This document shows positions 1-64,000 of a stretch of DNA of 64,000 nt, one piece after another. The first letter of the stretch is position 1; every line of letters begins with the position of its first letter. The translations under genes and the position numbers were made by a program. Origin of the DNA: Coprothermobacterota bacterium. Its GTDB lineage: Bacteria > Coprothermobacterota > HKB111. Where the stretch lies: assembly GCA_037446255.1 (NCBI GenBank), contig JBBIIY010000002.1, forward strand, positions 1,353-65,352, given 5' to 3'. Under the pieces are notes generated by a model, which made no database searches, was not told the DNA's origin, and worked only from the letters and a program-made list of their open reading frames with translations.

Positions 1-2
1 CT

Positions 3-467
3 GTCTTTATAACATTACCGCAAGATACAATAAAGAGTTTATTGGAAGAGGTGCTTTCAGGTATTAAAGGGTTTAAGGGTATTCATTGCTGTGGAAATAC
101 CGATTGGTCTTTGATATTAAATTCCTCAATAAATATACTCAGTTTTGATGCTTACAATTATGGTGACTCATTATGCTTATTTGTGAACGATTTATTAGCA
201 TTTTTTAGTAGAGGAGGAGTTATAGCCTGGGGAATAGTACCAAATGATGAAGAAATAATTGAACTGGAAAGCATTCAATCATTAAGTGAAAGGTTATTAA
301 AGAATATTAATCCCCTTATAGAGGTTGGTTTTTCCAGAGAAGATATTTTAAAACAAAGCATACTAACTCCTTCTTGTGGTCTGGCTTCTCTTACTCCTGA
401 GGGTGTAGTGAAGGTTTTAGCGACTTTATCTAATTTATCCAGAGAAATTCAGGATAAATATTTATAA
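3..467 (+). CDS. Cobalamin-independent methionine synthase core-like protein (MetE C-terminal/MesB-like), 5' partial
   Basis: Frame is open from position 3. It has the HxC zinc motif (GIHCCG), SFDAY, AWGIVP and C-terminal TPSCGL typical of MetE catalytic-domain-only enzymes. Confidence 0.7.
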   Translation, partial: VFITLPQDTIKSLLEEVLSGIKGFKGIHCCGNTDWSLILNSSINILSFDAYNYGDSLCLFVNDLLAFFSRGGVIAWGIVPNDEEIIELESIQSLSERLLKNINPLIEVGFSREDILKQSILTPSCGLASLTPEGVVKVLATLSNLSREIQDKYL

Positions 468-488
468 TTACGATTTTTAGGAGGGTTT

Positions 489-1058
489 ATGTACAGGTGT
501 ACTTGGTGTTTGGGTGATGATTTAATGATGAGATACCACGATGAAGAATGGGGAGTTCCAGTTCATGACGATTCTAAACAATTTGAGTTTCTGGTTTTGG
601 AATCTTCTCAAGCTGGCTTAAGCTGGAAAACAGTTTTATATAAAAGGGAGAATTATAGAAAAGCTTTTGAAGATTTTGACCCCTGGAAAGTCTCAAACTT
701 CACCGAAGAAAACATCAGTAATTTATTAAATAACCCGGGAATAATTAGAAATCGTAGAAAGATAGAAGCTGCTATAAACAATGCTGGGAGGTTTTTGGAA
801 GTTCAAAAGGAATATGGTAGTTTCAGTAATTACTTGTGGAAATTTGTAAAAAATAAACCAGTAGTTAATTTCTGGGAAAATGATTCACAGATTCCTCCAA
901 AGTGTGAGTTATCAGATTTTATAAGCCAGGACTTAAAAAAACGGGGTTTTTCTTTTGTAGGTTCCACTATAATGTATGCACACCTGCAGGCGGTAGGTAT
1001 TGTAAATGACCATATAGTTAGTTGTTTCAGGTATAAAGAATTAACTCGTAGTAGGTAG
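489..1058 (+). CDS. tag: DNA-3-methyladenine glycosylase I
   Basis: RCxW, YHDEEWG, LESSQAGLSW, IIRNRRKI and VNDHIVSC motifs; AGGAGG RBS. Confidence 0.95.
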   Translation: MYRCTWCLGDDLMMRYHDEEWGVPVHDDSKQFEFLVLESSQAGLSWKTVLYKRENYRKAFEDFDPWKVSNFTEENISNLLNNPGIIRNRRKIEAAINNAGRFLEVQKEYGSFSNYLWKFVKNKPVVNFWENDSQIPPKCELSDFISQDLKKRGFSFVGSTIMYAHLQAVGIVNDHIVSCFRYKELTRSR

Positions 1059-1077
1059 CTAAGAGATTTTTAATATT

Positions 1078-1377
1078 TTAATCAGAAGTATATTTTTTCA
1101 GACTTTCAATTAACCTATCCAGAGTTCCATTTTGAAGCTCATCTAACCTTCCCAGGGAGGCAATGACTTTTTGTCGTACCTTACCCTTCTCTCTTCTACC
1201 TTCAACTATTTGCAGGTATATTCTTTCTGTACCATCTTTTTTCTTAAATATTTTTGTTCTTACATACATACTAATATACTAACTGTCTTAATACTCAAAA
1301 GTCAAGTAAAAGTTATCAACATGTGGCACAACGTTTTATTAACATTTTTTAAGTGAGAAAATATATATGGCACAACG
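1078..1377 (-). mobile_element. IS1634-family remnant: N-terminal 63 aa of the transposase (1078-1269) plus upstream promoter and repeats
   Basis: MYVRTK...YLQIVEGRREKGKVRQKVIASLGRLDEL matches the IS1634 transposase N-terminus and there is no DDE domain. TTGACT-18-TAGTAT lies 6 nt before the ATG. A direct repeat ATRTGGCACAACG is at 1321 and 1365. Confidence 0.7.
1321..1377. repeat. 13-bp imperfect direct repeat ATGTGGCACAACG / ATATGGCACAACG
   Basis: Copies at 1321-1333 and 1365-1377, 12/13 identical, upstream of the IS1634-like ORF. Confidence 0.7.
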
Positions 1378-1499
1378 AGAATTAAATTAACAAACCTACT
1401 TTTACTAAATTGTGTTGAAATGGAAAAAATTATAACCATTATTTAAAAATCAGACACATTTATAAAAAATTGAGAGACAGAATAAGAAGAAAGTAGTTA

Positions 1500-1799
1500 A
1501 TGGATTATACAAAACAGGTAAAGCAATTAGTGATAGAAAAAGGTGCTAATTTAATCGGAATTGCCGATTTAAAACATTTCTGGGGTAATTTACCAGTTAT
1601 CCCTGAAAACCTGCTGAATTCATTCAAATTTGGGGTATCTTTTGCAGTAAAATTTAACTATGAAATTATTGATCGTGTTAAAGATAAACCAACTCAGAAT
1701 ATACCAACCTCTTTCCCTCTGATTACAAAAAAAGTCAAATATATTATGGACGACTACACCCTCTTGACAAACTCTTTAAATCAGGTTAGTATAATCTGA
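1500..1799 (+). pseudogene. Truncated epoxyqueuosine-reductase-like (QueG/Fe-S) protein N-terminus
   Basis: GANLIGIADL...GVSFAVK...IIDRVKDKPT resembles the QueG-like N-terminus. There are no Fe-S cysteines and the ORF runs into the downstream promoter. Confidence 0.5.
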
Positions 1800-1810
1800 A
1801 TAGTGATTCA
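1764..1810 (+). promoter_or_regulatory. Sigma70 promoter with overlapping palindromic operator
   Basis: TTGACA (1764-1769), 17 nt, TAGTAT (1787-1792). The inverted repeat TGAAT-AGTG-ATTCA (1797-1810) covers the predicted start site. Confidence 0.65.
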
Positions 1811-1841
1811 TATATAATACCATAAAGGAGTATAAACCTAT

Positions 1842-2843
1842 ATGAAAAGAATTACTAAAATAATAAGCACAGGCTTAAAAGTTCCTGATAAAATCTTACC
1901 AAATCAGTATTTTAACGAATTCTTCAAGGAAGATGTTGGTACCTGGTTAGAGGGTATGGTAGGTCAAAAAGAAAGGCATGTCCTCGCAGAAAGTGAATCA
2001 GTTTCAGATTTGACTATTGAAGCAGCTTTAATGGCTTTAAATGAAGCCAAAGTTACTCCGGAAGATTTGGATTTGATTATTGTGTCTTCGGATACTCATG
2101 AATATATATCTCCTCCAACTTCTTTCGTAGTTCAGGGAAAGATAGGAGCGAAAAATGCTATGAATTTTGACTTGAACGCTTCCTGTGCTTCTTTTGTTAC
2201 CGCCCTTTCTACTGCTGATAGATGGTTAAAAACTGAGAAAAATGCTAAATACGCCTTAGTTATAGGTCAGTACGGCATGACTAAATATTTAGATTGGAAC
2301 GATAAATATACTGCCACCTTATTTGCTGATGGAGCAGGAGCATTCTTGTTAAAAACTGAAGAAACTGACGAGGAAACAGGGATATTGGATTCAGTTTTTA
2401 CCGCAGATGGTACTTACTTTGATTATATTGGAGTGTTTGGAGGTGGAACCAAGTATCCGTTAGACGAAGATACTATGAGTAAAGGTTTGAACAAATTAAG
2501 AATTCTTAAAAGATACCCTCCAGATATTAACTCTAAAAACTGGCCTATTCTTACCAGGAACCTTATGGAAAAAATTAACAAAAAACTTGATGATATAAAC
2601 ATGATATTTTTCACTCAGATTAATCTTACTACTATAAAAGAAGTTATGTTTAATCTAAATATTCCTCTGGAAAAGACTCACTGGGTTATGGATAAATACG
2701 GTTATACCGGTTCCGCATGTATTCCCATGGCAGTACACGATGCCAGAGTTCAGAGAAAACTAAATAAAGATGATTTAGTTATTCTGGTTGCTTCTGGGGC
2801 GGGTTATGCTATGGGTGCAATTGCATTAAAATGGAGTCTGTAA
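1842..2843 (+). CDS. FabH/KAS III-fold enzyme 1 with atypical active site (Cys-Thr-Tyr)
   Basis: DLNASCASF nucleophile loop, LFADGAGA; TQIN in place of HQAN; GYTGSACIP in place of GNTSAASIP. Confidence 0.85.
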   Translation: MKRITKIISTGLKVPDKILPNQYFNEFFKEDVGTWLEGMVGQKERHVLAESESVSDLTIEAALMALNEAKVTPEDLDLIIVSSDTHEYISPPTSFVVQGKIGAKNAMNFDLNASCASFVTALSTADRWLKTEKNAKYALVIGQYGMTKYLDWNDKYTATLFADGAGAFLLKTEETDEETGILDSVFTADGTYFDYIGVFGGGTKYPLDEDTMSKGLNKLRILKRYPPDINSKNWPILTRNLMEKINKKLDDINMIFFTQINLTTIKEVMFNLNIPLEKTHWVMDKYGYTGSACIPMAVHDARVQRKLNKDDLVILVASGAGYAMGAIALKWSL

Positions 2844-2857
2844 AGAGAGGAAAAATA

Positions 2858-3841
2858 ATGTTTTCTATAAAAATTAGCGGGACTGGAATTTATACTCCAT
2901 CTAAAATGATACCTACAAGCAGTATAAATGAGATGGTTGGCGAGGATATAACTCACTGGGCAATAGACAAGATGGGAATAGAGGTTAAAAAAATTTCCGA
3001 TCCAGAGGAAGCTGCTTCAGATCTGGCAGTTATAGCCAGTAGGCAAGCGTTGCAGAAAGCTGGATTAAATCCCACCGATTTGGATTTAGTAATTGTAGCA
3101 ACCGATACTCCTGACTACCTATCCCCTGCTACCTCTTCTGTATTGCAATGTAAATTGGGAGCGAAAAATGCAGGAACTTTCGATGTGAACTGTGCCTGTG
3201 CAGGTTTTGTAACTGCACTGGATACTGCAACTAAGTACCTGCTTACTGATAAATCATATAAAAGAGCTTTAGTAGTCGGTACCTATGCTATGACTAAATT
3301 CTTGAATTGGAAGGATAAAGTAACAGCACCAATTTTTTCTGATGGATCTGGTGCGGTAATTATAGAACAAACTGAGGAAGGCCCAGGTTATTTAGCTTCC
3401 AAAATAATTGCCGATGGTTGTTTTTACGATTACTTAGGCGTATATCTTGGTTCTGGGGCTGTCCCAACCCCTGAATACATAGAGAAAGGTCTTCACTTAG
3501 TCAGGTATAACAAGAGGTATCCTGATGTTAACACCGAAAACTGGCCAATATTAGTGAGAGATACACTAAAGAAAGCTGACCTGTATCCCGAAGATATAGA
3601 CATGATACTTTACACTCAGGTAAGGAAATATACCATAGAGGAAGTTATGAAATCTCTAAATTTGCCAATGGAGAAAACTTATATGGTTATGGGAAAGTAT
3701 GGCTATACAGGGTCTGCTTGCATACCTATGGCACTTAACGATGCCTTAGAGGATGGGAAGATTAATAAAGGAGATATCGTGGTTTTTTGCTCTTCCGGGG
3801 GTGGATATGCCATGGCTGCTTACGTAATGAAATGGGTTTAA
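2858..3841 (+). CDS. FabH/KAS III-fold enzyme 2 with atypical active site (Cys-Thr-Tyr)
   Basis: DVNCACAGF, FSDGSGA, TQVR, GYTGSACIP. The ATG at 2858 follows a GAGAGG RBS and is preferred over 2831. Confidence 0.85.
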   Translation: MFSIKISGTGIYTPSKMIPTSSINEMVGEDITHWAIDKMGIEVKKISDPEEAASDLAVIASRQALQKAGLNPTDLDLVIVATDTPDYLSPATSSVLQCKLGAKNAGTFDVNCACAGFVTALDTATKYLLTDKSYKRALVVGTYAMTKFLNWKDKVTAPIFSDGSGAVIIEQTEEGPGYLASKIIADGCFYDYLGVYLGSGAVPTPEYIEKGLHLVRYNKRYPDVNTENWPILVRDTLKKADLYPEDIDMILYTQVRKYTIEEVMKSLNLPMEKTYMVMGKYGYTGSACIPMALNDALEDGKINKGDIVVFCSSGGGYAMAAYVMKWV

Positions 3842-3856
3842 AAAAGGAGGTTATTT

Positions 3857-4621
3857 ATGCCCTATTTACCTTATAAAGAAGGAAATCTTTATTATGAAGA
3901 ACAAGGTTCGGGGAACAGGATTTTTATATTTGTTCATGGCAATATAGCCTCTCTTAAATATTGGATTAAATTAAGAGAGTTTTTACCAGAGGATTATAAA
4001 AGTTATTTCCTGGACTTGCCAGGATTTGGGCAGTCAGACAACATTCCACCTTATAATATAAACGCTTTTAGTGAAGCTATTTTATATTTCCTTGACACAA
4101 TGGATATTAACTCCTGTATATATGTAGGAAACTCTACTGGTGGTTTAATAGGTATGAATACCTGTCTTAAAACCAAAAAGATTGAAAAAATAATCCTTGT
4201 TTCTACAGTATCTGGAAAAGGTTATCCTTTAACTGATGATGCGCGTGCAGCCTTTAATCTATTAATGACCAACAGGGTATTTTTAGAGCAAATAATAAGA
4301 AATAATGTACTTCCACAATTTACGGATGAGATTATGATTCAGGAGTTTATTCAGGATGCTTTAAGAGCAATACCTCAAGGGTATATTGAGCTTCCAGAAA
4401 GTCTCGGTTCTACAAATATTATTGAAGATTTGAAGAAGGTTAATATTCCAGCTTTGTTCATTCATGGAGAGGAAGATAGGATTATTCCCCTATTTTGGAT
4501 ACAGGATACAGTTAGCGCTATCAGGGGTAAATTGTTGGTTATGAAGGGTCTGGGGCATACGCCACAACTGGTAGCTCCCCAGGAAGTAGCCCGTTTTATT
4601 ATAAATTTCGTAAAGAGGTAA
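3857..4621 (+). CDS. Alpha/beta hydrolase, Bacillus PhaZ (PHB depolymerase/3HB-oligomer hydrolase)-like
   Basis: VHGNIAS oxyanion motif, DLPGFGQS, GNSTGG nucleophile elbow, KIILVSTVSGKGYP, HGEED acid, GH catalytic His. Confidence 0.75.
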   Translation: MPYLPYKEGNLYYEEQGSGNRIFIFVHGNIASLKYWIKLREFLPEDYKSYFLDLPGFGQSDNIPPYNINAFSEAILYFLDTMDINSCIYVGNSTGGLIGMNTCLKTKKIEKIILVSTVSGKGYPLTDDARAAFNLLMTNRVFLEQIIRNNVLPQFTDEIMIQEFIQDALRAIPQGYIELPESLGSTNIIEDLKKVNIPALFIHGEEDRIIPLFWIQDTVSAIRGKLLVMKGLGHTPQLVAPQEVARFIINFVKR

Positions 4622-4625
4622 ATAA

Positions 4626-5369
4626 ATGAAAAAACTTGATGGAAAAGTATGCATCGTAACTGGCGGAGCCAGAGGTATTGGTAAAGAAATAAGTTGGTTA
4701 TTTGCCAAGAAAGGAGCTAGAGTAGTTATTTGGGACCTGGATGTTGAAAATCTTACTGATGTTAAAAAGGAGTTTGAAAATTATAATTTTGAAATATTAA
4801 CCCAGCAAGTGAATGTTACCGATAGGAATCAGGTAAAGACCGCTGTAGCAGAAGTAATAGAAAAATGGAACCAGATTGATGTTCTAATAAATAATGCCGG
4901 TATTACCAGAGATGGATATTTAACTAAAATGACCGAAGAGGACTTTGACCTGGTGATAAATGTAAATTTGAAAGGTGTCTTCAATTGTACCCAGTTGGTA
5001 CTTCCTCAAATGATTGCCCAGAATAGCGGAAGCATTATCTGTCTATCTTCTATAGTGGGCAGGGATGGAAATGTCGGGCAAACTAATTATGCTGCTTCCA
5101 AAGCAGGAGTTGTGGGTATGGTTAAAACCTGGGGAAAGGAACTGGCTCGCTTTAATATCAGGGTAAATGCTATAGCCCCAGGATATACCCTTACAGAAAT
5201 GGTACAGAAAGTCCCTGAAAAAATACTGGACATCATTAAAGAAAAGACTCCCCTGAAAAGGCTTGCTTCTACCGAGGATGTTGCTAAATTAGCTCTTTTC
5301 CTTGCTTCTGATGATTCTAATTTTATAACCGGACAGGTTATCAGCGTAGATGGAGGTTTAGTCCTTTAA
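4626..5369 (+). CDS. SDR family 3-oxoacyl reductase/acetoacetyl-CoA reductase (FabG/PhaB-like)
   Basis: TGGARGIG, NNAGITRD, GQTNYAASKAG; Asp at the end of beta2 (VIWD) suggests NAD(H). Confidence 0.9.
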   Translation: MKKLDGKVCIVTGGARGIGKEISWLFAKKGARVVIWDLDVENLTDVKKEFENYNFEILTQQVNVTDRNQVKTAVAEVIEKWNQIDVLINNAGITRDGYLTKMTEEDFDLVINVNLKGVFNCTQLVLPQMIAQNSGSIICLSSIVGRDGNVGQTNYAASKAGVVGMVKTWGKELARFNIRVNAIAPGYTLTEMVQKVPEKILDIIKEKTPLKRLASTEDVAKLALFLASDDSNFITGQVISVDGGLVL

Positions 5370-5387
5370 CCCCTCAAGGAATGCTTA

Positions 5388-6620
5388 ATGAACAGAATAG
5401 ACCCTAAAACCAGTAAAGGTATAAAAACCCGTGATAGTCTGATAGAAACAGCTACACACCTATTTTATAGTAATGGGTATTTCCAAACTTCCACTCATCA
5501 GATTGCTCAGGAAGCTGGAATGAGCACACCTTCTTTTTACCAGTATTTCTATAAAAAAGAGGACATTCTTTTTGAAATCATTACCACATTTGCCAGTGAG
5601 CTTTTTAGAAAATTAAAATTATCTCTTAATCCAGAAGATGGTTTGGAAATAAATATACGAAAGTTTTATACAGAATATCTATCCTATCTGAAGCTAAACA
5701 GAAAAAATTATAAAATATTCAGGGAAACTGAATTTGTCGGCTACCCGTATGTTAAACAGTACTATTTTGAATTGGGAGAAATACTAAAAAACCTATTAGG
5801 TAGTGATATTCCAGATTGGTTACCGGTTAACGAAATTATTAACAATTTAATCGGTTCTGTCTATTTTGTAGCCCTAAAAAAGATTGATTGGGAAGATTGC
5901 GAAGACATCAAATATCTCTCTGATGAATTAACCCAGTTTACCCTTAAAGGAATTAATAACAGGGCTGATTATAAACTTCGTCATAACATGCAAAAAACCT
6001 GGATGTTTTCAGATTTATCAAGTACACCCAAAAAATTATCTAAAAGTGAAGAAACCAAGCGAGGGCTATTGAGGGCAGCAGAAAAACTGATAGGGCAAAA
6101 TGGTTATGATAAAACTCACATTTCTGATATAACCCGTGAAGCAGGTGTAGGTCAGGGAACATTTTACCTTTATTTTCAATCTAAATTGGATATATTGAAA
6201 GCATTGGTTCAGGATATAAATAAAGGATTGAGGTTTGCTGTCTATCAATATATTGTAGGTTTATCCCATAGAAATGATATTGAGGTAGGTGCTTTATTAG
6301 CTTTTTCTGAATACATCAAAAACCACCGTAATGCTTATCGGGTGGTTAGAGAAGCAGAATTCGTTGATAGAGAAATCGGGAAATGGTATTACAATAGGAT
6401 TGCTGAACCCTACGCCATAGCCTTAAAAGAAGTAATGATTAAAGGGGAAATTAACTCACTTGACCCAGAATTATTAGGGCTAGCCATTATGGGTATGGGG
6501 CATGTTTTAGGGCTTATGTGGGTGGTCTGGAATGATAGTGATAATCCTTCTATCCCTGAAGAATCCTTGAGAAATACTTTGAAAATTATACTATTTGGAG
6601 TAAAAGGTGAAGAGAGTTAA
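5388..6620 (+). CDS. Tandem double TetR/AcrR-family transcriptional regulator
   Basis: Two TetR HTH units (IAQEAGMSTPSFYQYF and ITREAGVGQGTFYLYF), each followed by a similar ligand domain (RETEFV / REAEFV). Confidence 0.9.
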   Translation: MNRIDPKTSKGIKTRDSLIETATHLFYSNGYFQTSTHQIAQEAGMSTPSFYQYFYKKEDILFEIITTFASELFRKLKLSLNPEDGLEINIRKFYTEYLSYLKLNRKNYKIFRETEFVGYPYVKQYYFELGEILKNLLGSDIPDWLPVNEIINNLIGSVYFVALKKIDWEDCEDIKYLSDELTQFTLKGINNRADYKLRHNMQKTWMFSDLSSTPKKLSKSEETKRGLLRAAEKLIGQNGYDKTHISDITREAGVGQGTFYLYFQSKLDILKALVQDINKGLRFAVYQYIVGLSHRNDIEVGALLAFSEYIKNHRNAYRVVREAEFVDREIGKWYYNRIAEPYAIALKEVMIKGEINSLDPELLGLAIMGMGHVLGLMWVVWNDSDNPSIPEESLRNTLKIILFGVKGEES

Positions 6621-7890
6621 TTTTCAGGAATTATTGAATTATATTCCTTCAGAAGCCACAATTGTTACTGGAATGGTTGCAGGACAACCGGGATATTTTT
6701 TGAGCAATTTGCATAAAAAAGGTAATGCGAAAAAAATATCTGTATCCTTAGCTTTACCTTTAGAACCCTATAAATTCTTTATGAACCCGGAATATAAAAA
6801 CAAGTTCCTTTTAGAGTCCTGGTATCATGGTTCTTTTGCCCGAAAAAGCCAGTATCAGGGAACGGTAACTTTCATTCCCAACCAGTTAAACCGGGCGGGC
6901 CTGGACAGGCAGGAGATAAATCCACCGGATGTGATTGTTCTTACTTCTCCCCCACCGGATAGAAATGGTTTCTTTAACCTTTCTTTATCTATCACCTATG
7001 AGAAGTTTTTAGCTCTTAATAAGAAAGATGGTGCCTTGGTGGTTATGGAAGTCAATCCCAAGCTTCCGCGAGTTATGGGAGATACTTTCCTTCACCAGAG
7101 TTATGTTGATTATTATTACGAAGTTGATACTCCCTTGTTTACTTTAGGAGAACAAAAACCTCAGGAAGAGGAACAGAAAATTGGGGAATTAATATCCAAA
7201 TTGGTTGAAGACGGTTCTACTATACAACTCGGTATAGGCGGAATTCCTAATGCTGTTGCTTATTTGTTGGAAGACAAAAACGACCTGGGTGTCCATACCG
7301 AAATGATAACTGAAAGTATGCAATATCTTTATAAAAAGGGGGTGATAAATGGAAAGAAAAAAACTTTTTATCCCGCAACTATGGTAGGGACTTTCATTTA
7401 TGGTTCTGATGAATTGTATAGATTTGTAAATGAAAACCCTGTGATTAACCTTTTACCCGGGCATATAACCAATGATCCTCATTATATAGGGCAGCAGTAC
7501 AAGATGGTTTCAATAAATACCGCTTTAATGGTTGATTTGACCGGTCAAGTGTGTTCGGAAAGCATTGGAATTGAACAAATTTCTGGAACAGGTGGTCAGG
7601 TTAATTTTCATACTGGAGCTCAACATTCAAAAAATGGGAAAGGTATTTTAGCCCTGAGATCAACCGCTAAAGATGGTAGTATCTCAACCATAGTTCCCGG
7701 CTTGCCTCAAGGCTCAACTGTTACTTTATCGCGTAATGATGTTGACTACATTGTAACTGAGTTTGGTGTTGCCAGGTTGAAAGGGAAAAGCATAAAAGAT
7801 AGAGTTGAAATCTTAATTTCGGTTGCACACCCGAAATTTAGAGAATACCTCCGTGAGGAGGCAAAAAGAATTAAAATTTATAATTGGTAA
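6607..7890 (+). CDS. Acetyl-CoA hydrolase/transferase family (4-hydroxybutyrate CoA-transferase-like)
   Basis: QLGIGGIPNAV, catalytic HTEM, GTGGQ, IVTEFGVA, AHPKFR. Confidence 0.9.
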   Translation: MKRVNFQELLNYIPSEATIVTGMVAGQPGYFLSNLHKKGNAKKISVSLALPLEPYKFFMNPEYKNKFLLESWYHGSFARKSQYQGTVTFIPNQLNRAGLDRQEINPPDVIVLTSPPPDRNGFFNLSLSITYEKFLALNKKDGALVVMEVNPKLPRVMGDTFLHQSYVDYYYEVDTPLFTLGEQKPQEEEQKIGELISKLVEDGSTIQLGIGGIPNAVAYLLEDKNDLGVHTEMITESMQYLYKKGVINGKKKTFYPATMVGTFIYGSDELYRFVNENPVINLLPGHITNDPHYIGQQYKMVSINTALMVDLTGQVCSESIGIEQISGTGGQVNFHTGAQHSKNGKGILALRSTAKDGSISTIVPGLPQGSTVTLSRNDVDYIVTEFGVARLKGKSIKDRVEILISVAHPKFREYLREEAKRIKIYNW

Positions 7891-7903
7891 GGAGGAGTGT
7901 GAA

Positions 7904-9472
7904 ATGAAAAAATTTGTTAGTGTGCTTTTAGTATTATCGTTACTGGCGTGGTGTCTTCCAGCATCAATTGCTCAAACAACTGCAACTGATGGTTCTTTGT
8001 TAGTGTTACAGGTTGGTTCAAAATCATACCTGAAAAATGGAGCTCACTTAACTATGGATGTGGAACCTGAAATAGTTAAAGGCAGAACATTTGTTCCTAT
8101 CAGATTCGTAAGCGAAGCGTTGGGGGCTGGGGTTAATTGGAATGAAACCACTAAAACAGTGACCATTACTTCGGGATTAACAGTTATTGTTTTAAAAATC
8201 GGCAGCGTAGAAGCTACTGTCAGAGATAAGAAACTTGTTTTAGAAGCAGCTCCTTATATCAAAGCTGGTAGGACAATGACTCCTATTAGATTGGTCAGTG
8301 AAGGCTTGGGAATGTTTGTTCATTGGGGAAGCCAGGCCAGACAAGTATTTATCAGAGAGAAACCAAGTGTTAGTGTTCCAGGAGTCAGTGCAGATGAAAT
8401 TAAAATAGGAAGTTTTATTGCTCTGACAGGATTTTTAGCCTTTGTGGGTGTACCTTTTTATCAGGGAATGCAGTCATATTTCAACATGGTTAATGATGCA
8501 GGCGGAGTGTATGGTAAAAAGATTAAATTAATAGTTGAAGATGACCGGTTTGATCCAGCCAGAACAGTAACAGGAGTTAAGAAGTTAGTAGAAGAGGATA
8601 AAGTATTAGCTATAGTAGGTGGTCTTGGTACCCCAGGATGTCTGGCAGTAATGGATTACCTGAACAAAGGGAAAGTTCCCTTCGTTTATCAGGGTTCTGG
8701 TGTTTCTATTTTATCTGTTCCACCCCAAAGATACGTCTTTTCAGTACAACCCAACTATTTCAACGAAGGGCAAATCTTTGTCCAGCACATTGTGAATAAT
8801 ATGAAACTTAAAAGAATTGCAGTAATGTATCAGGATGATGATGCTGGAAGAGAAGGCTTATTTGGTGTTAGAACTGGCATTAAGAGGTTTGGTGGAAGTA
8901 TATCTTTGGAAATACCTTTCCCTGGAACTGAAACAGACTTTACTCCTTATTTATTAAGAGTAAAAGCAAGTGGTGCAGATGCTTTAATAGTATATTCTTT
9001 AAGCGTGGGTGTTGGTGCTACGGTAGTAAAAGCTACTAAATCTCTGGGAATTACCCAAAGTGTATTTTTACCTTACCCCCATTCGGGGATTATTGGAGCA
9101 GCTGGAGATGCTGCTGAGAATGTATATGTTACAGGTTGGGTAGATTTTTCTGACCCCCAAGAACCAGGAGTAAAAAAATTCTGGGATATCTGGCTCAAAT
9201 ACTTCCCCAAAGGAGACCCTCTATCTTTTTCATATGCAGTCGCTGGTTATGCTGCTGGAGAAGTATTTGTGGAAGCACTGATGAGATTAGGACCGAATCC
9301 TTCCAGAGAAGCACTGGTATGGGCTTTAGAATCTTATAGGAATTGGAATGGTGACTTAGTAAAAGATTTAAGTTATGGTACTAAAGAAAGATCTGGTAAG
9401 TATTCAATGTTCTTTATGCAAGTTATCAATAAAGAACTGAAGAAAGTTAGCGGTTGGGTGTCTGTTTTATAA
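7904..9472 (+). CDS. ABC substrate-binding protein (LivJ-type) fused to an N-terminal copper-amine-oxidase-like (stalk) domain
   Basis: ATG 7904 follows AAGGAGG. Signal peptide, then GRTFVPIRFVSEALG and GRTMTPIRLVSEGLG repeats, then PGVSADEIKIG...GGVYGKKIKLIVEDD. Confidence 0.88.
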   Translation: MKKFVSVLLVLSLLAWCLPASIAQTTATDGSLLVLQVGSKSYLKNGAHLTMDVEPEIVKGRTFVPIRFVSEALGAGVNWNETTKTVTITSGLTVIVLKIGSVEATVRDKKLVLEAAPYIKAGRTMTPIRLVSEGLGMFVHWGSQARQVFIREKPSVSVPGVSADEIKIGSFIALTGFLAFVGVPFYQGMQSYFNMVNDAGGVYGKKIKLIVEDDRFDPARTVTGVKKLVEEDKVLAIVGGLGTPGCLAVMDYLNKGKVPFVYQGSGVSILSVPPQRYVFSVQPNYFNEGQIFVQHIVNNMKLKRIAVMYQDDDAGREGLFGVRTGIKRFGGSISLEIPFPGTETDFTPYLLRVKASGADALIVYSLSVGVGATVVKATKSLGITQSVFLPYPHSGIIGAAGDAAENVYVTGWVDFSDPQEPGVKKFWDIWLKYFPKGDPLSFSYAVAGYAAGEVFVEALMRLGPNPSREALVWALESYRNWNGDLVKDLSYGTKERSGKYSMFFMQVINKELKKVSGWVSVL

Positions 9473-9495
9473 AGCATAGAACTTAAACGAAATAC

Positions 9496-9524
9496 TGGCA
9501 GGGGGAATTTTCTTCCCCCTGCCA
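9496..9524 (+). other. Strong intergenic hairpin (likely mRNA stabiliser) after the SBP gene
   Basis: TGGCAGGGGGAA-TTTTC-TTCCCCCTGCCA is a perfect 12-bp stem with no U-tract on the sense strand. Confidence 0.7.
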
Positions 9525-9543
9525 AAAACTATTTATAAAAGGT

Positions 9544-10293
9544 GTGAAGGTGATATTAAAGGTAAAAGATTTAACAGTAAAGTTCGGCGGACTCATAGCA
9601 GTAAATAAACTATCCTTTGATGTTAATCCCTATACGATCCATGGACTGATAGGTCCTAATGGAGCAGGTAAAACAACTGTATTTAACAGTATTTTTAAGT
9701 TAGTACCCTACCATGGAAATTTAATATATAAAAATATAGATATTGGAAGATACCCTACCTACTCTTTAGTTAATTTGGGTATATCCAGAACATTTCAAAA
9801 TTTAAGCATTTTTTATTCTATGACAGTAAAAGAAAATATTCTCGTGGGTCTTCATAGTAAAAAAAGTAGTAATCTTTTTAAAGACTCGTTGGGTTTTACC
9901 ATAAACTCAGAAAAAGAATTATTGGAAGTGTCTGAATTATTGAATATACTTCCCTTTTTGAATATATATGCAATGTTTCTTCCTTATGGAGTGCTCAAAA
10001 TGGTAGAACTTGCACGAGCCTTGATAAGTAAACCTCAGTTACTTCTTCTTGATGAACCTGGAGCAGGATTAAATCCCTCAGAAAAAGAAAGATTAAAAGA
10101 GATAATCAAACGAATTAAAGAAATGGGAACATCTGTTCTAATGGTGGAACACGATATGGGAATTATTATGGATATTTCTGATGAAATAACTGTTATGAAT
10201 TTTGGTGAAAAAATCTCTACTGGCACTCCAGAAATGGTAAGTCATGACCAGAAAGTTATAGAGGCTTACTTAGGGGAGGAAATCCATGCTTAA
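9544..10293 (+). CDS. Branched-chain amino acid-type ABC transporter ATPase (LivG-like)
   Basis: GPNGAGKTT, RTFQN, LPYG, LLLDEP, VIEAYLG. Confidence 0.92.
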   Translation: MKVILKVKDLTVKFGGLIAVNKLSFDVNPYTIHGLIGPNGAGKTTVFNSIFKLVPYHGNLIYKNIDIGRYPTYSLVNLGISRTFQNLSIFYSMTVKENILVGLHSKKSSNLFKDSLGFTINSEKELLEVSELLNILPFLNIYAMFLPYGVLKMVELARALISKPQLLLLDEPGAGLNPSEKERLKEIIKRIKEMGTSVLMVEHDMGIIMDISDEITVMNFGEKISTGTPEMVSHDQKVIEAYLGEEIHA

Positions 10294-10987
10294 AATAGAA
10301 GGGCTGGTATCAGGTTACGGACACTTAGAAATCCTCCACAGTATTAATTTATCTGTGGAAAAAGGAGAAATTGTGTCAGTCCTGGGTTCAAACGGTGCAG
10401 GAAAGTCAACCCTCCTGAGGACTATCTCAGGTATTTTAAAACCCTGGAAAGGAACAATTACCTTTGAAGGAAGATTATTAAACAATCTTGACCCCATACA
10501 AATCGTAAAACATGGCGTAGTGCATGTGCCAGAAGGTAGACATATCTTTCCGGGTTTAACGGTAAAAGAAAATTTATTGCTTGCTGGATATAAACTTAGG
10601 AATATTGAATTATCTGAAAGATATAATTTCGTGTACACCATGTTTCCAGTGTTGAAAGAAAGGGAAAAACAGTTAGGTGGTACTTTAAGCGGAGGAGAAC
10701 AGCAAATGTTAGCATTAGCCAGAGGAATAATGCCCAAGCCAAGTCTTTTATTGCTGGATGAACCTTCATTAGGACTGGCTCCTAAACTGGTTACTTTAAT
10801 ATTTAAAGCTCTGAAGAGATTTAGAGACGAGGGGTTGACAATTTTACTAGTTGAGCAAAACGCTAAAAGAGCTTTGGAAATTTCCAATCGTGCCTATATT
10901 CTGGCTACTGGATATCTTGCCTTAGAAGGCAATTCCAGTGATTTAATTGCAGACCAGAATGTAAAACGACTATACCTGGGGAGGTAA
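10286..10987 (+). CDS. ABC transporter ATPase (LivF-like)
   Basis: GSNGAGKST, VPEGR, LSGGEQQM, LDEPSLGLAP. Confidence 0.92.
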   Translation: MLKIEGLVSGYGHLEILHSINLSVEKGEIVSVLGSNGAGKSTLLRTISGILKPWKGTITFEGRLLNNLDPIQIVKHGVVHVPEGRHIFPGLTVKENLLLAGYKLRNIELSERYNFVYTMFPVLKEREKQLGGTLSGGEQQMLALARGIMPKPSLLLLDEPSLGLAPKLVTLIFKALKRFRDEGLTILLVEQNAKRALEISNRAYILATGYLALEGNSSDLIADQNVKRLYLGR

Positions 10988-10992
10988 AGAAT

Positions 10993-11862
10993 ATGTTTGA
11001 AATTTATCTCAACTTAATAGCCCGAGGTTTATCAACTGGAGCTATATATGGTCTGACAGCCATGGGTATCGTCCTGATATTCCAGACTAATAATATCTTA
11101 AACTGGTCACAGGGAAATGCAGGTATGCTAATAACTTACCTTGCCTTCTTTCTTCTCACTTTACAACTTCCCTACCCTTTAGTAATTCTTCTGGCAGTTA
11201 TTGCTGGAGCTACCCTGGGAGGGACGATAGAAAAGTACCTCATAAGACCTGTAAGAGAAAAATCGCGCATTGGGTTACTCATGATAACTTTAGGTTTGGC
11301 AATGGTTTTTGAAGGATTAGCTGCGTTTATATTTAGACCCTTCCCCCGTAATTTCGACCCTCTTCTCAAAGGTTCGGTAACCTTTGGACCAATAACGCTC
11401 GGACAGCAGGATTTTTTGGTCATAGCACTTTCTACTTTTATTTTTACAACTCTTTTCTTAATTTTGTACCGAACTAAAATAGGTATAGGTGCCAGGGGTA
11501 TTGCAGAAGATTGGTATGGAGCTAGGATTCTGGGAGTGCCTGTTTTTGCCATATACCTTTTTATCTGGTCCATAAGCTTTGCTCTCTCCGGGTTAGTAGG
11601 CATCTTAGTTGTACCCAGGTTTGCCCTTGAGCCTCATTTTATGTTGCCTATCCAGGTAAAAGCTTTTTCTGCTGCTGTGCTTGGAGGTATGAATTCTGTA
11701 TTAGGTGCTATCATTGGTGGGCTGCTTTTAGGTGTTATGGAAAATATTATTGCTTTTCATTTCCCTTTTTTAAAAGAAAGTTTTTCACTTATTTTAGTAG
11801 TAATAGTACTACTTTTTCTTCCAACTGGTCTTTTGGGTAGAAAAACCCAGAGGAGGTTTTAA
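10993..11862 (+). CDS. ABC transporter permease (LivH-like)
   Basis: GAIYGLTAMG, KAFSAAVLGG, PTGLLG; hydrophobic throughout. Confidence 0.9.
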   Translation: MFEIYLNLIARGLSTGAIYGLTAMGIVLIFQTNNILNWSQGNAGMLITYLAFFLLTLQLPYPLVILLAVIAGATLGGTIEKYLIRPVREKSRIGLLMITLGLAMVFEGLAAFIFRPFPRNFDPLLKGSVTFGPITLGQQDFLVIALSTFIFTTLFLILYRTKIGIGARGIAEDWYGARILGVPVFAIYLFIWSISFALSGLVGILVVPRFALEPHFMLPIQVKAFSAAVLGGMNSVLGAIIGGLLLGVMENIIAFHFPFLKESFSLILVVIVLLFLPTGLLGRKTQRRF

Positions 11863-12803
11863 TGAAAAAGTCAATAATAATTTCTATTTTTATACTGCTT
11901 TTATCTTTGGCTATGCCATTTATTTTTGCTGAAAAACCTTCTCAGATAGCCTATTTAAATATAATAATGATTTATGCAATATCTGCTCAAGGGTTAAACC
12001 TCCTGCTGGGTTATGCAGGCCAGGTATCACTTGGTCATGCTGCTTTTATGGCTATTGGCGGTTATACTTCGGCAATTCTGGTTATGCAATTTGGGTTTAA
12101 TAATATATTTTCAATCATCTGTGCAATTCTATTAACCGGTTTTTGCGGTCTTTTTGTAGGGTTCCCTTCCTTAAGATTGTCTGGGTTCTATTTAGCAATT
12201 GCTACTATGGCATTAGGTACTGCAACCGCTGATATTATTAAACGATTGGTTATTACGGGAGGAGATCAAGGCTTAAGGAATATTCCACCAATAAATATTT
12301 TTGGTTACGAATTTCAATCAGAAATACAAAAATACTATTTATTTTTGTTTATCTTAATAATAGTGTTCATACTGGTAAAAAATCTTGTTAACAGCAGAAG
12401 CGGTAGAGCACTAAGAGCTATTCGTGATGCCGAGCTTACAGCTGAGACTATGGGGATAAACATCGCCTACTATAAAGTTGTAGCCTTTGTTGCATCATCT
12501 ATGATTGCTGGGTTAAGCGGAGTTTTATATGCACATTCTATATCTTATCTACATCCGGTTAATTTCGGTCTTAGTTTTTCTATTGAACTATTAGCTATTA
12601 CTATTGTTGGAGGATTAGCTACAATTTGGGGACCTCTCCTGGGTGCCTTATTCTGGGTATTATTACCAAGATTAATCGGAGTAAGGATGGAGTTTTTAGC
12701 TACTACTTTATTCGGGATAATGGTAATTTTATCAATCAGATTTTTCCCCAGAGGGCTAAGCGAGATAATTTTCAAGTTGGAAAAAAAGCTGAAACTATCT
12801 TAA
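11862..12803 (+). CDS. ABC transporter permease (LivM-like)
   Basis: GLNLLLGYAGQVSLGHAAF, RLSGFYLAIAT, GRALRAIRD. Confidence 0.9.
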   Translation: MKKSIIISIFILLLSLAMPFIFAEKPSQIAYLNIIMIYAISAQGLNLLLGYAGQVSLGHAAFMAIGGYTSAILVMQFGFNNIFSIICAILLTGFCGLFVGFPSLRLSGFYLAIATMALGTATADIIKRLVITGGDQGLRNIPPINIFGYEFQSEIQKYYLFLFILIIVFILVKNLVNSRSGRALRAIRDAELTAETMGINIAYYKVVAFVASSMIAGLSGVLYAHSISYLHPVNFGLSFSIELLAITIVGGLATIWGPLLGALFWVLLPRLIGVRMEFLATTLFGIMVILSIRFFPRGLSEIIFKLEKKLKLS

Positions 12804-12822
12804 AAATTAACTGAAAGAAATG

Positions 12823-13839
12823 TCAGCAGATTCGGGGTAAAAGCTCTCCAGCTGGTATATTAATGACTCTTTTCGCTCCATAAATAGTTTTCATCATAAC
12901 TAAACCTGGATGGTGGTCAGTAACCCTGCCAATGATACTGGCATCTACACCTAACTCATTTTTCTTCATTTCAGTTAATATTTTTTCAGCGTTCTCTTCT
13001 GAAACAAAAGTTATGAATTTTCCCTCATTCGCCAGATAAAGCGGTTCAAGGCCCAACATTTCACAGGCATTAATAACTGCACTTTTTATGGGAATTGAAT
13101 CTTCAAATATTTCAATACCTACGTTTGAGGCTAAGGCAACTTCATTAAGGGAAGTCCCTAAACCTCCTCTGGTAGGATCTTTTAAAACATGGATATCAGA
13201 AGATATTTTGAATATTGATTCAATAATCATATTTAACGGAGCGCAGTCACTTTGTATTAATGAAGAAAACTTCATCCCATCTCTCTGGCTGAGGATAGCT
13301 ATCCCGTGGTCCCCTATCGTTCCGTTTATTAGTATCAAGTCCCCTATTTTAGCGTTGGTGGTAGACACAAATCTACCTTCGGGAATAATTCCAATACCCG
13401 AGCTGTTGATAAATATTTTATCAGCAGCTCCCTTTTCAACTACCTTAGTATCACCGGTAATAATTTTTACACTGGCTTTTTGGGAATATTGAAACATTGA
13501 CTTAACAATATTTTCCAAATCATTTATTAAAAACCCCTCTTCAATGATAAAACCTACACTTAGATAAAGCGGTAGGGCTCCTCTCATAGATAGATCATTA
13601 ATTGTTCCGCAAACAGCCAATTTGCCTATATCGCCACCTGGAAAAAAAATAGGTTTAACCACATAACTATCAGTGGAAAAGCATAATTTACCAGCTGGTA
13701 AATCGGGAATAGTGCTGGCATCTTCATTATTTAGTAGCTGGGGTTCAGTAAAATATTTCAGGAAAATATCTTTTATAAGACTATGACTGAGTCTTCCCCC
13801 ACTTCCATGAGCTAATAGAATCCTATCTTGATTATTCAT
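12823..13839 (-). CDS. hypE: Hydrogenase maturation protein HypE
   Basis: LAHGSGG, DSYVVKP, DPTRGG, C-terminal PRIC. Start corrected to ATG 13839. Confidence 0.96.
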   Translation of the reverse strand: MNNQDRILLAHGSGGRLSHSLIKDIFLKYFTEPQLLNNEDASTIPDLPAGKLCFSTDSYVVKPIFFPGGDIGKLAVCGTINDLSMRGALPLYLSVGFIIEEGFLINDLENIVKSMFQYSQKASVKIITGDTKVVEKGAADKIFINSSGIGIIPEGRFVSTTNAKIGDLILINGTIGDHGIAILSQRDGMKFSSLIQSDCAPLNMIIESIFKISSDIHVLKDPTRGGLGTSLNEVALASNVGIEIFEDSIPIKSAVINACEMLGLEPLYLANEGKFITFVSEENAEKILTEMKKNELGVDASIIGRVTDHHPGLVMMKTIYGAKRVINIPAGELLPRIC

Positions 13840-14926
13840 AAGAGTAAAGATAATAAGCAGAGCATGCGCCTTCAGAAGAAACCATACATGCACCCAAAGG
13901 ATTATCTGGGGTGCATATATTTTTGAAGTAGCGACATTCTGGCGGTTCAATTAAACCCCGAATAACTTCGTGACACTGACAACCATCAGAGTTGAATACT
14001 TCAGACTCTGGAATTATGATATCAAATTGGTGCCTTACATCAAATTCCTTGTATGAACTCTTAATACTTAAACCACTATTTGGAATTGAACCTAAACCAC
14101 GCCAGTTAGCTACATCTTCGTAAAAAATTTCATGCATGGTGCTAATTGCCCGAGTATTGCCTTCGGGTTTTACACTTCTGGAATAAGTATTGATAACCTG
14201 GGGTTTATTATCAATACATTGTCTAATCAGGCTTTCTAAACCCTTCAAAATGTCAATCGCTTCAAAACCTGATATAGCAAAAGGCATATTATACAAAGAG
14301 GGCAGAAATTCCCAGGCTAAAGAACCAATGATAGTGCTAACATGTCCGGGTCCAAGTATTCCATCAAGACTGATTTCACCAAGGTTTAGAATAGCTTTAG
14401 TTGCTGGTGGAGTTAACTTGTGCATGGAAAAAACATAATAATTAGAGATATTCTCATTAATTGCTTTTAAAATAGACGCAGCGACCAATGGTGCAGTAGT
14501 TTCAAAACCAATACCAAGAAAAATCACTTTTTTCATTTTATTCTGTTGAGCAATAAGTATAGCATCTAGAGGTGAATATACTATTCTAATATCAGCTCCC
14601 TGTGCTCTTGCTTTTTGGAGGCTTATACCATCTTTTCCGGGGACCTTCAAAAAATCTCCAAATGTAGTAACAATTACTCCTGGTAAATATGAAAGTGATA
14701 TGGAGTAATCAATCTCTCTCTGGTCGGTAACACATACCGGACATCCAGGTCCTGAAAGCATTTTAATGTTTTTAGGAAGCAATTTTCTTATACCGTGTTT
14801 AAAAATTGCTTGAGTGTGCGTACCGCAGAATTCCATAAAAGTTAAGGGTTGGACCGATAAATCAAACATATTTTTAATTATAGACTTGAATAGTGAAGGG
14901 TCTTTGTATTTAGCTATTAAATTCAT
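13832..14926 (-). CDS. hypD: Hydrogenase maturation protein HypD
   Basis: MEFCGTH, GPGCPVC, GFETT, PGHVS, CMVSSEGAC. Confidence 0.97.
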   Translation of the reverse strand: MNLIAKYKDPSLFKSIIKNMFDLSVQPLTFMEFCGTHTQAIFKHGIRKLLPKNIKMLSGPGCPVCVTDQREIDYSISLSYLPGVIVTTFGDFLKVPGKDGISLQKARAQGADIRIVYSPLDAILIAQQNKMKKVIFLGIGFETTAPLVAASILKAINENISNYYVFSMHKLTPPATKAILNLGEISLDGILGPGHVSTIIGSLAWEFLPSLYNMPFAISGFEAIDILKGLESLIRQCIDNKPQVINTYSRSVKPEGNTRAISTMHEIFYEDVANWRGLGSIPNSGLSIKSSYKEFDVRHQFDIIIPESEVFNSDGCQCHEVIRGLIEPPECRYFKNICTPDNPLGACMVSSEGACSAYYLYSYE

Positions 14927-14932
14927 TATTTT

Positions 14933-15142
14933 TTACTCCAGTTTGTCAAGCAAAGAAATTGTTTCCAGGGCTTCTTCTTCAGTCATCAAACTGATGGCAT
15001 AACCCGCATGGACAATTACATAATCTTCTACCTTAGCCTCAGGGGTAAAAAGAAGACTGATTGTTCTGTATAGATCACCAAAGTCTACCATGGCTTCTTC
15101 TCCTGAAATGGAGACTATTTTAGCAGGAACTGCTACGCACAT
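14933..15142 (-). CDS. hypC: Hydrogenase chaperone HypC
   Basis: MCVAVPAK, VIVHAGYA. Confidence 0.96.
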   Translation of the reverse strand: MCVAVPAKIVSISGEEAMVDFGDLYRTISLLFTPEAKVEDYVIVHAGYAISLMTEEEALETISLLDKLE

Positions 15143-17423
15143 AAGCTATCACCGCCTGTCCTAAAGAAATACCACCATCGTTAGTGGGAACATTTTTATG
15201 AATATATACTTCAAAACCCTGGTTTTGAAGTTGTAGAATTGTCTTTTTTAACAGGAGTTTGTTTTGAAAACAACCTCCACTAAGAGTAACCTTGTTTAAA
15301 CCATAATTCTTTCTTATCAATTCAGAAACATTTAAAGCTATTTTTGCCAGAGTATTATGAAAACGGTTACCTATCACCCCTTTATCTATGCCTTTATGAT
15401 TATCATCAAGGAGGTAACTCAGTAGCGAGTCTAACTTGATAACCAGGTGATTCCCTGTTTCTTTCAGGTTAAATGGATAATAGTCTGCGTTACTATTTGA
15501 TTTTCCTTCGGATAACATTTCCAGTTCAATTGCCGCCTGACCTTCGTAAGTAACCTTCTGGCAGATGTTTAATATGCTGGATACAGCATCAAACAGTCTT
15601 CCGCAAGAGGAAGTTAGAAAAGTATTATATTTATTATCAATCTGTTGAATTATCAAGTTAATTTCCTCATTATCAGTATATTTGAAAATTTCAAGGTTTT
15701 CAGGTAATTTTCCCAGTAAAGCGTACATATAAGAAATAGCAGTCCTGTATGGTTTTTTTACAGAAATATCTCCTCCCGGTAAAGGAAGGTACTCTAAGTG
15801 AGAAACTCTCTCAAACACATGGAAATCAGCTACCAAAAATTCACCACCCCATAAATTACCATCTAACCCATAACCAACTCCATCAAAAGATATGCCAATG
15901 ACTCTTTCATTCAAACCATTATCTACCATGCAGGAGGTTGTGTGAGCATAATGGTGTTGTATGGGGATAAGTCTGGATTTAGCAGAAAGACTTTGGCTGT
16001 ACAAAGTGGAGAAATAATCCGGATGTAAATCGTAAGCTACGGTGTCAGGCTCAAGCCTAAAAAGCTTTTTATAAATATCTATGTTTCTCTGGTAGTTAGT
16101 ATAAGTTTGATAATCCTCTAAATCACCATTATGCTGGCTTACAAAGGCATACCCATCTTTGATAAAAGTGAAACTGTTTTTTAGATCTGCACCGCAAGCT
16201 AACACTACAGAAGGTGATTTAAAATTAAGTTTTAAAGCGGTAGGTGAATATCCGCGAGCTTTTCTGATGGGGTAAGCTTTATTTTCAAACAGAGTTAAAA
16301 CGCTGTCATCATAACAGGCATGGATATCCCGATTGTGCATGAGAAAGTAATCAGCCATTATATTTAACCTTTCTAGCGCTTCCTCATTAGTAAAAGCAAT
16401 AGGTTCTTCAGATAAATTTCCACTGGTCATTACCAATGGGTTCTGGTATTCATTCAGAAGAAGGTGGTGTAATGGTGTATAGGGAAGCATAACTCCCAGA
16501 TAGTTGTTATTTGGAGCTATAGAAGAAGCGATAGTAGTGTTATTTTTCTTTTTTAGAAGAACTATAGGAGCCTGTGGTGAGGAAAGAAGTTTAATCTCTT
16601 CATCATTTATATAACAATATTTTTTTATATCTTCCAGATTTTTCATCATCAGGGCAAAGGGTTTATATGGTCTATTCTTTCTTTTCCTGAGAAGCTCTAC
16701 CACCTCATTATTTTGCGCATCACAGGTTAACTGAAATCCTCCAAGTCCTTTGATGGCTAAGATTTTTCCTTCTTTTAAATAATTAATGGTGTTTCTAAGT
16801 GGAACATCAGTTTTTATTTCTTCCCCATGTTTATCGGTAAGTATCAAGTTGGGGCCACAAATAGGGCAAGCATTTGGCTGAGCATGAAAACGACGGTGTA
16901 AGGGATTATGATATTCCTCATTACACTGTGGACACATGGTGAAAATAGACATGGTAGTTTTAGCCCGGTCGTATGGTATATCCTGGATAATAGTAAAACG
17001 GGGACCACAATTTGTACAGTTAATAAAGGGATACTGGTATCTTCTATCATCAGTGTCAAATAATTCGTCCAGGCAATCTTTACAGATAGCAATATCAGGT
17101 GAGATTAATTGATAACCATCATCATCCCTGCTTTTTCTTATTTCAAAAGTTGAATAATATTTAGTTTTCAGTTCTTGAATAGTTATTTCTTCAATTCTTG
17201 ATAATGGAGGAGCTTCGGAAGTTATGGTTTTTATAAATTCATCTAAAGCTTGTTTTACAGCCTCAGCTTCAATTTCTACCCCGTTAGAAGTGTTAATTAT
17301 GTATCCTTTAACCTGATATTTTTGGGCAAGCCTGTAGATGAAGGGACGAAAACCTACACCCTGCACGATTCCTTTTATCAGTATTCTTTTTAATTCAAAT
17401 TGTGGTAAAGCCAATTTACCCAT
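15120..17423 (-). CDS. hypF: Carbamoyltransferase HypF
   Basis: GIVQGVGFRP acylphosphatase motif, CTNCGPR zinc fingers, QHHYAH, PTNDGGISLGQ. Confidence 0.97.
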   Translation of the reverse strand: MGKLALPQFELKRILIKGIVQGVGFRPFIYRLAQKYQVKGYIINTSNGVEIEAEAVKQALDEFIKTITSEAPPLSRIEEITIQELKTKYYSTFEIRKSRDDDGYQLISPDIAICKDCLDELFDTDDRRYQYPFINCTNCGPRFTIIQDIPYDRAKTTMSIFTMCPQCNEEYHNPLHRRFHAQPNACPICGPNLILTDKHGEEIKTDVPLRNTINYLKEGKILAIKGLGGFQLTCDAQNNEVVELLRKRKNRPYKPFALMMKNLEDIKKYCYINDEEIKLLSSPQAPIVLLKKKNNTTIASSIAPNNNYLGVMLPYTPLHHLLLNEYQNPLVMTSGNLSEEPIAFTNEEALERLNIMADYFLMHNRDIHACYDDSVLTLFENKAYPIRKARGYSPTALKLNFKSPSVVLACGADLKNSFTFIKDGYAFVSQHNGDLEDYQTYTNYQRNIDIYKKLFRLEPDTVAYDLHPDYFSTLYSQSLSAKSRLIPIQHHYAHTTSCMVDNGLNERVIGISFDGVGYGLDGNLWGGEFLVADFHVFERVSHLEYLPLPGGDISVKKPYRTAISYMYALLGKLPENLEIFKYTDNEEINLIIQQIDNKYNTFLTSSCGRLFDAVSSILNICQKVTYEGQAAIELEMLSEGKSNSNADYYPFNLKETGNHLVIKLDSLLSYLLDDNHKGIDKGVIGNRFHNTLAKIALNVSELIRKNYGLNKVTLSGGCFQNKLLLKKTILQLQNQGFEVYIHKNVPTNDGGISLGQAVIAYVRSSSC

Positions 17424-18037
17424 TCCTGCAGTCCTTCACCTGTTTTGCAGGAGGTTCTAATAATAGGTGCTCTGATATTTACTGCTCTAATACCTTTTTC
17501 AAAATATTCATAGTTATAATCATTTGGATTAATCAGGTCAATTTTATTTAATAGAATAACATCCGCTACAGAAAATATTTTTGGATATTTATATGGTTTA
17601 TCATCGCCTTCAGGAACGCTAGAGATAATTATTTTATAGTTTTCTCCTAAATCATAAGGTGCTGGACATACCAGGTTACCAACATTTTCAATAAAAAGAA
17701 GCTTATAAGTATGGTCTTTAACTTCAGAGAGTATGTTTTTAATCATAGAAGCTGTAAGATGACAGCTTCCACCTGTGTTTATTTGCAGCGCATCAAATCC
17801 GTTTTCTTTTATTTTTTGAGTGTCAATAGAAGAAGCGATATCGCCTTCTATGACTAATACTTGATGTTTAATTAATTTAAGAGCACCCAGAATAAGACTG
17901 GTTTTTCCCGCTCCAGGAGAAGCCATAATATTAAAAGCTGTTATTCGCCATGCTGCTAAAAACTGCCTTACTTCCTGGGCATTTAAATTATTCTTAGATA
18001 AAATGTCTTTATTAAGTTTAATTTGCATCGGTTTCAT
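17390..18037 (-). CDS. hypB: Hydrogenase nickel incorporation GTPase HypB
   Basis: SPGAGKT, IEGD, CHL, ENVGNLVCP, EGDDKP, NKID. Confidence 0.96.
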   Translation of the reverse strand: MKPMQIKLNKDILSKNNLNAQEVRQFLAAWRITAFNIMASPGAGKTSLILGALKLIKHQVLVIEGDIASSIDTQKIKENGFDALQINTGGSCHLTASMIKNILSEVKDHTYKLLFIENVGNLVCPAPYDLGENYKIIISSVPEGDDKPYKYPKIFSVADVILLNKIDLINPNDYNYEYFEKGIRAVNIRAPIIRTSCKTGEGLQEWVNWLYHNLN

Positions 18038-18362
18038 CGATTAATTCTATGCTTTCTATCTCTAATTCTCTACCTGCTCCATATTCAGTAATAGTTTTGC
18101 CGCAAAAAGGGCATATCCAATCATCAGTTTTAAAATAAACCCCACATTTATCACATAATAGTGAAGCCTCAATAATTTCGTAATGTATTTTGGCTCCCTC
18201 CAGGCTACTATTTTGAGAAATATTATCTAAATAGAAAAGTAATGATTCTGGTGAAACACTGGAAAACTCACCTATTCGCAGGTTCAATTGTTTGATTTTT
18301 TTTCCAGTTGACTCTCTATGGCAAATTTCTATTATTTCCCTGGCTAAGGAAAGCTCATGCAT
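18018..18362 (-). CDS. hypA: Hydrogenase nickel chaperone HypA
   Basis: MHELSLA, two CxxC motifs, GRELEI. Confidence 0.95.
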   Translation of the reverse strand: MHELSLAREIIEICHRESTGKKIKQLNLRIGEFSSVSPESLLFYLDNISQNSSLEGAKIHYEIIEASLLCDKCGVYFKTDDWICPFCGKTITEYGAGRELEIESIELIDETDAN

Positions 18363-18365
18363 AAT

Positions 18366-18842
18366 TTAACCGGTCCAGTTCTCTACCAGGTAAGTTATTT
18401 TTTCTGTTGCTTGTTTAGTCAGTATTTGAGTCATAGGGCTTAATCCTTCTCCTAAGTCAAAATCATATCCCTTAATGGACATAATATACCCTTTGGCAGA
18501 AGAACCGTATAGCTGTTTAGCAAGAGTCAATATGGTAGAAGGGCTAAGGGTATGAGAAAAACCAGGTCCTCTTCCTTCCTGGCTTATCTCCTTCAAAAAG
18601 ATATCCGAGACATCATCTTCAACTGAAGAATCAACAAAAATAACCAGCTTATAGGCACTGACAGTTTCTATCAGCTCTAAACCGAGCTCCTGTTGTATTA
18701 TAAAATCTGCAGGGAGATTACCAGGGAGAGACTCAACAGCTATAATACCTGCTCCATCATCTCTCCTGGCTGTATTCCCATATCCAATTATTAAACAGTA
18801 GTTCTTTTTGTTTGGTATATTTTCTATGTTATTATCTGTCAG
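18366..18842 (-). CDS. [NiFe]-hydrogenase maturation endopeptidase (HoxW-like); non-canonical start
   Basis: The frame extends 82 codons upstream of the ORF-track start and contains IGYGNTARRDDGAG, VIFVD and SH. No ATG/GTG/TTG precedes these motifs; CTG at 18842 is the likely start. Confidence 0.85.
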   Translation of the reverse strand: MTDNNIENIPNKKNYCLIIGYGNTARRDDGAGIIAVESLPGNLPADFIIQQELGLELIETVSAYKLVIFVDSSVEDDVSDIFLKEISQEGRGPGFSHTLSPSTILTLAKQLYGSSAKGYIMSIKGYDFDLGEGLSPMTQILTKQATEKITYLVENWTG

Positions 18843-18849
18843 AACCCTT

Positions 18850-20277
18850 TTATCCTTCTCTCTTTACTGTATCAAGAAGTATACCGTCGGTTGATTTCAG
18901 TTCTACCAGAAGGGGCATTTTCCCTATAGCATGGGTAGAACAAGAGAAACAGGGGTCATAACACCTTATAGCCCCTTCAACCATGTTAAGCATACCTTCT
19001 TTAAGCTTTTTACCATCTACGAAATTTTTAGCAACATCATCAACTGCCTTAGAAATTGCCCAGTTATTGTGTCCGGTAGAAACTATTAAATTCGCTTTTT
19101 GCATAACACCGTCTTCATCAATCCAGTAGTGGTGAATTAAAGTGCCTCTGGGAGCTTCTACAACACCCACTCCCTGGGTTTGAAGTTCTCCAGATATAGC
19201 AATAATGTCGCTAGATAGTACATCGGGGTCATTAAGTATTTGACCAACTCTTTCAGCCGAGTAAAGTAATTCAATCAGCCTGGCATAATGATAGACGAGT
19301 GAACCTTCAAGTGGCTTACCATTACCTAACGATTTATAGGTTTTCAATTCCTCGTTAGCCAGGGGCGTGGTAATCTTTTCAGCATTATTCACCCTGGCCA
19401 AGGGTCCTACACGATAAACGCCTTCCGGATAACCCAGTTTCTTATAATAAGGGAATTTTAGATATGACCAATCTTCTACTCTTTCTTCAATATAATCAAG
19501 ATAGTTAGCTGGTTTAAATCTTTCCCTAACTTTCCCTTCCGAATCTACTAATTTTAAAGTGCCATCATAAAGCTCAAGACTATCACCCTCATTTACTAAT
19601 CCAAGGTATCCACTGGGAAATTTGCCAAACTTTTCTATTGTATCCATATTAGCTCCTATCCAGGTCTTAGCAATAGAAATGCCTTCCTGAATATAAGCAA
19701 TCATGGTATCTAATTCTGAAAGAATGCTATCTCTAACTTCAGCAGAAAGCTGTGTATTTACCCCGCCTGGAACAGCAAAGGTGGGGTGGATTCTTCTTCC
19801 AGCAACTTTAGCAATGATTTCCTGTCCATATTTGCGTAGCTTGACCGCTTTTAAAGCTAATTCCGGGTTAGCTAAAACTAATCCTACCACATTTCTTAAT
19901 GCAGGATCGCTGTCCCAACCTAATAAAAGGTCTGGACCTGCAAGATGAAAGAAATGCATGGCGTGAGATTGAACATATTGACCCATATGTACGAGTTCGC
20001 GTAATAATTTTGCTGGCTTTGGGGGTTCTACACCAATTAAAGCATCGCAAGCTTTAGCGGCTGCTAAATGGTGACTTACAGGGCATATCCCACAAATACG
20101 CGGTGTTATTTGAGGCATTTCAAAATAAGGTCTTCCCTGGGTGAATTTTTCAAAACCTCTAAATTGGTCAACATTTACAAAAGTTTTATCTACCTTCCCG
20201 TAATCATTTAGATAAATGGTAACTCTGGCATGGCCTTCTATTCTGGTAACTGGTGAAATAGTTATTTTTTCGCCCAT
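18850..20277 (-). CDS. Group 3 [NiFe]-hydrogenase large subunit (HoxH/HydL-like)
   Basis: TRIEGH, L1 RICGIC, EAPRGTL, L2 DPCFSCSTH followed by a cleavable C-terminal tail. Confidence 0.96.
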   Translation of the reverse strand: MGEKITISPVTRIEGHARVTIYLNDYGKVDKTFVNVDQFRGFEKFTQGRPYFEMPQITPRICGICPVSHHLAAAKACDALIGVEPPKPAKLLRELVHMGQYVQSHAMHFFHLAGPDLLLGWDSDPALRNVVGLVLANPELALKAVKLRKYGQEIIAKVAGRRIHPTFAVPGGVNTQLSAEVRDSILSELDTMIAYIQEGISIAKTWIGANMDTIEKFGKFPSGYLGLVNEGDSLELYDGTLKLVDSEGKVRERFKPANYLDYIEERVEDWSYLKFPYYKKLGYPEGVYRVGPLARVNNAEKITTPLANEELKTYKSLGNGKPLEGSLVYHYARLIELLYSAERVGQILNDPDVLSSDIIAISGELQTQGVGVVEAPRGTLIHHYWIDEDGVMQKANLIVSTGHNNWAISKAVDDVAKNFVDGKKLKEGMLNMVEGAIRCYDPCFSCSTHAIGKMPLLVELKSTDGILLDTVKREG

Positions 20278-20286
20278 AGGTTCCTC

Positions 20287-20832
20287 CTAATCATATTTTA
20301 GTAAATCACCCTTTAAAACAGGTACTCTTCCTTCCAGCAATTCTTTAAGAGCAGTATAGATAGAATCAGCTGGAGGTGGGCAACCAGGTATAAAGAAATC
20401 AACTTTTACAATATCTTTAACTGCTTTTACTTTGGGGAGTAATTTGCCAAGTTCATCTGAGGTGGGAATTTTACCATTTTTAGTACTTTCTGTATCAATA
20501 TACCCTCTGGTAAGAAGTTCTTCTTTGCTAAAGTAGTTGCGCATGGTGGCAATTCCACCAAAAACAGCACAGTCTCCGATAGCGATTAATATTTTACATT
20601 TTTTTCTCAAATGTCTGGCTTCTTCTTCGTGAAGGTCTGTTCCAATAGCGCCTTCAATAATTCCAATATCTACCCCTTCTTCGGGTGGATGTTTTAAGTC
20701 AGTTACAGGAGTGGAGGTGAACTCCACGCCTGCCTGAATTAATTCAACAATTCTTTCGTCCATGTCAAGTATAGACATATGACAACCTGCACATGCTTCT
20801 AACCAGGTTGATGCAAGTTTGACTTTTGCCAC
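20287..20832 (-). CDS. [NiFe]-hydrogenase small subunit (HoxY/HydS-like, single cluster)
   Basis: ACAGCHMS, GDCA, IPGCPP; no signal peptide. Confidence 0.94.
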   Translation of the reverse strand: MAKVKLASTWLEACAGCHMSILDMDERIVELIQAGVEFTSTPVTDLKHPPEEGVDIGIIEGAIGTDLHEEEARHLRKKCKILIAIGDCAVFGGIATMRNYFSKEELLTRGYIDTESTKNGKIPTSDELGKLLPKVKAVKDIVKVDFFIPGCPPPADSIYTALKELLEGRVPVLKGDLLKYD

Positions 20833-20843
20833 TTTATCCTCCT

Positions 20844-22550
20844 TTAACCTAAAGCTTTAATTAGATCTTCAATAATGGCTTTGTCTGTTTTCACACCTTC
20901 GGGAGCTTCAATGATTGATGAAATAATCTGAGTTTTACCTTCTAAGTTGGTGATGGTTCCCGAGGTTTCCAGCCAGGTTGCAGAAGGAATAATTAAGTCT
21001 GCTCTTTCAGTCAGGGGTGAAACAAAATTGCTTATTACAATTAAATAACCAATATCTTTTAAGGAAGCCAGCAGGTTAGAGTCACCGCTGGAGTCAGAAG
21101 CTACTATTAAGGATACATCACTTTTACCAAAAGTACTATTTAATCCTTGCTTAACTGCTCCCATAGAGTTTGCTGACTTATAAAGTGGAAGAAAAACGGC
21201 TTTAACTTTCTCAAGAGTTTCTAAATCTGTTGATTCAACCTGGGGATTCAGAATTACGACAACTTTATTATTATTCCCGAGGGTGTTGACTAATTTACCA
21301 GCCTCGGAGGTCTTGAAGATTTCTGAAGCATAAAAGGATAAGGAATTTTCATCATCAGTAACAATATAGAGTTTAGCATCATTGGTTACTGCTCTTTTCA
21401 CCCAGGAAGCAACTACTCCGTGAGAAGTTGAGGGGTCAACTTTATAAAGTACTATAGCTTCTGCAGTAAGTATGTCTTCCAGGCAGCCATCACTGGATAG
21501 TTCAATTACCTTCTCGTTGTAATTTTCCATTAAACCAGTATTTTTAGATTTGAGAGAAGTTGAGAAAAGTTGATTAAAGACTTCAAGAGCTTCATTGGTA
21601 GCTTTAGGGCTAATAAGTCCGCCCGGGTTTTTAGCTTCTTTAAGTTTTAAAGCAGCTTTTTTAATAACATCCTCGTAAGTTATTAGTTCTCTTTTACCTT
21701 CTTGCCTGATTATTGGATGAGATACTCTTTTTCTTTTTTCATATAAGGGTGTAAATCTACCAAGTTCACAGAGGATTCCATGATTAACAGAAGATTCCCA
21801 ATCGCCCCAAATTTTTATCAAATGATTTGCTTTAGTAAAAGCTAAAATTCCACAACCCATACTACAGTTAGCACATACAGATTTTGTTTTTGTCATTTCT
21901 GCAGTTTTGCCTAGATAAGCACCAATCTTATCAGATAAGGAACCAGTAGGACATACTTGCACACAAACACCGCAGGAAACGCACGACGAAGCTTTAAGAG
22001 GACTTTCCATATCAGGTGAAAGCATGGTATGTGCGCCACGATTAACCATACCTAAAACATAGTGACCGGCCAAGTCTGAACAGGCACGAACGCATCTTCT
22101 ACATAGAATGCAGCGGTTGTGTTCTAACAGTATATATTTGTGTCCGAAGTCGGTAGGGAATTTATTCTGGTAAGGTGAGAAGGCAAAGTGGTCTATACCA
22201 TACCGATATCCCATATTTTGTAGTTCACAGTCTCCCGATACTTCGCAGTACATACAATAGTGGTTTCTTTCAGCAAATAGCAGGTTAAGAATAAACTTTC
22301 GTGTTTCTACAACCCGAGGTGATTCTGTTTCTACTTCTAAACCTTGAGTAGCTGGAAGAGTGCAAGCAGGTTGCAGTGTACCTTGCTTGGTTTCTACCAC
22401 ACAAAGCCTGCAGGCTCCAATAGGGTTCAATTGGTCATGATGGCATAAGGTGGGAATGTCTATACCAAAAGTCTTAGCTGCCTGCAATACTGTTAAACCT
22501 GGGTCTACTTCTATTTCATTTCCATTAATTTTTAACAATAATTTTCCCAT
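20844..22550 (-). CDS. NuoG/HydA-like Fe-S subunit with catalytically empty molybdopterin-oxidoreductase-like tail
   Basis: [2Fe-2S] CRLC, HYCMYC, two 4Fe-4S motifs (CILCRRC, CVSCGVC) and CANCSMGC. No H-cluster motifs. ATG 22550 follows GGAGG. Confidence 0.88.
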   Translation of the reverse strand: MGKLLLKINGNEIEVDPGLTVLQAAKTFGIDIPTLCHHDQLNPIGACRLCVVETKQGTLQPACTLPATQGLEVETESPRVVETRKFILNLLFAERNHYCMYCEVSGDCELQNMGYRYGIDHFAFSPYQNKFPTDFGHKYILLEHNRCILCRRCVRACSDLAGHYVLGMVNRGAHTMLSPDMESPLKASSCVSCGVCVQVCPTGSLSDKIGAYLGKTAEMTKTKSVCANCSMGCGILAFTKANHLIKIWGDWESSVNHGILCELGRFTPLYEKRKRVSHPIIRQEGKRELITYEDVIKKAALKLKEAKNPGGLISPKATNEALEVFNQLFSTSLKSKNTGLMENYNEKVIELSSDGCLEDILTAEAIVLYKVDPSTSHGVVASWVKRAVTNDAKLYIVTDDENSLSFYASEIFKTSEAGKLVNTLGNNNKVVVILNPQVESTDLETLEKVKAVFLPLYKSANSMGAVKQGLNSTFGKSDVSLIVASDSSGDSNLLASLKDIGYLIVISNFVSPLTERADLIIPSATWLETSGTITNLEGKTQIISSIIEAPEGVKTDKAIIEDLIKALG

Positions 22551-22552
22551 TT

Positions 22553-24172
22553 TTATAACCTCCCACATTTATTTGCTGGGCAATATCCAGTTTCTATGTG
22601 ATTTATAAATTCACTTTTAAAGTATTTTAAAGATTCAAGTATCTGGTTGGCAGCTGCCTGACCTAATCCACAAAATGAGGTATTTTTCATAACATTAGCT
22701 AAGTTTTCCATGAAATCAAGCTCATTAATTTCAACATTTCCAGAAGTAACCCTGTTAAGTAGATCTAAAGCTTTTGGTAAACCTACTCTACAGGGAACGC
22801 ACTTACCGCAGGATTCGTGATTGAAAAATGCGAGTAGATTTTTTAGGAAATCTATTACACACCTGGTTTCGTCTAAAACAAGAATTGCTCCAGAGCCCTG
22901 CCCTGCTCCGATTTTCCTTACAGAATTCCAATCAATTGGAACATCCAGGTGGTCGGGTGTGATAAAGCTTCCTGAGCTACCGCCAAGTTGAACTAATTTA
23001 AGGTTTTTACCACCTTTGATGCCGTAACCGATTTCGTATATAAGTTCTTTCAAAGTAAATCCAAAAGGTACCTCTATTACTCCTTTAGCATTTACATCTC
23101 CAAAAAGGGTGAACACTTTAGTTCCTCTTGAGCCTTCAACACCCAGACTTCTATACCATTCAGCACCTTTTAAAATAATAAGCGGTATGTTTGCGAGAGT
23201 TTCCACATTATTTATAACTGTTGGTTTTGCCCATAAACCTTCAGTGGAAGGATAAGGTGGTTTTGAACGAGGTTCTCCTCTCTTGCCTTCCAAAGATTCC
23301 ATTAAAGCAGTTTCTTCACCACATACATAAGAACCTGCACCTATTCTTACTTCTACATCAAAATCAAAATTAGTCCCTAATATATTATTCCCCAATAATC
23401 CAATTTCTTTTGATTGTTTAATGGCCAAGTTTAATCTGTCAATAGAGAGATCGTATTCTCCGCGTACATAAATAAACCCTTTATTAGCCCCAACAGCATA
23501 GCCTGCAATACTCATAGATTCAATGATAGAATGAGGATCACCTTCCATAATCACTCTATCTTTAAAAGTACCCGGCTCTCCTTCATCTGCGTTACAAATA
23601 ATATATTTTGGTTTTGCCAGGGCTTTAGCTGTTAATTCCCACTTAAAACCTGTAGGAAATCCCGCACCACCACGGCCTAATAGTTCTGAAGCTTTCACTT
23701 CGGCAATTACCTGCTCTGGTGTCATTGTTGATAAAACATGAGCTAAAGCTTGATAACCATCGTGGGCAATATACTCTTTAATATCTTCAGGGTTAATGAG
23801 TCCAACATTTCTTAGAATAATACGAGTTTGTTTCTTCATTATTTCTTCTTCAATTGGAACATCCATTTTCACTTTTGCTGGTAAGTCAATTTCATACATT
23901 AATTTTTTTACAGGTCTTCCTTTGAGGAAATGCTCTTCAACCAAATAAGGTATATCATCTATATTATTTATTACATAGACAAGTCCACCTGGATAAACAG
24001 TTAATTGCACTCCTTCTTCAATTCCCCAGCCACCGGTTCTAAGAATTTGCACCTCGTTTTCTAATCCTTTTTTGATGATTTCTTCCTTAAGTTTTGTTTC
24101 AACTTCAAAAGCTCCTCTAAGTATGCTTCTGGAATCGGTACTTAACAAAACATGAAGTCTATAAATTTTCAT
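22553..24172 (-). CDS. NuoF/HydB-like flavoprotein 2 (NADH-binding) with cysteine-free N-terminal thioredoxin-like domain
   Basis: GRGGAGFPTG, NADEGEPGTFKDR, CGEET, CGKCVPC; no C-terminal ferredoxin domain. Confidence 0.9.
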   Translation of the reverse strand: MKIYRLHVLLSTDSRSILRGAFEVETKLKEEIIKKGLENEVQILRTGGWGIEEGVQLTVYPGGLVYVINNIDDIPYLVEEHFLKGRPVKKLMYEIDLPAKVKMDVPIEEEIMKKQTRIILRNVGLINPEDIKEYIAHDGYQALAHVLSTMTPEQVIAEVKASELLGRGGAGFPTGFKWELTAKALAKPKYIICNADEGEPGTFKDRVIMEGDPHSIIESMSIAGYAVGANKGFIYVRGEYDLSIDRLNLAIKQSKEIGLLGNNILGTNFDFDVEVRIGAGSYVCGEETALMESLEGKRGEPRSKPPYPSTEGLWAKPTVINNVETLANIPLIILKGAEWYRSLGVEGSRGTKVFTLFGDVNAKGVIEVPFGFTLKELIYEIGYGIKGGKNLKLVQLGGSSGSFITPDHLDVPIDWNSVRKIGAGQGSGAILVLDETRCVIDFLKNLLAFFNHESCGKCVPCRVGLPKALDLLNRVTSGNVEINELDFMENLANVMKNTSFCGLGQAAANQILESLKYFKSEFINHIETGYCPANKCGRL

Positions 24173-24175
24173 CTT

Positions 24176-24640
24176 TTATTCCTCCATATAAGCATCAAGA
24201 ATCTCAGGTAACTGTGTAACAGTAACATTTTTATAAATATCACTATCTACCATCATGACCGAAGCTAAGCTACATAATCCAAGGCAGGATTGTTCTTCAA
24301 GAGTGAACTGACCATCACAAGTTGTTTCTCCAATACCTAAATTTAATTTCTCACTTATAGCTTCAACTAATGAATCATACTCTTCAAGTTTACAGGGAGG
24401 GCTAGAACATATTTTGATAATATGTTTTCCTCTGGGTTTTAGCGAGAACATAGAGTAAAAGCTTGCTGTAGAGTAAAGTGAACTAACTGGTATTTTAAGT
24501 TCCTTACTTACAGTTTTTAAAACTTCAGCAGGTAAATAATTATCAGAGAATAAATTTTGAATTTTATGTAATAAAGTTAGCAAAGGTTCCCCGGTCTCTT
24601 TATATTCCCTGATCAATTGTCCTACTTCTTCATTCTTCAT
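24176..24640 (-). CDS. NuoE/HydC-like [2Fe-2S] subunit 2
   Basis: ASFYSMF, CSSPPC, CLGLC. Confidence 0.9.
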   Translation of the reverse strand: MKNEEVGQLIREYKETGEPLLTLLHKIQNLFSDNYLPAEVLKTVSKELKIPVSSLYSTASFYSMFSLKPRGKHIIKICSSPPCKLEEYDSLVEAISEKLNLGIGETTCDGQFTLEEQSCLGLCSLASVMMVDSDIYKNVTVTQLPEILDAYMEE

Positions 24641-27600
24641 CTGTAACCTCCTTTACATCACATCTTAAACATCTACCACATTCAGTTATAACCTGTTTAG
24701 AGTTAAAAGATTTAACAACTTCTTTAAAATTACTTATTCTTTTAGCAGAAGAAAGCATTTCGGGTTCTTGCCTTTTAACCGGAACTTCTTCCTCGGGTGG
24801 AATTGCAAAAGCAAAGTCGTAAACTGTTTTAAGTTGAGAAAGCCGATCTTCACCACCATTAAAGAAAGCATCAATAGTTTTAGCAAACCTCTTTCCTTGA
24901 GACATAGAACCACTGACTGTGGCTGGACCGGTTACTACATCTCCTCCAGCATAAACCATAGGAATAGAACTTTCCAAAGTGTGGTGGTTAACAATAACCT
25001 GCCCATTCTTGGCTAATTGAATTCCAATTTCCATGAGTAAGCCTTCGGTTTCTATGGATTGTCCAACAGCAAGAATGACAGTATCACAATACTTCAATAT
25101 TTCCTCGTTAGTAGCAATAGGGACTCTTCTTCCGTTGTCGTCAAAATAACCGAGTGTCATTTTTGCGTATTTGATAGCTGTTACTTTACCATTTTCACCG
25201 ACTATGGAGGTGGGCGCACCTAATAAAATAAAATTAATGCCTTCATGTTCAGCTTCTTCAATTTCTCTGTGGTCAGCAGGCATATCTTCTTTTTCTCTGC
25301 GATAAAGAATGGTTACTTCCTTTGCTCCCAATCTTAGAGAAGACCTAGCTGCATCTATTGCCACATTACCTCCACCAATTACTACTACTCTTTCTCCTAT
25401 AACTATGGTTTCATTGCTATTCACCTTATCTAAAAATTCCAAACCTGACCAGACTCCATTAAGGTTACTTCCATCAATCTTCAGTGTTTGCCCCTTAGAG
25501 GCTCCTATGGCAACCAAAACTGCTGCGTATCCTTCGCGTTTTAGTTCTTCAAGGCTGATATCAATACCTATTTTGGTGTTTAGTTTAATATCTACTCCTA
25601 AATCGGTAATATTTTTTATTTCTTTCCTGAGTATTTCTTTAGGAAGTCTATATTCAGGTATAGCATACCTTAACATACCCCCAGCTTCACTTTTTGCCTC
25701 AAAAATAGTTACCTTATATCCAAGTTTAGCTAAGAAATAACCGGCTGTTAAACCTGCAGGTCCTGACCCTACGATAGCAACTCGGTGATTATTAGATGCG
25801 AGTTTCTTTACCCCTCTCTCTTTTAAATACAGCTGATACTCGTCCCAATGGCTGTAAACATAATCAACAATATATCTTTTAACATCATCAATAGCTACAG
25901 GAGTATCAACTTGATTTCTTCTACATACATGTTCACATGGACGATGACATACCCTTCCACAAATTGCTGGAAGAGGGTTCTCTTCTATTATCACACTGTA
26001 AGCATCAAATATTTTACCTTCAAGACAGAGCTGTAAATAAGCAGGAACATTCAAGTTGATAGGACATTCGTTTTCACAGGGAGATATCATTAGAGAATCA
26101 CAAACACCAGCAGGGCAACGCTTATCAATGATATGAGTTTCATATTCTTTTCGGAAATGTTTCAAAGTTGATAAAACTGGATTAGGAGCAGTTTGGCCTA
26201 ATCCACATAGAGATGTCTGCTTTATCATTAAGCCAATAGATTCAATTAAATCAAGGTCTTCCAGTTTTCCTTGCCCACGTGTTATTCTATTTAATATTTT
26301 TAATAATTCACGTGTACCCACCCGACAGGGAGGGCATTTACCGCAAGATTCATCAGCCGTAAAGGTTAGGAAAAATTTTGCTAAATCTACCATGCAACTT
26401 GAATTGTCAACGACTATTAACCCCCCTGATCCCATAATAGCCCCTATAGCTGCAAGAGATTCAAAGTCTAAGGGGGTATTTATCATATGAGAAGGAATGA
26501 CACCGCCAGATGGACCCCCAGTTAAAGCTGCTTTAAATTTTTCTCCTTTGGGGATACCTCCACCGATTTCATAAATAACATCTTTTAAGGGAAGTCCCAT
26601 CGGAATTTCTACCAATCCAGAGTTATTTACTTTTCCCGCAAGTGCGAAAACCTTGGTACCCGGCGATTTTTCCGTACCCATGCTCCTAAACCATTGAAAC
26701 CCGTGAAATATAATCAAGGGTATATTAGCTAAGGTCTCCACATTATTTATTACGGTTGGTTTATCCCATAGTCCTTTTTGAGCAGGATAAGGTGGTCTTG
26801 GTCTAGGCTCTCCTCTTTTACCTTCAATTGAAGCTAATAGAGCTGTTTCCTCTCCACATACAAAAGCTCCAGCTCCGATTCTAATCTCAATATCAAAGTT
26901 AAATCCACTGTTTAATATATTGCTGCCTAAAAGACCTTTATTTTTTGCTTCCTTTATAGCCCATTCCATCCTTTCTATAGCCAGAGGATATTCAGCTCTT
27001 ACATATACATATCCTTTGGTAGCACCAATAGCATAGGCGGCAATAGTCATTCCTTCAATTACGGAATAAGAACTACCTTCAAGTATACTCCTATCCATAA
27101 ATGCTCCTGGATCTCCTTCGTCAGCATTACAAATTATGTATTTCGGTGAGCCTTCAGCTTTACTGCAGAATTCCCATTTTAACCCGGTGGGAAATCCTGC
27201 TCCACCACGACCTCTAAGCCCTGAAGTTTTAATTTCTTCAATGACCTGTTGAGGAGACATCTCGTAAAGAGCTTTTGCTAAAGCGAAGTAGCCATCACGA
27301 GCGATGTATTCTTCTATCTTATAAGGGTCAATAGTTCCGCAGTTTTGAAGAACAAACCTTGCCTGTTTTTTAAAGAAAGGAACCTCATCTATTGTTGGAA
27401 TAACCTGGTCTTTTCCTGGTTCCGTAAAAAGCAATCTTTCAACTAATCTACCTTTCAAGAAATGCTCTTCAACGATATCTTTTATATCTTCAGTACCGAC
27501 TTTTCTATAGATAACGCCTTCGGGATAAATAAGTATCAAAGGTCCCTGTTCACAAGCTCCGCGACATCCTGTTTCAATTACCTGAACTTCATCGCTGAGG

Positions 27601-27707
27601 TTATAGTTTTGTAATTGTTCATTCAAAGCCTCTTCTAATGTCTTTGAGCCTGAACTGATACAACCCGTACCAGCGCAAACCAAAGCATGTATTCTAAATA
27701 ATTTCAT
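24630..27707 (-). CDS. NuoF/HydB-like flavoprotein 1 fused to a GltD/NfnB-like FAD/NADP(H) oxidoreductase
   Basis: N-terminal CAGTGC...GCRGAC, NADEGDPGAFMDR, CGKCPPC and H..CPAGVC; then PCENECP, CGRVC, GSGPAG, GGGNVA, YRR and C-terminal RCLRC. Confidence 0.92.
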   Translation of the reverse strand: MKLFRIHALVCAGTGCISSGSKTLEEALNEQLQNYNLSDEVQVIETGCRGACEQGPLILIYPEGVIYRKVGTEDIKDIVEEHFLKGRLVERLLFTEPGKDQVIPTIDEVPFFKKQARFVLQNCGTIDPYKIEEYIARDGYFALAKALYEMSPQQVIEEIKTSGLRGRGGAGFPTGLKWEFCSKAEGSPKYIICNADEGDPGAFMDRSILEGSSYSVIEGMTIAAYAIGATKGYVYVRAEYPLAIERMEWAIKEAKNKGLLGSNILNSGFNFDIEIRIGAGAFVCGEETALLASIEGKRGEPRPRPPYPAQKGLWDKPTVINNVETLANIPLIIFHGFQWFRSMGTEKSPGTKVFALAGKVNNSGLVEIPMGLPLKDVIYEIGGGIPKGEKFKAALTGGPSGGVIPSHMINTPLDFESLAAIGAIMGSGGLIVVDNSSCMVDLAKFFLTFTADESCGKCPPCRVGTRELLKILNRITRGQGKLEDLDLIESIGLMIKQTSLCGLGQTAPNPVLSTLKHFRKEYETHIIDKRCPAGVCDSLMISPCENECPINLNVPAYLQLCLEGKIFDAYSVIIEENPLPAICGRVCHRPCEHVCRRNQVDTPVAIDDVKRYIVDYVYSHWDEYQLYLKERGVKKLASNNHRVAIVGSGPAGLTAGYFLAKLGYKVTIFEAKSEAGGMLRYAIPEYRLPKEILRKEIKNITDLGVDIKLNTKIGIDISLEELKREGYAAVLVAIGASKGQTLKIDGSNLNGVWSGLEFLDKVNSNETIVIGERVVVIGGGNVAIDAARSSLRLGAKEVTILYRREKEDMPADHREIEEAEHEGINFILLGAPTSIVGENGKVTAIKYAKMTLGYFDDNGRRVPIATNEEILKYCDTVILAVGQSIETEGLLMEIGIQLAKNGQVIVNHHTLESSIPMVYAGGDVVTGPATVSGSMSQGKRFAKTIDAFFNGGEDRLSQLKTVYDFAFAIPPEEEVPVKRQEPEMLSSAKRISNFKEVVKSFNSKQVITECGRCLRCDVKEVTDEE

Positions 27708-27729
27708 AATTACACTCCTTAAACTAAAA

Positions 27730-28092
27730 CTAAGAAGATCTGATTACCCAATCTCCGATTATCTGGCTGTTAATTACATGTTCAACAACAATTCTTTTTG
27801 CCATTTCCATAGTTACCAGTCCATAAGTAACTTTAGGAAGACCAGGTTTTTCAACCGTTAAAAGAGGCTCTTTAGCATCAAGCCCAATAGAACCGGTTTG
27901 TAAAATTTCAACATCGCTGAAGTTTCTTGTTTCTAATTCATTAACTATTGTTTTGAGAACTTCTCGAGCTCCAGAAGCAATACCAGTTGTTCCCATGCCA
28001 ATGGTTATCTTCACTCTTTCTCCTTTATCTCTGATTTTCATATCATCTCTGATCTGGTCTCTTAATTTCTTTAAATCTTCTAATGACTTCAT
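27730..28092 (-). CDS. HydD-like thioredoxin-fold ferredoxin homolog lacking all cysteines
   Basis: GMGTTGIASGA and TGSIGLDAKEP align to the family motifs GxxTCGIAxGA and GCxGxCxxEP. ATG 28092 follows GGAGG. Confidence 0.8.
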   Translation of the reverse strand: MKSLEDLKKLRDQIRDDMKIRDKGERVKITIGMGTTGIASGAREVLKTIVNELETRNFSDVEILQTGSIGLDAKEPLLTVEKPGLPKVTYGLVTMEMAKRIVVEHVINSQIIGDWVIRSS

Positions 28093-28093
28093 T

Positions 28094-28630
28094 TCAATTA
28101 CCTCCATACAGATTTTTAAGATTATTTTCAAGATAACTTTCTAACATTTTTAACACTTCAGGATGGTTAATTGGAACATCTTCAAGCAAGGCCTTATATT
28201 CTTGAGAGTCAAATACAAATAACTTTTCTTCACAAATATGCTCATATTTAAGATTAATTTCAGGGTGAAGCGTGATAAAAGTAATAATAGTAGATACGAT
28301 ATTCCCTAACGGTGGAAGGTCAATGCAACCTTTAGGTAGTTTAAAAGATATTTTTGTGCCTGAATCTGGCTTGCTTTGAATGTCCATATTACCCTGACAA
28401 AGAGTTACGATTTCATTAATAAAAGGTAAGCCTAAACCGATTTTTTTATTTTTTGAAGAATAAAAAGGGTCAAGTAATCTGTTTGGATTACCACTAATTC
28501 CTGATCCGTCATCCTTTAATTCAACATGAATTTTATTAATATTTTCATTAATTACCAGCAAAACATTATTCGCTCTGGCAGCAGCAGAGTTTTCTAATAA
28601 GTCTAGAATATTCAGAGAAAGTTCTTTCAA
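28094..28630 (-). CDS. Stand-alone HATPase_c (histidine-kinase-like ATPase) of hydrogenase operons
   Basis: ENS N-box, DDGSG, DPFYSSK, GLGLP, DLPPLG. Confidence 0.88.
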   Translation of the reverse strand: MKELSLNILDLLENSAAARANNVLLVINENINKIHVELKDDGSGISGNPNRLLDPFYSSKNKKIGLGLPFINEIVTLCQGNMDIQSKPDSGTKISFKLPKGCIDLPPLGNIVSTIITFITLHPEINLKYEHICEEKLFVFDSQEYKALLEDVPINHPEVLKMLESYLENNLKNLYGGN

Positions 28631-29115
28631 GAATAGGTTTCTATAATTGCTTTAACTTTTACAGGTGTCAGACGTCCGTAAACTTCTTTTCCAATGGTCA
28701 TTACCGGAGCCAAACCACAAGCCCCCAGGCACCTAAGCAGTTCTAAAGAAAATTTACGGTCTTCTGTGGTATCACCCTCTTGAATACCTAAAGATTTCTT
28801 GATAGTATCTAGAACTAATCTGCCACCCCTCACATAACATGCGGTTCCCAGGCAGACAGCGACAGGGTATTTTCCTCTAGGCTTCATGGTAAAAAAATTA
28901 TAAAAAGTTACTATGCCATAAACTTCTTTTACAGGAATATGCATTTTGTCTGATATAAATTTTATTACTTCTCTGGGTAAAAAACCAATTAAATTTTGAG
29001 TTTCATAAAGAACAGCAATTAAAGCACCCTTTCGTACTGCATATTTGTCAACAATTATCTCAATCTGGTCTTTGTATTCATCAAGCTCAGTAGTTTTTGT
29101 ATCAGCTTCATTCAC
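28627..29115 (-). CDS. NuoE/HydC-like [2Fe-2S] subunit 1
   Basis: VTFYNFF, CLGTAC, CLGACGLAP; GTG start 9 nt after AGGAGG. Confidence 0.92.
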   Translation of the reverse strand: MNEADTKTTELDEYKDQIEIIVDKYAVRKGALIAVLYETQNLIGFLPREVIKFISDKMHIPVKEVYGIVTFYNFFTMKPRGKYPVAVCLGTACYVRGGRLVLDTIKKSLGIQEGDTTEDRKFSLELLRCLGACGLAPVMTIGKEVYGRLTPVKVKAIIETYS

Positions 29116-29148
29116 TTCATGTGTCCTCCTATAATTAAATTCCTTAAA

Positions 29149-29177
29149 ATTGTAAAGATGTTATTCAAAAATGTCAA
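29149..29177 (-). promoter_or_regulatory. Sigma70 promoter of the hydrogenase operon
   Basis: TTGACA-17 nt-TACAAT on the minus strand, upstream of hydC1. Confidence 0.75.
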
Positions 29178-29181
29178 TATT

Positions 29182-29949
29182 TTAAGAGATATTCAATATC
29201 TCTCTAACAGATACCAGGTCTTTATCTCTGTCAACATCAAGAACTATCTCTGGATGTTGGAAAAATAAAACCCGGCAATTTAGATTTGTGAGTTGCTTTA
29301 TCTTATTTTCAACCTCCTTAATGGTGAGAGTTTTTATTAAATACTTATAGGTAATTATGGGTCCGCCAATCTTTAAATATGAAATTGGCAATGAAGCCTT
29401 TCTGCTTTTTATCAAAGGAATTACCAATTTGTTAATATTATTGTATGAATTTCTATTAAAGAAAATTAGGTTGCCATTTTTACATTCCTGCCTATCCAGG
29501 AAAAAATAACTCTTTTTAAAACGAGGAAATTTCTTTTCTACTAAATCTTTAGATACAACAAAGAGAAGGATATCAGGATGGTGTTCACGATATAGAGATA
29601 AAGCCTCTTCTAATATATGTTTTTTTATTAGGGGTATATCACCAGAAATAATCATAAACTCATCTGAGTCGGTTACTTTCATTACTGCATCAATTTTTTC
29701 CCAGATTTCATTTCCAGTTATAAACAAATCAGCCATATTTCTGATATTTACAGGTAAAGTTGAATCACCAGTTAAAATTACCTTATTAAAATTAATCTCT
29801 TTCAGGGTAACCAGTATTTTTTCTATGATCGTTTGAGAACCAATTTTTAAAAGGGTTTTATTGTCAACACCCTCTTTGGACCAATAAGCTTCTTTACTTC
29901 CCCCTAAAACTATAACATCCAAATTAATAAGATAAAACCCAGATTTCAT
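29182..29949 (-). CDS. MobA-like NTP transferase family protein
   Basis: VIVLGG...NKTLLKI, SGDIPL, LDVD. Confidence 0.7.
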   Translation of the reverse strand: MKSGFYLINLDVIVLGGSKEAYWSKEGVDNKTLLKIGSQTIIEKILVTLKEINFNKVILTGDSTLPVNIRNMADLFITGNEIWEKIDAVMKVTDSDEFMIISGDIPLIKKHILEEALSLYREHHPDILLFVVSKDLVEKKFPRFKKSYFFLDRQECKNGNLIFFNRNSYNNINKLVIPLIKSRKASLPISYLKIGGPIITYKYLIKTLTIKEVENKIKQLTNLNCRVLFFQHPEIVLDVDRDKDLVSVREILNIS

Positions 29950-30565
29950 CTGAAATGTTTTTCAGGTAATCTGAAGTTATGCTAAATTCAAGTTGGTTAA
30001 GGTATTTGACTTTGTTAGAATCAAAATATTTTAGAAAGTTATCAACCTGTTCAATATTAAGTTTCACATAATCTGTTTTATAATGCATAGGAACAGTAAT
30101 TTTAGGTTGAATTGCTTCTATTATTTGAAAGGCAGTTTCAGATCCTATGGTATAAACTCCACCTACTGGAATCAAAAGGATATCCAGTCCATATAATATT
30201 TCTACTACATCTACGGGAAGGGGATGCCCGAGGTCTCCGCAGTGAGCTATTTTTAGCCCTTCACCTTCGAGTACAAAAATTATATTATTCCCTCTTTGAC
30301 TGCCCTGCGTCATATCATGATAAACTGGAATCCCGTAACAGGTTATGCCATTTACTAAAACTTTTTCGGGACCAGTTAAAACCCTGGGATTACCTTTGAT
30401 TACCTGATGATTATTATGGTCAAAATGATTATGACTTATAGTTACTATGTCTGCAATGGTATCTAAATCAGGATAACCCATACCCTCTTTATAGGGGTCC
30501 AGTACAAATCTAACTTTACTATATTCTAAATAAAAGCAGGCATGACCAAGCCATTTTAAAAGCAT
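29924..30565 (-). CDS. Metallo-beta-lactamase-fold hydrolase
   Basis: WLGHACF, SHNHFDH, HCGDLG, PMHY. Confidence 0.9.
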   Translation of the reverse strand: MLLKWLGHACFYLEYSKVRFVLDPYKEGMGYPDLDTIADIVTISHNHFDHNNHQVIKGNPRVLTGPEKVLVNGITCYGIPVYHDMTQGSQRGNNIIFVLEGEGLKIAHCGDLGHPLPVDVVEILYGLDILLIPVGGVYTIGSETAFQIIEAIQPKITVPMHYKTDYVKLNIEQVDNFLKYFDSNKVKYLNQLEFSITSDYLKNISDEIWVLSY

Positions 30566-30576
30566 CTTAGTCTCCT

Positions 30577-31503
30577 TTACTCGAAATTCCTGGGACTCAA
30601 AGTTAAGGGTTCAGAATCACTTATAATTCTACCTTCTGTTTCAATTAAGGAGCGTAATGTTTTGTCAATGCTAAAAATATGCTGGTGAGCTTCACCATCA
30701 TAGAATTTCAGAATTCCCTTTACCTTTTCAGAAATATGCTCATTTACCTTGTTAACGGTTAATAATAAGGGGTCTTTTTTATTGGTGGCTAAAATAAATC
30801 CCCAATTGGTATCAAAAGATGGTACATATGCTCCAAATGAATTTACAATAGGAAAGATGGTTTTAAGAGTTTTACTTATACTGCTATGCAGGTAATAATC
30901 AGTAATCCTGAGATGGGAAGCTTGTAAAGAAAAAACCCCTTCTTCACCTAAGGCTTTTTGAATCATATAGTAAAATTCCTTAGTAAATAGATAAGAGGCT
31001 GGACCAAGTGTGTATGGCTCAACAATGTCAGAAATTAGCACATCAAAGTAACCTTCAGGAACTTTTTCTATGTATTTTCGGGCATCCATAATAATCAGTT
31101 TAACCTTATTATCATCATATGCTCCACGGTGAAATTCACTAAGATATTTTTTGCAGGTTTTTACAATCTCGTCATCAATATCCACCATCACAATTTCTTC
31201 TACCGATTTATGCTTCAATACTTCCCTGAGGGTTGACCCTTCACCTCCGCCAATAATTCCTACACGCTGGGGATGAGGATGGAGAATCATCGCTGGATGG
31301 ACAAGTGATTCGTGATAAATATATTCGTCTATTTGAGAAGATTGAACTTCTCCATCTATAACTAACATTTTACCAAAAACAGGACTTAAATAAATTTCAA
31401 TTTTTTGATACTGTGTTTGCCCTGAATAAATTATCTCTTTATAGTAATGTCTGTGAACTTCAAAGGGATTGAATATCTCATCAAACCATTTTTGTTCAGA
31501 CAT
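30577..31503 (-). CDS. speE: Polyamine aminopropyltransferase
   Basis: DEYIYHE, IGGGEG, MVDID. Confidence 0.92.
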   Translation of the reverse strand: MSEQKWFDEIFNPFEVHRHYYKEIIYSGQTQYQKIEIYLSPVFGKMLVIDGEVQSSQIDEYIYHESLVHPAMILHPHPQRVGIIGGGEGSTLREVLKHKSVEEIVMVDIDDEIVKTCKKYLSEFHRGAYDDNKVKLIIMDARKYIEKVPEGYFDVLISDIVEPYTLGPASYLFTKEFYYMIQKALGEEGVFSLQASHLRITDYYLHSSISKTLKTIFPIVNSFGAYVPSFDTNWGFILATNKKDPLLLTVNKVNEHISEKVKGILKFYDGEAHQHIFSIDKTLRSLIETEGRIISDSEPLTLSPRNFE

Positions 31504-31909
31504 CTATAATGTCCTCTAATTCTTCAAGACCAAATGAGCCAGAATGAGTATAGCTACCTCTCCCCGAAGGAATGCCTCTATTTAATATAGATATAACTAT
31601 TTTGCCTCCGAATTTTTCAGTAATATACTCAAGAGCTTTTAAGGGTTCAGCTTCTTGTCCGCAAGTATAAATATCCACAGCAGCATAGCCATACTCTGGC
31701 CAGGTGTGGATTGCCACATGCGATTCGGAAATGACCACTACCCCGGAAATACCAAATGGACTAAATCGGTGAAATATTGCTTCTTTTACTTCAGCATTTG
31801 CTTTTAGCGCTGCTTCTAACATTATAGTTTTAATTTTTTCCATGTCATCAAGGACATGGGGGGCACACCCAGAAACTTCAATTAAATAATGCTTACCAAG
31901 TGGTTGCAT
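31496..31909 (-). CDS. speD: S-adenosylmethionine decarboxylase proenzyme
   Basis: SESHVAIHTWPE pyruvoyl site, YTCG. Start is at 31909 or 31927. Confidence 0.92.
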   Translation of the reverse strand: MQPLGKHYLIEVSGCAPHVLDDMEKIKTIMLEAALKANAEVKEAIFHRFSPFGISGVVVISESHVAIHTWPEYGYAAVDIYTCGQEAEPLKALEYITEKFGGKIVISILNRGIPSGRGSYTHSGSFGLEELEDIIDV

Positions 31910-31992
31910 CGCCCACACCCCTTTCATCTTAGTCTATAAATAATAAAGTGCTTTTGAAAACGAAGATAAAAACCGTTTACAAAAAGCGATTA

Positions 31993-32021
31993 AATATATA
32001 TTATTTTATACTAAAAGTCAA
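31993..32021 (-). promoter_or_regulatory. Sigma70 promoter of the speD operon
   Basis: TTGACT-17 nt-TATATT on the minus strand. Confidence 0.6.
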
Positions 32022-32167
32022 ATATTTGCAAACTGACTTTTAAGTCAGATCAAGTAAAAATGAAAATTATTTTCAACAACTCTATTCTGAAATATTTCCT
32101 AAAAATATATTTCTATTTAACATTTAATGGCTAATTTTATAAGGTTTTGGTATGACCGCTTCTATGA

Positions 32168-33370
32168 TTACGCCCTTCTCTTGGCAAGTGTTAACTTTAT
32201 TTTTACTAAATCATCCCCTGTTTTATAAACTTCTAATTCAATTTCTTCGCCTACCCTGTAACTTCTTATAATTGATGTCAGAGTGTTCATATTAGTAACT
32301 CTTCTTTCATTTATAGCAATGATGACATCTCCAACTTTTAAACCCACCTGTGAAGCAGGAGTATTATTTTCAATCTGTCTTATAATAACTCCATAATTAA
32401 CTTTAAGATTCTCACTTTTAGATATAGCGTCATCTACTGTTTGCCCGAAAATCCCTAACCAGGGCCAAACAGCTTCACCAAAAGTTAAAATATCTTCGGT
32501 CACTTTCTGGGCAACATTGGAGGAAACTGAAAAACCTATTCCCTGTGCTCCCTCAATAATTGCAGTATTTATACCGAGCACATTACCGTTAAGGTCTATC
32601 AAAGGCCCACCGCTATTTCCCGGATTAATTGCAGCATCTGTTTGTATTAACCCCACTATTAATCTTCCACTGTTAACCTCAATTGAGCGGTCTATAGCGC
32701 TTACTACACCAGTTGTCACTGTGTGAGAAAGTCCGTATGGGTTTCCAATTGCTATAACCCTTTGACCAACTTTTATGGAATTGGAATCAGCCCACTTAAC
32801 ATAAGGAAAGGATTTAACGTCTGTAGATTTTATTTTGAGGACCGCGATATCCGAAATAGCATCTTTTCCTAACACCTCAACTTCATATTTTTCTCCATCA
32901 AGGGTTACCACTTCAATTAAAGTAGCTCCATCAACTACATGATTATTGGTGATCACTAAACCCTGAGGACTAATTAACACGCCTGAACCAGTCCCTCTTG
33001 TAGGTATAGCCCTGAAGAAAAAGCCTTCCTCTAACCTTACAGTTTGCACGCTCAATATAGCTTCCTTGGTTTTAGAAATAGCATCAATAATTGCTGAGTT
33101 TTCCTCATATACTGCTCCTTCAAACTTATAAGTCGGTTGTTGGAAAACGAATGCTGGTTGGTATTTTATTAGGTAATACCCGGTTAAAGATGTTCCAGCC
33201 AAGACTCCGCACAAGCTTGCAATAAAAAAGTATAGAATTAATCTTTTCATCGGATCAGTTATAGTTTTTGTTGGAACAGATTTCTGGGCAACCTCAAAAT
33301 TTGTTTCTTCATTGACACTAAGATTTTCATTATTTTCGTTTATAACATTATCAGTTTCATTTTCAGTCAT
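32168..33370 (-). CDS. htrA: HtrA/DegP-family serine protease, membrane-anchored, one PDZ domain
   Basis: TNNHVV, DIAV, GNSGGP, N-terminal TM helix, PDZ domain. Confidence 0.92.
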   Translation of the reverse strand: MTENETDNVINENNENLSVNEETNFEVAQKSVPTKTITDPMKRLILYFFIASLCGVLAGTSLTGYYLIKYQPAFVFQQPTYKFEGAVYEENSAIIDAISKTKEAILSVQTVRLEEGFFFRAIPTRGTGSGVLISPQGLVITNNHVVDGATLIEVVTLDGEKYEVEVLGKDAISDIAVLKIKSTDVKSFPYVKWADSNSIKVGQRVIAIGNPYGLSHTVTTGVVSAIDRSIEVNSGRLIVGLIQTDAAINPGNSGGPLIDLNGNVLGINTAIIEGAQGIGFSVSSNVAQKVTEDILTFGEAVWPWLGIFGQTVDDAISKSENLKVNYGVIIRQIENNTPASQVGLKVGDVIIAINERRVTNMNTLTSIIRSYRVGEEIELEVYKTGDDLVKIKLTLAKRRA

Positions 33371-33392
33371 TTTAATACCTCCTTAAGTTTAT

Positions 33393-34397
33393 CTAATTTA
33401 TAATACGATTATTAATCTGAATTATTTCGGTTTCAGAACCTAAGACTACCATATCCTGATTATGAACAAGAGAAATAAATTTTACTTTGTAATTTTTAAT
33501 GTTAATTTTTTTATTTTTAGAAATAGATAAAACCACTGATTTATTTACCAGAGAATTAGTGAATAATATTTTAATTGTTTCTCCATCAAAAGATTTATCA
33601 TAATTCAGGTATTGATTATCTGGAGTATAAACAGGTTTGCAATTTCCTTGAAGATCCAATAAATATACTTTATTGCCTATTAACACTATCTCTTCAGGGG
33701 TAGACAGAATGTCATTAATGTTATCCTTAATACTAATAGTAGTTAGCTGGTTTGCTAAATTGTAATATAGGTTAGTTAATCTCTGGCTGCTTATGGCGAA
33801 TCCCTCATGAGGATTCATGGTTAATATGTAGTTCTTTTCATCCCGGTTAATAAGAATTCCCATTTCCCTGGTAATATTAAATTCTCTATCAGTAAAATAC
33901 AGGGTCTGTTTATTATCAAAAAAAACCATCTCTTCCTTATTAATATTAATAAGGCTGAAATCTTCTGGAATAGCGATATCTTTACTTGTGTCTTCATGAT
34001 AAAACCATATTTTTTGGGAAAACTGGGCAACTAAAGTATTGTTTTCCATCAATACTATGCTGGGAGTACCTTCAGGGCATGTTAAATTAAAAACTTGTCT
34101 ATTGTTCAAATTAATTCTGAGGTTATCACCAAAAATAAAGAGGTTTTCCTTTATTAAAATGGGAAATTGAGGAGGGTTTTTTAAGACAACTAACTCAAGA
34201 AAACCATCATTAATCATTTCCGTTAGTGTCCAGGTTAGGTCTCCAGACTTGTTTTCACCAATTGCAAATATTTTACCATTGTATATATACAGATAATAAG
34301 GAACTGTATTGGTTTTATAAACTTTTCTTTCCAATTTTTCGCTACAACCGCTTAGAAATAGAAAAGAAATCAGAAACAATAATATAATTTTCTTCAT
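33393..34397 (-). CDS. Hypothetical lipoprotein
   Basis: Signal peptide with LSGC lipobox; beta-rich; no family recognised. Confidence 0.7.
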   Translation of the reverse strand: MKKIILLFLISFLFLSGCSEKLERKVYKTNTVPYYLYIYNGKIFAIGENKSGDLTWTLTEMINDGFLELVVLKNPPQFPILIKENLFIFGDNLRINLNNRQVFNLTCPEGTPSIVLMENNTLVAQFSQKIWFYHEDTSKDIAIPEDFSLININKEEMVFFDNKQTLYFTDREFNITREMGILINRDEKNYILTMNPHEGFAISSQRLTNLYYNLANQLTTISIKDNINDILSTPEEIVLIGNKVYLLDLQGNCKPVYTPDNQYLNYDKSFDGETIKILFTNSLVNKSVVLSISKNKKINIKNYKVKFISLVHNQDMVVLGSETEIIQINNRIIN

Positions 34398-34450
34398 TCT
34401 ATATAATTATAATAATAAACACTATTTTATCAAAGGAGATTTAATAATAA

Positions 34451-34867
34451 GTGAAAGAAATTACGCTTGGAATTATCAAACCAGATGCAGTAGAAAAAAA
34501 ATTGATAGGAAAAATCATAAGTAAGATTGAAAATTATCCATTAACCATTACTCATTTAAAAATGGTGTATTTACGGAGACACATTCTTGATGAACTTTAT
34601 AAGGAGCATATAGGAAAATCTTTTTTAGCTGGATTGATTGAGTTTATGTCTTCCGGTCCGGTTGTTTTATTTATACTTGAAGGTGAAGACGCAGTCAAAA
34701 CTTTAAGGTCTATTTGCGGAGATACCAATCCTGAAAAGGCTTTACCTGGTACCATAAGGGGGGACTTTGGAGAAGGATTACCAAACAACGCTATTCATGC
34801 CTCTGACTCTCAGGAAAGTGCAAAAAGAGAAATACAGCTTATATTTCCAGAAAACGAGTTAAATTAA
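34451..34867 (+). CDS. ndk: Nucleoside diphosphate kinase
   Basis: IKPDAV, PGTIRGDF, NAIHASDS. Confidence 0.96.
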   Translation: MKEITLGIIKPDAVEKKLIGKIISKIENYPLTITHLKMVYLRRHILDELYKEHIGKSFLAGLIEFMSSGPVVLFILEGEDAVKTLRSICGDTNPEKALPGTIRGDFGEGLPNNAIHASDSQESAKREIQLIFPENELN

Positions 34868-35646
34868 TATAAGTTAAGGGTTATATTTTTACAGGTTGAA
34901 GTACATTTCAAACAGCGGATGCATTCAGGGGAGTTAGCTTCTTTATGGATATCAATATGTGCGGGGCAAATTTTAATACACACTCCACAATCATTACAAT
35001 TTTGTTGGTTTACTTTCATTTTAACAAGGCTGGTAGAGTTAAATAAACCAAAAATAGCTCCAAGTGGGCATATTACCCGACACCAAAATCTTTCAATTAC
35101 TATACCCGCTACAACTACAGCAACGAGTATTATAATTTTTAAATAAAAAAGCGGTCCAATTAAACTTTGTAAACTTTGGTCAAAAATTGTCAAAGGGATA
35201 CCAGCCTGGATCATTCCTAAGGGACATAGTTTAGAAAACCAGGGTTCACCAGTAATGTAGGGAATAATTATTACTAAAATTAGCAGAGAAAGATATTTTA
35301 TATAAGTTAGAAAATGCTTATGTGGAAGAAAAAGCTTTTTGGATTTAATTTTATATATCCAGTCTTGAAAATATCCAAAGGGACAAAGAAATCCACAACT
35401 AAACCTTCCTGAAAGAGCTCCAATAAAGCCTAATACTCCGATTGTATAAACAGGAAGAATCTTTAAAACAAAAAAATGTTGAATAGTTCCAATAGGACAA
35501 GCACCAGAGGCCAGGGGACAAGCATAACAATTAAAAACTGGAACAGGAACCTGCCTTAAACAAGGAGCTAAAAAAGGAAGGTTAAAAAATATTGCGCTAA
35601 TTGGTTGTATGAGATATCTGAAACGGAACAATATATTCAATTTCAA
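34864..35646 (-). CDS. Membrane 4Fe-4S binding protein (NapH/YccM-like polyferredoxin)
   Basis: NCYACP, CGFLCPFG, CRVICPLG, two C-terminal CxxCxxC ferredoxin motifs and TM helices. Confidence 0.88.
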   Translation of the reverse strand: MKLNILFRFRYLIQPISAIFFNLPFLAPCLRQVPVPVFNCYACPLASGACPIGTIQHFFVLKILPVYTIGVLGFIGALSGRFSCGFLCPFGYFQDWIYKIKSKKLFLPHKHFLTYIKYLSLLILVIIIPYITGEPWFSKLCPLGMIQAGIPLTIFDQSLQSLIGPLFYLKIIILVAVVVAGIVIERFWCRVICPLGAIFGLFNSTSLVKMKVNQQNCNDCGVCIKICPAHIDIHKEANSPECIRCLKCTSTCKNITLNLY

Positions 35647-35647
35647 G

Positions 35648-35827
35648 TTACTTTAAACCCATACAGGATAAGCATACTAAAATGGCATTTTTAAAAACAA
35701 TGACTACTTCTTCTCTACTAATACCCCAAATAATACAATAAGAAAAAGCAACTAATAGCACTACGGTTATTATTCTATATTTCCTTTTAAATATTTTTCT
35801 ATCTCCTCTCTGAACTCTTGAGCCCAT
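35648..35827 (-). CDS. Small membrane CxxC protein (CD1871A-like), missing from the ORF track
   Basis: 59 aa MGSRV...IITVVLLVAFSYCIIWGISREEVVIVFKNAILVCLSCMGLK. Its stop lies 1 nt before the next start. The true start may be further downstream. Confidence 0.75.
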   Translation of the reverse strand: MGSRVQRGDRKIFKRKYRIITVVLLVAFSYCIIWGISREEVVIVFKNAILVCLSCMGLK

Positions 35828-36321
35828 TGGATTCTGAAACCTAACCAGATTTTTCTTATATAACCCTGGCGGTCAATTAAGAAAGTTACAGGTATGCCTT
35901 TAACATTATATTTTTTGGCAACCTTAAGGTCGTGGTCATAAAGTGATATAAAATTAATATTTCTGATTCGTTTGAATTCTTCCATATCCGCGATTGCTTT
36001 ATTGGTATCAGGGGTATCTAAATTAATTCCGATTACCTCAAAATTCAAATCTTTATATTCTTCATAAAGGGTGGAAAAGAAGGCACCGCCTTCTATGCAG
36101 GGCCTTCAATAACTTGCCCAAAACTCTAATAAAATTACTTTTCCAAGGTAATCCTTAAGGTTATGTCTTAACCCTTCTCCATCTTTAAGTGAAAAACTTG
36201 GAGCAGAGTTCCCTTCAATAGGTGATTCTTTATCTGGCAATATAACTTTACATCCGGATAGTGTTATGGTAGTTAGAATAATTATGAAGATTAAAATATT
36301 TATTGCTTTTAATTGTTTCAA
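35770..36321 (-). CDS. TlpA/ResA-like thioredoxin lipoprotein, selenocysteine-containing (UxxC)
   Basis: ORFs 36106-36321 and 35770-36048 are in one frame, joined by a TGA at the first redox Cys position (FWASY-U-RPC). LSGC lipobox and GIPVTFLID cis-Pro loop. Confidence 0.88.
36078..36094 (-). promoter_or_regulatory. Putative bacterial SECIS hairpin
   Basis: AGAAGGC-GGT-GCCTTCT, a 7-bp stem with G-rich loop, begins 11 nt after the in-frame UGA. Confidence 0.75.
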
Positions 36322-36380
36322 AAAATCTCTCTCCTAAAATATAATTAAAAAAACTTAAATAATGTTATTATATCTTAAAT

Positions 36381-37085
36381 ATGATTAGCAAAAAGATTAA
36401 ATTCATCATAATTTTACTGATATTTGCATCTTTAGTGTTAATATCCTCATTTTTTGTTATTTATTCATTCATCATAGATAAAGATACTTATATGATTATA
36501 GGAGATCAAATTGTTTCTAAAAATGAAGTTGAAGAGCAGGTTATTTTTTATAAGAAAAGATTTGAAAGTATAGGCATGACTTTTCAAGGTGAAGAAGGAG
36601 CAAGTAATCTTGAAAAAATAAAATCGATGGCCCTGAATAAAGTTATAGAAGATAAATTGATAATTCTCAAAGCAAAAGAATTAGGCATTTCCATTGACTT
36701 AAATGAAATTGATGAATCTATAAATAAATTTATATTGGAACTTTCTTCTCGAGAAAAGTACCTACAGAGTCTTCGCAACCTTGGATTAACCGAGATTGGG
36801 CATAAAAAAATGTTAACCAGTGCTTTTCTCAGGAAAAAGGTTTTAGAAACAGAAATTGGGGTGATTACTGCTACTCCTGAGGAGGTTAAGGAATACTATT
36901 TTGAAAAAAATAATATTCAGGGTCCTCCTATTACGGAGTTTGAAAAATGGAAAACAGAATTAGAACAGAAGTTAAAAATGGAAAAAGAACATGAACTAAT
37001 TAAATTACTATCAGATAAATATCCAGTTTTTTATGGAAAAAGATGGGTAAAATATTTTAAAGATGTTATAGAATCACTGTTTTAG
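36381..37085 (+). CDS. SurA N-terminal-domain (PrsA-like) membrane-anchored chaperone without PPIase domain
   Basis: N-terminal TM helix, LNKVIEDKLIILKAKELGI, TPEEVKEYY. Confidence 0.7.
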   Translation: MISKKIKFIIILLIFASLVLISSFFVIYSFIIDKDTYMIIGDQIVSKNEVEEQVIFYKKRFESIGMTFQGEEGASNLEKIKSMALNKVIEDKLIILKAKELGISIDLNEIDESINKFILELSSREKYLQSLRNLGLTEIGHKKMLTSAFLRKKVLETEIGVITATPEEVKEYYFEKNNIQGPPITEFEKWKTELEQKLKMEKEHELIKLLSDKYPVFYGKRWVKYFKDVIESLF

Positions 37086-37910
37086 CTTCTTGAGAGCATC
37101 TAAATATTTTTCAGGCAATCTAACCATTCCTAATTGAATATCAGGGGAATACTTTCCATGGAAGTCAGAACCTCCGGTAATAGCCAGGTTTAATATATTT
37201 GCTTGATGCAAATATCTTTTTATATCTTCCAGAGTGTGCTTGGGTTGGAATACTTCCAGGCCATCTAATCCAGCATCTTTTAACATAGTTAATTCCTGTA
37301 TTCCAACTCCCCCGATTCTTCCAGGTGTATTTCCTGGGTGTGCTAATATAGCTATCCCTCCTGCGAGATGAATCGTGTTAATTACCATTGCAGGAGAAAC
37401 AGGATATCCCTTCATATATGATCTGCTGGTATTTCCGATAAAGTCAGCAGTGAATGCTTCGGGTATTGACTTTATATACCCCTTATCTAAAAAGATTTCA
37501 GCAATGAGGTTTCGTGATAAAAAACCCTTTTTGGCTTTTTTTTGAACATCATCAAATTTAAGTTCAAAACCTTGTTTTGTTAAATTCCGAACCATTATCC
37601 TTATTCTTTCATCTCTAAAAGTTGATAAACTTTGTATTAAATTTTTTAGGGCTTTATTCTCAGGAGAAAGGAAGTAACCAATTATGTGGTATTCTATCTC
37701 ATTATCCATAGTTGAAATCTCTACACCCTTTATTACTTCAATACTATCTGAAGATGAGATAAATTCATCAGCAAAATGTATTAAAGTATCATGGTCAGTT
37801 ATAGCAATAAAAGATAAGCCTGTCTGGAGTGAAAGATCATAAAGTGATTTTATTGAATGTTCTCCGTCAGAATAAAAAGAATGAAGATGGAGGTCTCCAA
37901 CTCTTGACAT
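37074..37910 (-). CDS. PHP-domain phosphoesterase (TrpH/YciV-like)
   Basis: DLHLHSFYSDG, ITDHD, GVEIS, LAHP, GGSDFHG. Confidence 0.92.
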   Translation of the reverse strand: MSRVGDLHLHSFYSDGEHSIKSLYDLSLQTGLSFIAITDHDTLIHFADEFISSSDSIEVIKGVEISTMDNEIEYHIIGYFLSPENKALKNLIQSLSTFRDERIRIMVRNLTKQGFELKFDDVQKKAKKGFLSRNLIAEIFLDKGYIKSIPEAFTADFIGNTSRSYMKGYPVSPAMVINTIHLAGGIAILAHPGNTPGRIGGVGIQELTMLKDAGLDGLEVFQPKHTLEDIKRYLHQANILNLAITGGSDFHGKYSPDIQLGMVRLPEKYLDALKKLKQ

Positions 37911-38477
37911 TTATTTTAATTTATTTAAAACAGAAGGAGGAGTTACTCCTTTTTGACCCATATAATGAGACTCCCTGTTCACCCCATAGGGTTTATCAAC
38001 AATTCCGAGTAGAGTTTCAAAAGAAATCTGACAGATTCTCATCCCTGGATATAGATTTATGGGCATCACATTAGCATTAGATAACTCAAGGGTTATATTT
38101 CCTTCAAATCCTGGGTCAACATACCCTGCTGTGGCATGTATGAGTACTCCCAATCTTCCGAGGGTAGAACGACCGTCTACCCTGGCTACTAAATCAGCAG
38201 GAACTCTTATCCATTCCAGAGTAGTACCTAAAACAAATGAGTGGGGCATTAACAAAAAAGATTCATTATCAGTAATTTCTAAAATATCGTAGTATTGGGA
38301 GAAATCACTACTTTTTAAATCTAAAATATTGGTAGTGTATTTATAAACTATAAAGCTGTTTCCTAATCTTAGATCAACTGATGAAGGTTGAATCTGGATA
38401 TCCCAATCGATAATGGGTTCAATTGTGATATCTCCTGCTTTAAGCCTTTTCTTAATTTCATAATCGCTAAGGACCAT
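37911..38477 (-). CDS. dcd: dCTP deaminase
   Basis: QPSSVDLRL, GRSTLGRLG, AGYVDPGFEGNITLE. Start corrected to ATG 38477 (MVLSD). Confidence 0.95.
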   Translation of the reverse strand: MVLSDYEIKKRLKAGDITIEPIIDWDIQIQPSSVDLRLGNSFIVYKYTTNILDLKSSDFSQYYDILEITDNESFLLMPHSFVLGTTLEWIRVPADLVARVDGRSTLGRLGVLIHATAGYVDPGFEGNITLELSNANVMPINLYPGMRICQISFETLLGIVDKPYGVNRESHYMGQKGVTPPSVLNKLK

Positions 38478-38484
38478 ATGTTTA

Positions 38485-38498
38485 ATATTATATAATAT
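38485..38498. promoter_or_regulatory. Palindromic back-to-back -10 elements between dcd and nth
   Basis: ATATTATATAATAT is a perfect palindrome containing TATAAT on both strands, in a 26-bp divergent gap. Confidence 0.55.
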
Positions 38499-38503
38499 CT
38501 GGT

Positions 38504-39160
38504 ATGAATAAAGATGATTTAACAGGAGTTTTAGACACACTAAAAAAACACCTTTCCGGGTTCAACCAAACGATGATTTCTTCAATTATTAAAAAAACAG
38601 ATGATCCTTTTTGGGTATTAATCTCCTGTCTTCTAAGTTTAAGAACTAAAGATGCAGTTACACATGTAGCTACCAATAGTTTATATGCACTGGCGAAAAA
38701 TGCTGAAGAAATAATTCAATTGCCGGTTAAAGTGATTGAGGATGCTATTTATCCAGTTGGTTTTTATCGTAAAAAATCATTGATAATAAAAGAAGTAACC
38801 TGGATAATTATTACGAAATATCAAGGAAAAGTACCTGATAATATTGATGAATTGCTAACAATTCCAGGTGTTGGGAGAAAAACAGCTAATATAGTGTTAT
38901 CCAGAGCATACAAAATACCTGCCATAGCTGTGGATACTCATGTTCACAAAATCACTAACAGATTAGGTTTGGTTAATACTAAAAATCCCCATGATACTGA
39001 AGTTGAATTGATGAAGGTAATTCCTGAATCTTGCTGGATAGAAATTAATGATTTACTGGTTATTTTTGGTCAAAATATATGTTTGCCTGTTAGTCCAAAA
39101 TGTTCTAATTGCCCCATTTCACAATTTTGTTTAAGGGTAGGAGTAGCCTATTCAAGATAG
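38504..39160 (+). CDS. nth: Endonuclease III
   Basis: HhH motif IPGVGRKTAN, AVDTHV, C-x6-C-x2-C-x5-C Fe-S motif. Confidence 0.93.
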   Translation: MNKDDLTGVLDTLKKHLSGFNQTMISSIIKKTDDPFWVLISCLLSLRTKDAVTHVATNSLYALAKNAEEIIQLPVKVIEDAIYPVGFYRKKSLIIKEVTWIIITKYQGKVPDNIDELLTIPGVGRKTANIVLSRAYKIPAIAVDTHVHKITNRLGLVNTKNPHDTEVELMKVIPESCWIEINDLLVIFGQNICLPVSPKCSNCPISQFCLRVGVAYSR

Positions 39161-39266
39161 TTAATTTATAATTCTCCAGAATAAATATCTACCAAATATG
39201 GGCATTATTTAAGATATAATATATAGGTTTTATATCTCAACTATAAGTTAATTGCGAGGATGAAAT

Positions 39267-39716
39267 ATGGATGGAGAAGTAAAAACAATTTCTGATGATT
39301 ACTCTGAAAGAAGCGAATTAATACCAATTCTTCAAGAAGTTCAGGAGAAAGAAGGTTTTTTATCAGAAAAGTCGTTGGAAAAAATATCTAAAACACTTAA
39401 TATATCTCAAACTGAAATTTATGCGGTAGCTACCTTTTACTCTCAATTTAAGTTTACTCCCCCTGCCCTTCATAAAATAAAAGTATGTTTGGGAACTGCC
39501 TGTCATGTTAAAGGTGGTGAAAAAGTACTGGAAGCAGTAAAAAGGTCATTGAAGTTGGAAAATGGGGATACTACACCTGGTCTGGAATATAGCGTTGAAA
39601 GAGTTGCTTGTATCGGATGTTGTGCTTTAGCTCCCTGCGCTACCATTGATGACAATGTCTATGCCAAACTTACCCCTAACAAAATCCAGCATATTATTGC
39701 AGAAATGGAAGGATGA
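39267..39716 (+). CDS. NuoE/HydC-like subunit of NfnABC/Stn-like complex
   Basis: ATFYSQF, CLGTAC, CIGCCALAP. Confidence 0.92.
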   Translation: MDGEVKTISDDYSERSELIPILQEVQEKEGFLSEKSLEKISKTLNISQTEIYAVATFYSQFKFTPPALHKIKVCLGTACHVKGGEKVLEAVKRSLKLENGDTTPGLEYSVERVACIGCCALAPCATIDDNVYAKLTPNKIQHIIAEMEG

Positions 39717-39720
39717 TCTT

Positions 39721-41604
39721 ATGAACCTTGATTATTTAAGAGAAAAAGCCTTACAAGAATGGAAAGAAATTGAGGATCCCAAAATTCCAATAATTACTGT
39801 AGGTTCGGCAACCTGTGGCAGAGCTGCAGGAGCTCTAGAAGTTTTATCAGCCATAAAAACTAAATTGGTGGAGAATAATATTGAAGCTCGAGTGTTTGAG
39901 GTAGGGTGTATTGGAATGTGCTACGGAGAGGTTATTGTTGATGTAACCCTCCCTTCAGCCTCATCTATCCTATATCACGAAGTAAATTCTGATATTGCCC
40001 AAAAGATTGTAGAAGAGCATATTTCAAATAATAAAATCCTATTTAACCATGCCCTGGGTACACGAAGCAATTTAAAGTATGAAGGTATAAATCCTTTTTC
40101 AGAACACCCCTTTTTTAAAGAGCAGGTTCGTATAGCTTTAAGAAACTGTGGAATTATAGACCCGGAAAATATAAACCACTATTTAGCTAACGATGGTTAT
40201 AAGGGATTAGAAAGAACTTTATCTCTTAAGCCACCAGAAGTTATAGAAGAATTAAAAAAATCAGGTCTTAGAGGTAGAGGTGGTGGAGGATTCCCCACTG
40301 GCATGAAATGGGATTTCTGTTACAAATCTAATGGAGATAAAAAATACATTGTATGCAATGCTGATGAAGGTGACCCCGGTGCTTTTATGGATAGATCTCT
40401 CCTGGAAGGTGACCCTCATTCAGTTCTTGAAGGTATGCTGATTGGAGCTTATGCCATAGGTGCCACTGAAGGTTATATTTATGTACGAGCCGAGTATCCC
40501 CTGGCTATCAAGCGTTTGATGATTGCAATTAAACAGATGGAAGCAATGGGGTTATTAGGAAGTTCTATATTAAATAGTAATTTTTCTTTTAAGATAAAAA
40601 TTAAAGAAGGCGCAGGAGCGTTTGTTTGTGGAGAAGAAACTGCCCTTATAGCCTCTATAGAAGGTAAAAGGGGTATGCCACGCTCACGGCCACCATTTCC
40701 AGCTCAAAAAGGTCTATGGGGAAAACCTACTATAATTAATAATGTTGAAACTTTTGCTAATGTGTCTGCCATAATGAGTAAAGGTGCAGACTGGTATTCT
40801 TCTTACGGTACCGAAAATAGTAAGGGTACAAAAACATTTGCTTTGGCAGGTAAAGTAAACCATACCGGATTAATTGAAGTTCCTATGGGGATAACTCTTA
40901 ATGATATTATTTTTAAAGTTGGAGGAGGTATTCCTAATGAGAAAATATTTAAAGCTGTACAAACCGGAGGACCTTCTGGAGGTTGTATACCCTCAACCAA
41001 GCTTGATTTACCTGTTGATTATGATTCCCTAGCCAGCGTAGGTTCAATCATGGGATCCGGTGGTATGGTAGTTATGGATGAAGAAACATGTATGGTAGAT
41101 ATCGCACGCTACTTTCTCGATTTTACTCAAAAAGAATCCTGCGGAAAATGTGTTCCCTGTAGATTAGGTACAAAACAACTTTTGATGCTGTTGGAAAAAA
41201 TAACTCAGGGTAATAGTGAAATACAAGATTTAACTCTACTTCATAACCTGGCAGAAAAAGTTAAATCAGGATCTTTATGCGGTCTTGGTCAAACAGCACC
41301 TAACCCCATTATAACAACTTTAAAATACTTCAAGGACGAATATATAGCTCATATACAGGATAAGGTTTGCCCGGCAAAGGTCTGTAAAAACCTTATATAT
41401 TTTAAGATTGATGCAGATAAATGCAAAGCCTGCACTATTTGCCTTAAAGCATGCCCTGTAACTGCTATTAAAGGAGCTGTAAAACAGGTACATGTTATAG
41501 AACAGGATAAGTGTATTAAATGCGGTGTATGTTTGGAGGTCTGTCCTCCAAAATTCAGTGCAGTTATAAAGCTTTCTGGAAAAGAGGAATCAAAGAATGA
41601 ATAA
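39721..41604 (+). CDS. HydB/NuoF-like bifurcating-type flavoprotein with C-terminal 2x[4Fe-4S]
   Basis: TCG...GCIGMC, NADEGDPGAFMDR, GGPSGGC, CGKCVPC, CPAKVC, CKACTIC and CIKCGVC. Start corrected to ATG 39721. Confidence 0.92.
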   Translation: MNLDYLREKALQEWKEIEDPKIPIITVGSATCGRAAGALEVLSAIKTKLVENNIEARVFEVGCIGMCYGEVIVDVTLPSASSILYHEVNSDIAQKIVEEHISNNKILFNHALGTRSNLKYEGINPFSEHPFFKEQVRIALRNCGIIDPENINHYLANDGYKGLERTLSLKPPEVIEELKKSGLRGRGGGGFPTGMKWDFCYKSNGDKKYIVCNADEGDPGAFMDRSLLEGDPHSVLEGMLIGAYAIGATEGYIYVRAEYPLAIKRLMIAIKQMEAMGLLGSSILNSNFSFKIKIKEGAGAFVCGEETALIASIEGKRGMPRSRPPFPAQKGLWGKPTIINNVETFANVSAIMSKGADWYSSYGTENSKGTKTFALAGKVNHTGLIEVPMGITLNDIIFKVGGGIPNEKIFKAVQTGGPSGGCIPSTKLDLPVDYDSLASVGSIMGSGGMVVMDEETCMVDIARYFLDFTQKESCGKCVPCRLGTKQLLMLLEKITQGNSEIQDLTLLHNLAEKVKSGSLCGLGQTAPNPIITTLKYFKDEYIAHIQDKVCPAKVCKNLIYFKIDADKCKACTICLKACPVTAIKGAVKQVHVIEQDKCIKCGVCLEVCPPKFSAVIKLSGKEESKNE

Positions 41605-43723
41605 TGTAAATATAACTATAAATAACAAAAAAATAATTACCAGAGACGAAGATACTATACTGAAAGCTGCTTTACGAGAAGGAATCTATATACCTAATCT
41701 ATGTTACCACCCTACTCTTTCTCCTTTTGGGGCTTGTCGGCTTTGCGTTGTAGAAGTAGAAAATATGAGAGGTTACCCGACATCCTGTACGACTCCTGTT
41801 CAAGAAGGCATGAAAATTAAAACCAACACTAAAACTTTAAACGAAATTAGAAAAACTGCTATGGAGCTTATACTTTCTGAACATCCACAGGACTGTCTTA
41901 CCTGTGTAAAAAACCAAAAATGTGAATTACAATCATTATCAGCTTATTTAGGTATTAACAATTTAAGTTTCTCCAGAGTACAAAAAGACCTTCCCAAAGA
42001 TTTAGATACACCTTTATTTTTTAGAGACCTGGACAAGTGTATTTTATGCGGTAGATGTGTCAGGGCTTGTCAGGAGCTCAGGGGTGTAGGAGCCATTGAT
42101 TTTATTTATCGTGGATACGATTCTATTGTTGGAACAAAGTTTTCCAAACCATTGCGAGAGTCTGAGTGCCGATTCTGTACTGCCTGTGTAGAGGTGTGCC
42201 CTACTGCAGCTCTATTTGACAAAAATACCCTATGGCTTCCCAAAGAAGAAAAAGAAAAGTATGTGGTACCCTGCACTCACAACTGTCCAGCAAATATAGA
42301 TGTTCCAAAATATGTAAGATTAGTAGGAGAAGGTAATTACACTGAAGCTTTAGCTGTAATCAGAGAAAAAGTTCCTTTTCCTGCAACTCTGGGGAGAGTA
42401 TGTTTCCATCCCTGTGAAACAACTTGTAGAAGACAGGAAATCAACACTCCTATTTCTATTAAAAACCTAAAAAGGGTTGCTGCAGATAAAGGAGATTGGG
42501 GTTACTGGAGGTCTAAGCTAACCAAAAAACCTGCAACAAATAAATCTGTAGGAATAATTGGATCAGGACCGGCAGGATTGACGGCAGCCTATCATCTTCT
42601 AAGACTCGGTTATAATGTAACTATCTTTGAAGCACTGCCAGAACTGGGTGGTATGATGAGATATGGAATCCCTGCGTATAGACTACCCAGGGAGGTATTA
42701 GATAGCGAAATACAGGAAATAATAAACCTGGGATTACAGGTGAAAACTAATTTTAAGGTAGATAACCTTGATTCGCTGATCAATGAATATTTAGCTATTC
42801 TTATAGCTGGCGGTGCACATTTAGGTATTAAGTTAGGTATTGATGGAGAAAATCTACCAGGAGTTTACGATTGTGTTAACTTCCTCAGAGATGTTGCCTC
42901 AGGAAAAAAGTTACTCCTGGGTAATAAGGTTGGAGTAATTGGTGGAGGTAATGCAGCTATGGATACAGCTCGTACAGCTCTCAGGTCAGGTGCGAAATCA
43001 GTAACTGTATTATACAGAAGAAGCCAGGCTGAAATGCCAGCTAACCCTGAAGAAATTGTTGAGACGGAAGAAGAAGGCATCAAAATAGAGTGTCTTACTT
43101 CTCCAGTTAAAATAGTTTCTAATGGACAGCGCCTTATAATAACCTGCGCTCAAATGATGTTAGGAGAACCCGATGAATCTGGAAGAAAAAGACCGATCCC
43201 CATAAAAGGGTGTGATATAGATAGAGAGTTTGATTCCATTATATTAGCTATAGGACAATCTTCAGAAATTCCCGAAGGTTGGGGTGTTTCACAAAATAGA
43301 GGGGTTATACAGGTTAATCAGAGTACTCTTGAAACAACCAGAAAAGGAGTTTTTGCAGCAGGAGATATAGTGCTTGGACCTGCCTCGGTTATTGAAGCAA
43401 TCGCTCAGGGAAGAAAGTCTGCCTCAAACATTGACCGGTTCCTGGGAGGAACTGGAATGATAGACGAGATTTTTACTATTAGCGAGGCACCTCCCTGTCA
43501 GATTGGAAGAATAGATAATTTTTCAGATTTAGACAGGGTTTACCCTGAATATGAAGACGAACACAGCAGAATTAATAGTTTTATTGAAGTCCAAAAATGC
43601 CTGGTTGATGATTTAGCTCATTTTGAAGGAAATAGATGCTTGAAATGCGATGCAAGGTTGCTGATTGAAGAGAATATTTTTCCACCAGAAAGTGAGCGAA
43701 GTTACCTGAACGAAGTTAAATAA
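41597..43723 (+). CDS. NuoG-N-terminal Fe-S domain fused to GltD/NfnB-like FAD/NADP(H) oxidoreductase
   Basis: CRLC, HPQDCLTC, CILCGRC and CRFCTAC, then PCTHNCP, GRVC, GSGPAG, GGGNAA, YRR and RCLKC. Confidence 0.9.
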   Translation: MNNVNITINNKKIITRDEDTILKAALREGIYIPNLCYHPTLSPFGACRLCVVEVENMRGYPTSCTTPVQEGMKIKTNTKTLNEIRKTAMELILSEHPQDCLTCVKNQKCELQSLSAYLGINNLSFSRVQKDLPKDLDTPLFFRDLDKCILCGRCVRACQELRGVGAIDFIYRGYDSIVGTKFSKPLRESECRFCTACVEVCPTAALFDKNTLWLPKEEKEKYVVPCTHNCPANIDVPKYVRLVGEGNYTEALAVIREKVPFPATLGRVCFHPCETTCRRQEINTPISIKNLKRVAADKGDWGYWRSKLTKKPATNKSVGIIGSGPAGLTAAYHLLRLGYNVTIFEALPELGGMMRYGIPAYRLPREVLDSEIQEIINLGLQVKTNFKVDNLDSLINEYLAILIAGGAHLGIKLGIDGENLPGVYDCVNFLRDVASGKKLLLGNKVGVIGGGNAAMDTARTALRSGAKSVTVLYRRSQAEMPANPEEIVETEEEGIKIECLTSPVKIVSNGQRLIITCAQMMLGEPDESGRKRPIPIKGCDIDREFDSIILAIGQSSEIPEGWGVSQNRGVIQVNQSTLETTRKGVFAAGDIVLGPASVIEAIAQGRKSASNIDRFLGGTGMIDEIFTISEAPPCQIGRIDNFSDLDRVYPEYEDEHSRINSFIEVQKCLVDDLAHFEGNRCLKCDARLLIEENIFPPESERSYLNEVK

Positions 43724-43740
43724 TTATCAGTTTAGCAGTT

Positions 43741-43774
43741 AAACAGCCTGGTTTCTTACGATTCCAGGCTGTTT
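43741..43774. terminator. Bidirectional intrinsic terminator
   Basis: AAACAGCCTGG-12 nt-CCAGGCTGTTT between convergent genes. Confidence 0.75.
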
Positions 43775-43779
43775 CTTCT

Positions 43780-44751
43780 CTAAAAATTTATATCTTTCTT
43801 GGCGTATTCAATAAGACCTTTACTATATGAAGAAAATAGGTTCAAAGCTGTTAAAACGGTTCGGTCAAGTTTTACCCGGGATTCTTGTTTAGCTGGATCA
43901 CTTAATAAATTCTGCAATTCATCCTGGGTTATTTTAAATCTCTTTTTAGCAGACAGCTCCGAACCAAAGAAATTCTCCATCTCTTTCCATAAATTACCTA
44001 CCAGTTTGCGAGACCTGGTAGTAGCAACTAAAGCAGATTTATATGGGTTATTGATTTTTGCTGGTTTAGCCTCTCTCAAGGTTTTTATGTATTCCTCACT
44101 ACTGTTTTTAATCTGAGTCGCTTGATAGTAATCTTCTAATATCGTGTGGTGATTCAGGCACATTATGGTAAAACTCCTGATATCCTTAATCTCTTTCATT
44201 ACTATATTTTGGGGAGCAGGTAAGGTATGTTGGGGTTGAGTCAAATCTTGTATAAAATGAATAGAGCGTGCTAAAAATCTGAAACCCCAGTATATATCGT
44301 TATTTTTGAATGCAATACGACTTAAATTGTAAAAATGCTGAACGCGCTTATGGCCAACACCTGCTCTTAGCAGTCCTCCGAAAGCTACATATCTTTGATG
44401 CCGATAACCCTGAGAATCTCCTGTTAATAGTTGAAATTTTGATAGGTTTAAATCAGTATCCATATCCCAGTCGGGTTCATCTGAATAAATACTTAATATG
44501 GTCAGGGCATCAGTTTTTTCTCCAATAGAACCTTCCAGATATTTAATAATAAACTTTTCGTTGTAAACTGATTTATCAAATTTCTGGTAAGTATAGGGTG
44601 TAATAGTAATATTTTTGTAATCTTTTACCCAGGATAAAGATTCCATTACCTGTGCTGTCATTAACCCATGTTCACTCCATCCAAATACATTGGAAGGCAG
44701 AAGTATCATTATACCTAAAACAAATACAATTAATTTCTTTTTCATTTTCAA
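43780..44751 (-). CDS. Secreted zinc-dependent phospholipase C/P1 nuclease-fold protein
   Basis: Signal peptide ending VFG, mature W-S-E-H, EPD, HFIQDLTQPQH, HHTILE. Confidence 0.78.
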   Translation of the reverse strand: MKMKKKLIVFVLGIMILLPSNVFGWSEHGLMTAQVMESLSWVKDYKNITITPYTYQKFDKSVYNEKFIIKYLEGSIGEKTDALTILSIYSDEPDWDMDTDLNLSKFQLLTGDSQGYRHQRYVAFGGLLRAGVGHKRVQHFYNLSRIAFKNNDIYWGFRFLARSIHFIQDLTQPQHTLPAPQNIVMKEIKDIRSFTIMCLNHHTILEDYYQATQIKNSSEEYIKTLREAKPAKINNPYKSALVATTRSRKLVGNLWKEMENFFGSELSAKKRFKITQDELQNLLSDPAKQESRVKLDRTVLTALNLFSSYSKGLIEYAKKDINF

Positions 44752-45689
44752 CTCCCTATAGCAGTTTTAATCAGAGCATACCAACCCTGACTGATGTTAT
44801 TAAGATTATAACCTCCCCCACCAAGAAATAGAACCTTTCCTTTACCATAATGAAGTGACCATTCCTTAACCTTATGGATAACTCCTAAATAACCTTTCAA
44901 GGTGTATTTTAAGTGTGTTATTGGATCTCCTTCCAGACCATCTACTCCAACCTGGCATATCACGAATTCAGGCTTACTTTTGTTGAAAATACCCTCTAAA
45001 GAGGATAAATATCCTAAGAGCTCTTTATCTCCAGAGCCCGGAGGAAGGTTAATATTTACTTTTGTACCTTCGCCAGGACCTTTTCCAATTTCATTATTTT
45101 TGCCAGTTCCGGGGTACAAGTATCTGCCATCTTCATGAATATCCCATATAAACAAACGGTTATCCATTTCAAAAGAATAGTAAACACCGTCTCCATGATG
45201 AGCATCTATATCAATATACAGTATTTTTGTATATCCCTTTTGAAATAAATATTCAATTGCAACTCCGATATCATTAAAGATGCAAAATCCACCAGCTCTA
45301 TCTCGCATAGAATGATGAAGGCCTCCAATAGGATTAAAAGCATATTTTTCTTTAGTATTTATCAATTGCTTAAGCAAATAAAGAGTAGTTCCAACTACAA
45401 ACGCTGAAGCTTCGTATGCTCCCTTAAATGCTGGTGTATCTCCATGGTCCAGGTATCCTATTCCTTTAGAAGAGGCGTTAAAAACAAATTCTATATAGTC
45501 TGGAGTATGGAATAGACCTATTTCATCCCTGTTAGCCTGAATAGGTTTTATATATATAATTCCAGGAATATCTACTGTATTTTCAAAGAATACTTCTGCT
45601 CTTTTAGAATTAAAAGGATGATGTTCTCCAAAAGAATAAAACAGCAATTCAGAACCCCGGGCTACAATCATTTTGAACCTCCTTATCAT
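44748..45689 (-). CDS. Histone deacetylase family protein (AcuC-like)
   Basis: HPF, GGLHH, GFCIFND, DIDAHHGDG, YPGTG, GGGGY. Confidence 0.93.
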   Translation of the reverse strand: MIRRFKMIVARGSELLFYSFGEHHPFNSKRAEVFFENTVDIPGIIYIKPIQANRDEIGLFHTPDYIEFVFNASSKGIGYLDHGDTPAFKGAYEASAFVVGTTLYLLKQLINTKEKYAFNPIGGLHHSMRDRAGGFCIFNDIGVAIEYLFQKGYTKILYIDIDAHHGDGVYYSFEMDNRLFIWDIHEDGRYLYPGTGKNNEIGKGPGEGTKVNINLPPGSGDKELLGYLSSLEGIFNKSKPEFVICQVGVDGLEGDPITHLKYTLKGYLGVIHKVKEWSLHYGKGKVLFLGGGGYNLNNISQGWYALIKTAIGS

Positions 45690-45905
45690 AAAGATTTATT
45701 ATTAAGGTAAATATATAAATTATATATTGATGATAATAAATAAAACAAGAATAGTATAATGATATACTAAACCCGTAAAATAATTTTATTCTTTTCTGCT
45801 ATGTAAAGAAAATTTCATTCTTAAATAAAAAAGTGATTTGTGAAGTTACATACTTAAAAAAGGAATACCTTATTAAATTGATTAATCTAAGGAGGTAATT
45901 GTTAG

Positions 45906-46427
45906 ATGGGTGATGAAGCAGTAGAAGCTTTTATGTTAGCTATTGAAAGTGAAAAGATATCGTTGTTGAAATATCTGGATTTTTCTATTAAAAATGATGA
46001 TATCAGAGGAAAAAATGTTTTCATTATGCTTGCACGAGATGAATTTAACCACTACGAATATCTCAATCAACTGCTAAAAAATTTTATTACTGGTGATAAC
46101 CACAATTTAGTAATTACTTTTCCCTCTTCTGAAGTAGAAAAACTGATTCCAACTCTTAGAAAATATGAAGCTTCAAATAAGGTTACCTTATCTATAAAAG
46201 AAGAACAGGCAATTAATATTGCTTTAAACTTAGAGGATGAAGCAAAAACATTTTATTTAGAACAATTCCATAAAGCAAAAGATACTCAAACAAAAAATAT
46301 ATGGAAAAGACTGGCAGATGTTGAAGATTCGCATTATCAATTATTGATGTCTCAGACTTTTTATTTAAAAGAACTGTCTTATTGGCAGAACATAAAAGAA
46401 TTTTCTTTAGAGATTAGTGAAGAATAA
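45906..46427 (+). CDS. Ferritin-like/rubrerythrin family protein
   Basis: Two E...ExxH di-iron half-sites (DEFNH, VEDSH); AAGGAGGT RBS. Confidence 0.85.
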   Translation: MGDEAVEAFMLAIESEKISLLKYLDFSIKNDDIRGKNVFIMLARDEFNHYEYLNQLLKNFITGDNHNLVITFPSSEVEKLIPTLRKYEASNKVTLSIKEEQAINIALNLEDEAKTFYLEQFHKAKDTQTKNIWKRLADVEDSHYQLLMSQTFYLKELSYWQNIKEFSLEISEE

Positions 46428-47862
46428 GCCTTTAACAACTGCTCTTCTCATAAATCCTCCTACAGGTAAATACATAAGAGGTGAGGATCGTTGTCAGGTT
46501 CCAGTGGAGGATTTAACTGCTACTGTTTCCAGAATGCCTCTTGACCTTGCTTATATTGCTGCTGGGTTGGTAAAAGAAGGGTTTAGAACCTATATAAGAG
46601 ATTATCCTGCAGAAGAAAAGGATGTGACAGATTTTTATTTTGATCTACTAACTTTAAAACCAGATTTACTTTTGGTAAGTGCAACTATGTTTACTCTATA
46701 TTCAGATTTATCATTTTTAAAATTGGCAAAAATTAATTTACCCGAATTGCAAACTATAATTAAAGGTGTGAGCGCTCAGCACTGGAAAGAACAACTTCTA
46801 TCTACTCATCCAGAAGTTGATATGGTACTTTCTGGAGAGTATGAATTAACCATTCCCTGGCTCTATAAAGATATTTCGTGGAATAAAATCCCAGGTCTTT
46901 CCTTTAGACTGGGAAACGAAATTTATTTAAGCGAAAACGAACCTATAATTTCTGATCTTGATTCTTTGCCTTTTCCTGCAAGAAGTCTCCTTAACAATAA
47001 ACTTTATATAAGACCTGACACTGGTGAGCCCATGACAACTATACAAACCAGCAGGGGGTGTCCTTACCAATGTATTTACTGCCTGGCATCAATCGTATCG
47101 GGAAATAAAGTTAGATATAGATCCCCTGCAAATATTGTTGATGAAATTGAAATCTGCGTTAGGGAACACCATATATCCAACTTTTTTTTCCGGGCTGACA
47201 CCTTTACCTTAAATAAAAAGTGGGTTAACGAGATAATCACCGAGCTTAATAAGCGCCAGCTAAAAATTAACTATGCTACCAACTCCAGGGTGGACACTAT
47301 AAATGAAGAGCTTATTCAATTACTTAAGGCATCTGGGTGTTTTCTTGTATCATTAGGTATTGAAAGCGGATGTGAAAAATCACTGGAATTAATGAAGAAA
47401 GGAACAACTTTAAACCAGGGCATAGAAGCAGTGAGGCTTTTAAAAAAATATGGAATTAAAACCTATCTTTTTTTTATGATTGGATTCCCCTGGGAAAAAA
47501 AAGAAGATATTGACAGTACCATAAAATATTCTCTCGTTCTGGATGGAGATTTTGTTGAATTTCATATACCGGTTCCCTTTGAAAAAACTCAGTTAAGGGA
47601 AATGATGGAAAAGGAGAATCTTTTAGTAAATAATGATTCTCTTCCCTCTTCTTCTTATGCTTCCAGTCATGCAATTCCGGCTATTGCGACCAAATTCCTC
47701 TCTACCAATGAATTATTGAGAATGAGAAAAAAAGCCATCATTAAATTTTATCTAAGACCAAAATATATCTTAAGAACTTTATTTAAGTCCCGAAGTTTAA
47801 AAGAAATTATTAATTATGTAAAATATGGTTACCGTAGAATTATCATGCTATTGGTAAAATAA
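46417..47862 (+). CDS. B12-binding-domain radical SAM protein
   Basis: PLDLAYIA, SRGCPYQCIYC (CxxxCxxC), GIESG, FMIGFP. Confidence 0.9.
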   Translation: MKNKPLTTALLINPPTGKYIRGEDRCQVPVEDLTATVSRMPLDLAYIAAGLVKEGFRTYIRDYPAEEKDVTDFYFDLLTLKPDLLLVSATMFTLYSDLSFLKLAKINLPELQTIIKGVSAQHWKEQLLSTHPEVDMVLSGEYELTIPWLYKDISWNKIPGLSFRLGNEIYLSENEPIISDLDSLPFPARSLLNNKLYIRPDTGEPMTTIQTSRGCPYQCIYCLASIVSGNKVRYRSPANIVDEIEICVREHHISNFFFRADTFTLNKKWVNEIITELNKRQLKINYATNSRVDTINEELIQLLKASGCFLVSLGIESGCEKSLELMKKGTTLNQGIEAVRLLKKYGIKTYLFFMIGFPWEKKEDIDSTIKYSLVLDGDFVEFHIPVPFEKTQLREMMEKENLLVNNDSLPSSSYASSHAIPAIATKFLSTNELLRMRKKAIIKFYLRPKYILRTLFKSRSLKEIINYVKYGYRRIIMLLVK

Positions 47863-47914
47863 CCTTACAATATGCATATTATGAATTTTAGTGATATTAT
47901 ATATAAATTAGTTT

Positions 47915-49252
47915 ATGGATTTAACAAGCAAAGTTAAAAGTAGTCTAAAACCTTACCAATTGGTTGTATTGAGTTACCTGGCTATTATTTTAGCTGGATC
48001 TCTTCTTCTTTACCTACCCATTTCCAGCCTAAAACCAACCACCTATATTACAGCACTATGGACAGCAACTTCTGCAACCTGCGTTACAGGACTTGTTGTC
48101 GTAGACACCGGCACACACTATAGTACTTTTGGCCAAACCATCATCCTCTTGCTTATTCAAATTGGCGGATTAGGTTATATGACAGCTATGACTATGATAG
48201 CACTGCTTTTAGGAAGAAAAATTTCTATTTTTGATAGAACCATGCTATCTGATACTTTAAATTTGTACTCTATTCAGGGTGCAGTTAAATTAGTTAAGTT
48301 AATTGCATTCTTTGTTTTAGGATTTGAAATAGCCGGTGCACTTTTATTATCTATAAGATTTATCCCCAGGTTTGGATATATTAATGGTTTATGGAAAAGC
48401 TTATTTCACTCAGTTTCAGCCTTTAATAATGCTGGTTTTGACATAATGGGAAACTTTAAGAGCCTTACTGAGTTTGTTTCAGACCCTTTTGTAACTTTAG
48501 TGATATCTATCCTGATAATAATTGGTGGAATAGGTTTTATTACTATATCTGAAATCATTCTCCATAGAAAAAATGGTGTTATGAGCCTTCACACTAAAAT
48601 GGTAATACGAACAACGGCATTGTTGCTAATTTTGGCTACTTTGTTAGTCTTGCTATTGGAATTCAATAACCCTAAAACACTGGGAAACTTAAATATATTT
48701 GATAAAATATTAGCTTCTTTTTTTCAGGCGGTAACTCCGAGAACTGCTGGTTTTAACACTATTGATACTACGAGTTTATTACCTGCAACCTCTTTTTTAA
48801 TAATTTTTTTGATGTTCATTGGTGCTTCGCCGGGAGGGACTGGTGGTGGGGTAAAAACAACTACTTTTGCTATAATGATAGCTTATATTCTGTCCATTGT
48901 AAAAAGAGAAGAAAAGACAGTAATTATGAACAGGAGCATCCCCTCTTCCACAATTAGAAAAACAATAGCAATTATATTAATTGCTTTTATTTTAGTATAT
49001 ATTTCTACCTTTGCCCTGCTCTCCACTTTAGAAGCCTCACTTTTAGATATAATATTTGAAACAACTTCAGCTTTTGGAACCGTAGGTCTATCTAGGGGGT
49101 TAACTACGAATCTTGATTTTACTGGTAAAATAATTCTAATGTTTACTATGATTGCTGGTAGAGTAGGTCCCTTAGCTCTTTTACTTTCTCTGGTAGTTAA
49201 AGTAAAACAAACAGTAATATCTTATCCTGAAGAAAAGGTTAGTGTAGGATAA
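47915..49252 (+). CDS. ktrB: Potassium uptake membrane subunit KtrB/TrkH
   Basis: Pore loops SATCVTGL, SAFNNAGF, PRTAGF, SAFGTVGLS. Confidence 0.9.
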   Translation: MDLTSKVKSSLKPYQLVVLSYLAIILAGSLLLYLPISSLKPTTYITALWTATSATCVTGLVVVDTGTHYSTFGQTIILLLIQIGGLGYMTAMTMIALLLGRKISIFDRTMLSDTLNLYSIQGAVKLVKLIAFFVLGFEIAGALLLSIRFIPRFGYINGLWKSLFHSVSAFNNAGFDIMGNFKSLTEFVSDPFVTLVISILIIIGGIGFITISEIILHRKNGVMSLHTKMVIRTTALLLILATLLVLLLEFNNPKTLGNLNIFDKILASFFQAVTPRTAGFNTIDTTSLLPATSFLIIFLMFIGASPGGTGGGVKTTTFAIMIAYILSIVKREEKTVIMNRSIPSSTIRKTIAIILIAFILVYISTFALLSTLEASLLDIIFETTSAFGTVGLSRGLTTNLDFTGKIILMFTMIAGRVGPLALLLSLVVKVKQTVISYPEEKVSVG

Positions 49253-49262
49253 AGGAGGATTA

Positions 49263-49913
49263 ATGAGTCGTTTACAATGTGGAGTGATCGGTCTGGGAAG
49301 ATTTGGTACAGCAGTAGCTACAACTTTATTAAACCTTGGTGCAGATGTAATAGTACTTGATAAAACAGAAGAAAGAGCTGAAAACTTTAGAACTACCCCT
49401 GCTATAGCTATCGCTGGAGATGCAACCAATGAATTTGCTCTTAGGGAAGCTGGTATACCAAATTGCGATACAGTTATTGTAGCTATAGGAAAAGATATTG
49501 AAGCAAGCATTCTTATCACCGCTCTTTTGAAGGAGATCGGTATTCCCCTGATTATTGCCAAAGCTAATGATGAGCTTCATGGAAGAGTTTTAGCAAAAAT
49601 TGGAGCTCATAAAATCATATTTCCTGAAAGAGATATGGGCATAAGAACTGCTTATTCTTTAATTACATCAAACATATTGGATGTTCTGGAGTTGTCTAAA
49701 GATTTAAGTATCGCTGAGATTAAAACACCTAACAACATTAAAGGAAAAACCTTAAAAGATAGTAAGTTGAGAGAAAGAGATAAGGTTAATTTATTAGCTA
49801 TAAAACGGAATGGCAAAATAATCGTCAATCCTGAACCAGAAGAAACAATTCAAACGGATGATACTCTGATAATTGTCGGTAAAGTTGGAAATATTCAGAG
49901 AATTCAAAAGTAA
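49263..49913 (+). CDS. ktrA: Potassium uptake regulatory subunit KtrA/TrkA
   Basis: GLGRFG RCK_N, FPERDMG, RCK_C domain. Confidence 0.9.
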   Translation: MSRLQCGVIGLGRFGTAVATTLLNLGADVIVLDKTEERAENFRTTPAIAIAGDATNEFALREAGIPNCDTVIVAIGKDIEASILITALLKEIGIPLIIAKANDELHGRVLAKIGAHKIIFPERDMGIRTAYSLITSNILDVLELSKDLSIAEIKTPNNIKGKTLKDSKLRERDKVNLLAIKRNGKIIVNPEPEETIQTDDTLIIVGKVGNIQRIQK

Positions 49914-49947
49914 GAAGGCTGAGATGTTGCTTGTTAATTTTGATTTA

Positions 49948-50541
49948 TCAGGGCTCGGGGATACTTTCCTTTTCCCAGATTTTACCCTCTAATCTGTTAA
50001 TTATCATTAACCAAGGGCTGGGAAGCGACATTACCGGTGTCAATATCCAGGTTAATCCGACATCTCCTTTAAAATACTTTTCATTACCAAAAAAAGCCCT
50101 TTTAATTTCTTGATAAGAAAGTTTCTCTTTATCATCAATAATCTCATAGAGATATTCAATCCTTTTTAATATATCAGGATCCTGCCAGCGCACTAAAGAT
50201 GCTAAATATTGAATAAAATTTTCTAGCCATATTTGAAAGAATTCACTATTCTCTTCATTTTCCAATAATTTCTTTAGAGTTTCAAAAACATCTCTGGGGT
50301 TTTTGTCAAAAAAGGATTTGATCATTCCTATGGACCATAATGGCAACTCTTTTATTTTAGGATTAAGTATTTTCCAAATACCTTCCTGGATATGTATAGA
50401 AGATTCTTCATCATTTTCAGTTAATAAATAATTTATAATATCCTGTATTTCTTTGGTGGATACAGAGAAAAAAGTCCTCAAAAAACGGATCACATTAAAT
50501 ATTGAATTTATATTTTCATCAAACTCTGTTTTCACAATCAT
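49948..50541 (-). CDS. Hypothetical protein
   Basis: 197-aa ORF directly downstream of pyrG with GAGG RBS; no family recognised. Confidence 0.65.
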   Translation of the reverse strand: MIVKTEFDENINSIFNVIRFLRTFFSVSTKEIQDIINYLLTENDEESSIHIQEGIWKILNPKIKELPLWSIGMIKSFFDKNPRDVFETLKKLLENEENSEFFQIWLENFIQYLASLVRWQDPDILKRIEYLYEIIDDKEKLSYQEIKRAFFGNEKYFKGDVGLTWILTPVMSLPSPWLMIINRLEGKIWEKESIPEP

Positions 50542-50552
50542 TTTAGCCTCGT

Positions 50553-52151
50553 TTATTTATATTTATGATTAATAGCATTTTCTATAAATCCAGAAAACAA
50601 GGGGTGTGGTTGAGTAGGTCTTGAAGCAAATTCAGGGTGAAATTGAGTTGCCATAAAGAAAGGATGATCACTAATTTCTAAAATTTCAGCTAAATTATTA
50701 TGCCATCCGGAAAAAATTAAGCCATTATTTTCTAGAATATTTACAAAATCAGGATTTACCTCATACCTATGCCTATGTCTTTCTAAAACAAACTGTTTCT
50801 GGTAAAGCTGTATTGCCCGGGTATTATTTTTTAAATCAGCTCTGTAAGCACCTAATCTCATACTTCCACCTGTTCCAACTACTGTTTCCTGTCCGGGTAC
50901 CAGGTCAACAACTTTGTAACTGCTATTTTCATCAAACTCGCTACTATGTGCTCCTACTAGTCCGCAGCAGGCACGAGCAAACTCAATAACAGCTAACTGC
51001 ATCCCCAGACATAAGCCAAGAAAAGGTATTCGGTTTTTTCTAGCATAACTTATAGCATTAATTTTTCCTTCAATACCTCTTGCTCCAAATCCACCAGGAA
51101 CAATTATTCCGTCTGAGTTTTTCAAAATAATTTCATAATCAGGTGTATCCAGAATTTCTGAAGGAACATATTTTATTTTTAGATTGTTTGAGAGGTGTAT
51201 AGAAGCATGTTTTAAAGCTTCAACAACACTTAAATAAGCATCTTTTATCGTAACATATTTTCCAACAAGTACAATTTCTATTTCACTTGAGGTATTCTGG
51301 GATTTATCAACAATATCTTTCCAAATTTTTAAATCAGCTGACCCGTTTGGACAGTTTAATCTTTCCTGAATTATTGCTCCGAGTCCGGTATCTTCAAGAC
51401 AGATCGGCGCTCTATATATAGTGTCTAAATCAGGCACATCTATAACAGCTTCTATGGGTACATCGCAAAAAAGCGACATTTTTTCTTTATGTTCTGCTGG
51501 TATAGGTCTTTCTGAGCGAGCTATCAACACTTCAGGTTGAATCCCTATGCTCCTGAGTTCTTTCACGCTATGTTGAGTAGGCTTTGTTTTAAATTCCTGA
51601 GCTGCTTTTAAATATGGAATATAGGTTACATGAACATTAAGGCTATTACCGTGACCCATTTCTCTTTTTAATTGCCTGATAGCTTCAAGAAACGGAAGCC
51701 CTTCAATATCACCAACAGTACCGCCAATTTCAACCAAGACTATTTGAGCATTATCCTTTTCCGCTACCATGGTAATCCGTTTCTTAATTTCGTCTGTAAT
51801 ATGGGGAACAACCTGAACGGTTCCACCGAGATACTCTCCCCTTCTCTCGCGGGATATTACAGTTTCGTAAACCGTTCCTGTAGTAACATTATTATACTTA
51901 TGAAGATTTATATCAATAAATCTTTCATAGTGACCTAAATCCAGGTCGGTTTCTGCTCCATCCACAGTGACAAAAACTTCACCATGCTGATAGGGGTTCA
52001 TAGTTCCAGCATCAACATTTATATAGGGATCAAACTTCACTGCAGTTACATTCAAACCACGGCTCTTTAAAATTCTACCTATTGCTGATGTAGTAATACC
52101 TTTACCTAATGATGAGGCTACTCCTCCGGTAATGAAAATATACTTAGGCAT
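50553..52151 (-). CDS. pyrG: CTP synthase
   Basis: GGVASSLGKG, DPYINVDAGTM, KTKPTQ, GLCLGMQ, QFHPE. Confidence 0.98.
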   Translation of the reverse strand: MPKYIFITGGVASSLGKGITTSAIGRILKSRGLNVTAVKFDPYINVDAGTMNPYQHGEVFVTVDGAETDLDLGHYERFIDINLHKYNNVTTGTVYETVISRERRGEYLGGTVQVVPHITDEIKKRITMVAEKDNAQIVLVEIGGTVGDIEGLPFLEAIRQLKREMGHGNSLNVHVTYIPYLKAAQEFKTKPTQHSVKELRSIGIQPEVLIARSERPIPAEHKEKMSLFCDVPIEAVIDVPDLDTIYRAPICLEDTGLGAIIQERLNCPNGSADLKIWKDIVDKSQNTSSEIEIVLVGKYVTIKDAYLSVVEALKHASIHLSNNLKIKYVPSEILDTPDYEIILKNSDGIIVPGGFGARGIEGKINAISYARKNRIPFLGLCLGMQLAVIEFARACCGLVGAHSSEFDENSSYKVVDLVPGQETVVGTGGSMRLGAYRADLKNNTRAIQLYQKQFVLERHRHRYEVNPDFVNILENNGLIFSGWHNNLAEILEISDHPFFMATQFHPEFASRPTQPHPLFSGFIENAINHKYK

Positions 52152-52152
52152 T

Positions 52153-53805
52153 TTACATTTCCTCTACTTTAGTGATTCCCATAAGGTTTAGTACTAATTC
52201 TAAAGCATATCTGGTACCAATAACCAAATGGAGTCTTGATTGTTCTAATTCTGCATTTTCTCCGATTACTTTATGCAGTTGATAAAATTCATGAAAAGCT
52301 TCAGCCAACTTTCTGGAAGTTGTAGCTAAACGATGTGGAGTTCTCTTTATTCCAGCGAGTAAAATCTCATCTTGTAAAATTGACAATAATCTCAACAACC
52401 TGAGCTCAGTATTAGAAGATAACAAATCATAATTAACATCATCTGCTTTTCTTATTCTTATGCCTTTGATAAGGGCTTGTTTTAAAATACTACCTGCTCT
52501 GACATATGCATATTGAATATAAAAAACCGGGTTATCCATTGACTCTTTAAGGGCAAGGTCAAGGTCAAAATCCAGAGGACTATTACTGCTCCTGGTAAGA
52601 TAAATATATCGTGCGACATCTTTACCTACCTCTTCTATAAGTTCTCTTAAGGTTATAAATTCGCCCGACCTCTTAGACATAAGAATTTCTTTGCCTTTAG
52701 ATATTAACCTTACTAGCTGAATTAAAATAACCTCAAATCTATCCGGATCTATATTTAGACTTTTCAGAGAATTTTTAATCCTCGTAACATGATTATGATG
52801 ATCTGCGCCCCATACATCAATTACAATATCAAACCCCCTTTTAACAAATTTTTCGTAGTGGTAGGCGATATCTTTAATAAAATAAGTAAGAGACTTATCT
52901 GACTTAACCAGAACTCGATCTTTATCATCACCGAGATCAGTTGAGGTAAACCAGATAGCACCATCTTTCTCTTCAAGATAGCCATTTTTCTTAAGCATAA
53001 TTAAAACCTCATCAACCAACCCAGAATCCACCAGATATTTTTCTTTGAAATAATTATCATGGTTAATATTAAGGAGAGAGAGGACTTCTTTATGATCCCT
53101 AATCATTTCTCCTACTGCATAATCCATTAAAAAGCCAACCCGTTTATTTTTAATTTGATAATCTAAAGAATGATTGTTCATAATATTTCGAGCCAAATCA
53201 ATGACATAAGTACCATGATAACCATCTAAAGGAAATTCAATTTTCTTCCCCATAAGTTCATCATATCTGGCTTCTATGGATTCAGCAAACTTTTCAATTT
53301 GCCCTCCGGTATCATTAACATAGTATTCTTTTTGTACTTCATAACCAAGATGTTCCAGTATTCTCGCAGTGACATCTCCGATTACTGCGCCTCTTCCATG
53401 CGCTATATGCAAAGGACCGGTGGGGTTGGCAGAAACAAACTCCAACTGCACTTTCTTCCCTTCCCCTATCTTTAATCTGGCAAAGTAATCATTTTCTATG
53501 ATTTGTTTTAAAACTTCAAAGTAGTAACTTTTTTTTAGATAGAAGTTGATAAAACCAGGTTGAGCAACTTTAATATCCTTAAATTGCTTGGAAAATTCAG
53601 ATTTAATTATAAATTCCTTGAGCATGTTTGCTAATTCTAAAGAAGAATAAGATAAAAGAGAAGATAATTTTAAGGGGGTAGGTGTAGAAAAATCTCCATG
53701 TTCTTCTCTCAAAGGTATTTCCACCTCTATTTGCCCGGGTTCTATAGAAAAATGATTGATAAAGCAATATTTAATAAATTCTTCTATCTGTTTTCGCAAT
53801 ATCAA
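52153..53805 (-). CDS. argS: Arginyl-tRNA synthetase
   Basis: SANPTGPLHIAHGR, GADH, MSKRSG, YIQYA. Confidence 0.97.
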   Translation of the reverse strand: MILRKQIEEFIKYCFINHFSIEPGQIEVEIPLREEHGDFSTPTPLKLSSLLSYSSLELANMLKEFIIKSEFSKQFKDIKVAQPGFINFYLKKSYYFEVLKQIIENDYFARLKIGEGKKVQLEFVSANPTGPLHIAHGRGAVIGDVTARILEHLGYEVQKEYYVNDTGGQIEKFAESIEARYDELMGKKIEFPLDGYHGTYVIDLARNIMNNHSLDYQIKNKRVGFLMDYAVGEMIRDHKEVLSLLNINHDNYFKEKYLVDSGLVDEVLIMLKKNGYLEEKDGAIWFTSTDLGDDKDRVLVKSDKSLTYFIKDIAYHYEKFVKRGFDIVIDVWGADHHNHVTRIKNSLKSLNIDPDRFEVILIQLVRLISKGKEILMSKRSGEFITLRELIEEVGKDVARYIYLTRSSNSPLDFDLDLALKESMDNPVFYIQYAYVRAGSILKQALIKGIRIRKADDVNYDLLSSNTELRLLRLLSILQDEILLAGIKRTPHRLATTSRKLAEAFHEFYQLHKVIGENAELEQSRLHLVIGTRYALELVLNLMGITKVEEM

Positions 53806-54488
53806 CTCCTGGTTATTTTAAATAAATTGTCTAAAAACAACTGTTCTGAAACAGCTCCTTCAATTTCAACTTTATCATTAATTACAGTTTTAGGTACACC
53901 AAACACACTATACTTATCGGCTAGATAGGGAAATTCGGTAGCTTCAATAATGTGTGCTGAAATTTGAGGGAACTCCATAGCAAATTGATAGGCTAAAGAC
54001 ACCATACGGGTGCAATAAGGGCAGGTAGGCGTTACAAAAACTTGTATCAGTATTTGTTCTTTTATCGTACCCAGAAACTCAGATAATTTCATCTTAGTTG
54101 TTTCTTGTAGCCGGGTTTTTTCTTGAGAAACCATTACTAAGGTTTCCACAAAAGCAGAGAATTCATAACCTGAGGGTATTCCGAAAAATCTTAAACCTAA
54201 ATCTTTCTCGTTTTTGATTATAGTTGCTGGGATTTTATCTATGTTATAACTCTGGGCAATATCTGCATTTCCTAATAAATCATATATTTCTAATTGAATT
54301 TTGTCAGATAAAGAAGATATTTCTTTTAATATTTCTTCGGTTTCTCTACAATACATGCATTCAGGTCTTCCAGGTACGATAATATTTCCCTTCCCCTGTG
54401 TGAAATATATCAGGTGAACTTTTTGTTTTAACTCTTTTTCAAATAATGTTTTTAACTGTTTTTTATCTCTTTCAGACAAAAGTTCCAT
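53802..54488 (-). CDS. Protein disulfide oxidoreductase (two thioredoxin units, AhpF-NTD/PDO type)
   Basis: CMYC and CPYC, GIPSGYEF, GVPKT. Confidence 0.9.
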   Translation of the reverse strand: MELLSERDKKQLKTLFEKELKQKVHLIYFTQGKGNIIVPGRPECMYCRETEEILKEISSLSDKIQLEIYDLLGNADIAQSYNIDKIPATIIKNEKDLGLRFFGIPSGYEFSAFVETLVMVSQEKTRLQETTKMKLSEFLGTIKEQILIQVFVTPTCPYCTRMVSLAYQFAMEFPQISAHIIEATEFPYLADKYSVFGVPKTVINDKVEIEGAVSEQLFLDNLFKITRS

Positions 54489-54509
54489 AGCAACTCTCCT
54501 CTATAAATT

Positions 54510-54800
54510 TTAAACTATTCCACTAAATTGAGGGTTTGTGATACCTTTAAAAGAAGGTATTGGTCCAAAACTTGACTCATATTGTTTGATGTTTTCTTCT
54601 AATACAATCAGAAAAGCTTTAGCATGGGCCGGACTCATAATGACTCTAGAAAATATTTCCATTTCGGGGTCCTCGGGTAAGGCCTGCCCAAAATCAACTA
54701 AAAAATCAAATGGAGTATGTGAAACTCTAACAAAATTTGAGTATTTACCATTTTTAATTTCGGGATTTATTTTCATTCCTGGCATTTTGTTTTTTTCCAT
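54510..54800 (-). CDS. DUF3467-like protein
   Basis: GKYSN...HTPFDFLVDF...RVIMSPAHAK...YESSFGPI. Confidence 0.8.
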   Translation of the reverse strand: MEKNKMPGMKINPEIKNGKYSNFVRVSHTPFDFLVDFGQALPEDPEMEIFSRVIMSPAHAKAFLIVLEENIKQYESSFGPIPSFKGITNPQFSGIV

Positions 54801-54904
54801 AGAAGGGATTCCTCCATATAGTTTTAATAATATTTGTATATTACCATAAAAGGAGGGTAAAAGTTATACGTGTCTGATAGAATAATTGGAGGTTAATTAA
54901 ATTA

Positions 54905-55456
54905 ATGACAGGGAAGAAAACTGAAATTACTAAACTAGAAAATGAAAAAATTGAATGCTTTAAAGAACTTAAAGACCTTAAAGATAAGTTGGTTGTTTTA
55001 GAAAAAGATTTAGAAGAACTCACATCTAAACATCATAAGGCAATTGAAGATTGGCAGTATACTTTTCAAGTTTTAAAGAGGGATTCTTCAAGGCAAAAAT
55101 CTCTAGCTATAGAACAATTAATACATGATTTAATACCCTTTATAGATTCTTTAGAAGAGGCTATTAAAACTAACAAGGAAGATCATGTCAGCGTTATTGA
55201 AGGAATGACTATGATGCACAAAAACCTTCAAAATACTCTGGAAAAACACGGTCTTATCCGTTATGGTGAAATCGGAGATACTTTTAACCCTGAAAAACAT
55301 GAAGTTCTGTCAATTGACACGCAAAGTGAATACCACCCTAATTCAATTATTAAAATATATAGAAAAGGGTATATATTAGGAAGTACTATATTAAAACCTG
55401 CACTGGTTTCAGTATCAGGAGAATACAAAAAGAATGAAAATAAGGAGGAATTATAA
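54905..55456 (+). CDS. grpE: Nucleotide exchange factor GrpE
   Basis: LIPFIDSLE, FNPEKHE, KGYILG...LKPALV; directly precedes dnaK. Confidence 0.92.
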   Translation: MTGKKTEITKLENEKIECFKELKDLKDKLVVLEKDLEELTSKHHKAIEDWQYTFQVLKRDSSRQKSLAIEQLIHDLIPFIDSLEEAIKTNKEDHVSVIEGMTMMHKNLQNTLEKHGLIRYGEIGDTFNPEKHEVLSIDTQSEYHPNSIIKIYRKGYILGSTILKPALVSVSGEYKKNENKEEL

Positions 55457-57280
55457 ATGGCTAAAATAATTGGAATTGATTTAGGAACTTCAAACTCCTG
55501 CGCAGCAGTGATGCTTGGTGGAAAACCTATGGTTATCCCCAGCGCAGAAGGTGCTACCCTTTATGGAAAGACCGTACCTTCGGTGATTGCTGTTACTAAA
55601 GATGGTCAGATGTTAGTTGGAGAAGCTGCTAAAAGGCAATCTGCCTTAAATCCTGAAGGAACAGCAACAGCAGTTAAAAGAAAAATGGGTACTCGGGATA
55701 AGATTATGCTGGCTGGTAAAGAATATTCTCCAGAACAACTATCATCATTTATACTGCAAAAAATTAAAAGAGATGCTGAAGCATATTTGGGAGAACCTGT
55801 AAGTAAAGCAGTCATTACTGTACCAGCATATTTTAATGATGCTCAAAGACAGGCAACTAAAGATGCCGGTATGATCGCGGGATTAGAAGTGGTAAGATTA
55901 ATCAACGAACCTACAGCTGCAGCTTTTGCCTATGGAATGGATAGAGTTGAAAAAGAACAAAAAATATTAGTTTATGACTTTGGCGGCGGAACTCTGGATG
56001 TAACCATCATGGATTTTGGCGGTGGAGTATTTCAAGTTATTTCTACCTCAGGAGACACCAAGCTTGGTGGAAGCGATATGGATAATCTTCTTTTGCAATA
56101 TGTAATGGAAGAATTCAAAAATGAAACAGGAATTGATGTATCTCGTGATGACATATCTATAATCAGGCTTAAAGAAATGGTAGAAAAAGCAAAAATAGAA
56201 TTATCTACCACTTTATCTACTTCTATTTCACTTCCCTTCTTTACTCAGGATAAACAGGGCAATCCGGTTCATTTAGAGAAGTCCCTTACCCGCACAAAAC
56301 TGGAACAGTTGATTAGACCCATAATAGAAAAAACCAGAATTTCCATTGAGCAAGCACTTAAAGATGCAAATCTTGTACCTCAAGATATAGATAAAGTAAT
56401 TTTAATTGGTGGTCCAACCAGAATGCCAGCTGTACAAAAATTCGTCGTAGACTACCTGAACAAACCCGTAGAAAGGGGTGTTGATCCCATGGAGGCAGTA
56501 GCTTTAGGTGCAGCCATTCAAGCAGGTATTCTTGAAGGCACAGTTAAAGACATTGTATTGGTTGATGTAACGCCTCTTTCCTTAGGATTAGAAACACTTG
56601 GAGGAATTAGAACGGTACTTATAACACGAAACACAGCTGTCCCCTTTAGCAAATCGGAAATTTTTACTACAGCTGCAGACTTTCAAACCCAGGTAGATAT
56701 TCATATTTTACAAGGAGAAAGACCTTTAGCTAAAGATAATCTTTCTTTAGGAAAATTCATACTTGATGGAATTGCTCCAGCGCCACGAGGTATCCCTCAA
56801 ATTGAAGTTACTTTTTCCATTGATGCCAATGGTATATTGAACGTAACAGCTAAAGACAAGGGAACTCAAAAAGAACAGCATATTACGATCTCTCATGCAA
56901 CTAAACTATCTGATGAAGAAATAAAAAAATTACGTGAAGAAGCTGAGAAATATTCTGAGGAAGACCGTATCATGAAAGAAGAAATTGAAACTAGAAATCA
57001 AGCTGATAATATCGTATACACCTCAAAGAAAGCCCTTGAAGATAATAAAGATAAATTACCAGCAGATCTTATTGACGAAGTAAAAATTAAAATTGATGAA
57101 TTGGAAAAAGCTCTTAAAGAGAATGCACCTCAAGTAGAATTAAAATCTAAAATAGATGAGCTTCTTAAAACTGTTAGTAAAATTGGCGAGTCAGTGTACC
57201 AGCAATCATCCCAAAATCAGGATCAGCCCCAAAATGGTGAAACAGGCCCTACTGTCGAAGGGGAAGGAAAAGTAGAATAA
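55457..57280 (+). CDS. dnaK: Chaperone DnaK
   Basis: [34 protein letters not shown]. Confidence 0.98.
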
Positions 57281-57283
57281 CTT

Positions 57284-58390
57284 TTGAAAGATTATTATGC
57301 AATATTAAATACACCCCCAGATGCATCTGAAGAGATAATTAAGAAAAATTATCGTGAATTAGTAAAACAATATCATCCGGATTTAAATAAAAATAATCCT
57401 GAAAATGCTAAGAAGATGACCGAAGTCAACGAAGCTTATGAAACTCTCTCCGATCCGGAAAAAAGACGTCGTTATGATGCCTTAAGACAGGGAGGGGTAA
57501 GTTACGGAGATGGTATTGGTATGCCCGACTTTGGGGGATTTGACTTTGGAGAAGGTATGGGGTCTATTTTTGAAGACTTTTTTGATGCATTTCGTGGCCA
57601 AACTACAACCAGAAAAAATAGACCCACTCAAAATCGTGGAGCAGACATTGAGGTACCAGTAGAGGTTAATCTTAAAGATGTTCTAATAGGAGTAAATAAG
57701 CAAATTAATGTTGATAGGTTAGAGAACTGTGATTCCTGCAAGGGTAAGGGAACTAATTCAGACTCAGGTGTATCAACCTGCTCTAACTGCAAGGGTACGG
57801 GTTATGCTCAAAGCGAAACCCGTACACCTTTCGGAGTGATGTTCAGAACTACCTCCTGCCCTATTTGTCAGGGGGAAGGTAAACAGGTAAAAGATCCCTG
57901 TTCAAATTGCAAAGGCACTGGAACTGAATATAAAAGAAGACAGGTAAATGTGGAAATACCAGCTGGAATAGAAGATGGTATGAGAATCCGCTTAAGCGAT
58001 GAAGGACATAAAGGCAAAAGAGGGGGCACAAAAGGTGACCTCTATATCAGGGTTAATATAAAAAGTGACCCTTTATTTGTAAGGCAGGGAAAGGACCTGA
58101 TAAATATAATTCAAATACCATATTTTACTGCCATTCTTGGGGGAGAAATCAGTGTAAATTCTCTGGAAGGTCCAAAAAAATTAAAAATTCGGCGAGGAAC
58201 TCAACACAAAGAAGTATATATTATAAAAGGAAATGGACTTCCAGACATAAAATCCTCCAAGAGAGGCGATTTAAAAATAGTTATTGAGGTGGAAATACCG
58301 AAAAATATAAGTTTAGACGAGGAAAAACTTCTCAAAGAGATTTCTCATCAGAAGAAAGAGGCAAACTCAGGTCCTTGGTGGAAGGTTTAA
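57284..58390 (+). CDS. dnaJ: Chaperone DnaJ
   Basis: HPD J-domain, G/F region, four CxxCxGxG repeats. Confidence 0.97.
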   Translation: MKDYYAILNTPPDASEEIIKKNYRELVKQYHPDLNKNNPENAKKMTEVNEAYETLSDPEKRRRYDALRQGGVSYGDGIGMPDFGGFDFGEGMGSIFEDFFDAFRGQTTTRKNRPTQNRGADIEVPVEVNLKDVLIGVNKQINVDRLENCDSCKGKGTNSDSGVSTCSNCKGTGYAQSETRTPFGVMFRTTSCPICQGEGKQVKDPCSNCKGTGTEYKRRQVNVEIPAGIEDGMRIRLSDEGHKGKRGGTKGDLYIRVNIKSDPLFVRQGKDLINIIQIPYFTAILGGEISVNSLEGPKKLKIRRGTQHKEVYIIKGNGLPDIKSSKRGDLKIVIEVEIPKNISLDEEKLLKEISHQKKEANSGPWWKV

Positions 58391-58583
58391 TTAAGGGTTT
58401 TTCAGTCAAAATATCTTGAATACTTTGAGAAACCGGGTCTATATATCTTGTTAACAAGGATAAATTTCCTTCATGTCCTTGTTTTTCCATTATTATAGCA
58501 GCACCCTTAGATACTAAAATTGTTAGTAAAAACCTGTTATTATTAGTTTTTTTCAATAGCTCTTCAATAGGAATTTTAATCAT
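58332..58583 (-). CDS. rpoZ: RNA polymerase omega subunit
   Basis: PIEELLKKTNNNRFLLTILVSK resembles omega; conserved position after gmk. Confidence 0.75.
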   Translation of the reverse strand: MIKIPIEELLKKTNNNRFLLTILVSKGAAIIMEKQGHEGNLSLLTRYIDPVSQSIQDILTEKPLIKPSTKDLSLPLSSDEKSL

Positions 58584-59205
58584 TAAAAAAATCTCCTTTT
58601 ATTCTTTTTATTTTATGCCTTTCAGCATTAATTATTTGGCAAATACAGGAAACTGTTTCATCGGGGGTTTTATTAATAATCCAGTAGTCATAATTTTTGA
58701 TGTAGTAAAATTCTTCTTTTGCTCTACTAAGCCGTTCATTAATTTGACAATTATTTTCAGTGCCTCTCAATTTAAGCCTGGTTTCTAATTCATACCAGGA
58801 TGGAGGCAATAAAAATATTGATACTGAATCAGGTATCAATATTTTTATTTTTTCAGCACCCTGGACATCTATATCCAATAAAACATCAAGTTGGCAATTT
58901 AAGAAATGCAGGACTTTAGACTTTAAAGTACCATAATAATTTCCATGAACAATAGCCCACTCCATAAATTCATCATTATCTATTTTTTTTTGAAATTCAT
59001 CCTGGGAAAAGAAAAAGTAGTCCTTACCTTCAACCTCATTATTTCTTTTTTTCCTGGTAGTAGCGGAAATGGAAAAAACTAGATTACTTTCTATTTTTAA
59101 AAGTTCTTTTACGATTACACCTTTTCCAACACCGGAAGGACCTGAAATAATTATCAATATCGGTTGGTGTTCAAAGTGTGTTTTAAACTCAGGGCTTATA
59201 TTCAA
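58576..59205 (-). CDS. gmk: Guanylate kinase
   Basis: SGPSGVGK, SATTR, YYGT, DIDVQG, LRGTE. Confidence 0.96.
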   Translation of the reverse strand: MNISPEFKTHFEHQPILIIISGPSGVGKGVIVKELLKIESNLVFSISATTRKKRNNEVEGKDYFFFSQDEFQKKIDNDEFMEWAIVHGNYYGTLKSKVLHFLNCQLDVLLDIDVQGAEKIKILIPDSVSIFLLPPSWYELETRLKLRGTENNCQINERLSRAKEEFYYIKNYDYWIINKTPDETVSCICQIINAERHKIKRIKGDFFND

Positions 59206-60488
59206 TTTAAGATTTTAACCAATTTATATTCTTTAGCGCCTTTCCTTAAAATCAACAGACACCCTTCTACTAAATCATTTTCGGTAATTTTATAAAATTC
59301 ATTGTTAATTTTATTATTATTTAAATATAAACCATTATTTCTAATGAGTCGTTTTGCTTCATTTTTACTAATTGTAATACCAGAGTATACGCAAAAATCA
59401 ACCAGAAGAGAAAGTTCGTTAAGTAATTTTTCTTTACTAACTTCTAATGAGGGTACATCTACAAAAATTTCCATCATTTCCTTAGCTTTAAAGCCTTGAA
59501 TATTTCCCCCAAACAAAACTTCGGTTGCTTTTTCGGCTTTTTCTAATTCCTTTGGTCCATGAACCAAATTAGTAATTTCTCTGGCCAATCTTTTTTGAGC
59601 TTCTCTCTTTTCAGGGTATTTTTCCAGAGATTCTTGATAACTATTTATTTCATCAGCATTAAGATAAGTAAAATATTTGAGATATTTAATAACATCAACA
59701 TCTTCAACATTTATCCAACACTGGTAAAATTGAAATGTGGAGGTTAAATTAGGTGATAACCAAATAGTTCCCAACCCGGTTTTTCCAAATTTTACTCCAC
59801 TTGCTGTAGTCAATAGTGGTAAAACCAAACCAAAGACCCTTTCATTTTTCTTCTTTCTTATAAGGTCAATACCAGCAGTTATATTCCCCCATTGATCGCT
59901 TCCTCCAATTTGGAGTTTACAGCCAAATTGCTCATAAAGAACTAAATAATCGTAGGATTGGGCTAACATATAACTAAATTCTGTATAGGATATGCCATCA
60001 TCTAAATCTAAACGTCTTTTTACTGATTCTTTGGCTAACATATAGTTAACAGTAAAGTATTTTCCAACTGTTCTCAGGAAATCCAGCATACCTATTTTTC
60101 CAAGCCAATCAGCATTATTGAATATGGTAGCCGGATTTGTTTTAGAATTAAAATCAAGAAAACGAGAAATTTGTTTTTTTATACTTTCGAGATTCTGCTC
60201 AATAATTTCTTTAGTTAAAAATGGCCTTTCTTCACTTTTACCGCTTGGATCACCTATGAGTCCTGTACCACCACCAACAACTATAATTGGTTTATGTCCA
60301 AATTTCTGCATTCTGGACATAACAAGTATGGGTAATAAATGACCAACATGGAGACTGTCAGCAGTTGGGTCAATGCCAACATAGATAGTAAATGTGTCGG
60401 ATGTAATAGATTCTTTAAATCCTTCGGTTGAATCATAAATAAGTTCTCTCCACTTTAATTCGTCAAAAACATTCATGATATTCCTCAT
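59202..60488 (-). CDS. tyrS: Tyrosyl-tRNA synthetase
   Basis: DPTADSLHVGH, GGSDQWGN, KFGKT, C-terminal S4 domain. Start may be 60476. Confidence 0.97.
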   Translation of the reverse strand: MRNIMNVFDELKWRELIYDSTEGFKESITSDTFTIYVGIDPTADSLHVGHLLPILVMSRMQKFGHKPIIVVGGGTGLIGDPSGKSEERPFLTKEIIEQNLESIKKQISRFLDFNSKTNPATIFNNADWLGKIGMLDFLRTVGKYFTVNYMLAKESVKRRLDLDDGISYTEFSYMLAQSYDYLVLYEQFGCKLQIGGSDQWGNITAGIDLIRKKKNERVFGLVLPLLTTASGVKFGKTGLGTIWLSPNLTSTFQFYQCWINVEDVDVIKYLKYFTYLNADEINSYQESLEKYPEKREAQKRLAREITNLVHGPKELEKAEKATEVLFGGNIQGFKAKEMMEIFVDVPSLEVSKEKLLNELSLLVDFCVYSGITISKNEAKRLIRNNGLYLNNNKINNEFYKITENDLVEGCLLILRKGAKEYKLVKILN

Positions 60489-60781
60489 CTAAATATAATT
60501 AATAATTTTAACATAGTTTTTAAAATATACCTATAATTATTTAGAAGAAAAACTGGTGGTCATTAACATCATCCCTGATATAACTCCGATTATAGAAATG
60601 TGTTCTTGATTATATGATTTATCATACTCCAACTTAACTTAAATAGAAGTTAACGTATCTTCATTTATGAAAAGGTTGAATCAACATAAATATTTTATTA
60701 GCTATAAAACAAATTGTATCAAGGTAGGATATAATTATTTAATAATATTTAATAATATAAATTAAAGGAGTTTTTAATTAT

Positions 60782-62554
60782 ATGTTTAGCCTGGACAACA
60801 TAAGCATAGATAATTTTTTAAAATTATTTGAAAATATCGTTAAAATTAAAAAAGAAGCAGGAATTATACCTATACAGGATAATCCTTCAGACCTTTTAAC
60901 CCGAGCAAAATCATATGGAACAGCTTTCAAAAATGGAAGCTATGGTTGGAGTTCCAACATATGGCATAGGTCAGCTGCTGGAAGCGTGATAATTGAAGAT
61001 GAGCAATCATTAACCAACGAGCATAAAAAATTAATGCTTAGAGTCTTAGAGCATATACTTGCGAGACCTATGATTGCTGTAGATGCCATAGTGGGATCTC
61101 CTGGAACTCCGTCAGCCCTACATTGCCGACTCTTTTGCGACCCCCAGTTCCCTGATATTGCTCATCGTTGGAAAAGCTTGAACTTCCCTGCTCCTCAGGA
61201 TACTAAACCTGATGCTACCCTGTTTTGTATTCCTCATTACCTGGATAACCCCAATATCCCTGGTACAGGAGAAATGCTCAAAGTTTTACGATTTCCCAAC
61301 CACAACTATACTATTGTAACGGTTAGTTCCTATCAGGGAGAATGTAAAAAAGGATTTTTGACCCATTGGGTAAATCATGTTTACCAGCAAGGAGGAACTG
61401 GAGAACACGCTTCCCTTAAAGAGTTCACTATTAAAAAAATTGATGGTACATATAAAAGAATAGTTATGAGTGTTTGGGGTCTTACCGGCAGCGGAAAATC
61501 TACCCATGGATTGTATGTATTTGATGAAAACAACATTAATTCTTATATTGACAACTATGGAGTTAACCCCCTGGATTTTGTTTCTGACCAGGTGTTGAAA
61601 AATGATGATATCGTTGCCGTCTTTAGTGATAGAGTTTATTGTTCAGAATCTGGAAGCTGGACAAAAACTGAAGATGTTGATGATAGGCAATCTGGGATTT
61701 TTAAAGCTGCTATGTCTTCAGAAGCATTGCACGAAAATACCGAGTGGGACAATCAGGGAAATGTTAGTTTTGCTGGTAAAATCCTTCAGTATCATAGTAA
61801 ACCCAACCAGAACGCGAGAACTGTGTTAAAACTAAGCGATACTGGATATTATGACAACATTCCCCACTCTAGCGAACCCCTTAACATGGCTATTTTGATT
61901 AGTCCGGGTTACAATTCCGATTATGCCTGGCTTAAAATAAATGATATGTCATTTGCAGCAAAAGTGTTAGCTGATGGTCGCACTACTGGCCATCCTGCTC
62001 AAAGCTTAAAGGGTGTTGGTGAGGAAAAATATGAAAGTCGTTATTGTCTTCCCTTCACAATGGGTACAAGTAATTCCTCTCATCTGAATAGATTCTATAA
62101 TTTTCTATTAGAGAGGGTTGATACCAACAATCCGATTGAAGTATATCAAATAAACACTACCGGTAGAGTTGGAACTAAATTCAATTGGGTGACAATTACC
62201 CTCGGAAATGATAATCTGGAAGTTCCTAAAACAGTTTTTGAAGAAATACATGGCAAAGTAAAACCTGTTGGCGGTACAGGTCCCAGTATTGAGGAAACTG
62301 AGCTTTTCCTGCTTCAAGCTGCAAGAGGCGCTGTCAAATATGAACCACACCCTATCTGGGGTAATAAAGTTTTAGTACCAATAGAAGTTCCAGGCATATC
62401 TTTAGAAAGATTAAATGAACTTAATCCATTCAGTTACCATTCGCTGGAAGTAATGGAAAAAATGTTGAAAGCACAAATTATAATGAGTAAATACTATTTA
62501 TCTATTCAATGTCCTGGTCTTGACCCTGTTATTGAAACAGCTATGGATTTTTAG
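60782..62554 (+). CDS. Divergent phosphoenolpyruvate carboxykinase (ATP-type fold)
   Basis: GECKKG, EHAS, P-loop GLTGSGKST, NDD metal site, SESGSWTKT, NAR, INTTG. Confidence 0.72.
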   Translation: MFSLDNISIDNFLKLFENIVKIKKEAGIIPIQDNPSDLLTRAKSYGTAFKNGSYGWSSNIWHRSAAGSVIIEDEQSLTNEHKKLMLRVLEHILARPMIAVDAIVGSPGTPSALHCRLFCDPQFPDIAHRWKSLNFPAPQDTKPDATLFCIPHYLDNPNIPGTGEMLKVLRFPNHNYTIVTVSSYQGECKKGFLTHWVNHVYQQGGTGEHASLKEFTIKKIDGTYKRIVMSVWGLTGSGKSTHGLYVFDENNINSYIDNYGVNPLDFVSDQVLKNDDIVAVFSDRVYCSESGSWTKTEDVDDRQSGIFKAAMSSEALHENTEWDNQGNVSFAGKILQYHSKPNQNARTVLKLSDTGYYDNIPHSSEPLNMAILISPGYNSDYAWLKINDMSFAAKVLADGRTTGHPAQSLKGVGEEKYESRYCLPFTMGTSNSSHLNRFYNFLLERVDTNNPIEVYQINTTGRVGTKFNWVTITLGNDNLEVPKTVFEEIHGKVKPVGGTGPSIEETELFLLQAARGAVKYEPHPIWGNKVLVPIEVPGISLERLNELNPFSYHSLEVMEKMLKAQIIMSKYYLSIQCPGLDPVIETAMDF

Positions 62555-62597
62555 AGAGTAAACCAAGTTTTGATTAGTTATTTCAAAGTGGATCTAT

Positions 62598-63521
62598 TTG
62601 TTAGACTATCCTCCTAATAAATTATTTTCTTCAAATTTAAATAAAACGGGTTTATTTCACCTTTTTGTTATTTATCTTGTTTGGAGTACAACCTATCTGG
62701 CAATTAGAATTGCAGTAAGAGAGGGCGGTGGTTTTCCTCCTTTTACCTTCGGGGCTATGCGAGTTCTTGCTGCGGGAACTATTCTATTTTTTTGGAGCTG
62801 GATAAAGGGAAAAAAATTAAGTATATCCATACACGATTTTATAACACTCTCAATATCGGGTTTACTGCTCTGGGTTAGTGGTAATGGTATGGTTTTATGG
62901 GCTGAACAAAGAGCTCACTCAGGTTATGCAGCTTTAATAATCGGGTCAACACCTATTTGGGTAGCCATTATGGAATCTTTTATTAATAAGAAACTTCCTA
63001 AGGTAATATTAATCTTATTAATTATTTTGGGTTTCGGAGGTATTATCATATTATCATTTCCCTCCTTTGTATCTGGAGATAAACTTGACTACTATTCAAT
63101 CATCGCCCTATTAATAGGTTCTATCAGCTGGGGTTTAGGTTCTGTATTTCAGAAATACCGACAGGTTAAAACCGATCCAATTATTAGTTCTGCCTATCAA
63201 CACTTATTTGGTGGTATAGGTTTCTCTTTTTTGATATTTATTTTAAGAGAGCCGATTCCTACTCCCACTACCGAAGCCTGGATTGCCTGGTTTTATCTGG
63301 TTACCATTGGTTCAATTTTGGCTTTTACTTCCTTTATCTTAGCTCTAAAACTGCTTCCCATCAGCCTAGTTATGACTTATGCTTATGTTAACCCTGTTTT
63401 AGCTCTGACTCTCGGTTGGTTAATTTTAAAAGAACCTATCACTCTTTTTACTTTAATTGGAGCTTTTCTTATCATTCTTTCGGTAATAGGAATATATAGA
63501 TATCAATACAAAACCAGTTAA
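62598..63521 (+). CDS. EamA/DMT family transporter (YedA-like)
   Basis: YLVWSTTYLAIR, YAYVNPV; about 10 TM helices. Confidence 0.92.
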   Translation: MLDYPPNKLFSSNLNKTGLFHLFVIYLVWSTTYLAIRIAVREGGGFPPFTFGAMRVLAAGTILFFWSWIKGKKLSISIHDFITLSISGLLLWVSGNGMVLWAEQRAHSGYAALIIGSTPIWVAIMESFINKKLPKVILILLIILGFGGIIILSFPSFVSGDKLDYYSIIALLIGSISWGLGSVFQKYRQVKTDPIISSAYQHLFGGIGFSFLIFILREPIPTPTTEAWIAWFYLVTIGSILAFTSFILALKLLPISLVMTYAYVNPVLALTLGWLILKEPITLFTLIGAFLIILSVIGIYRYQYKTS

Positions 63522-63537
63522 TAATTTATCAATAATA

Positions 63538-63566
63538 TTGACTTACTTTTAAAATGATGATAAAAT
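63538..63566 (+). promoter_or_regulatory. Sigma70 promoter of the infC operon
   Basis: TTGACT-17 nt-TAAAAT with extended -10 TG. Confidence 0.75.
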
Positions 63567-63577
63567 CATATCCACAA

Positions 63578-63675
63578 GGGAAAGTAGAGGCTTAAAATAA
63601 AACTGCTAACAGCTTCTCACCCCGAAGTATCTAACTGAAAGGGTAGCGAAAGCAGTATCTATGCTTTTATTTCCC
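63578..63675 (+). ncRNA. Ribosomal protein L20 leader
   Basis: AGTAGAGGC...GCTTCTCACC conserved-like core directly upstream of infC. Pairings 63586-92/63611-17 and 63602-07/63651-56. Confidence 0.7.
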
Positions 63676-63698
63676 ATTAATAATTGGAGGTGAGGTAC

Positions 63699-64000
63699 AT
63701 CTCAAAAGGCATAGGTTTAAATGAAAGTATTAAAGCACCAGTAGTCAGAGTGATTGATGAACATGGCCAGCAAGTAGGAATAATTCCCACTCGAGAGGCC
63801 ATAGAGATAGCCAGGCAAAGAGGTTTAGACCTGGTGGAAGTGTCTCCCAACAGCGATCCTCCCGTATGTAAAATTCTTGATTATGGACGATATAGATACG
63901 AACTCCATAAGAAAGAAAAAGAAGCAAAGAAAAAACAGAAGGTTATTGAAGTTAAGGAAATTAGATTTAGAAATTTCAACATTAATAACCATGACCTTGA
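63699..64000 (+). CDS. infC: Translation initiation factor IF-3, 3' partial, AUC start
   Basis: [20 protein letters not shown]...[25 protein letters not shown] lies 7 nt after GGAGGT. Absent from the ORF track. Confidence 0.95.

Follow-up and report, generated by a model that had tools for sequence, protein, structure and literature searches.

The operon described here lies in a window of 64,000 nucleotides (the whole stretch of DNA that was analysed), from the genome (1.15 Mb, 95.9% complete) of a small anaerobe of the Caldisericia. According to the ORF listing, positions 1842-12803 carry eleven tightly packed genes on the plus strand that form one operon (Table 1). The intergenic gaps range from -13 to +15 nt, and only the one that separates livG from the SBP gene is wider (71 nt); they therefore leave no room for an ACP gene. 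Domain calls were made with Pfam and NCBIfam profiles, and together with the ORF listing they bear out the composition given in a preliminary description of this DNA, i.e. a Liv-type importer, an alpha/beta-hydrolase, a CoA-transferase (labelled family I, presumably in the sense of the Heider classification), an SDR, a pair of KAS III-like proteins and a TetR regulator. As that description also stated, no ACP, FabD, FabF or FabZ was found among the operon genes with these profiles; the FAS II genes (FabF, FabD, AccB, a canonical FabH, a second FabG and an NMO/FabK-like protein) are located on a separate contig, C14. Genes of an NAD-linked [NiFe] hydrogenase adjoin the operon.

Table 1. Features of the operon and its flanks, with positions counted from the first nucleotide of the window.
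Feature	Position	Strand	Basis or remark
Promoter-like element: TTGACA, 17 nt, TAGTAT, overlapping TATAAT	1764-1795	+	sequence scan
KASa, FabH-fold, Cys-Thr-Tyr family, N-type (C..TQxN..Y..C)	1842-2843	+	Pfam ACP_syn_III, ACP_syn_III_C
KASb, FabH-fold, Cys-Thr-Tyr family, R-type (C..TQxR..Y..C)	2831-3841	+	ACP_syn_III, ACP_syn_III_C
Alpha/beta-hydrolase, predicted cytoplasmic esterase, Abhydrolase_1/6	3857-4621	+	Pfam, NCBIfam
FabG-like SDR (adh_short), NAD-type Asp37	4626-5369	+	Pfam, NCBIfam, PDB alignment
Tandem (double) TetR regulator, 410 aa, two TetR_N	5388-6620	+	Pfam, NCBIfam
CoA-transferase, 4-hydroxybutyrate / butyryl-CoA:acetate family	6607-7890	+	AcetylCoA_hydro, AcetylCoA_hyd_C (Pfam)
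Secreted substrate-binding protein (SBP), signal peptide, two Cu_amine_oxidN1 repeats, Peripla_BP_6	7904-9472	+	ORF open from TTG 7823
GC-rich hairpin, 13-bp stem, between SBP gene and livG	9495-9525	.	
LivG-type ABC ATPase	9544-10293	+	Pfam, NCBIfam
LivF-type ABC ATPase	10286-10987	+	ORF listing, position of counterparts
LivH-type permease	10993-11862	+	BPD_transp_2
LivM-type permease	11862-12803	+	BPD_transp_2

KASa and KASb share with FabH (2ebd, 1hn9) the fold, the length, the active-site Cys and the Gly-rich C-terminal loop (E values of 1e-46 to 1e-54), but they score below the NCBIfam FabH cut-offs (222 bits versus 249 for KASa). The true start of KASb is probably ATG 2858; its database homologues, named 'ketoacyl-ACP synthase III', are 327-329 aa long and cover 97% of the ORF. 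In both proteins, as seen on alignment with FabH 2ebd and further proteins, the His of the 'HQAN' motif (His244) is replaced by Thr and the Asn of the 'GNTS' motif (Asn274) by Tyr, while the Cys is retained, and the term 'non-canonical KAS III' used for them earlier is thus justified. The same replacements run through the whole Cys-Thr-Tyr family: the signature C..TQx[N/R/S]..Y..C is present in 91/91 family rows examined, as against CHQNN[S/T] in 7/7 canonical FabHs, and a second, nearly invariant Cys follows five residues after the Tyr ('GYTGSAC'). In a quick tree a branch with SH-aLRT 94 separates the family from the rest, and the KASa clade is a group of its own (7 Caldisericota rows, SH-aLRT 100). 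It spans six phyla, Asgard archaea among them, with 12 rows from Thorarchaeota. Unlike FabH, these proteins sit with a ligase or CoA-transferase, esterases and transporters, and fab genes never adjoin them in the 84 layouts compared (83 loci and the window). The R-type protein adjoins an SDR in all 12 R-type rows, and P0132 is an in-frame fusion of an alpha/beta-hydrolase with a KAS of the Thr/Tyr type.

Judged from these alignments, KASa and KASb belong to a widespread, unstudied family of FabH look-alikes, which is without the His/Asn pair needed for malonyl decarboxylation and keeps the acyl-accepting Cys. They would not act in condensation, and the thiolase of the pathway is probably another protein; we propose acyl-S-Cys transfer on a CoA-activated substrate, in which they would act jointly with the esterase. 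FabH-fold proteins of the CerJ and ChlB3/ChlB6 type use their Cys for acyl transfer and not for condensation, which by analogy is the kind of chemistry proposed here. None of these was among the PDB matches of KASa and KASb at E <= 1e-10, and the context of the operon is catabolic, unlike a biosynthetic cluster; ChlB3 (PMC9573744) is one of these KAS III-like acyltransferases of natural-product pathways.

The best solved sequence match of the predicted esterase is the PhaZ of Bacillus thuringiensis (8ynv/8ynw). The PhaZ motifs claimed for it in the preliminary description are present: where 8ynv has ihgnmts, gwsmgg and klilvesvgmkgyp, the esterase has HGNIAS, GNSTGG and KIILVSTVSGKGYP at the aligned positions, and HGNxxS, GxSxGG and K(I/L)ILVxxVxxKGYP are common to both. 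The strong alignment is confined to residues 10-126 (58 bits, with 7.5 bits for the C-terminal part), and the protein has about 57 residues fewer than PhaZ (254 versus 311 aa) and a shorter cap. Its best NCBIfam match is the scl-PHA depolymerase family NF050089, yet with only 120 bits versus a cut-off of 300. All positions of the Ser-Asp-His triad are conserved without exception in the A2 alignment of the esterase, and Asp and His also align to 8ynv. The AF2 model has a pLDDT of 93.6; in Foldseek 8ynv_C ranked second (E 9.7e-21, TM 0.89, 21% identity), on a par with aryl esterases and an esterase that degrades AHL. Esterases of the window type have just four close relatives and are confined to a few Caldisericia. 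The KAS-adjoining esterases of G004 (368 aa) and Chloroflexota (375 aa) also match NF050089 best (104 and 119 bits, the next-best family being at about 68 bits); those of Acidobacteriota, Thorarchaeota and L021 look PcaD-like, and most KAS-adjoining esterases of other lineages have the 3-oxoadipate enol-lactonase PcaD as best match, below threshold (100-143 bits).

Asp37 of the SDR lies in 'VVIWDLD' at the end of beta2. The top solved relatives, 4nbu (E 3.6e-75), 4nbt (3.9e-71) and the (3R)-hydroxyacyl-CoA dehydrogenase of yeast MFE-2 (2et6, 7.2e-71), have an Asp at the aligned position, in agreement with the NAD-type Asp assigned to the SDR earlier; PMC5264612 lists 4NBU and 4NBT among NAD-bound FabGs. 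In NCBIfam, the SDR exceeds the FabG equivalog cut-off (297.8 versus 296 bits) and stays below that of BdhA (214.7 versus 258). As had been foreseen, automated annotation does label the SDR and the KAS genes fabG and fabH. That the SDR is FabG/PhaB-like rather than BdhA-like suggests an oxidation at the CoA-ester level; since it lies above the FabG cut-off, an ACP substrate may apply. We propose that it would act as an NAD-dependent (R)-3-hydroxyacyl-CoA dehydrogenase. The double TetR regulator, a form found in 10/10 Caldisericota loci, has FasR and Bacillus FadR as best sub-threshold matches. The CoA-transferase belongs to the same two-domain family as the 4-hydroxybutyrate CoA-transferases 3eh7 (best PDB match, E 6.3e-96) and 3gk7, and is far below the equivalog cut-off of the butyryl-CoA:acetate enzyme (TIGR03948, 251 versus 674.8 bits). 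The SBP scores 56.8 bits versus 477 for the LIV-binding subfamily of NCBIfam and, in an alignment to LivJ at low identity, has Tyr, Ser and Ala at the equivalents of Glu226, Tyr202 and Tyr150, which we take to be the residues holding the alpha-amino and alpha-carboxylate groups. Counterparts of LivF at the same position in G003 and G004 are 58-68% identical.

All six full-length Caldisericota loci (the window, G003, G004, G008, L021 and L024) contain KAS, alpha/beta-hydrolase, SDR, double TetR, CoA-transferase, SBP and LivM, and 4/6 a thiolase-type gene. The set of importer, esterase, CoA-transferase, NAD-type FabG-like SDR and TetR recurs across Caldisericota. Locus counts are not independent, since the 80 loci compared are the best 80 out of 568 hits and come mainly from Pyrinomonadaceae. 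In the 74 non-Caldisericota loci among these best hits, the KAS family is accompanied by an acyl-CoA ligase in 71, an esterase in 62, uptake genes (TonB-type OMP, MFS, SBP or LivM) in 55, MaoC in 37, flanking Liv-type importers with different SBPs in 13 (Thorarchaeota and Chloroflexota), an SDR in just 8 and a class III-type PhaC with the Cys box in 5, one PhaC being above the TIGR01836 cut-off (368 versus 365.3). The ligases match fatty-acid CoA ligases best. The PhaZ-like esterases, MaoC and class III PhaC support a PHA/3-hydroxy-acid theme around the same KAS family elsewhere; the Blastocatellia combination of PhaC, MaoC and ligase might serve to build PHA from fatty acid and not to break it down.

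The evidence supports an operon dedicated to uptake and catabolism and not to fatty-acid synthesis. With moderate confidence, we propose that under TetR control it serves the uptake and catabolism of a small (R)-3-hydroxy-acid, its ester or its oligomer; 3-hydroxybutyrate and its oligomers are our best guess as the leading candidate substrate. In the proposed route, each step of which is based on homology and gene context, the tethered SBP and the LivGFHM-type ABC system would import the substrate, the cytoplasmic PhaZ(Bt)-like esterase would open its ester bonds, the 4-hydroxybutyrate-family CoA-transferase would form the CoA thioester with acetyl-CoA as donor, and the SDR would convert the (R)-3-hydroxyacyl-CoA to 3-oxoacyl-CoA. 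A genuine thiolase, encoded in the operon in related genomes and here on contig C1 beside atoDA-like genes, would then yield acetyl-CoA, from which acetate and ATP would be generated, while NADH would be reoxidised by the neighbouring hydrogenase. An acetate kinase is present in the genome, and no crotonase, MaoC or class III PhaC was found in it, which is in line with a C4 route of a single round that is supplied with a substrate from outside.

The system to compare is the canonical PHB/ketone-body route (PhaZ, 3HB dehydrogenase, SCOT or acetoacetyl-CoA synthetase, PhaA/AtoB thiolase). The esterase, NAD-linked SDR, CoA-transferase and thiolase leading to acetyl-CoA are common to both, and the genome also has an atoDA-like pair. 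The SDR, however, is not BdhA-like, the CoA-transferase is a single-chain enzyme of the 4-hydroxybutyrate type, PhaC was not found in this genome, and the SBP-dependent importer, the double TetR and the two FabH-like proteins are without counterpart in the canonical route.

The preliminary description proposed the same pathway with the FabH-fold pair standing in for a thiolase in a retro-Claisen cleavage of acetoacetyl-CoA. The comparative evidence agrees with import, with activation by CoA, with an NAD-linked oxidation and with a cleavage that gives acetyl-CoA, but not with the replacement of the thiolase, which we consider distinctly unlikely. This replacement draws on the thiolase-superfamily fold and retained nucleophilic Cys of KASa and KASb, on the second Cys, which could in principle serve as base, on the constant vicinity of the R-type protein to an SDR that would yield 3-oxoacyl-CoA, and on the window operon being itself without a thiolase. 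The enolate-stabilising His and Asn of this fold are, however, replaced, Thiolase_N scores only 19.7 bits (cut-off 26.4), and in other phyla the KAS is paired with an acyl-CoA ligase (71/74 loci among the matches listed) and seldom with an SDR (8/74). Moreover, the anti-correlation with a clustered thiolase that had been predicted turned out to be the opposite: a thiolase gene immediately follows that of the CoA-transferase in G004, G008 and L021, and the L024 cluster contains an SCP-x-type thiolase. The genome itself has a thiolase on C1 (TIGR01930, 482 versus 240.55 bits) that adjoins a ScoB/AtoA-like gene (277 versus 243.55 bits) and an AtoD-like gene, and among five relatives of the phylum a thiolase was found in 2/2 with the cluster and 0/3 without it. 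An unrelated function of the importer, as the branched-chain amino-acid transporter of the cell beside functionally unrelated enzymes, is very improbable. Its ATPases and permeases are Liv-like; since no other LivH/LivM pair was found in the genome, and neither KARI (ilvC) nor BrnQ was found in that sequence (95.9% complete), it could be needed for these amino acids. Against this, it stays linked to KAS, SDR, CoA-transferase and TetR across Caldisericota despite changes of gene order, Liv-type importers with other SBPs flank the KAS elsewhere (13/74, among the matches listed), and the SBP has the low subfamily score and substituted Glu226 and Tyr202 equivalents given above.

A substrate not derived from PHB could enter a route of the same logic, with uptake, opening of an ester or lactone, activation by CoA, oxidation and thiolysis, which is unlikely but worth keeping in view. 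Candidates would be 4-hydroxybutyrate or some other ester of a short hydroxy-acid, an enol-lactone, a pyrone, and a beta-keto or dioxo acid. Esterase, CoA-transferase and thiolase parallel PcaD, PcaIJ and PcaF, most KAS-side esterases outside the window lineage have PcaD as their sub-threshold best match, the solved relatives closest to the CoA-transferase use 4-hydroxybutyrate, and the esterase fold is level with aryl and AHL-degrading esterases. However, for the esterases of the window, G004 and Chloroflexota the scl-PHA depolymerase family is the best match, well ahead of the next, MaoC, the FabG-like SDR and PhaC point to (R)-3-hydroxyacyl thioesters, and no ring-cleavage or lactone-forming enzyme was found in the cluster with Pfam and NCBIfam. 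Slightly less probable than the thiolase stand-in is a scavenging for lipid synthesis, where imported short or hydroxy fatty acids would be CoA-activated and passed by the Cys-only KAS to ACP, the SDR acting on the ACP thioester. FabH His/Asn mutants retain transacylation (the acyl-CoA:ACP half-reaction), the Cys is kept, the SDR lies above the FabG cut-off and an acid-activating enzyme is nearly always beside the KAS (71/74, among the matches listed). Yet the family is common in Thorarchaeota and, to our knowledge, archaea in general are without ACP; thiolase, CoA-transferase and esterases of the same operons are catabolic, the SDR carries the NAD-type Asp, and a full FabH and a FabG are already encoded on C14 of this genome. 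The least probable reading, to which we give hardly any weight, is an Ole/Lst-like set of a thiolase-fold condensing pair, alpha/beta-hydrolase, SDR and acid-activating enzyme, with a beta-keto acid, beta-lactone, ketone or olefin as product. OleA/B/C/D and LstA/B/C/D are of similar composition, two KAS paralogues included, and OleA structures (3row, 3s21 and others) are weak PDB matches over a partial region (E 1e-11 to 1e-18). KASa and KASb are nevertheless far closer to FabH than to OleA, which retains the His and Asn that their family is without, the KAS-side ligases match fatty-acid CoA ligases best, and the cluster is linked with SBP-dependent ABC or TonB-type OMP importers and with a thiolase or CoA-transferase.

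The promoter-like element upstream of the operon comes from a scan that was overall not above chance (32 sites found versus 39.2 expected). The locus was not found in any RNA run. An AAGGAG ribosome-binding site is located at 1826-1831, ahead of KASa. The operon of G003 is also preceded by a similar TTGACA/TATAAT pair.

KASa and KASb, encoded by the first two genes of the operon, are FabH-fold proteins in which the Cys-His-Asn triad is incomplete. Both score above the Pfam cut-offs for ACP_syn_III and ACP_syn_III_C (81-91 bits against 24-26.6) and below those of the NCBIfam FabH models NF006829 (222.4 and 241.9 bits, cut-off 249) and TIGR00747 (194.9 and 223.6 bits, cut-off 292.1). Alignment to solved FabHs shows that the Cys is retained and that His is replaced by Thr and Asn by Tyr in both proteins, in line with the preliminary description, which had regarded them as non-canonical KAS III enzymes. 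The Thiolase_N domain is matched by KASa with 19.7 bits (cut-off 26.4), and a Pfam search yielded no match to it in KASb at E <= 0.001.

KASa and KASb belong to a large family, which we call Cys-Thr-Tyr after its active site residues. When one genome per species was scanned with the family pattern, at least 568 relatives were recovered from 600 matched stretches; the best 80 of their loci, together with the window and three relatives' loci, provided 91 family sequences. The signature C..T-Q-x-[N/R/S]..Y..C is present in 91/91 (78 CTQNYC, 12 CTQRYC and 1 CTQSYC), and C..H-Q-N..N..[S/T] in 7/7 canonical FabHs from the host genome and its relatives. In a quick maximum-likelihood tree all 91 family rows fall on one side of a branch with an SH-aLRT value of 94 (99 for the FabH group). 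KASa (N-type) belongs to a clade of 7 rows, exclusively from Caldisericota (SH-aLRT 100), and KASb to an R-type clade of 12 rows (SH-aLRT 91), which includes the single KAS of the relatives G004 and G008 and of locus L021 as well as two Elusimicrobia sequences. The gene of a short chain dehydrogenase/reductase (SDR) adjoins the R-type KAS gene in 12/12. Since KASa and KASb sit in separate clades, the paralogues are old and did not arise by recent duplication.

Among the best 80 loci the family is found in Caldisericota, Acidobacteriota, Chloroflexota, Myxococcota, Elusimicrobiota and Thorarchaeota/Promethearchaeota. Its members are uniformly named "ketoacyl-ACP synthase III" in the databases, as had been foreseen for automated annotation, and the ESM Atlas clusters carry only the generic name "KAS III". 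A literature search by listings and abstracts, which also took in 3HB-oligomer uptake, brought up no account of the KAS variant or of the operon. These FabH-like proteins form a so far uncharacterised family within the thiolase superfamily. It is set apart from FabH by the missing His/Asn pair and by its company, no fab genes being found beside it in the loci examined; thousands of database "ketoacyl-ACP synthase III" proteins appear to be a different enzyme. Knowledge of the reaction of the family would enlarge the range of activities in the thiolase superfamily and put right a systematic mis-annotation.

The neighbors of the family were surveyed by tblastn with 31 query proteins on 83 loci and the window. 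The counts for the 74 non-Caldisericota loci are drawn from the best 80 of at least 568 matches and are not independent, because many loci come from closely related Pyrinomonadaceae. An AMP-binding acyl-CoA ligase is present in 71/74 loci (immediately 3' of the KAS gene in 60/74) and an alpha/beta hydrolase (ABH) in 62/74 (immediately 5' of the KAS gene in 52/74); less frequent neighbors are a MaoC dehydratase (37/74), a TonB-type outer-membrane barrel and TetR (35/74 each), an MFS transporter (25/74), a Peripla_BP_6 substrate-binding protein (SBP) and a LivM-type permease (13/74 each), Lipase_2 (9/74), SDR (8/74), a PhaC-type protein (5/74) and an SCP-x-type thiolase (2/74). At least one uptake component occurs in 55/74. 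The usual order is TetR, OMP, ABH, KAS, ligase, ABH, MaoC, MFS in Acidobacteriota and LivGFHM, ABH, KAS, ligase, ABH, SBP in Thorarchaeota. In Caldisericota a CoA-transferase takes the place of the ligase; the co-occurrence of components anticipated in the preliminary description holds there, KAS, ABH, SDR, double TetR, CoA-transferase, SBP and LivM being found together in 6/6 full-length loci. Across at least six phyla, Asgard archaea among them, the family keeps company with uptake systems, esterases and an enzyme that activates acids.

P0132 (624 AAs) is an in-frame ABH-KAS fusion with both signature motifs intact. P0133 (684 AAs), which joins the N-terminal part of a KAS to an AMP-binding ligase, is without the C-terminal GYTGSAC region, could have arisen by truncation or as an artefact of gene calling, and was given no weight. 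An Anaerolineales locus (L082) shows the Caldisericota parts recurring in another phylum: a CoA-transferase with 48% and an SBP with 33% identity adjoin ABH, KAS, ligase, an SCP-x thiolase and a second ligase. Class III-type PhaC, in up to two copies per locus, stands beside the KAS-ligase pair in five loci of Blastocatellia and relatives (L029, L041, L050, L067 and L093); MaoC genes are present in 4/5, and three encode proteins of 110-154 AAs with no Pfam match, which could be phasin-like. The PhaC-type proteins have a Cys lipase box GYC[MI]G in 6/8 cases, GYSMG in one and no such box in another; one scores above the class III PhaC cut-off (368 against 365.3 bits). The PhaC, MaoC and ligase sets of Blastocatellia could be anabolic. 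Four Thorarchaeota loci (L052:2129-3157, L054, L064 and L089, minus strand) encode a second, very divergent KAS III-like protein (~28% identical), with C-[I/L]-R-K-H-D at the family signature columns; it has its own ligase in 4/4 loci and MaoC in two (L052 and L054), and is arranged divergently to the main cluster.

The FabH-like pair had been proposed to stand in for a thiolase and to be anti-correlated with a clustered thiolase. The opposite was found: the gene directly after that of the CoA-transferase in the operons of G004, G008 and L021 encodes a true thiolase, which shares 52-53% identity with that of the host genome, and a Cryosericum locus (L024) has an in-operon thiolase-domain protein above the NF005704 cut-off (420 against 412 bits). 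In the host genome and in the relative G003 the thiolase lies outside the operon. The host thiolase (Thiolase_N 313 bits, Thiolase_C 163 bits) is encoded on contig C1 immediately 3' of two 3-oxoacid CoA-transferase subunit genes, in an atoDA-thiolase arrangement, which is a second, canonical acetoacetate to acetyl-CoA route in this genome. Among five relatives from the phylum, which are few and related, a thiolase was found in both that carry the KAS cluster (G003 and G004), and the search gave none for those lacking it (G005, G006 and G007; 91-96% complete). Given this distribution and the missing His and Asn, KASa and KASb are unlikely to act as thiolases. The main correction to the earlier reading is that a real thiolase is part of the pathway, and the FabH-like proteins therefore need another job.

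Several such jobs can be considered. On the evidence of their active site residues KASa and KASb cannot carry out malonyl decarboxylative condensation. A head-to-head condensation system of the OleABCD/LstABCD type is not supported: the matches of KASa and KASb to OleA structures are weak and partial, their His and Asn are absent, and the Pfam search gave no AMP-binding gene (as for an OleC beta-lactone synthetase) in the window operon. Readings of the operon as a phloroglucinol/triacetate, cyclohexanecarboxylate or PhlACB-type pathway were dropped, their signature enzymes being absent from the cluster (Pfam, NCBIfam). We propose that KASa and KASb probably form an acyl-S-Cys from a CoA-activated substrate and pass the acyl group on, in a reaction coupled to the esterase. 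A more specific idea, which we regard as improbable, is that the Cys-Thr-Tyr family is a new thiolase-superfamily enzyme that splits the oxo-ester, and not the C-C, bonds of CoA-activated oligo-(R)-3-hydroxyalkanoate. The neighboring ligase or CoA-transferase would activate one carboxyl end of the imported oligomer as a CoA thioester; the Cys would attack the adjacent ester, Tyr/Thr would protonate the leaving 3-hydroxyl and CoA would resolve the acyl-enzyme. The oligomer would be converted to 3-hydroxyacyl-CoA units for a single activation, alongside the esterase, which is sometimes fused to the KAS. If true, this would be an energy-saving use of polyester debris by anaerobes, Acidobacteriota and Asgard archaea.

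ABH, the esterase to which the proposed acyl transfer would be coupled, has as its best NCBIfam family NF050089, the Bacillus-type intracellular scl-PHA depolymerases (120.2 bits, cut-off 300). The resemblance of its motifs to Bacillus PhaZ, noticed earlier, is confirmed by alignment to the Bacillus thuringiensis enzyme (PDB code: 8ynv), in which the motifs coincide, as do the positions of Asp and His; S93, D207 and H234 are invariant across 12 homologues, and close relatives are only four. ABH falls short of the full PhaZ architecture, being of 254 AAs against 311 with ~57 residues fewer in the cap, and the strong alignment to 8ynv is confined to residues 10-126. The ABH model matches PhaZ with a Foldseek TM (normalized to the target) of 0.76; this fold search did not tell PhaZ apart from generic aryl esterases, KAI2/D14 or haloperoxidases, and aryl esterases match the fold equally well. 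NF050089 is the best family, with a lead of 35-50 bits over the next, for three KAS-adjacent esterases (window, 254 AAs; G004, 368 AAs; Chloroflexota type, 375 AAs), and those of Acidobacteriota, Thorarchaeota and L021 look PcaD-like. The ester or lactone processed may differ between lineages.

The SDR passes the FabG equivalog NF004198 marginally (297.8 against 296 bits) and lies just under TIGR01830 (297.4 against 297.75 bits). The NAD-type Asp previously noted is Asp37. This residue, together with a second FabG-like gene in a FAS II cluster on contig C14, argues against an NADPH-type housekeeping FabG. The closest solved relatives of the SDR are the NAD-dependent (3R)-hydroxyacyl-CoA dehydrogenase of yeast MFE-2 and two FabGs (PDB codes: 4NBU and 4NBT), both listed as NAD-bound (PMC5264612). 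The CoA-transferase has AcetylCoA_hydro (206.7 bits) and AcetylCoA_hyd_C (31 bits) domains and scores far below the butyryl-CoA:acetate equivalog (251 bits, cut-off 674.8); among solved proteins, 4-hydroxybutyrate CoA-transferases come closest to it (PDB code: 3eh7, E 6.3e-96). The family works on C2-C4 acids, and the enzymes matched best are those for 4-hydroxybutyrate and butyryl-CoA:acetate. The regulator (410 AAs) carries two TetR_N domains, its top sub-threshold matches being the FasR and Bacillus FadR regulators.

The SBP combines a signal peptide with two Cu_amine_oxidN1 repeats and a Peripla_BP_6 domain, and its score for the LivJ/LivK subfamily NF011933 is 56.8 bits (cut-off 477). In low-identity alignments to the Escherichia coli sequence, the positions of LivJ Tyr150, Tyr202 and Glu226, which we take to hold the alpha-amino and alpha-carboxylate groups of the ligand, are occupied by Ala, Ser and Tyr in the window SBP and by Ala, Ser/Asn and Tyr in 5 Caldisericota SBPs. 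Judging by these features, binding of branched-chain amino acids by the SBP seems unlikely. A reason for caution is that the operon importer is the only Liv-type importer found in the host genome, in which neither KARI (ilvC) nor BrnQ was found; the host is probably a branched-chain amino-acid auxotroph, living on peptides or via the operon transporter.

Three accessory enzymes alternate in the surroundings of the family, a FabG/PhaB-like NAD-type SDR, MaoC (PhaJ-like) and class III PhaC; all three act on (R)-3-hydroxyacyl thioesters, which makes a 3-hydroxy-acid or an ester the candidate substrate. Because the host genome has an acetate kinase, and crotonase, MaoC and class III PhaC were not found in it, a route with a single oxidation and a single thiolysis of an external C4-type substrate fits. 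In the route we propose, (i) the substrate would be brought in by SBP-dependent import; (ii) its ester would be hydrolyzed in the cytoplasm; (iii) CoA would be moved onto it from acetyl-CoA; (iv) the (R)-3-hydroxyacyl-CoA would be oxidized in an NAD-dependent reaction; (v) the true thiolase would perform the thiolysis; and (vi) acetate and ATP would be formed, while the neighboring hydrogenase would reoxidize NADH, giving H2. The logic of this pathway is a variant of known PHB and ketone-body utilization. Should the substrate derive from PHA, the operon would provide a genetic marker for anaerobic turnover of bacterial polyesters and bioplastics in subsurface and sediment communities, and would account for the ability of a 1.15 Mb fermenter to subsist on them.

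The host genome (1.15 Mb in 19 contigs, 95.9% complete) carries the window on contig C2, and the closest named homologues are from Caldisericia/Caldisericota. Eleven ORFs, all on the plus strand, overlap or are spaced by at most 15 nt, except for one 71-nt gap. The preliminary description was accurate in every item that could be checked, and the search of the operon ORFs with Pfam and NCBIfam agrees with it that ACP, FabD, FabF and FabZ are missing. A complete-looking FAS II cluster is found on C14 (FabF, FabD, AccB, the second FabG and an NMO/FabK-like protein), and its canonical FabH carries HQAN and GNTS.

Coordinates of the operon genes and of associated features (window positions unless another locus is named)
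Feature	Location	Strand	Remarks
99-aa ORF	1500-1799		directly 5' of operon promoter; no Pfam match; absent at that position in G003
GTGATTCA	1803-1812		contains TGA(A/T)TCA heptamer
KASa	1842-2843	plus	FabH-fold, N-type
KASb	2831-3841	plus	FabH-fold, R-type
ABH	3857-4621	plus	alpha/beta hydrolase (esterase)
SDR	4626-5369	plus	
Double TetR	5388-6620	plus	
CoA-transferase	6607-7890	plus	
SBP	7904-9472	plus	
GC-rich hairpin	9495-9525		13-bp stem; in 71-nt gap between SBP gene and livG
LivG, LivF, LivH, LivM homologues	9544-12803	plus	
Hydrogenase region	12823-27707	minus	downstream of operon
GTGAATCA	L015:6583-6592		G003 operon; contains TGA(A/T)TCA heptamer
atoD-like, atoA-like, thiolase operon, then MarR and MATE genes	host genome (G000) contig C1 115973-118486 (L109:4974-7487)	minus	

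Upstream of the first gene a promoter-like TTGACA-17-TAGTAT is followed by an AAGGAG ribosome-binding site; taken as a whole, the promoter and terminator scan of the window yielded no more sites than expected from shuffled sequence. A search of the window 5' of KASa revealed no inverted repeat. A TGA(A/T)TCA heptamer lies just 3' of the -10 element, as it does in the G003 operon, and might be the core of an operator for the double TetR. The hairpin between the SBP gene and livG may tune the ratio of SBP to membrane components. An Rfam scan of the whole window gave zero matches. A methyladenine glycosylase gene and the 99-aa ORF precede the operon, and neither is kept beside the G003 operon. 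The downstream region holds hypE, hypD, hypF and hypB-like genes, then a soluble NAD-linked [NiFe] hydrogenase set with a large subunit, an Oxidored_q6 small subunit and NuoG-, NuoF- and NuoE-like subunits. The same region also encodes a protein of 1025 AAs in which a NuoF-like part is fused to a pyridine-nucleotide-disulphide oxidoreductase.

Follow-up and report, generated by a model that had tools for sequence, protein, structure and literature searches.

Two adjacent genes, A and B, in the 64,000-nucleotide stretch of DNA analysed here (the window) encode relatives of the β-ketoacyl-ACP synthase III (KAS III) FabH that keep its nucleophilic cysteine but carry other residues in place of its active-site His and Asn. 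The question raised by this locus is what such proteins do, and which pathway they serve.

The gene pair and its operon

Genes A and B lie at the head of an operon on the forward strand, with the following features (window coordinates).

1764–1792, + strand: promoter-like site TTGACA-17-TAGTAT upstream of gene A, a 10/12 match to the consensus
1842–2843, + strand: KAS III-like paralogue A, 333 aa, of the Cys/Thr/Tyr/Cys type (ORF, Pfam domains)
2858–3841, + strand: KAS III-like paralogue B, 327 aa from the putative ATG at 2858 (ORF, active-site positions)
3857–4621, + strand: alpha/beta hydrolase with a Ser-Asp-His triad and a GNSTGG nucleophile elbow (Pfam Abhydrolase_1)
4626–5369, + strand: FabG/PhaB-like short-chain dehydrogenase (SDR), scoring at the FabG cut-off
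5388–6620, + strand: double TetR-family regulator, 410 aa, with two TetR_N domains (Pfam)
6607–7890, + strand: CoA-transferase of the 4-hydroxybutyrate / butyryl-CoA:acetate type (Pfam AcetylCoA_hyd_C)
7904–9472, + strand: substrate-binding protein of a Liv-type (HAAT) ABC importer (ORF; the longest ORF starts at 7823)
9544–12803, + strand: ABC importer of two ATPases (9544–10293 and 10286–10987) and two permeases (10993–11862 and 11862–12803), ORFs named from sequence and orthologue clustering, not from a family search

Gene A is preceded by an AGGAG ribosome-binding site. The longest reading frame of gene B spans 2831–3841 on the forward strand (336 aa), but its true start is most likely the ATG at 2858, since an AGAGAGG ribosome-binding site precedes it by 7 nt and homologues are 327–329 aa long; with this start the two genes are separated by a 14 nt gap and do not overlap. 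The promoter-like site ties for the best consensus match within 1000–14500, a region in which such sites are no more numerous in total than in shuffled controls. A search of 1400–1850 for TetR-operator-like inverted repeats identified no operator, the sole hit being an AT palindrome of 10 nt within the upstream ORF, and an Rfam scan of the window gave no match. Sequencing runs listed for this stretch or a portion of it comprised six DNA runs from three studies and no RNA run.

Both proteins have the Pfam domains ACP_syn_III and ACP_syn_III_C (E 1e-23 to 1e-26), and they are 49% identical to each other (159/326 residues). The AF2 model of gene B (pLDDT 92.4) matches the FabH fold (4dfe) at TM 0.92 and FabH structures generally at TM 0.90–0.93 with ∼30% identity; BioZ, at TM 0.93, is as close as FabH. 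Both nonetheless score below the cut-offs of the FabH models, with 222.4 (A) and 241.9 (B) bits against 249 for NCBIfam NF006829, and 194.9 and 223.6 bits against 292.1 for TIGR00747. Thiolase_N matches A below its cut-off (19.7 bits, E 6e-4, against 26.4) and does not match B, and PqsC is a weak solved relative of both (E 3e-11 for A, 3e-17 for B).

The genome has a canonical FabH elsewhere, with LHQAN and GNTSAAS motifs, in a fabZ-fabK-fabH-accDA (FAS-II) cluster on contig C14. The same contig encodes a second FabG, 41% identical to the SDR of the operon. A canonical thiolase is also present in the genome, beside AtoD/AtoA-like CoA-transferase subunits.

Active-site residues and the extent of the clade

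Active-site positions (E. coli FabH numbering) were assigned by alignment to solved FabH proteins (2ebd, 1zow, 8vd9, 4dfe, 4ryb), to the canonical FabH of the same genome and to E. coli FabH, all of which agree. The nucleophilic Cys112 is retained (NASCASF in A, NCACAGF in B), His244 is replaced by Thr in both (FTQIN in A, YTQVR in B), Asn274 is replaced by Tyr, and the 11-mer KYGYTGSACIP is identical between the two, just as the sequence-only reading of the locus had described. His244 and Asn274 of FabH stabilise the malonyl-derived enolate (PMC10054515). The same sequence-only reading had spoken of an added second Cys; the residue is present, but the alignments place it at FabH position 279, a site occupied by Ser or Thr in 98 of 100 canonical representatives, and on these alignments it is a near-isosteric replacement of Ser, not an insertion. 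Arg249, which we take to be the ACP-docking residue of FabH, is found in 83 of the 100 canonical representatives; this position is Thr in A, Tyr in B and assorted in their relatives, among which Arg151 and Arg36 are not conserved either.

A census of 122 full-length representatives gave 100 of the C/H/N type and 20 of the C/T/Y type. Cys112, Thr244, Tyr274 and Cys279 are each present in 20/20 of the latter group, positions 244 and 274 having served to define it. Further changes relative to FabH are Thr81 to Asp, Phe87 to Ser, Ala216 to Asn and Phe304 to Ser. Asp81 occurs in 19/20 members and is outside the four commonest residues at that position among the 100 canonical FabH proteins, and Ser is found at position 87 in 16/20, giving Ser-Pro where FabH has Phe87-Pro88. 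Proteins of this type also have an additional RYPxDVNxxxWP segment relative to canonical FabH. Of 63 columns with ≥90% conservation among the other members, A and B each match the family residue in at least 56.

Chance does not account for the pattern: the motif K[WYF]GYTGSAC is present in 113 of the 120 best homologues. Among representatives at 50% identity, the best 17 comprise 14 of the C/T/Y/C type, one C/N/Y/S and two truncated sequences, and from the 18th onward the matches are almost all C/H/N. The group is monophyletic against nine canonical FabH sequences (SH-aLRT 98), as are within it the A-type clade that includes gene A (SH-aLRT 100) and the B-type clade that includes gene B (SH-aLRT 99). 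Judged by these sequence comparisons, A and B are members of a large, so far uncharacterised clade that is sister to FabH and present in several phyla; members with the import/esterase module were found in Acidobacteriota, Thermotogota and the Caldisericota/Coprothermobacterota neighbourhood. The shared substitutions are thus inherited from a multi-phylum clade, and the earlier suggestion that they signal selection on this particular pair does not hold.

An ESM Atlas search returned only clusters automatically named FabH and gave no functional lead. Literature searches, with subscription journals mostly outside their reach, turned up neither a description of a KAS III clade with Thr/Tyr at 244/274 nor an account of a KAS III gene in PHB-utilisation clusters. 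Three sequences deserve separate mention. An apparent KAS-ligase fusion (P0271) was rejected as a deletion or assembly artefact, its KAS part ending before the Tyr motif and its ligase apparently having no N-terminal part; a 302-bit match in G039 is a canonical FabH and not a clade member; and the C-terminal extension of P0131 looks frameshifted.

Related loci and the proposed chemistry

The operon points to import and catabolism. Residues Ser93, Asp207 and His234 of the hydrolase are invariant across 20 orthologues, and its best named relatives are PHB depolymerases (8ynv, E 1e-17), although its score on NF050089 (120 bits) is far below the cut-off of 300. The SDR scores 297.8 bits against 296 on NF004198 and 297.4 against 297.75 on TIGR01830. 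The C-terminal half of the regulator matches 6el2, the acyl-CoA-responsive FadR of Sulfolobus acidocaldarius (E 1e-33), and the best solved relative of the CoA-transferase is the 4-hydroxybutyrate CoA-transferase 3eh7 (E 6e-96). For the binding protein we infer a start at 7904 from a 524-aa orthologue in locus L004; over residues 183–525 it matches solved binding proteins of the Leu/Ile/Val type, for example 4kv7 (E 6e-24).

Related loci were drawn from the 80 closest metagenome matches, a biased sample, and counts out of 33 refer to dereplicated loci of at least 8 kb. L004 and L005 carry the same ten genes, G004 has this set with just one KAS gene, and in all three the importer genes follow the KAS genes in the same order. 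A transporter is present in all 33 loci, an esterase in 30, a ligase or CoA-transferase in 29, MaoC or an SDR in 19 and a TetR regulator in 16. Enzymes of the MaoC and FabG-like SDR types are R-specific; an SDR is present in only 7/33 loci, and 14/33 have neither. Where ligases occur, their best scores, below cut-off, are to long-chain-fatty-acid or FadD11-type models. In 59/83 loci the esterase gene lies directly beside the KAS gene on the same strand, and in one protein (P0270) the two are fused. No thiolase was found among 692 ORFs of 87 loci, and the loci showed neither an acyl-CoA dehydrogenase nor a crotonase-type hydratase. Fervidobacterium loci consist only of KAS, TetR and importer genes, and no CoA-activating enzyme is nearby. 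One locus, L029, encodes a protein (123–1163) that scores 294.7 bits against a cut-off of 150 as the catalytic domain of an extracellular type-1 scl-PHA depolymerase; the gene is also in L027, L030 and L034, but after dereplication it is in 3/33 loci only, all of one Acidobacteria-like type.

The sequence-only reading held that neither protein is a working FabH, and several lines now converge on this: scores below the FabH cut-offs, the loss of His244, Asn274 and Arg249, a canonical FabH elsewhere in the genome, and the CoA-based import and catabolic context. Because they are not working FabH enzymes and sit in such a context, the non-decarboxylating thiolase or acyltransferase activity that it also put forward would still be the best reading, one drawn from residues and gene context.

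We tentatively favour, as plausible if short of probable, the explanation that A and B are ACP-independent acyl-cysteine enzymes of hydroxyacyl-CoA catabolism that perform a thiolase-type step in an operon for PHB-type compounds. Considered by itself, the activity is probably thiolase-like, or else that of an ester-to-thioester transacylase, and the operon most likely burns small hydroxy-acid esters such as PHB fragments. The substrate class, the chemical step and the residue roles are what we infer from these data. Under control of the FadR-like double TetR, the Liv-type ABC system would take up small (R)-3-hydroxyacyl compounds, for which PHB-type oligomers or monomers are the likeliest candidates, and the adjacent Ser-Asp-His hydrolase would de-esterify them. 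The 4-hydroxybutyrate-type CoA-transferase would then load the hydroxy acids onto CoA and the FabG/PhaB-like reductase, run in reverse, would oxidise the hydroxyacyl-CoA. In the thiolase-type step of A and B, Cys112 would attack the 3-keto carbon; the leaving enolate would be held by the Tyr274 and Thr244 hydroxyls, which would stand in for Asn and His, and would take a proton from Asp81 or Cys279, and the acyl-Cys would be handed to CoA. Real thiolases have their His and second Cys at other positions in the fold, a point against this scheme. Asp81 may correspond to the position of the HMG-CoA synthase general base (the catalytic Glu).

In favour of a thiolase-type step are the CoA-transferase and TetR matches, the shared ten-gene operon, the content of the 33 loci and the lack of a thiolase among the ORFs of the 87 loci. 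The FabH fold and the retained family residues speak for catalytic competence, and OleA provides a precedent for non-decarboxylative chemistry in a FabH relative. Against it we count the genome's own thiolase beside AtoD/AtoA-like subunits, which means that no pathway step is strictly missing, the presence of the SDR, which would make the 3-keto substrate, in just 7/33 loci, the 14/33 loci with neither SDR nor MaoC, the minimal Fervidobacterium loci and the bias of the sample. The link to PHB draws on the L029 depolymerase and the best named matches of the window esterase; counted against it are the few loci with that depolymerase and the low NF050089 score. A plain thiolase role also leaves the very tight association of KAS and esterase genes, including the fusion, unaccounted for.

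Less likely, yet a serious competitor, is an ester-to-thioester transacylase, in which the Cys would be acylated by an oxo-ester (a 3HB dimer or oligomer, or a CoA derivative) or by an acyl-CoA and the acyl group then passed to CoA or to a hydroxyl; there would be no carbanion chemistry, Tyr274 would protonate the leaving alkoxide and the esterase would trim or proofread. This accommodates the esterase as the strongest conserved partner, the many loci without a dehydrogenase, the Fervidobacterium loci without a CoA-activating enzyme, and a pocket turned polar by Asp81, Ser87, Asn216 and Ser304. KAS III-fold O-acyltransferases are known, such as CerJ and ChlB3, although these use Cys-His-Asp and so retain a His (PMC9573744), whereas the clade has none at 244 or 274. 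The Cys of the FabH relative OleA is acylated by p-nitrophenyl esters (PMC7064751). None of CerJ, ChlB3 and DpsC is among the 60 solved relatives listed for A or B, transfer from oxo-ester to thioester is energetically uphill, and the fusion is one sequence that could be read-through.

It is unlikely, though by no means far-fetched, that the enzyme type is as we propose and the imported acid another: in place of PHB products, lipid-derived fatty acids (medium-chain or hydroxylated) or aromatic acids of the hydroxycinnamate type are candidates. The FadR that the regulator resembles belongs to a lipase and β-oxidation regulon, the ligases of related loci lean to long-chain or FadD11 types, and the Pfam family Esterase_PHB extends beyond PHB depolymerases. 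Weak solved relatives of the binding protein include 4ey3, 4eyg and 4eyk, which we take to be binders of benzoate derivatives. The window CoA-transferase, however, is of the short-chain 4-hydroxybutyrate/butyrate type, the L029 depolymerase passes the cut-off of a specific scl-PHA model, and acyl-CoA dehydrogenases and crotonase-type hydratases were not seen in the loci.

More speculative, and in our estimation improbable, is that the Cys, together with the esterase, takes the 3-hydroxyacyl unit directly from PHB oligomers or CoA esters to CoA and conserves the ester-bond energy, with the pair acting as a heterodimer or as two homodimers tuned to oligomer lengths. The clade would on this view be a new kind of thiolase-superfamily enzyme; 3-hydroxybutyryl-CoA would then be formed with no ATP spent per monomer, and Tyr/Thr/Asp would replace His/Asn because an alkoxide is handled and not an enolate.

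HMG-CoA-synthase-like aldol chemistry or its reverse, in which Asp81 would serve the acyl-Cys as general base and a keto group, not a thioester, would be the target of condensation, is very unlikely. Asp81 is near-constant in the clade and not a common canonical FabH residue, it presumably falls at the place of the catalytic Glu of HMG-CoA synthase, the YTGS string presumably resembles a motif of that enzyme, and A and B give weak matches to HMG-CoA synthase models. However, their scores on NF003274 (63.5 bits for A, 75.2 for B) are far below the cut-off of 244, the His of the Glu-Cys-His triad of that enzyme is absent at the aligned positions, no mevalonate or leucine-pathway genes are in the operons, and a search of the genome for HMG_CoA_synt_N gave no match.

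That A and B are ordinary decarboxylating condensing enzymes (FabH, BioZ or NphT7-like) using Thr/Tyr hydroxyls for His/Asn is the least credible of all: the fold and Cys are intact, BioZ is a close structural match and the neighbours include a FabG-like reductase and a BioH-like esterase, but C/T/Y proteins stand apart from C/H/N ones in the census, Arg249 is gone, the A/B operon has no ACP, malonyl-CoA or biotin genes, FabH is encoded elsewhere, and the importer and TetR context points to catabolism.

A role in diabolic-acid or membrane-spanning lipid synthesis, suggested by the taxa, was dropped since the context is one of import and catabolism and that pathway is assigned to radical-SAM enzymes.

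Significance and comparison with known systems

Thousands of database proteins named 'beta-ketoacyl-ACP synthase III' are members of this clade, and it is almost certain that they do not initiate fatty-acid synthesis; they are therefore mis-assigned in genome-based metabolic models. The clade represents a third way to furnish a KAS III active site, one in which hydroxyls and a carboxylate replace His/Asn. If the PHB link is true, it would be an unrecognised, widespread route for polyhydroxyalkanoate breakdown products, including in strict anaerobes with tiny genomes, and would offer a new enzyme for bioplastic recycling chemistry.

FabH/KAS III proteins (EC 2.3.1.180), such as those of B. xenovorans (4dfe), Aquifex (2ebd) and E. 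coli (1hn9), share with A and B the fold, Pfam domains, length and position of the nucleophilic Cys, but have a FAS-II gene context where A and B are in an import operon. OleA retains Cys-His-Asn, and no oleBCD-type genes lie near A and B. OleA joins two acyl-CoAs in a Claisen condensation that involves no decarboxylation; the acidic general base that it needs is Glu117, contributed by the partner subunit, and its His is His285 (PMC7064751). The clade has its acid at FabH position 81 and Ser at 87, in a Ser-Pro that corresponds to the Glu117-Pro of OleA by motif and not by alignment. CerJ and ChlB3 have the KAS III fold and transfer acyl groups through Cys without condensation, with a Cys-His-Asp triad unlike the clade (PMC9573744). 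They belong to antibiotic clusters.

PqsBC is encoded, as A and B are, by two adjacent KAS III-like genes, and it is possible that A and B form a heterodimer. The A and B types are each monophyletic and the tandem is kept in two lineages ∼60% identical to each other, although 28/33 dereplicated loci have a single KAS copy. PqsB has lost its catalytic residues, whereas A and B both keep all the clade active-site positions. LstA/LstB of lipstatin synthesis are reportedly a precedent for a KAS III paralogue heterodimer. A complex prediction of A, B and the esterase, in which the esterase was scored, gave ipSAE 0.00 in both runs, done without controls, and counts neither way.

The degradative thiolase (acetyl-CoA C-acyltransferase) is a member of the same superfamily. 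Like it, A and B would pass through an acyl-Cys, act on a CoA substrate and work in a catabolic operon that also provides for CoA activation and has a dehydrogenase or hydratase, but the thiolase is built from another domain family (Thiolase_N/Thiolase_C).

Active sites of the tandem pair and their relatives

Genes A and B, the KAS III-like paralogues at the head of the operon, both encode ACP_syn_III and ACP_syn_III_C domains (Pfam), and their products share 49% identity. The start of gene B is most likely at 2858, 14 nt past the gene A stop, since AGAGAGG precedes the ATG at this position and its homologues are 327-329 aa long.

Genes of the operon
1842-2843, +, gene A, KAS III-like ORF, 333 aa
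2831-3841, +, gene B, KAS III-like, longest ORF, 336 aa
3857-4621, +, Ser-Asp-His alpha/beta hydrolase (esterase)
4626-5369, +, FabG/PhaB-like SDR
5388-6620, +, double TetR, 410 aa
6607-7890, +, CoA-transferase
after the CoA-transferase, +, Liv-type binding protein
ending at 12803, +, two ATPases and two permeases

Alignments to solved FabH, to the genome's canonical FabH and to E. coli FabH (whose numbering is used here) agree that both proteins retain Cys112, that position 244 is Thr instead of His (FTQIN in A, YTQVR in B), and that position 274 is Tyr instead of Asn within a shared KYGYTGSACIP. The sequence-only reading had described the pair correctly in these respects, with TQIN/TQVR replacing HQAN. 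The second Cys that it reported is present, but as a swap at position 279, canonically Ser or Thr, with nothing added. For B, the AF2 model is of high confidence (pLDDT 92.4) and its nearest solved folds are FabH and BioZ (TM 0.90-0.93, identity 25-33%); no solved structure from the C/T/Y clade was found among the structural relatives searched with A and B.

By sequence comparison, these changes are a trait of a clade that extends beyond the pair. When B was the query of a word-indexed search, 5893 of the 8000 candidates scored reached E ≤ 0.001, and K[WYF]GYTGSAC is present in 113 of the 120 best homologues. Searched exhaustively, the 50%-identity representatives yielded 15,599 matches at E ≤ 0.001. 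The best 17 (476 to 215 bits) carry C/T/Y/C at 112/244/274/279 in 14 cases and C/N/Y/S in one, two being truncated; from the 18th onward matches are canonical C/H/N, except for scattered C/T/Y/C matches, several of which are fragments. In a quick IQ-TREE analysis of 53 rows the C/T/Y sequences lie on one side of a branch separating them from nine canonical FabH proteins (SH-aLRT 98). No published account of a C/T/Y KAS III clade was found in the literature searched.

The comparison covered 20 full-length clade rows and 100 canonical rows. Since grouping was by positions 112/244/274, only other positions are informative. Among these, we take Arg249 to be the ACP-docking residue of FabH, and Arg36 and Arg151 are presumably CoA-phosphate contacts.

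Residues in canonical FabH and in the clade
Thr81: canonical not Asp; clade Asp 19/20
Phe87: canonical Phe; clade Ser 16/20
Gly209: canonical Gly; clade Lys/Arg 14/20
Ala216: canonical Ala; clade Asn 19/20
Ser279: canonical Ser/Thr 98/100; clade Cys 20/20
Phe304: canonical Phe; clade Ser 17/20
Arg249: canonical Arg 83/100; clade without conservation
Arg151: canonical Arg 91/100; clade without conservation
Arg36: canonical Arg 72/100; clade without conservation

The operon and its conservation

Judged by gene content and order, A and B are set in a conserved uptake operon. Two loci, L004 and L005, share all ten genes in identical order, and G004, a complete 1.42 Mb genome of the same phylum, has an esterase, one KAS, an SDR, an importer, a double TetR and a CoA-transferase. 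Thermotogota MAGs carry one KAS beside the importer (40% identical, FTQVR and K[YF]GYTGSAC), with double TetR, SDR and esterase variably present.

Scanning metagenome contigs for the pattern produced 571 confirmed stretches, of which the 80 closest were kept, a sample biased towards close relatives. The 692 ORFs from 87 loci were clustered, and the clusters named by Pfam and NCBIfam. The commonest layout, which looks Acidobacteria-like from the names on similar proteins, is TetR, TonB-dependent-type outer-membrane barrel, esterase, KAS, acyl-CoA ligase, esterase, MaoC hydratase, MFS.

Features in 33 loci of at least 8 kb, dereplicated from 41 at 90% KAS identity
Transporter: 33/33
Esterase: 30/33
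Ligase or CoA-transferase: 29/33
Single KAS copy: 28/33
MaoC or SDR: 19/33 (MaoC 14, SDR 7)
TetR: 16/33

In 59 of 83 loci the gene directly beside KAS on the same strand encodes an esterase, the other 24 being mostly short contigs or having KAS at a contig end, and Ser, Asp and His are invariant in the 20 KAS-adjacent esterases compared. A search for longer relatives found a single fused sequence, P0270 (624 aa), comprising an N-terminal esterase, a linker and a complete C/T/Y/C KAS domain. Apart from weak matches to the KAS clade itself, no locus contains a thiolase-like ORF.

Two loci (L060:28-1074 and L075:73-1122, minus) also contain a further, highly divergent KAS III-like gene (tree branch length 3.8) with its own ligase, transcribed divergently from the main esterase-KAS-ligase set across importer genes. 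In the L059 and L079 variant, the esterase-KAS pair occurs with a sodium:solute symporter, a TonB-dependent receptor, a 4HBT-type thioesterase, a weak MarR-like protein, a 2-hydroxyglutaryl-CoA-dehydratase-type D-component and a BcrAD/BadFG activator ATPase.

The regulator is a single polypeptide of two complete TetR units (two TetR_N matches). Its second half matches 6el2 (E 1e-33), described as the acyl-CoA-responsive FadR of Sulfolobus acidocaldarius, a repressor of a lipase and beta-oxidation cluster (PMC6449355). Among the relatives listed, only one solved protein, Mce3R (9b7y, 406 aa), has a comparable length, and it is a weak match (E 9e-6). Proteins grouped with the regulator by BLAST accompany KAS genes across several phyla (L004, L005, L016, L017, L007, and G004 at L096:15460-16683).

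A promoter-like TTGACA-17-TAGTAT lies at 1764-1792. The ∼780 bp between a methyladenine glycosylase gene (489-1058) and gene A (1059-1841) are AT-rich (GC 0.32 versus 0.36-0.38 in the operon) and hold only a 63-aa ORF (1078-1269, minus) and a 99-aa ORF (1500-1799, plus), neither with a Pfam family; both may be relics of genes left at the boundary of an acquired operon. Directly downstream and convergent are hydrogenase maturation genes hypE-like (AIRS/AIRS_C), hypD and hypF (12823-17423, minus). A 1025-aa fusion (24630-27707, minus) joins thioredoxin-like 2Fe-2S, NuoF-like FMN/4Fe-4S and GltD-like Fer4_20/pyridine-nucleotide-disulphide oxidoreductase parts, a layout typical of the NAD(P)H-linked modules of bifurcating hydrogenase or formate dehydrogenase complexes.

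Origin of the pair and the source genome

Copies of the A type (window, L005, L017, L018) group together with SH-aLRT 100, and those of the B type (window, L005, L016, L017, L018, P0009) with SH-aLRT 99, so the duplication is older than the split from a lineage with only ∼60% identity in its B copy. In the family to which the window belongs, two genomes (G002, G003) have the tandem pair and an 83%-complete one (G001) has a canonical match only; a sister genus has one KAS copy in three of five genomes, and no clade KAS was found in the other four genomes searched within the phylum. In 63 columns the remaining 89 family members show at least 90% conservation; the A clade departs from them at six of these, including Pro83 to His next to Asp81 and otherwise at less telling positions, and the B clade at two. 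With so few departures, both copies seem catalytically intact. The pair may equally act as two homodimers of different specificity or as an AB heterodimer.

The source assembly (1.15 Mb, completeness 95.9%) encodes a third KAS III on contig C14 (LHQAN and RYGNTSAAS) within a fabZ-fabK-fabH-accD-accA row; C14 also carries a FabG 41% identical to the operon's SDR. On C1 (115973-118486), two AtoD/AtoA-like 3-oxoacid CoA-transferase subunit genes are followed directly by a true, canonical thiolase, together a classic acetoacetate-utilisation trio. Among named records, the closest are a 'Ca. Psychracetigena formicireducens' MAG, at 93% identity, and a Coprothermobacterota MAG, at 79%; the former name belongs to 'Ca. 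Lithacetigenota' (PMC9751293).

Possible substrate and chemistry

Several features suggest, indirectly, that the operon's substrate is a PHB-type (R)-3-hydroxyacyl ester or acid. A secreted-looking protein opens the operon in L027, L029, L030 and L034 (three after dereplication) and, at 294.7 bits, exceeds the cut-off (150) for the catalytic domain of an extracellular type-1 short-chain-length PHA depolymerase. The best named relatives of the window esterase are PHB depolymerases, with a score far below cut-off. FabG/PhaB-like SDRs and MaoC/PhaJ-like hydratases are two R-specific routes for (R)-3-hydroxyacyl-CoA, and the window CoA-transferase, matching 4-hydroxybutyrate CoA-transferases (3eh7, E 6e-96), is of the short-chain hydroxy-acid type. 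Other acids, fatty or aromatic, are still admissible.

That Cys112, the overall fold and the GxG oxyanion loop are retained supports an ability of A and B to form an acyl-Cys from an acyl donor. On the alignments both lack the His and Asn through which malonyl units would be decarboxylated, and canonical Arg249 is lost; in FabH, His244 and Asn274 stabilise the enolate derived from malonyl-ACP (reviewed in PMC10054515). As annotated, the conserved operons would supply CoA thioesters, the sole gap being a thiolase-superfamily step, and this favours thiolase-type cleavage of 3-ketoacyl-CoA, which we propose tentatively: Tyr274 and Thr244 would hold the enolate and Asp81 or Cys279 would donate the proton. 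Asp81 may correspond to the base of HMG-CoA synthase. OleA, a FabH relative, is described as performing Claisen chemistry without decarboxylation, using an acidic base, and oxo-esters can acylate its Cys (PMC7064751).

The cleavage proposal is weakened by the genome's own thiolase, by the many loci missing a dehydrogenase, and by the very tight esterase-KAS link, one fusion included. All three fit as well or better with the main rival, that the clade is an ester-to-thioester transacylase acting on oligomers, which we consider less likely. A and B represent a real, well-conserved new active-site variant of the known KAS III fold, whose function we infer. CerJ and ChlB3 have the same fold and perform pure acyl transfer, but with Cys-His-Asp (PMC9573744), whereas the A/B clade has Cys112/Thr244/Tyr274.

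Follow-up and report, generated by a model that had tools for sequence, protein, structure and literature searches.

Gene organization of the locus

The window, which is the whole stretch of 64,000 nucleotides of Coprothermobacterota DNA that was analysed, contains on its minus strand a close-packed operon of nine genes, running from 29115 to 18850 and encoding, in this order, HydC1, a HATPase, HydD, HydB1::GltD, HydC2, HydB2, a NuoG-like HydA, HydS and HydL (Table 1). Adjacent genes of the operon overlap or are separated by no more than 22 nt; hydC2 and the end of hydB1 share 11 nt. Downstream of hydL lies a gene for a maturation protease, whose reading frame opens at the hydL stop but contains no ATG, GTG or TTG until residue 86, followed by a hypABFCDE block (12823-18362, minus strand). 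This anatomy, already drawn in a preliminary description of the DNA, is borne out by coordinates, translations and Pfam matches. In a genome from another genus of the same family (G010) the gene order is identical, with 52-83% identity at the amino-acid level; since both order and sequence are kept, the operon is not a chance pattern.

The operon had also been proposed to depend on one promoter. A sigma-70-like candidate is indeed present in the 66-nt gap 5' of hydC1, 34 nt from the hydC1 GTG, and it is the top-scoring site of this type across 12.5-30.5 kb; however, it is a consensus match only, and sigma-70-like sites are not enriched in the same interval (62 versus 59.8 in shuffles).

Table 1. 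Features of the hydrogenase operon and of the maturation genes that follow it, with positions in the window
Feature	Positions	Strand	Length (aa)	Basis
sigma-70-like promoter candidate	29149-29177	-		TTGACA-17-TACAAT, 11/12 consensus matches
hydC1, NuoE/HoxE-like thioredoxin-like [2Fe-2S] subunit	28627-29115	-	162	PF01257, 1.9e-49
stand-alone HATPase_c protein	28094-28630	-	178	PF02518, 3.1e-12
hydD	27730-28131	-		
hydB1, whole	24630-27707	-	1025	Complex1_51K, SLBB, NADH_4Fe-4S, Fer4_20, Pyr_redox_2
hydB1, NuoF/BfuB part (residues 1-538)	26094-27707	-		Pfam; colinear 7t2r_B alignment, 797 bits
hydB1, GltD/NfnL-like part (residues 539-1025)	24630-26093	-		PF14691, 1.8e-22; PF07992, 3e-35
hydC2, second NuoE-like [2Fe-2S] subunit	24176-24640	-	154	PF01257, 1.2e-42
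hydB2, NuoF-like non-bifurcating-type flavoprotein	22553-24172	-	539	Complex1_51K and NADH_4Fe-4S only
hydA, NuoG-like Fe-S subunit without H-cluster	20844-22568	-	574	Pfam; 7t2r_A, 275 bits
hydS, [NiFe] small subunit	20287-20832	-	181	PF01058 (Oxidored_q6), 2.4e-29
hydL, [NiFe] large subunit	18850-20277	-	475	NiFeSe_Hases; 7t2r_D, 561 bits
hydrogenase maturation protease	18366-18842	-		TIGR00072, 54 bits, above cut-off
hypA	18018-18362	-		Pfam HypA
hypB	17390-18037	-		Pfam cobW/HypB
hypF	15120-17423	-		Pfam HypF domains
hypC	14933-15142	-		Pfam HupF_HypC
hypD	13832-14926	-		Pfam HypD
hypE	12823-13950	-		Pfam AIRS/AIRS_C

The [NiFe] core

HydA displays 2Fe-2S, NuoG-type cluster and Molybdop_Fe4S4 domains and a partial Molybdopterin domain; its best solved relative is 7t2r_A, with which the Cys residues of all five cluster motifs align. 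HydS finds its best NCBIfam match in VhuG, below the cut-off. HydL carries the motifs RICGICPVSH and DPCFSCSTH and a C-terminal extension, and it is the sole PF00374 gene in the genome, which is 95.9% complete. The core is thus of the Acetomicrobium mobile type, with a NuoG-like HydA devoid of the H-cluster and group 3 HydS and HydL subunits; as judged by alignment, HydA and HydL are closest to A. mobile NiFe-HydABCSL and not to Hox. HoxEFUYH (group 3d; 5xf9) likewise resides in the cytoplasm and joins a [NiFe] hydrogenase to a diaphorase of the NuoE/F type, with a single HydB/HydC-type pair. Identity with Hox is rejected, since HydL scores 561 bits against A. mobile and 432 bits against the NAD-reducing hydrogenase 5xf9_D, and HydA has a molybdopterin-like domain and 574 residues versus roughly 240 for HoxU. 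All NCBIfam Hox models, HoxE and HoxU among them, score below their cut-offs.

Two contrasting diaphorase heads

The first HydC/HydB pair, here called head 1, is formed by HydC1, whose translation has the four Cys of the [2Fe-2S] motif and whose relatives adjoin bifurcating-type HydB in related loci, and by HydB1. The NuoF-like part of HydB1 contains the motifs ADEGDPGAFM and GGPSG, and the 7t2r_B alignment places A202, M204, F282, F340 and GGPSG (397-401) at the FMN/NAD(H) site, in A. mobile numbering. Also present are the Cys ligands of the N-terminal [2Fe-2S] cluster B5 (C11, C16, C48, C52), the B1 [4Fe-4S] motif (C455/C458/C461) and a complete hinge site (B2/Zn: C438, H525, C531, C536); Thr occupies position 476, a residue shared with about two-thirds of BfuB proteins (PMC9304861). 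Conversely, the ferredoxin-like C-terminal B3/B4 domain is absent from HydB1: the match to 7t2r_B stops at residue 541, and a GltD module begins directly after hinge Cys536, in the position that B3/B4 would occupy.

This module contains Fer4_20 (residues 539-618), predicted to hold two [4Fe-4S] clusters, and Pyr_redox_2 (642-938), with an FAD fold and a second dinucleotide fold; PF14691, PF07992 and PF00070 are matched, and GxGxxG and GGGNxAxD motifs are visible. HydB1 scores 494 bits against NF009410, under the cut-off of 516, and the gltA/gltD models are likewise below theirs. The closest solved structures are 9bov_A (residues 102-568), 9n5u_A (NfnA), 8oh5_C and 5jca_L. A YRR motif, a possible cue for NADPH, follows the second fold; the nucleotide bound at this site may be NADPH rather than NADH.

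Between hydC1 and hydB1 lie two small genes. The HATPase_c protein is the counterpart of the "hisK" found in HydABC operons, and many HydABC loci have a homologue there; the A. mobile holoenzyme does not include the hisK-type HATPase (PMC9304861, Fig. 1 legend; PMC8880783). HydD, which probably starts at about 28092, has no cysteine in its translation and no match in Pfam or NCBIfam; it weakly resembles HydB1 residues 5-89 (E 9e-4), and most HydABC loci have a homologue, of 118-133 aa, in the corresponding position.

Head 2 consists of HydC2 and HydB2; in most two-head loci, the HydC adjoining HydB2 scores highest against HydC2. HydB2, whose best solved relative is 7t2r_B (614 bits), carries ADEGEPGTFK and GGSSG, with T202, K204, Y282 and Y340. 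It has no Cys within its first 70 residues, and therefore lacks the ligands of the N-terminal B5 cluster, and it stops at residue 539 with no C-terminal B3/B4 ferredoxin domain. Among the hallmarks of the Bfu core, the hinge ligands alone are retained (C438, H525, C531, C536); such Cys3-His ligands are said to be absent in non-bifurcating homologues (PMC9304861). On this point HydB2 departs from a plain NuoF.

The motifs of both HydB proteins and the NAD(P)H/FAD module built into HydB1 had been recognised in the preliminary description, and translation, Pfam and solved relatives agree with it. Its use of the motif contrast as a marker of bifurcating versus non-bifurcating subunits also fits published criteria: bifurcating subunits are described with Ala/Met and GGPSG, and non-bifurcating ones with Thr/Lys and no GGPSG or, for beta subunits, with Thr/Ser and Lys/Ser/Ala at the NADH-site positions and Tyr for Phe near FMN (Losey 2020, PMC7311640), while A202/M204 are given as Bfu-specific (Schut 2022, PMC9304861). 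HydB2 thus corresponds to the non-bifurcating type of Losey 2020 (Thr/Lys, Tyr for Phe, no GGPSG, fewer Fe-S domains); the exact equivalent of Thermotoga maritima position 367 is uncertain, and at both candidates, 282 and 340, HydB2 has Tyr and HydB1 has Phe.

Relation to known enzymes

A. mobile NiFe-HydABCSL (NiFe-Bfu; 7t2r/7t30) is the closest enzyme of solved structure for HydA, HydB1, HydB2 and HydL, and it shares the NuoG-like HydA without H-cluster, a short HydS and hisK- and hydD-like operon genes. However, its HydB ends in the ferredoxin-reducing B3/B4 domain, replaced here by GltD in HydB1 and by nothing in HydB2, and has the N-terminal cluster that is missing in HydB2. Moreover, the A. 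mobile enzyme, which uses ferredoxin and NAD, has five subunits with one HydB and one HydC (PMC8880783), as previously noted, whereas two HydB/HydC pairs are encoded here. Compared with non-bifurcating NADH-dependent enzymes, whose beta subunits HydB2 resembles, the end module is [NiFe], the hinge ligands are kept and, in our sample, a bifurcating-type head always adjoins.

The Bfu-type transhydrogenases NfnABC and StnABC (9bov, 9n5u, 8oh5) likewise join an FAD/NADP(H) module of the GltD kind to a core of HydB and HydC, and it is their A subunits that the GltD part of HydB1 matches best. In these enzymes, the module is an insertion in the A subunit that supplies the mid-potential path, and HydB retains B3/B4 as its ferredoxin arm; in HydB1 it forms the C-terminal end, where B3/B4 would otherwise stand, and the third substrate would be H2. 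Membership of the Nfn-Bfu/Stn group is rejected, as the module is on HydB1 and HydA, HydS and HydL follow. A separate cluster fitting the Nfn-Bfu criteria is found at 39267-43723, 10 kb from the operon.

The same fusion occurs in trimeric [FeFe] hydrogenases with a single head, also devoid of biochemical characterisation, in which the NuoF part is 53-64% identical, for example in Vallitalea guaymasensis; it was already noted in a genome paper (PMC6163223). The paper on the present lineage labels the enzyme "Hox", writes the reaction H2 + NADP -> NADPH and cites a work on the NADPH site of glutamate synthase (PMC9751293), so its Supplementary Results may already discuss the GltD fusion. In the literature searched, no biochemical description of the present subunit set was found, in line with the initial statement that the architecture was not recognised as characterised.

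Distribution and phylogeny

Related loci were collected by similarity to the proteins of the window, two samples being the best 80, so that the counts below are not estimates of prevalence. The layout recurs in several phyla, as well as in G010: two-head loci occur in Caldisericota, Atribacterota, Chloroflexota, Clostridia and Verrucomicrobiota. The end module is [NiFe] in the family of the window and in L181, L197 and L206, an [FeFe] HydA in L079, L094, L096, L097, L105, L109 and L167, and Fdh-like in L076 and L115. This disproves the idea of an architecture peculiar to one genome; GltD-fused HydB proteins are common beside both [FeFe] and [NiFe] modules. By hand classification, 54 bacterial loci with a HydL relative included 13 too short upstream and 41 informative ones; in 24 of the latter, HydA-HydS-HydL is directly preceded by a single HydB, which is GltD-fused, and the same holds upstream of [FeFe] HydA in 62 sampled loci, examples of which were checked with Pfam.

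These loci indicate that head 1 truly belongs to hydrogenases, and they bear directly on a different reading, in which HydC1 and HydB1::GltD would form an independent soluble NADH:NADP+ (or ferredoxin-linked) transhydrogenase, merely co-transcribed with an NAD+-reducing hydrogenase made of HydC2, HydB2, HydA, HydS and HydL. HydB1, a single polypeptide with FMN, FAD and Fe-S clusters, could together with HydC1 complete a path from NAD(H) to NADP(H), the similarity of the GltD part to 9bov_A, 9n5u_A and 8oh5_C points in the same direction, and a HydB2-type gene adjoins HydA in every two-head locus with a single HydA. Nevertheless, where it is the sole HydB, the GltD-fused protein must be able to act as a diaphorase, the sampled GltD-fused HydB always stands beside a HydA-type gene wherever the contig extends far enough, and the window already has its Nfn-Bfu cluster; we regard an independent transhydrogenase as highly improbable.

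A bifurcating-type HydB adjoins the HydB2-like (EPG-type) protein on the same strand in all 15 sampled loci, three of which are from the lineage of the window and one of which (L002) has only the GltD end of the bifurcating-type HydB. Thirteen EPG-type HydB, HydB2 included, form one clade-like group on one side of a branch with 100/100 support. The two heads show matching phylogenies and are co-inherited: each half of the tree pairs as sisters the window with Caldisericota L094/L096 (100/97 and 98/91), Atribacterota with L167 (100/100 each) and L109 with L115 (100/99 and 100/100).

Congruent trees, and a non-bifurcating head never seen without a bifurcating-type one nearby (in the 15 loci and in L181, L197 and L206), would be expected of one obligate supercomplex needing both heads at once, for instance a hetero-dimer of protomers that regulates or passes electrons between heads. 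Indeed, two pentamers dimerise in A. mobile HydABCSL, with HydB and HydL in contact at the interface; however, a distance of more than 40 A separates the cofactors of one protomer from those of the other, and the pentamer by itself is regarded as a functional unit (PMC8880783). Furthermore, in three tandem loci with complete sets (L153, L168 and L027) head 2 has its own HydA, so that the heads can evidently be parts of two separate enzymes, which also counts against the shared core preferred below; an obligate supercomplex appears improbable.

Proposed mechanism

The reading that we prefer, with moderate confidence, is that the operon encodes a soluble [NiFe] hydrogenase that is related to Bfu enzymes and built on the plan of A. 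mobile HydABCSL, in which one HydA-HydS-HydL core would be served by two diaphorase heads; at other loci, either head type is indeed the only one accompanying a HydA. Of the earlier interpretation, the two contrasting HydB/HydC pairs, one of them GltD-fused, are borne out, although not as a peculiarity of this genome; they may form a larger complex or swappable modules, with up to three flavin sites in use. The physical assembly, electron path and any energetic coupling are predicted as follows.

Head 1 would couple H2 to both NAD+ and NADP+. It retains the parts of the Bfu "flavobicluster", namely the FMN/NAD(H) site, B1, the HydC [2Fe-2S] cluster, the N-terminal [2Fe-2S] cluster and the Cys3-His hinge, with the mobile ferredoxin-like B3/B4 domain swapped for the GltD module, carrying two [4Fe-4S] clusters, FAD and an NAD(P)H site. 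According to the current model of known Bfu enzymes, the mobile B3/B4 domain, attached at the hinge, takes low-potential electrons from C1 and hands them to ferredoxin (PMC12018979). In HydB1, electrons from H2 would pass through HydS and the HydA clusters to B1 and FMN, and would leave either as a hydride to NAD+ at FMN or through HydC1, the GltD clusters and FAD to NADP+, giving 2 H2 + NAD+ + NADP+ -> NADH + NADPH + 2 H+, ferredoxin not being a direct product. Head 2, a stripped NuoF/NuoE-like non-bifurcating pair, would transfer electrons from H2 to NAD+ only. The single docking site on HydA would be used by both heads, so that two kinds of protomer would be made, possibly mixed in the dimer known for the A. 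mobile-type enzyme.

Whether head 1 couples its two reductions energetically depends on potentials: Eo' of H2 is -414 mV, and the physiological E' is about -280 mV for NAD and -380 mV for NADP (PMC9304861, Table 1), while high H2 is reported in habitats of the lineage (PMC9751293). At such high H2, NADP+ reduction needs no coupling, as H2 outreduces both nucleotide couples, so that head 1 may have inherited its bifurcating-type features without using them. The same assembly could then work as a plain dual-specificity hydrogenase, as the equation in PMC9751293 implies, head 1 wiring H2 to NADP+, and perhaps to NAD+, independently. Bifurcation features are already gone from head 2, and relatives of HydB1 freely swap or lose the C-terminal arm: within two-head loci there is a ferredoxin domain in L115 and L197 and no C-terminal domain in L094 and L096, so the GltD arm is not essential to the layout. 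Conversely, HydB1 retains every bifurcating sequence criterion, is 79% identical across genera (versus G010), and DPGAFM with GGPSG is kept in 88 of the 91 GltD-fused ORFs sampled, which argues for selection on these features. The uncoupled variant is a serious alternative, but we hold it to be rather unlikely.

Coupled reduction of NAD+ and NADP+ by head 1 also has to be weighed against a role for ferredoxin, which might still be a substrate if the GltD FAD were a second, NfnSL-like bifurcating flavin or if ferredoxin docked on the GltD clusters; H2, NAD(H), NADP(H) and ferredoxin would then be linked in one enzyme. A homologue of the GltD part is the NfnI large subunit (5jca_L, 323 bits), where FAD bifurcates and two [4Fe-4S] clusters lead to ferredoxin. 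The organism requires reduced ferredoxin for acetyl-CoA synthesis and Rnf, as reported in PMC9751293. This variant is quite improbable, since B3/B4, the ferredoxin site of Bfu enzymes (PMC12018979), is absent and a dedicated Nfn-Bfu cluster is present; the latter could convert NADPH to reduced ferredoxin and NADH.

Organization of the hydrogenase operon

Nine consecutive genes, all read from the minus strand in tandem, occupy 29115 down to 18850, with junctions that overlap or span at most 22 nt; downstream of hydL, a maturation protease frame precedes hypA, B, F, C, D and E. The preliminary description, made from the sequence alone, had reported this gene set together with two pairs of motifs distinguishing HydB1 from HydB2; the observation was borne out, both motif pairs included. 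The order of fifteen genes is identical in a genome from another genus of the same family (G010, locus L179), with 52-83% protein identity. HydD contains zero cysteines and resembles the HydB N-terminal domain.

Coordinates of the genes and sites discussed
Feature	Sequence	Position	Strand	Length and content
Promoter-like site	window	29177-29149		11/12 matches
HydC1	window	28627-29115	-	162 aa; thioredoxin-like [2Fe-2S] (Pfam)
HATPase	window	28094-28630	-	178 aa; HATPase_c (Pfam)
HydD	window	27730-28131	-	133 aa; no Pfam match
HydB1	window	24630-27707	-	1025 aa; NuoF-type FMN domain, SLBB, NADH_4Fe-4S, Fer4_20 (539-618), Pyr_redox_2 (642-938) (Pfam)
RCLRC-type Cys pair	window	24630-24720	-	extreme C-terminus of HydB1
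HydC2	window	24176-24640	-	154 aa; thioredoxin-like [2Fe-2S] (Pfam)
HydB2	window	22553-24172	-	539 aa; NuoF-type domains only (Pfam)
HydA	window	20844-22568	-	574 aa; 2Fe-2S, NuoG-type clusters, Molybdop_Fe4S4, partial molybdopterin domain (Pfam)
HydS	window	20287-20832	-	181 aa; Oxidored_q6 (Pfam)
HydL	window	18850-20277	-	475 aa; NiFeSe_Hases (Pfam)
Protease frame	window	18366-18851	-	contains GYGNTARRDDGAG
Second Bfu-type cluster	window	39267-43723	+	HydC 149 aa; HydB 652 aa with C-terminal ferredoxin domain; A subunit 708 aa
HydC/HydB pair	L260 (G000:C1)	5350-9039	+	HydC 158 aa; HydB 626 aa
Fdh-like cluster	L261 (G000:C7)	3463-8001	-	HydC 156 aa; HydB 452 aa; Fdh-like molybdopterin protein 908 aa
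[FeFe]-like protein	L262 (G000:C3)	5148-8810	+	426 aa; weak Fe_hyd_lg_C match (43 bits), ferredoxin-type clusters
Mixed hydrogenase locus	L207	2254-11400		GltD-fused HydB, [FeFe] HydA, NiFe-type HydA-HydS-HydL

The promoter-like site just 5' of hydC1 is the best of the 18-kb region, but it represents a consensus match only, because the region is not enriched in sites of this kind relative to shuffled sequence. The protease frame is open directly from the hydL stop; it contains no ATG, GTG or TTG codon ahead of residue 86, and a start at CTG (18842) or ATA, or coupling to hydL, is apparently needed.

The catalytic core

The best match of HydL is 7t2r_D, the large subunit of the NiFe-HydABCSL of Acetomicrobium mobile (561 bits), compared with 432 bits for the NAD-reducing hydrogenase 5xf9_D and about 405-422 bits for Mvh/Frh-type subunits. 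HydA is likewise nearest to 7t2r_A, and the alignment as printed pairs up the cysteines of each of the five cluster motifs. None of the NCBIfam hydrogenase models was matched at cut-off, HydL and HydS giving matches below it only (VhuA, VhuG). Since both HydL and HydA are closest to the A. mobile proteins, and no such model reaches its cut-off, the enzyme is, as judged by sequence affinity, of the HydABCSL (NiFe-Bfu) type and not a Hox hydrogenase; the accessible text of a paper on the lineage labels it Hox (PMC9751293). HydL is the sole [NiFe] large subunit in this small, 95.9%-complete genome. Descriptions of the closest named relatives present them as acetogens driven by H2 or as glycine reducers. 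Going by the present evidence, this hydrogenase is the point of entry into metabolism for all reducing power derived from H2.

Two contrasting HydB heads

Neither HydB1 nor HydB2 needs a gap when aligned to A. mobile HydB, and the residue numbering of the latter is therefore directly usable for both; the two heads are 52-63% identical to that protein, which was solved in complex with its own HydA.

Residues and modules that distinguish the two heads (A. mobile numbering)
Position or motif	HydB1	HydB2
N-terminal [2Fe-2S] cysteines	C11, C16, C48, C52	none
202/204	A/M	T/K
282/340	F/F	Y/Y
GGxSG motif	GGPSG	GGSSG
Hinge ligands C438, H525, C531, C536	present	present
C-terminus past residue 539	GltD module	protein ends

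The likeness of HydB1 to HydB stops at residue 541, where the B3/B4 ferredoxin-like domain is absent and a GltD module is found instead. This module is nearest to the GltD insertions in the A subunits of Bfu-type transhydrogenases (9bov_A, 9n5u_A, 8oh5_C) and, in second place, to the large subunit of NfnI, whose flavin has a bifurcating role; it contains a YRR motif, which we take to be a cue for NADPH. The Fer4_20 profile is matched by the GltD module from position 27 onward only, and a Cys pair of the RCLRC type, resembling the missing start of the profile, lies at the extreme C-terminus both of HydB1 and of its GltD-fused relative P0001, which hints at a permuted cluster-binding arrangement in the two proteins.

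The features of HydB1 are exactly those listed for bifurcating subunits in the accessible text of Losey 2020 (PMC7311640) and Schut 2022 (PMC9304861), with two qualifications on residue numbers: the position matching T. maritima residue 367 in the criteria of Losey 2020 is not exactly fixable, and no Phe occurs at the count of the 'F182' of Schut 2022, the nearest being F180, where HydB2 has Leu. At position 476 HydB1 carries Thr, a residue shared by roughly two-thirds of BfuB sequences according to the available part of the same study (PMC9304861). HydB2 displays the non-bifurcating residue pattern, yet it keeps the four hinge ligands, which the accessible text of Schut 2022 gives as absent from non-bifurcating homologues; in the Atribacterota counterparts of HydB2 they are lost.

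Distribution of the GltD-fused HydB

When all 1.84 billion representatives were searched, P0001 (53% identity) and P0002 (49%) emerged as fused relatives of full length whose FMN motifs are intact, alongside more distant fused forms with degenerate FMN sites. In genome contigs, a search seeded with the HydB1 of the window alone returned 3 loci only, because its patterns were too specific; P0001 as seed gave access to the family, with 292 stretches holding a relative. Among the best 80 of these 292, nearly all loci consist of HydC, HydB::GltD and then a HydA of ~607 aa, which carries an [FeFe] H-cluster domain in the sampled examples. Among the loci collected up to then, an [FeFe] HydA directly follows a GltD-fused HydB, the sole HydB, in 62, and a ferredoxin-type HydB in 48 more.

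The best 80 of 112 loci with HydL relatives comprise 26 Methanobacterium Mvh-like loci and 54 bacterial ones, the latter classed by hand. A single GltD-fused HydB lies upstream of HydA-S-L in 24 of the 54, two heads in five (L178, L179, L181, L197 and L206), a single ferredoxin-type HydB as in A. mobile in two and a Hox-like arrangement in one; nine have no HydB in the upstream stretch, five of them with Fdh-like genes, and in 13 this stretch is too short for judgement. The GltD-fused head is thus the commonest partner of such [NiFe] modules in this similarity-selected sample. Because loci were gathered by likeness to the window proteins and the best 80 taken, the counts apply to the sample and are no measure of natural abundance. 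The one characterised example, of the A. mobile type, has a ferredoxin-type HydB, whereas most sampled NiFe relatives carry the GltD-fused one; annotations such as 'Hox' or 'bifurcating NAD/ferredoxin' may therefore be wrong.

In L207, from a Syntrophus MAG, one GltD-fused HydB precedes both hydrogenase types, and a single head may serve two kinds of module. Near relatives of HydA-HydS-HydL are also found downstream of Fdh-like genes, with HydB and HydC lacking nearby, in L184, L185, L188, L190 and L196, which may represent a soluble formate-linked [NiFe] hydrogenase arrangement.

Two-head loci and their phylogeny

An alignment of HydB2 retrieved at least 600 stretches, the best 80 being mostly ordinary HydB with nine complete loci of the EPG type, to which HydB2 (motif ADEGEPGTFK) belongs. 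In all 15 sampled EPG-type loci, three of which belong to the lineage of the window, this HydB is adjoined on the same strand by a bifurcating-type HydB that has a HydC of its own; in L002, a short contig, nothing but the GltD end of that bifurcating-type HydB is present. The order is HydC1, (HATPase), HydD, HydB1, HydC2, HydB2, HydA, and it occurs in Caldisericota (L094, L096, L181), Atribacterota (L060, partial; L076, L079, L105), Clostridia (L109, L115), Verrucomicrobiota (L167), Chloroflexota (L197, L206) and an unclassified MAG (L097). Hence the architecture is less rare than initially supposed, the genome search revealing a more widespread variant in several phyla. L066 (Thermoguttaceae) has a similar layout with a second HydB of the ferredoxin type.

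Most two-head loci have an [FeFe] HydA as their end module; L076 and L115 instead encode an Fdh-like protein of 900 aa, and the family of the window, L181, L197 and L206 encode [NiFe] HydA-S-L. The C-terminus of HydB1 is also variable: it is GltD in most loci, L115, L197 and L206 carry a ferredoxin domain there, and L094 and L096 lack a C-terminal domain. L153, L168 and L027 contain two complete sets, one after the other, and an [FeFe] HydA belongs to each set, indicating that the heads are capable of belonging to separate enzymes. The GltD-fused HydB is the only HydB beside HydA in the 24 NiFe and 62 FeFe loci, a gene context which favours a functioning diaphorase of these hydrogenases over a separate enzyme.

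A careful maximum-likelihood tree was built from 68 HydB cores, keeping one in five single GltD-type and one in four single ferredoxin-type rows and omitting the near-duplicates of the window (L001, L002, L084, L085) and the later-fetched L181, L197 and L206. A branch supported at 100/100 separates the 13 EPG-type HydB from the rest, and each half of the tree repeats the same sister groups: the window and Caldisericota L094/L096, Atribacterota and L167, L109 and L115. Therefore the two heads were inherited or transferred together; the idea that HydB2 arose when HydB1 was recently duplicated is rejected, since HydB2 groups with the other EPG-type HydB across that branch. A FastTree phylogeny of [FeFe] HydA, built to see which HydA the two-head loci with a single HydA have retained, has many open forks and contains one clear pair, L109 and the HydB2-side HydA of L168.

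Possible electron routes

In the current Bfu model, as given in the accessible text of PMC12018979, the bifurcation site is made up of FMN, B1 and cluster C1 of HydC, low-potential electrons are brought to B3/B4 by a mobile domain at the C-terminus of HydC, and the B3/B4 domain, the docking place of ferredoxin, hangs on a Cys3-His (zinc) hinge. In HydB1 the hinge is intact and the two-cluster GltD domain comes immediately after it. In the simplest reading, the low-potential exit of the first head would lead to FAD and then to NADP+, with NAD+ reduced at FMN. At high H2 both nucleotide reductions are downhill, and the organism may therefore make no use of bifurcation.

The second head, HydB2/HydC2, would be NAD-only, of the kind characterised in syntrophs. 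A. mobile HydA has one HydB/C site per protomer in a dimer of pentamers, according to the available part of PMC8880783; given this single site and the single HydA gene, an assembly in which protomers of two kinds share one core is favoured by analogy. The broader proposal, that the GltD-fused HydB marks a widespread, unstudied Bfu branch whose low-potential exit ends at NADP+ and not at ferredoxin, with the flavobicluster splitting H2 or formate electrons between NAD and NADP without ferredoxin and two-head enzymes adding a non-bifurcating NAD-only bypass on a shared core, is regarded as rather improbable. If true, the co-inherited bypass would let the cell set its NADH:NADPH output by H2 pressure.

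How one FMN and two clusters split an electron pair is still an unresolved puzzle of the Bfu family; an NADP(H) arm in place of the ferredoxin arm would be a natural variant to probe what the low-potential branch requires, and a bifurcating-type and a non-bifurcating head on one core would likewise provide a natural test case. Experiments would be worthwhile both on the pairing of two unlike heads with a single [NiFe] core and on the replaced arm.

Earlier literature

The preliminary description had not recognised the architecture as characterised; in agreement, the open-access literature searched yielded no study, whether biochemical or structural, dealing with a GltD-fused HydB or with a Bfu enzyme that has two heads. 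The text of the Bfu classification paper contains no mention of GltD, of fusion or fused, or of two BfuB or a second BfuB, and a paper on Hydrogenedentota hydrogenases (PMC11406978) mentions neither GltD, nor fusion, nor NADPH. The Supplementary Results of PMC9751293, cited in its accessible text beside a paper on the NADPH site of glutamate synthase, may mention the fusion. The fusion itself was noticed earlier; the variant of Bfu/HydABCSL hydrogenases is real, conserved and uncharacterised.

Other Bfu-type clusters

A second Bfu-type cluster lies ~10 kb from the hydrogenase operon, and its A subunit contains 2Fe-2S, NuoG-type clusters, Fer4_20 and Pyr_redox_2. It is a candidate Nfn-Bfu/Stn-like NADH/NADPH/ferredoxin transhydrogenase, which could use NADPH to produce reduced ferredoxin and NADH and would in that way feed acetyl-CoA synthesis and Rnf.

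In the Fdh-like cluster L261 the HydB lacks the greater part of its FMN-binding domain. Formate dehydrogenase is absent from three MAGs examined at one site, according to the accessible text of the lineage paper (PMC9751293), and L261 may thus be a decaying or repurposed Fdh-Bfu. The HydC/HydB pair of L260 directly follows CdhD (acetyl-CoA synthase delta), with no HydA-type gene adjoining. The protein of L262, the sole [FeFe]-hydrogenase-like match in the genome, is encoded two genes upstream of RnfC.
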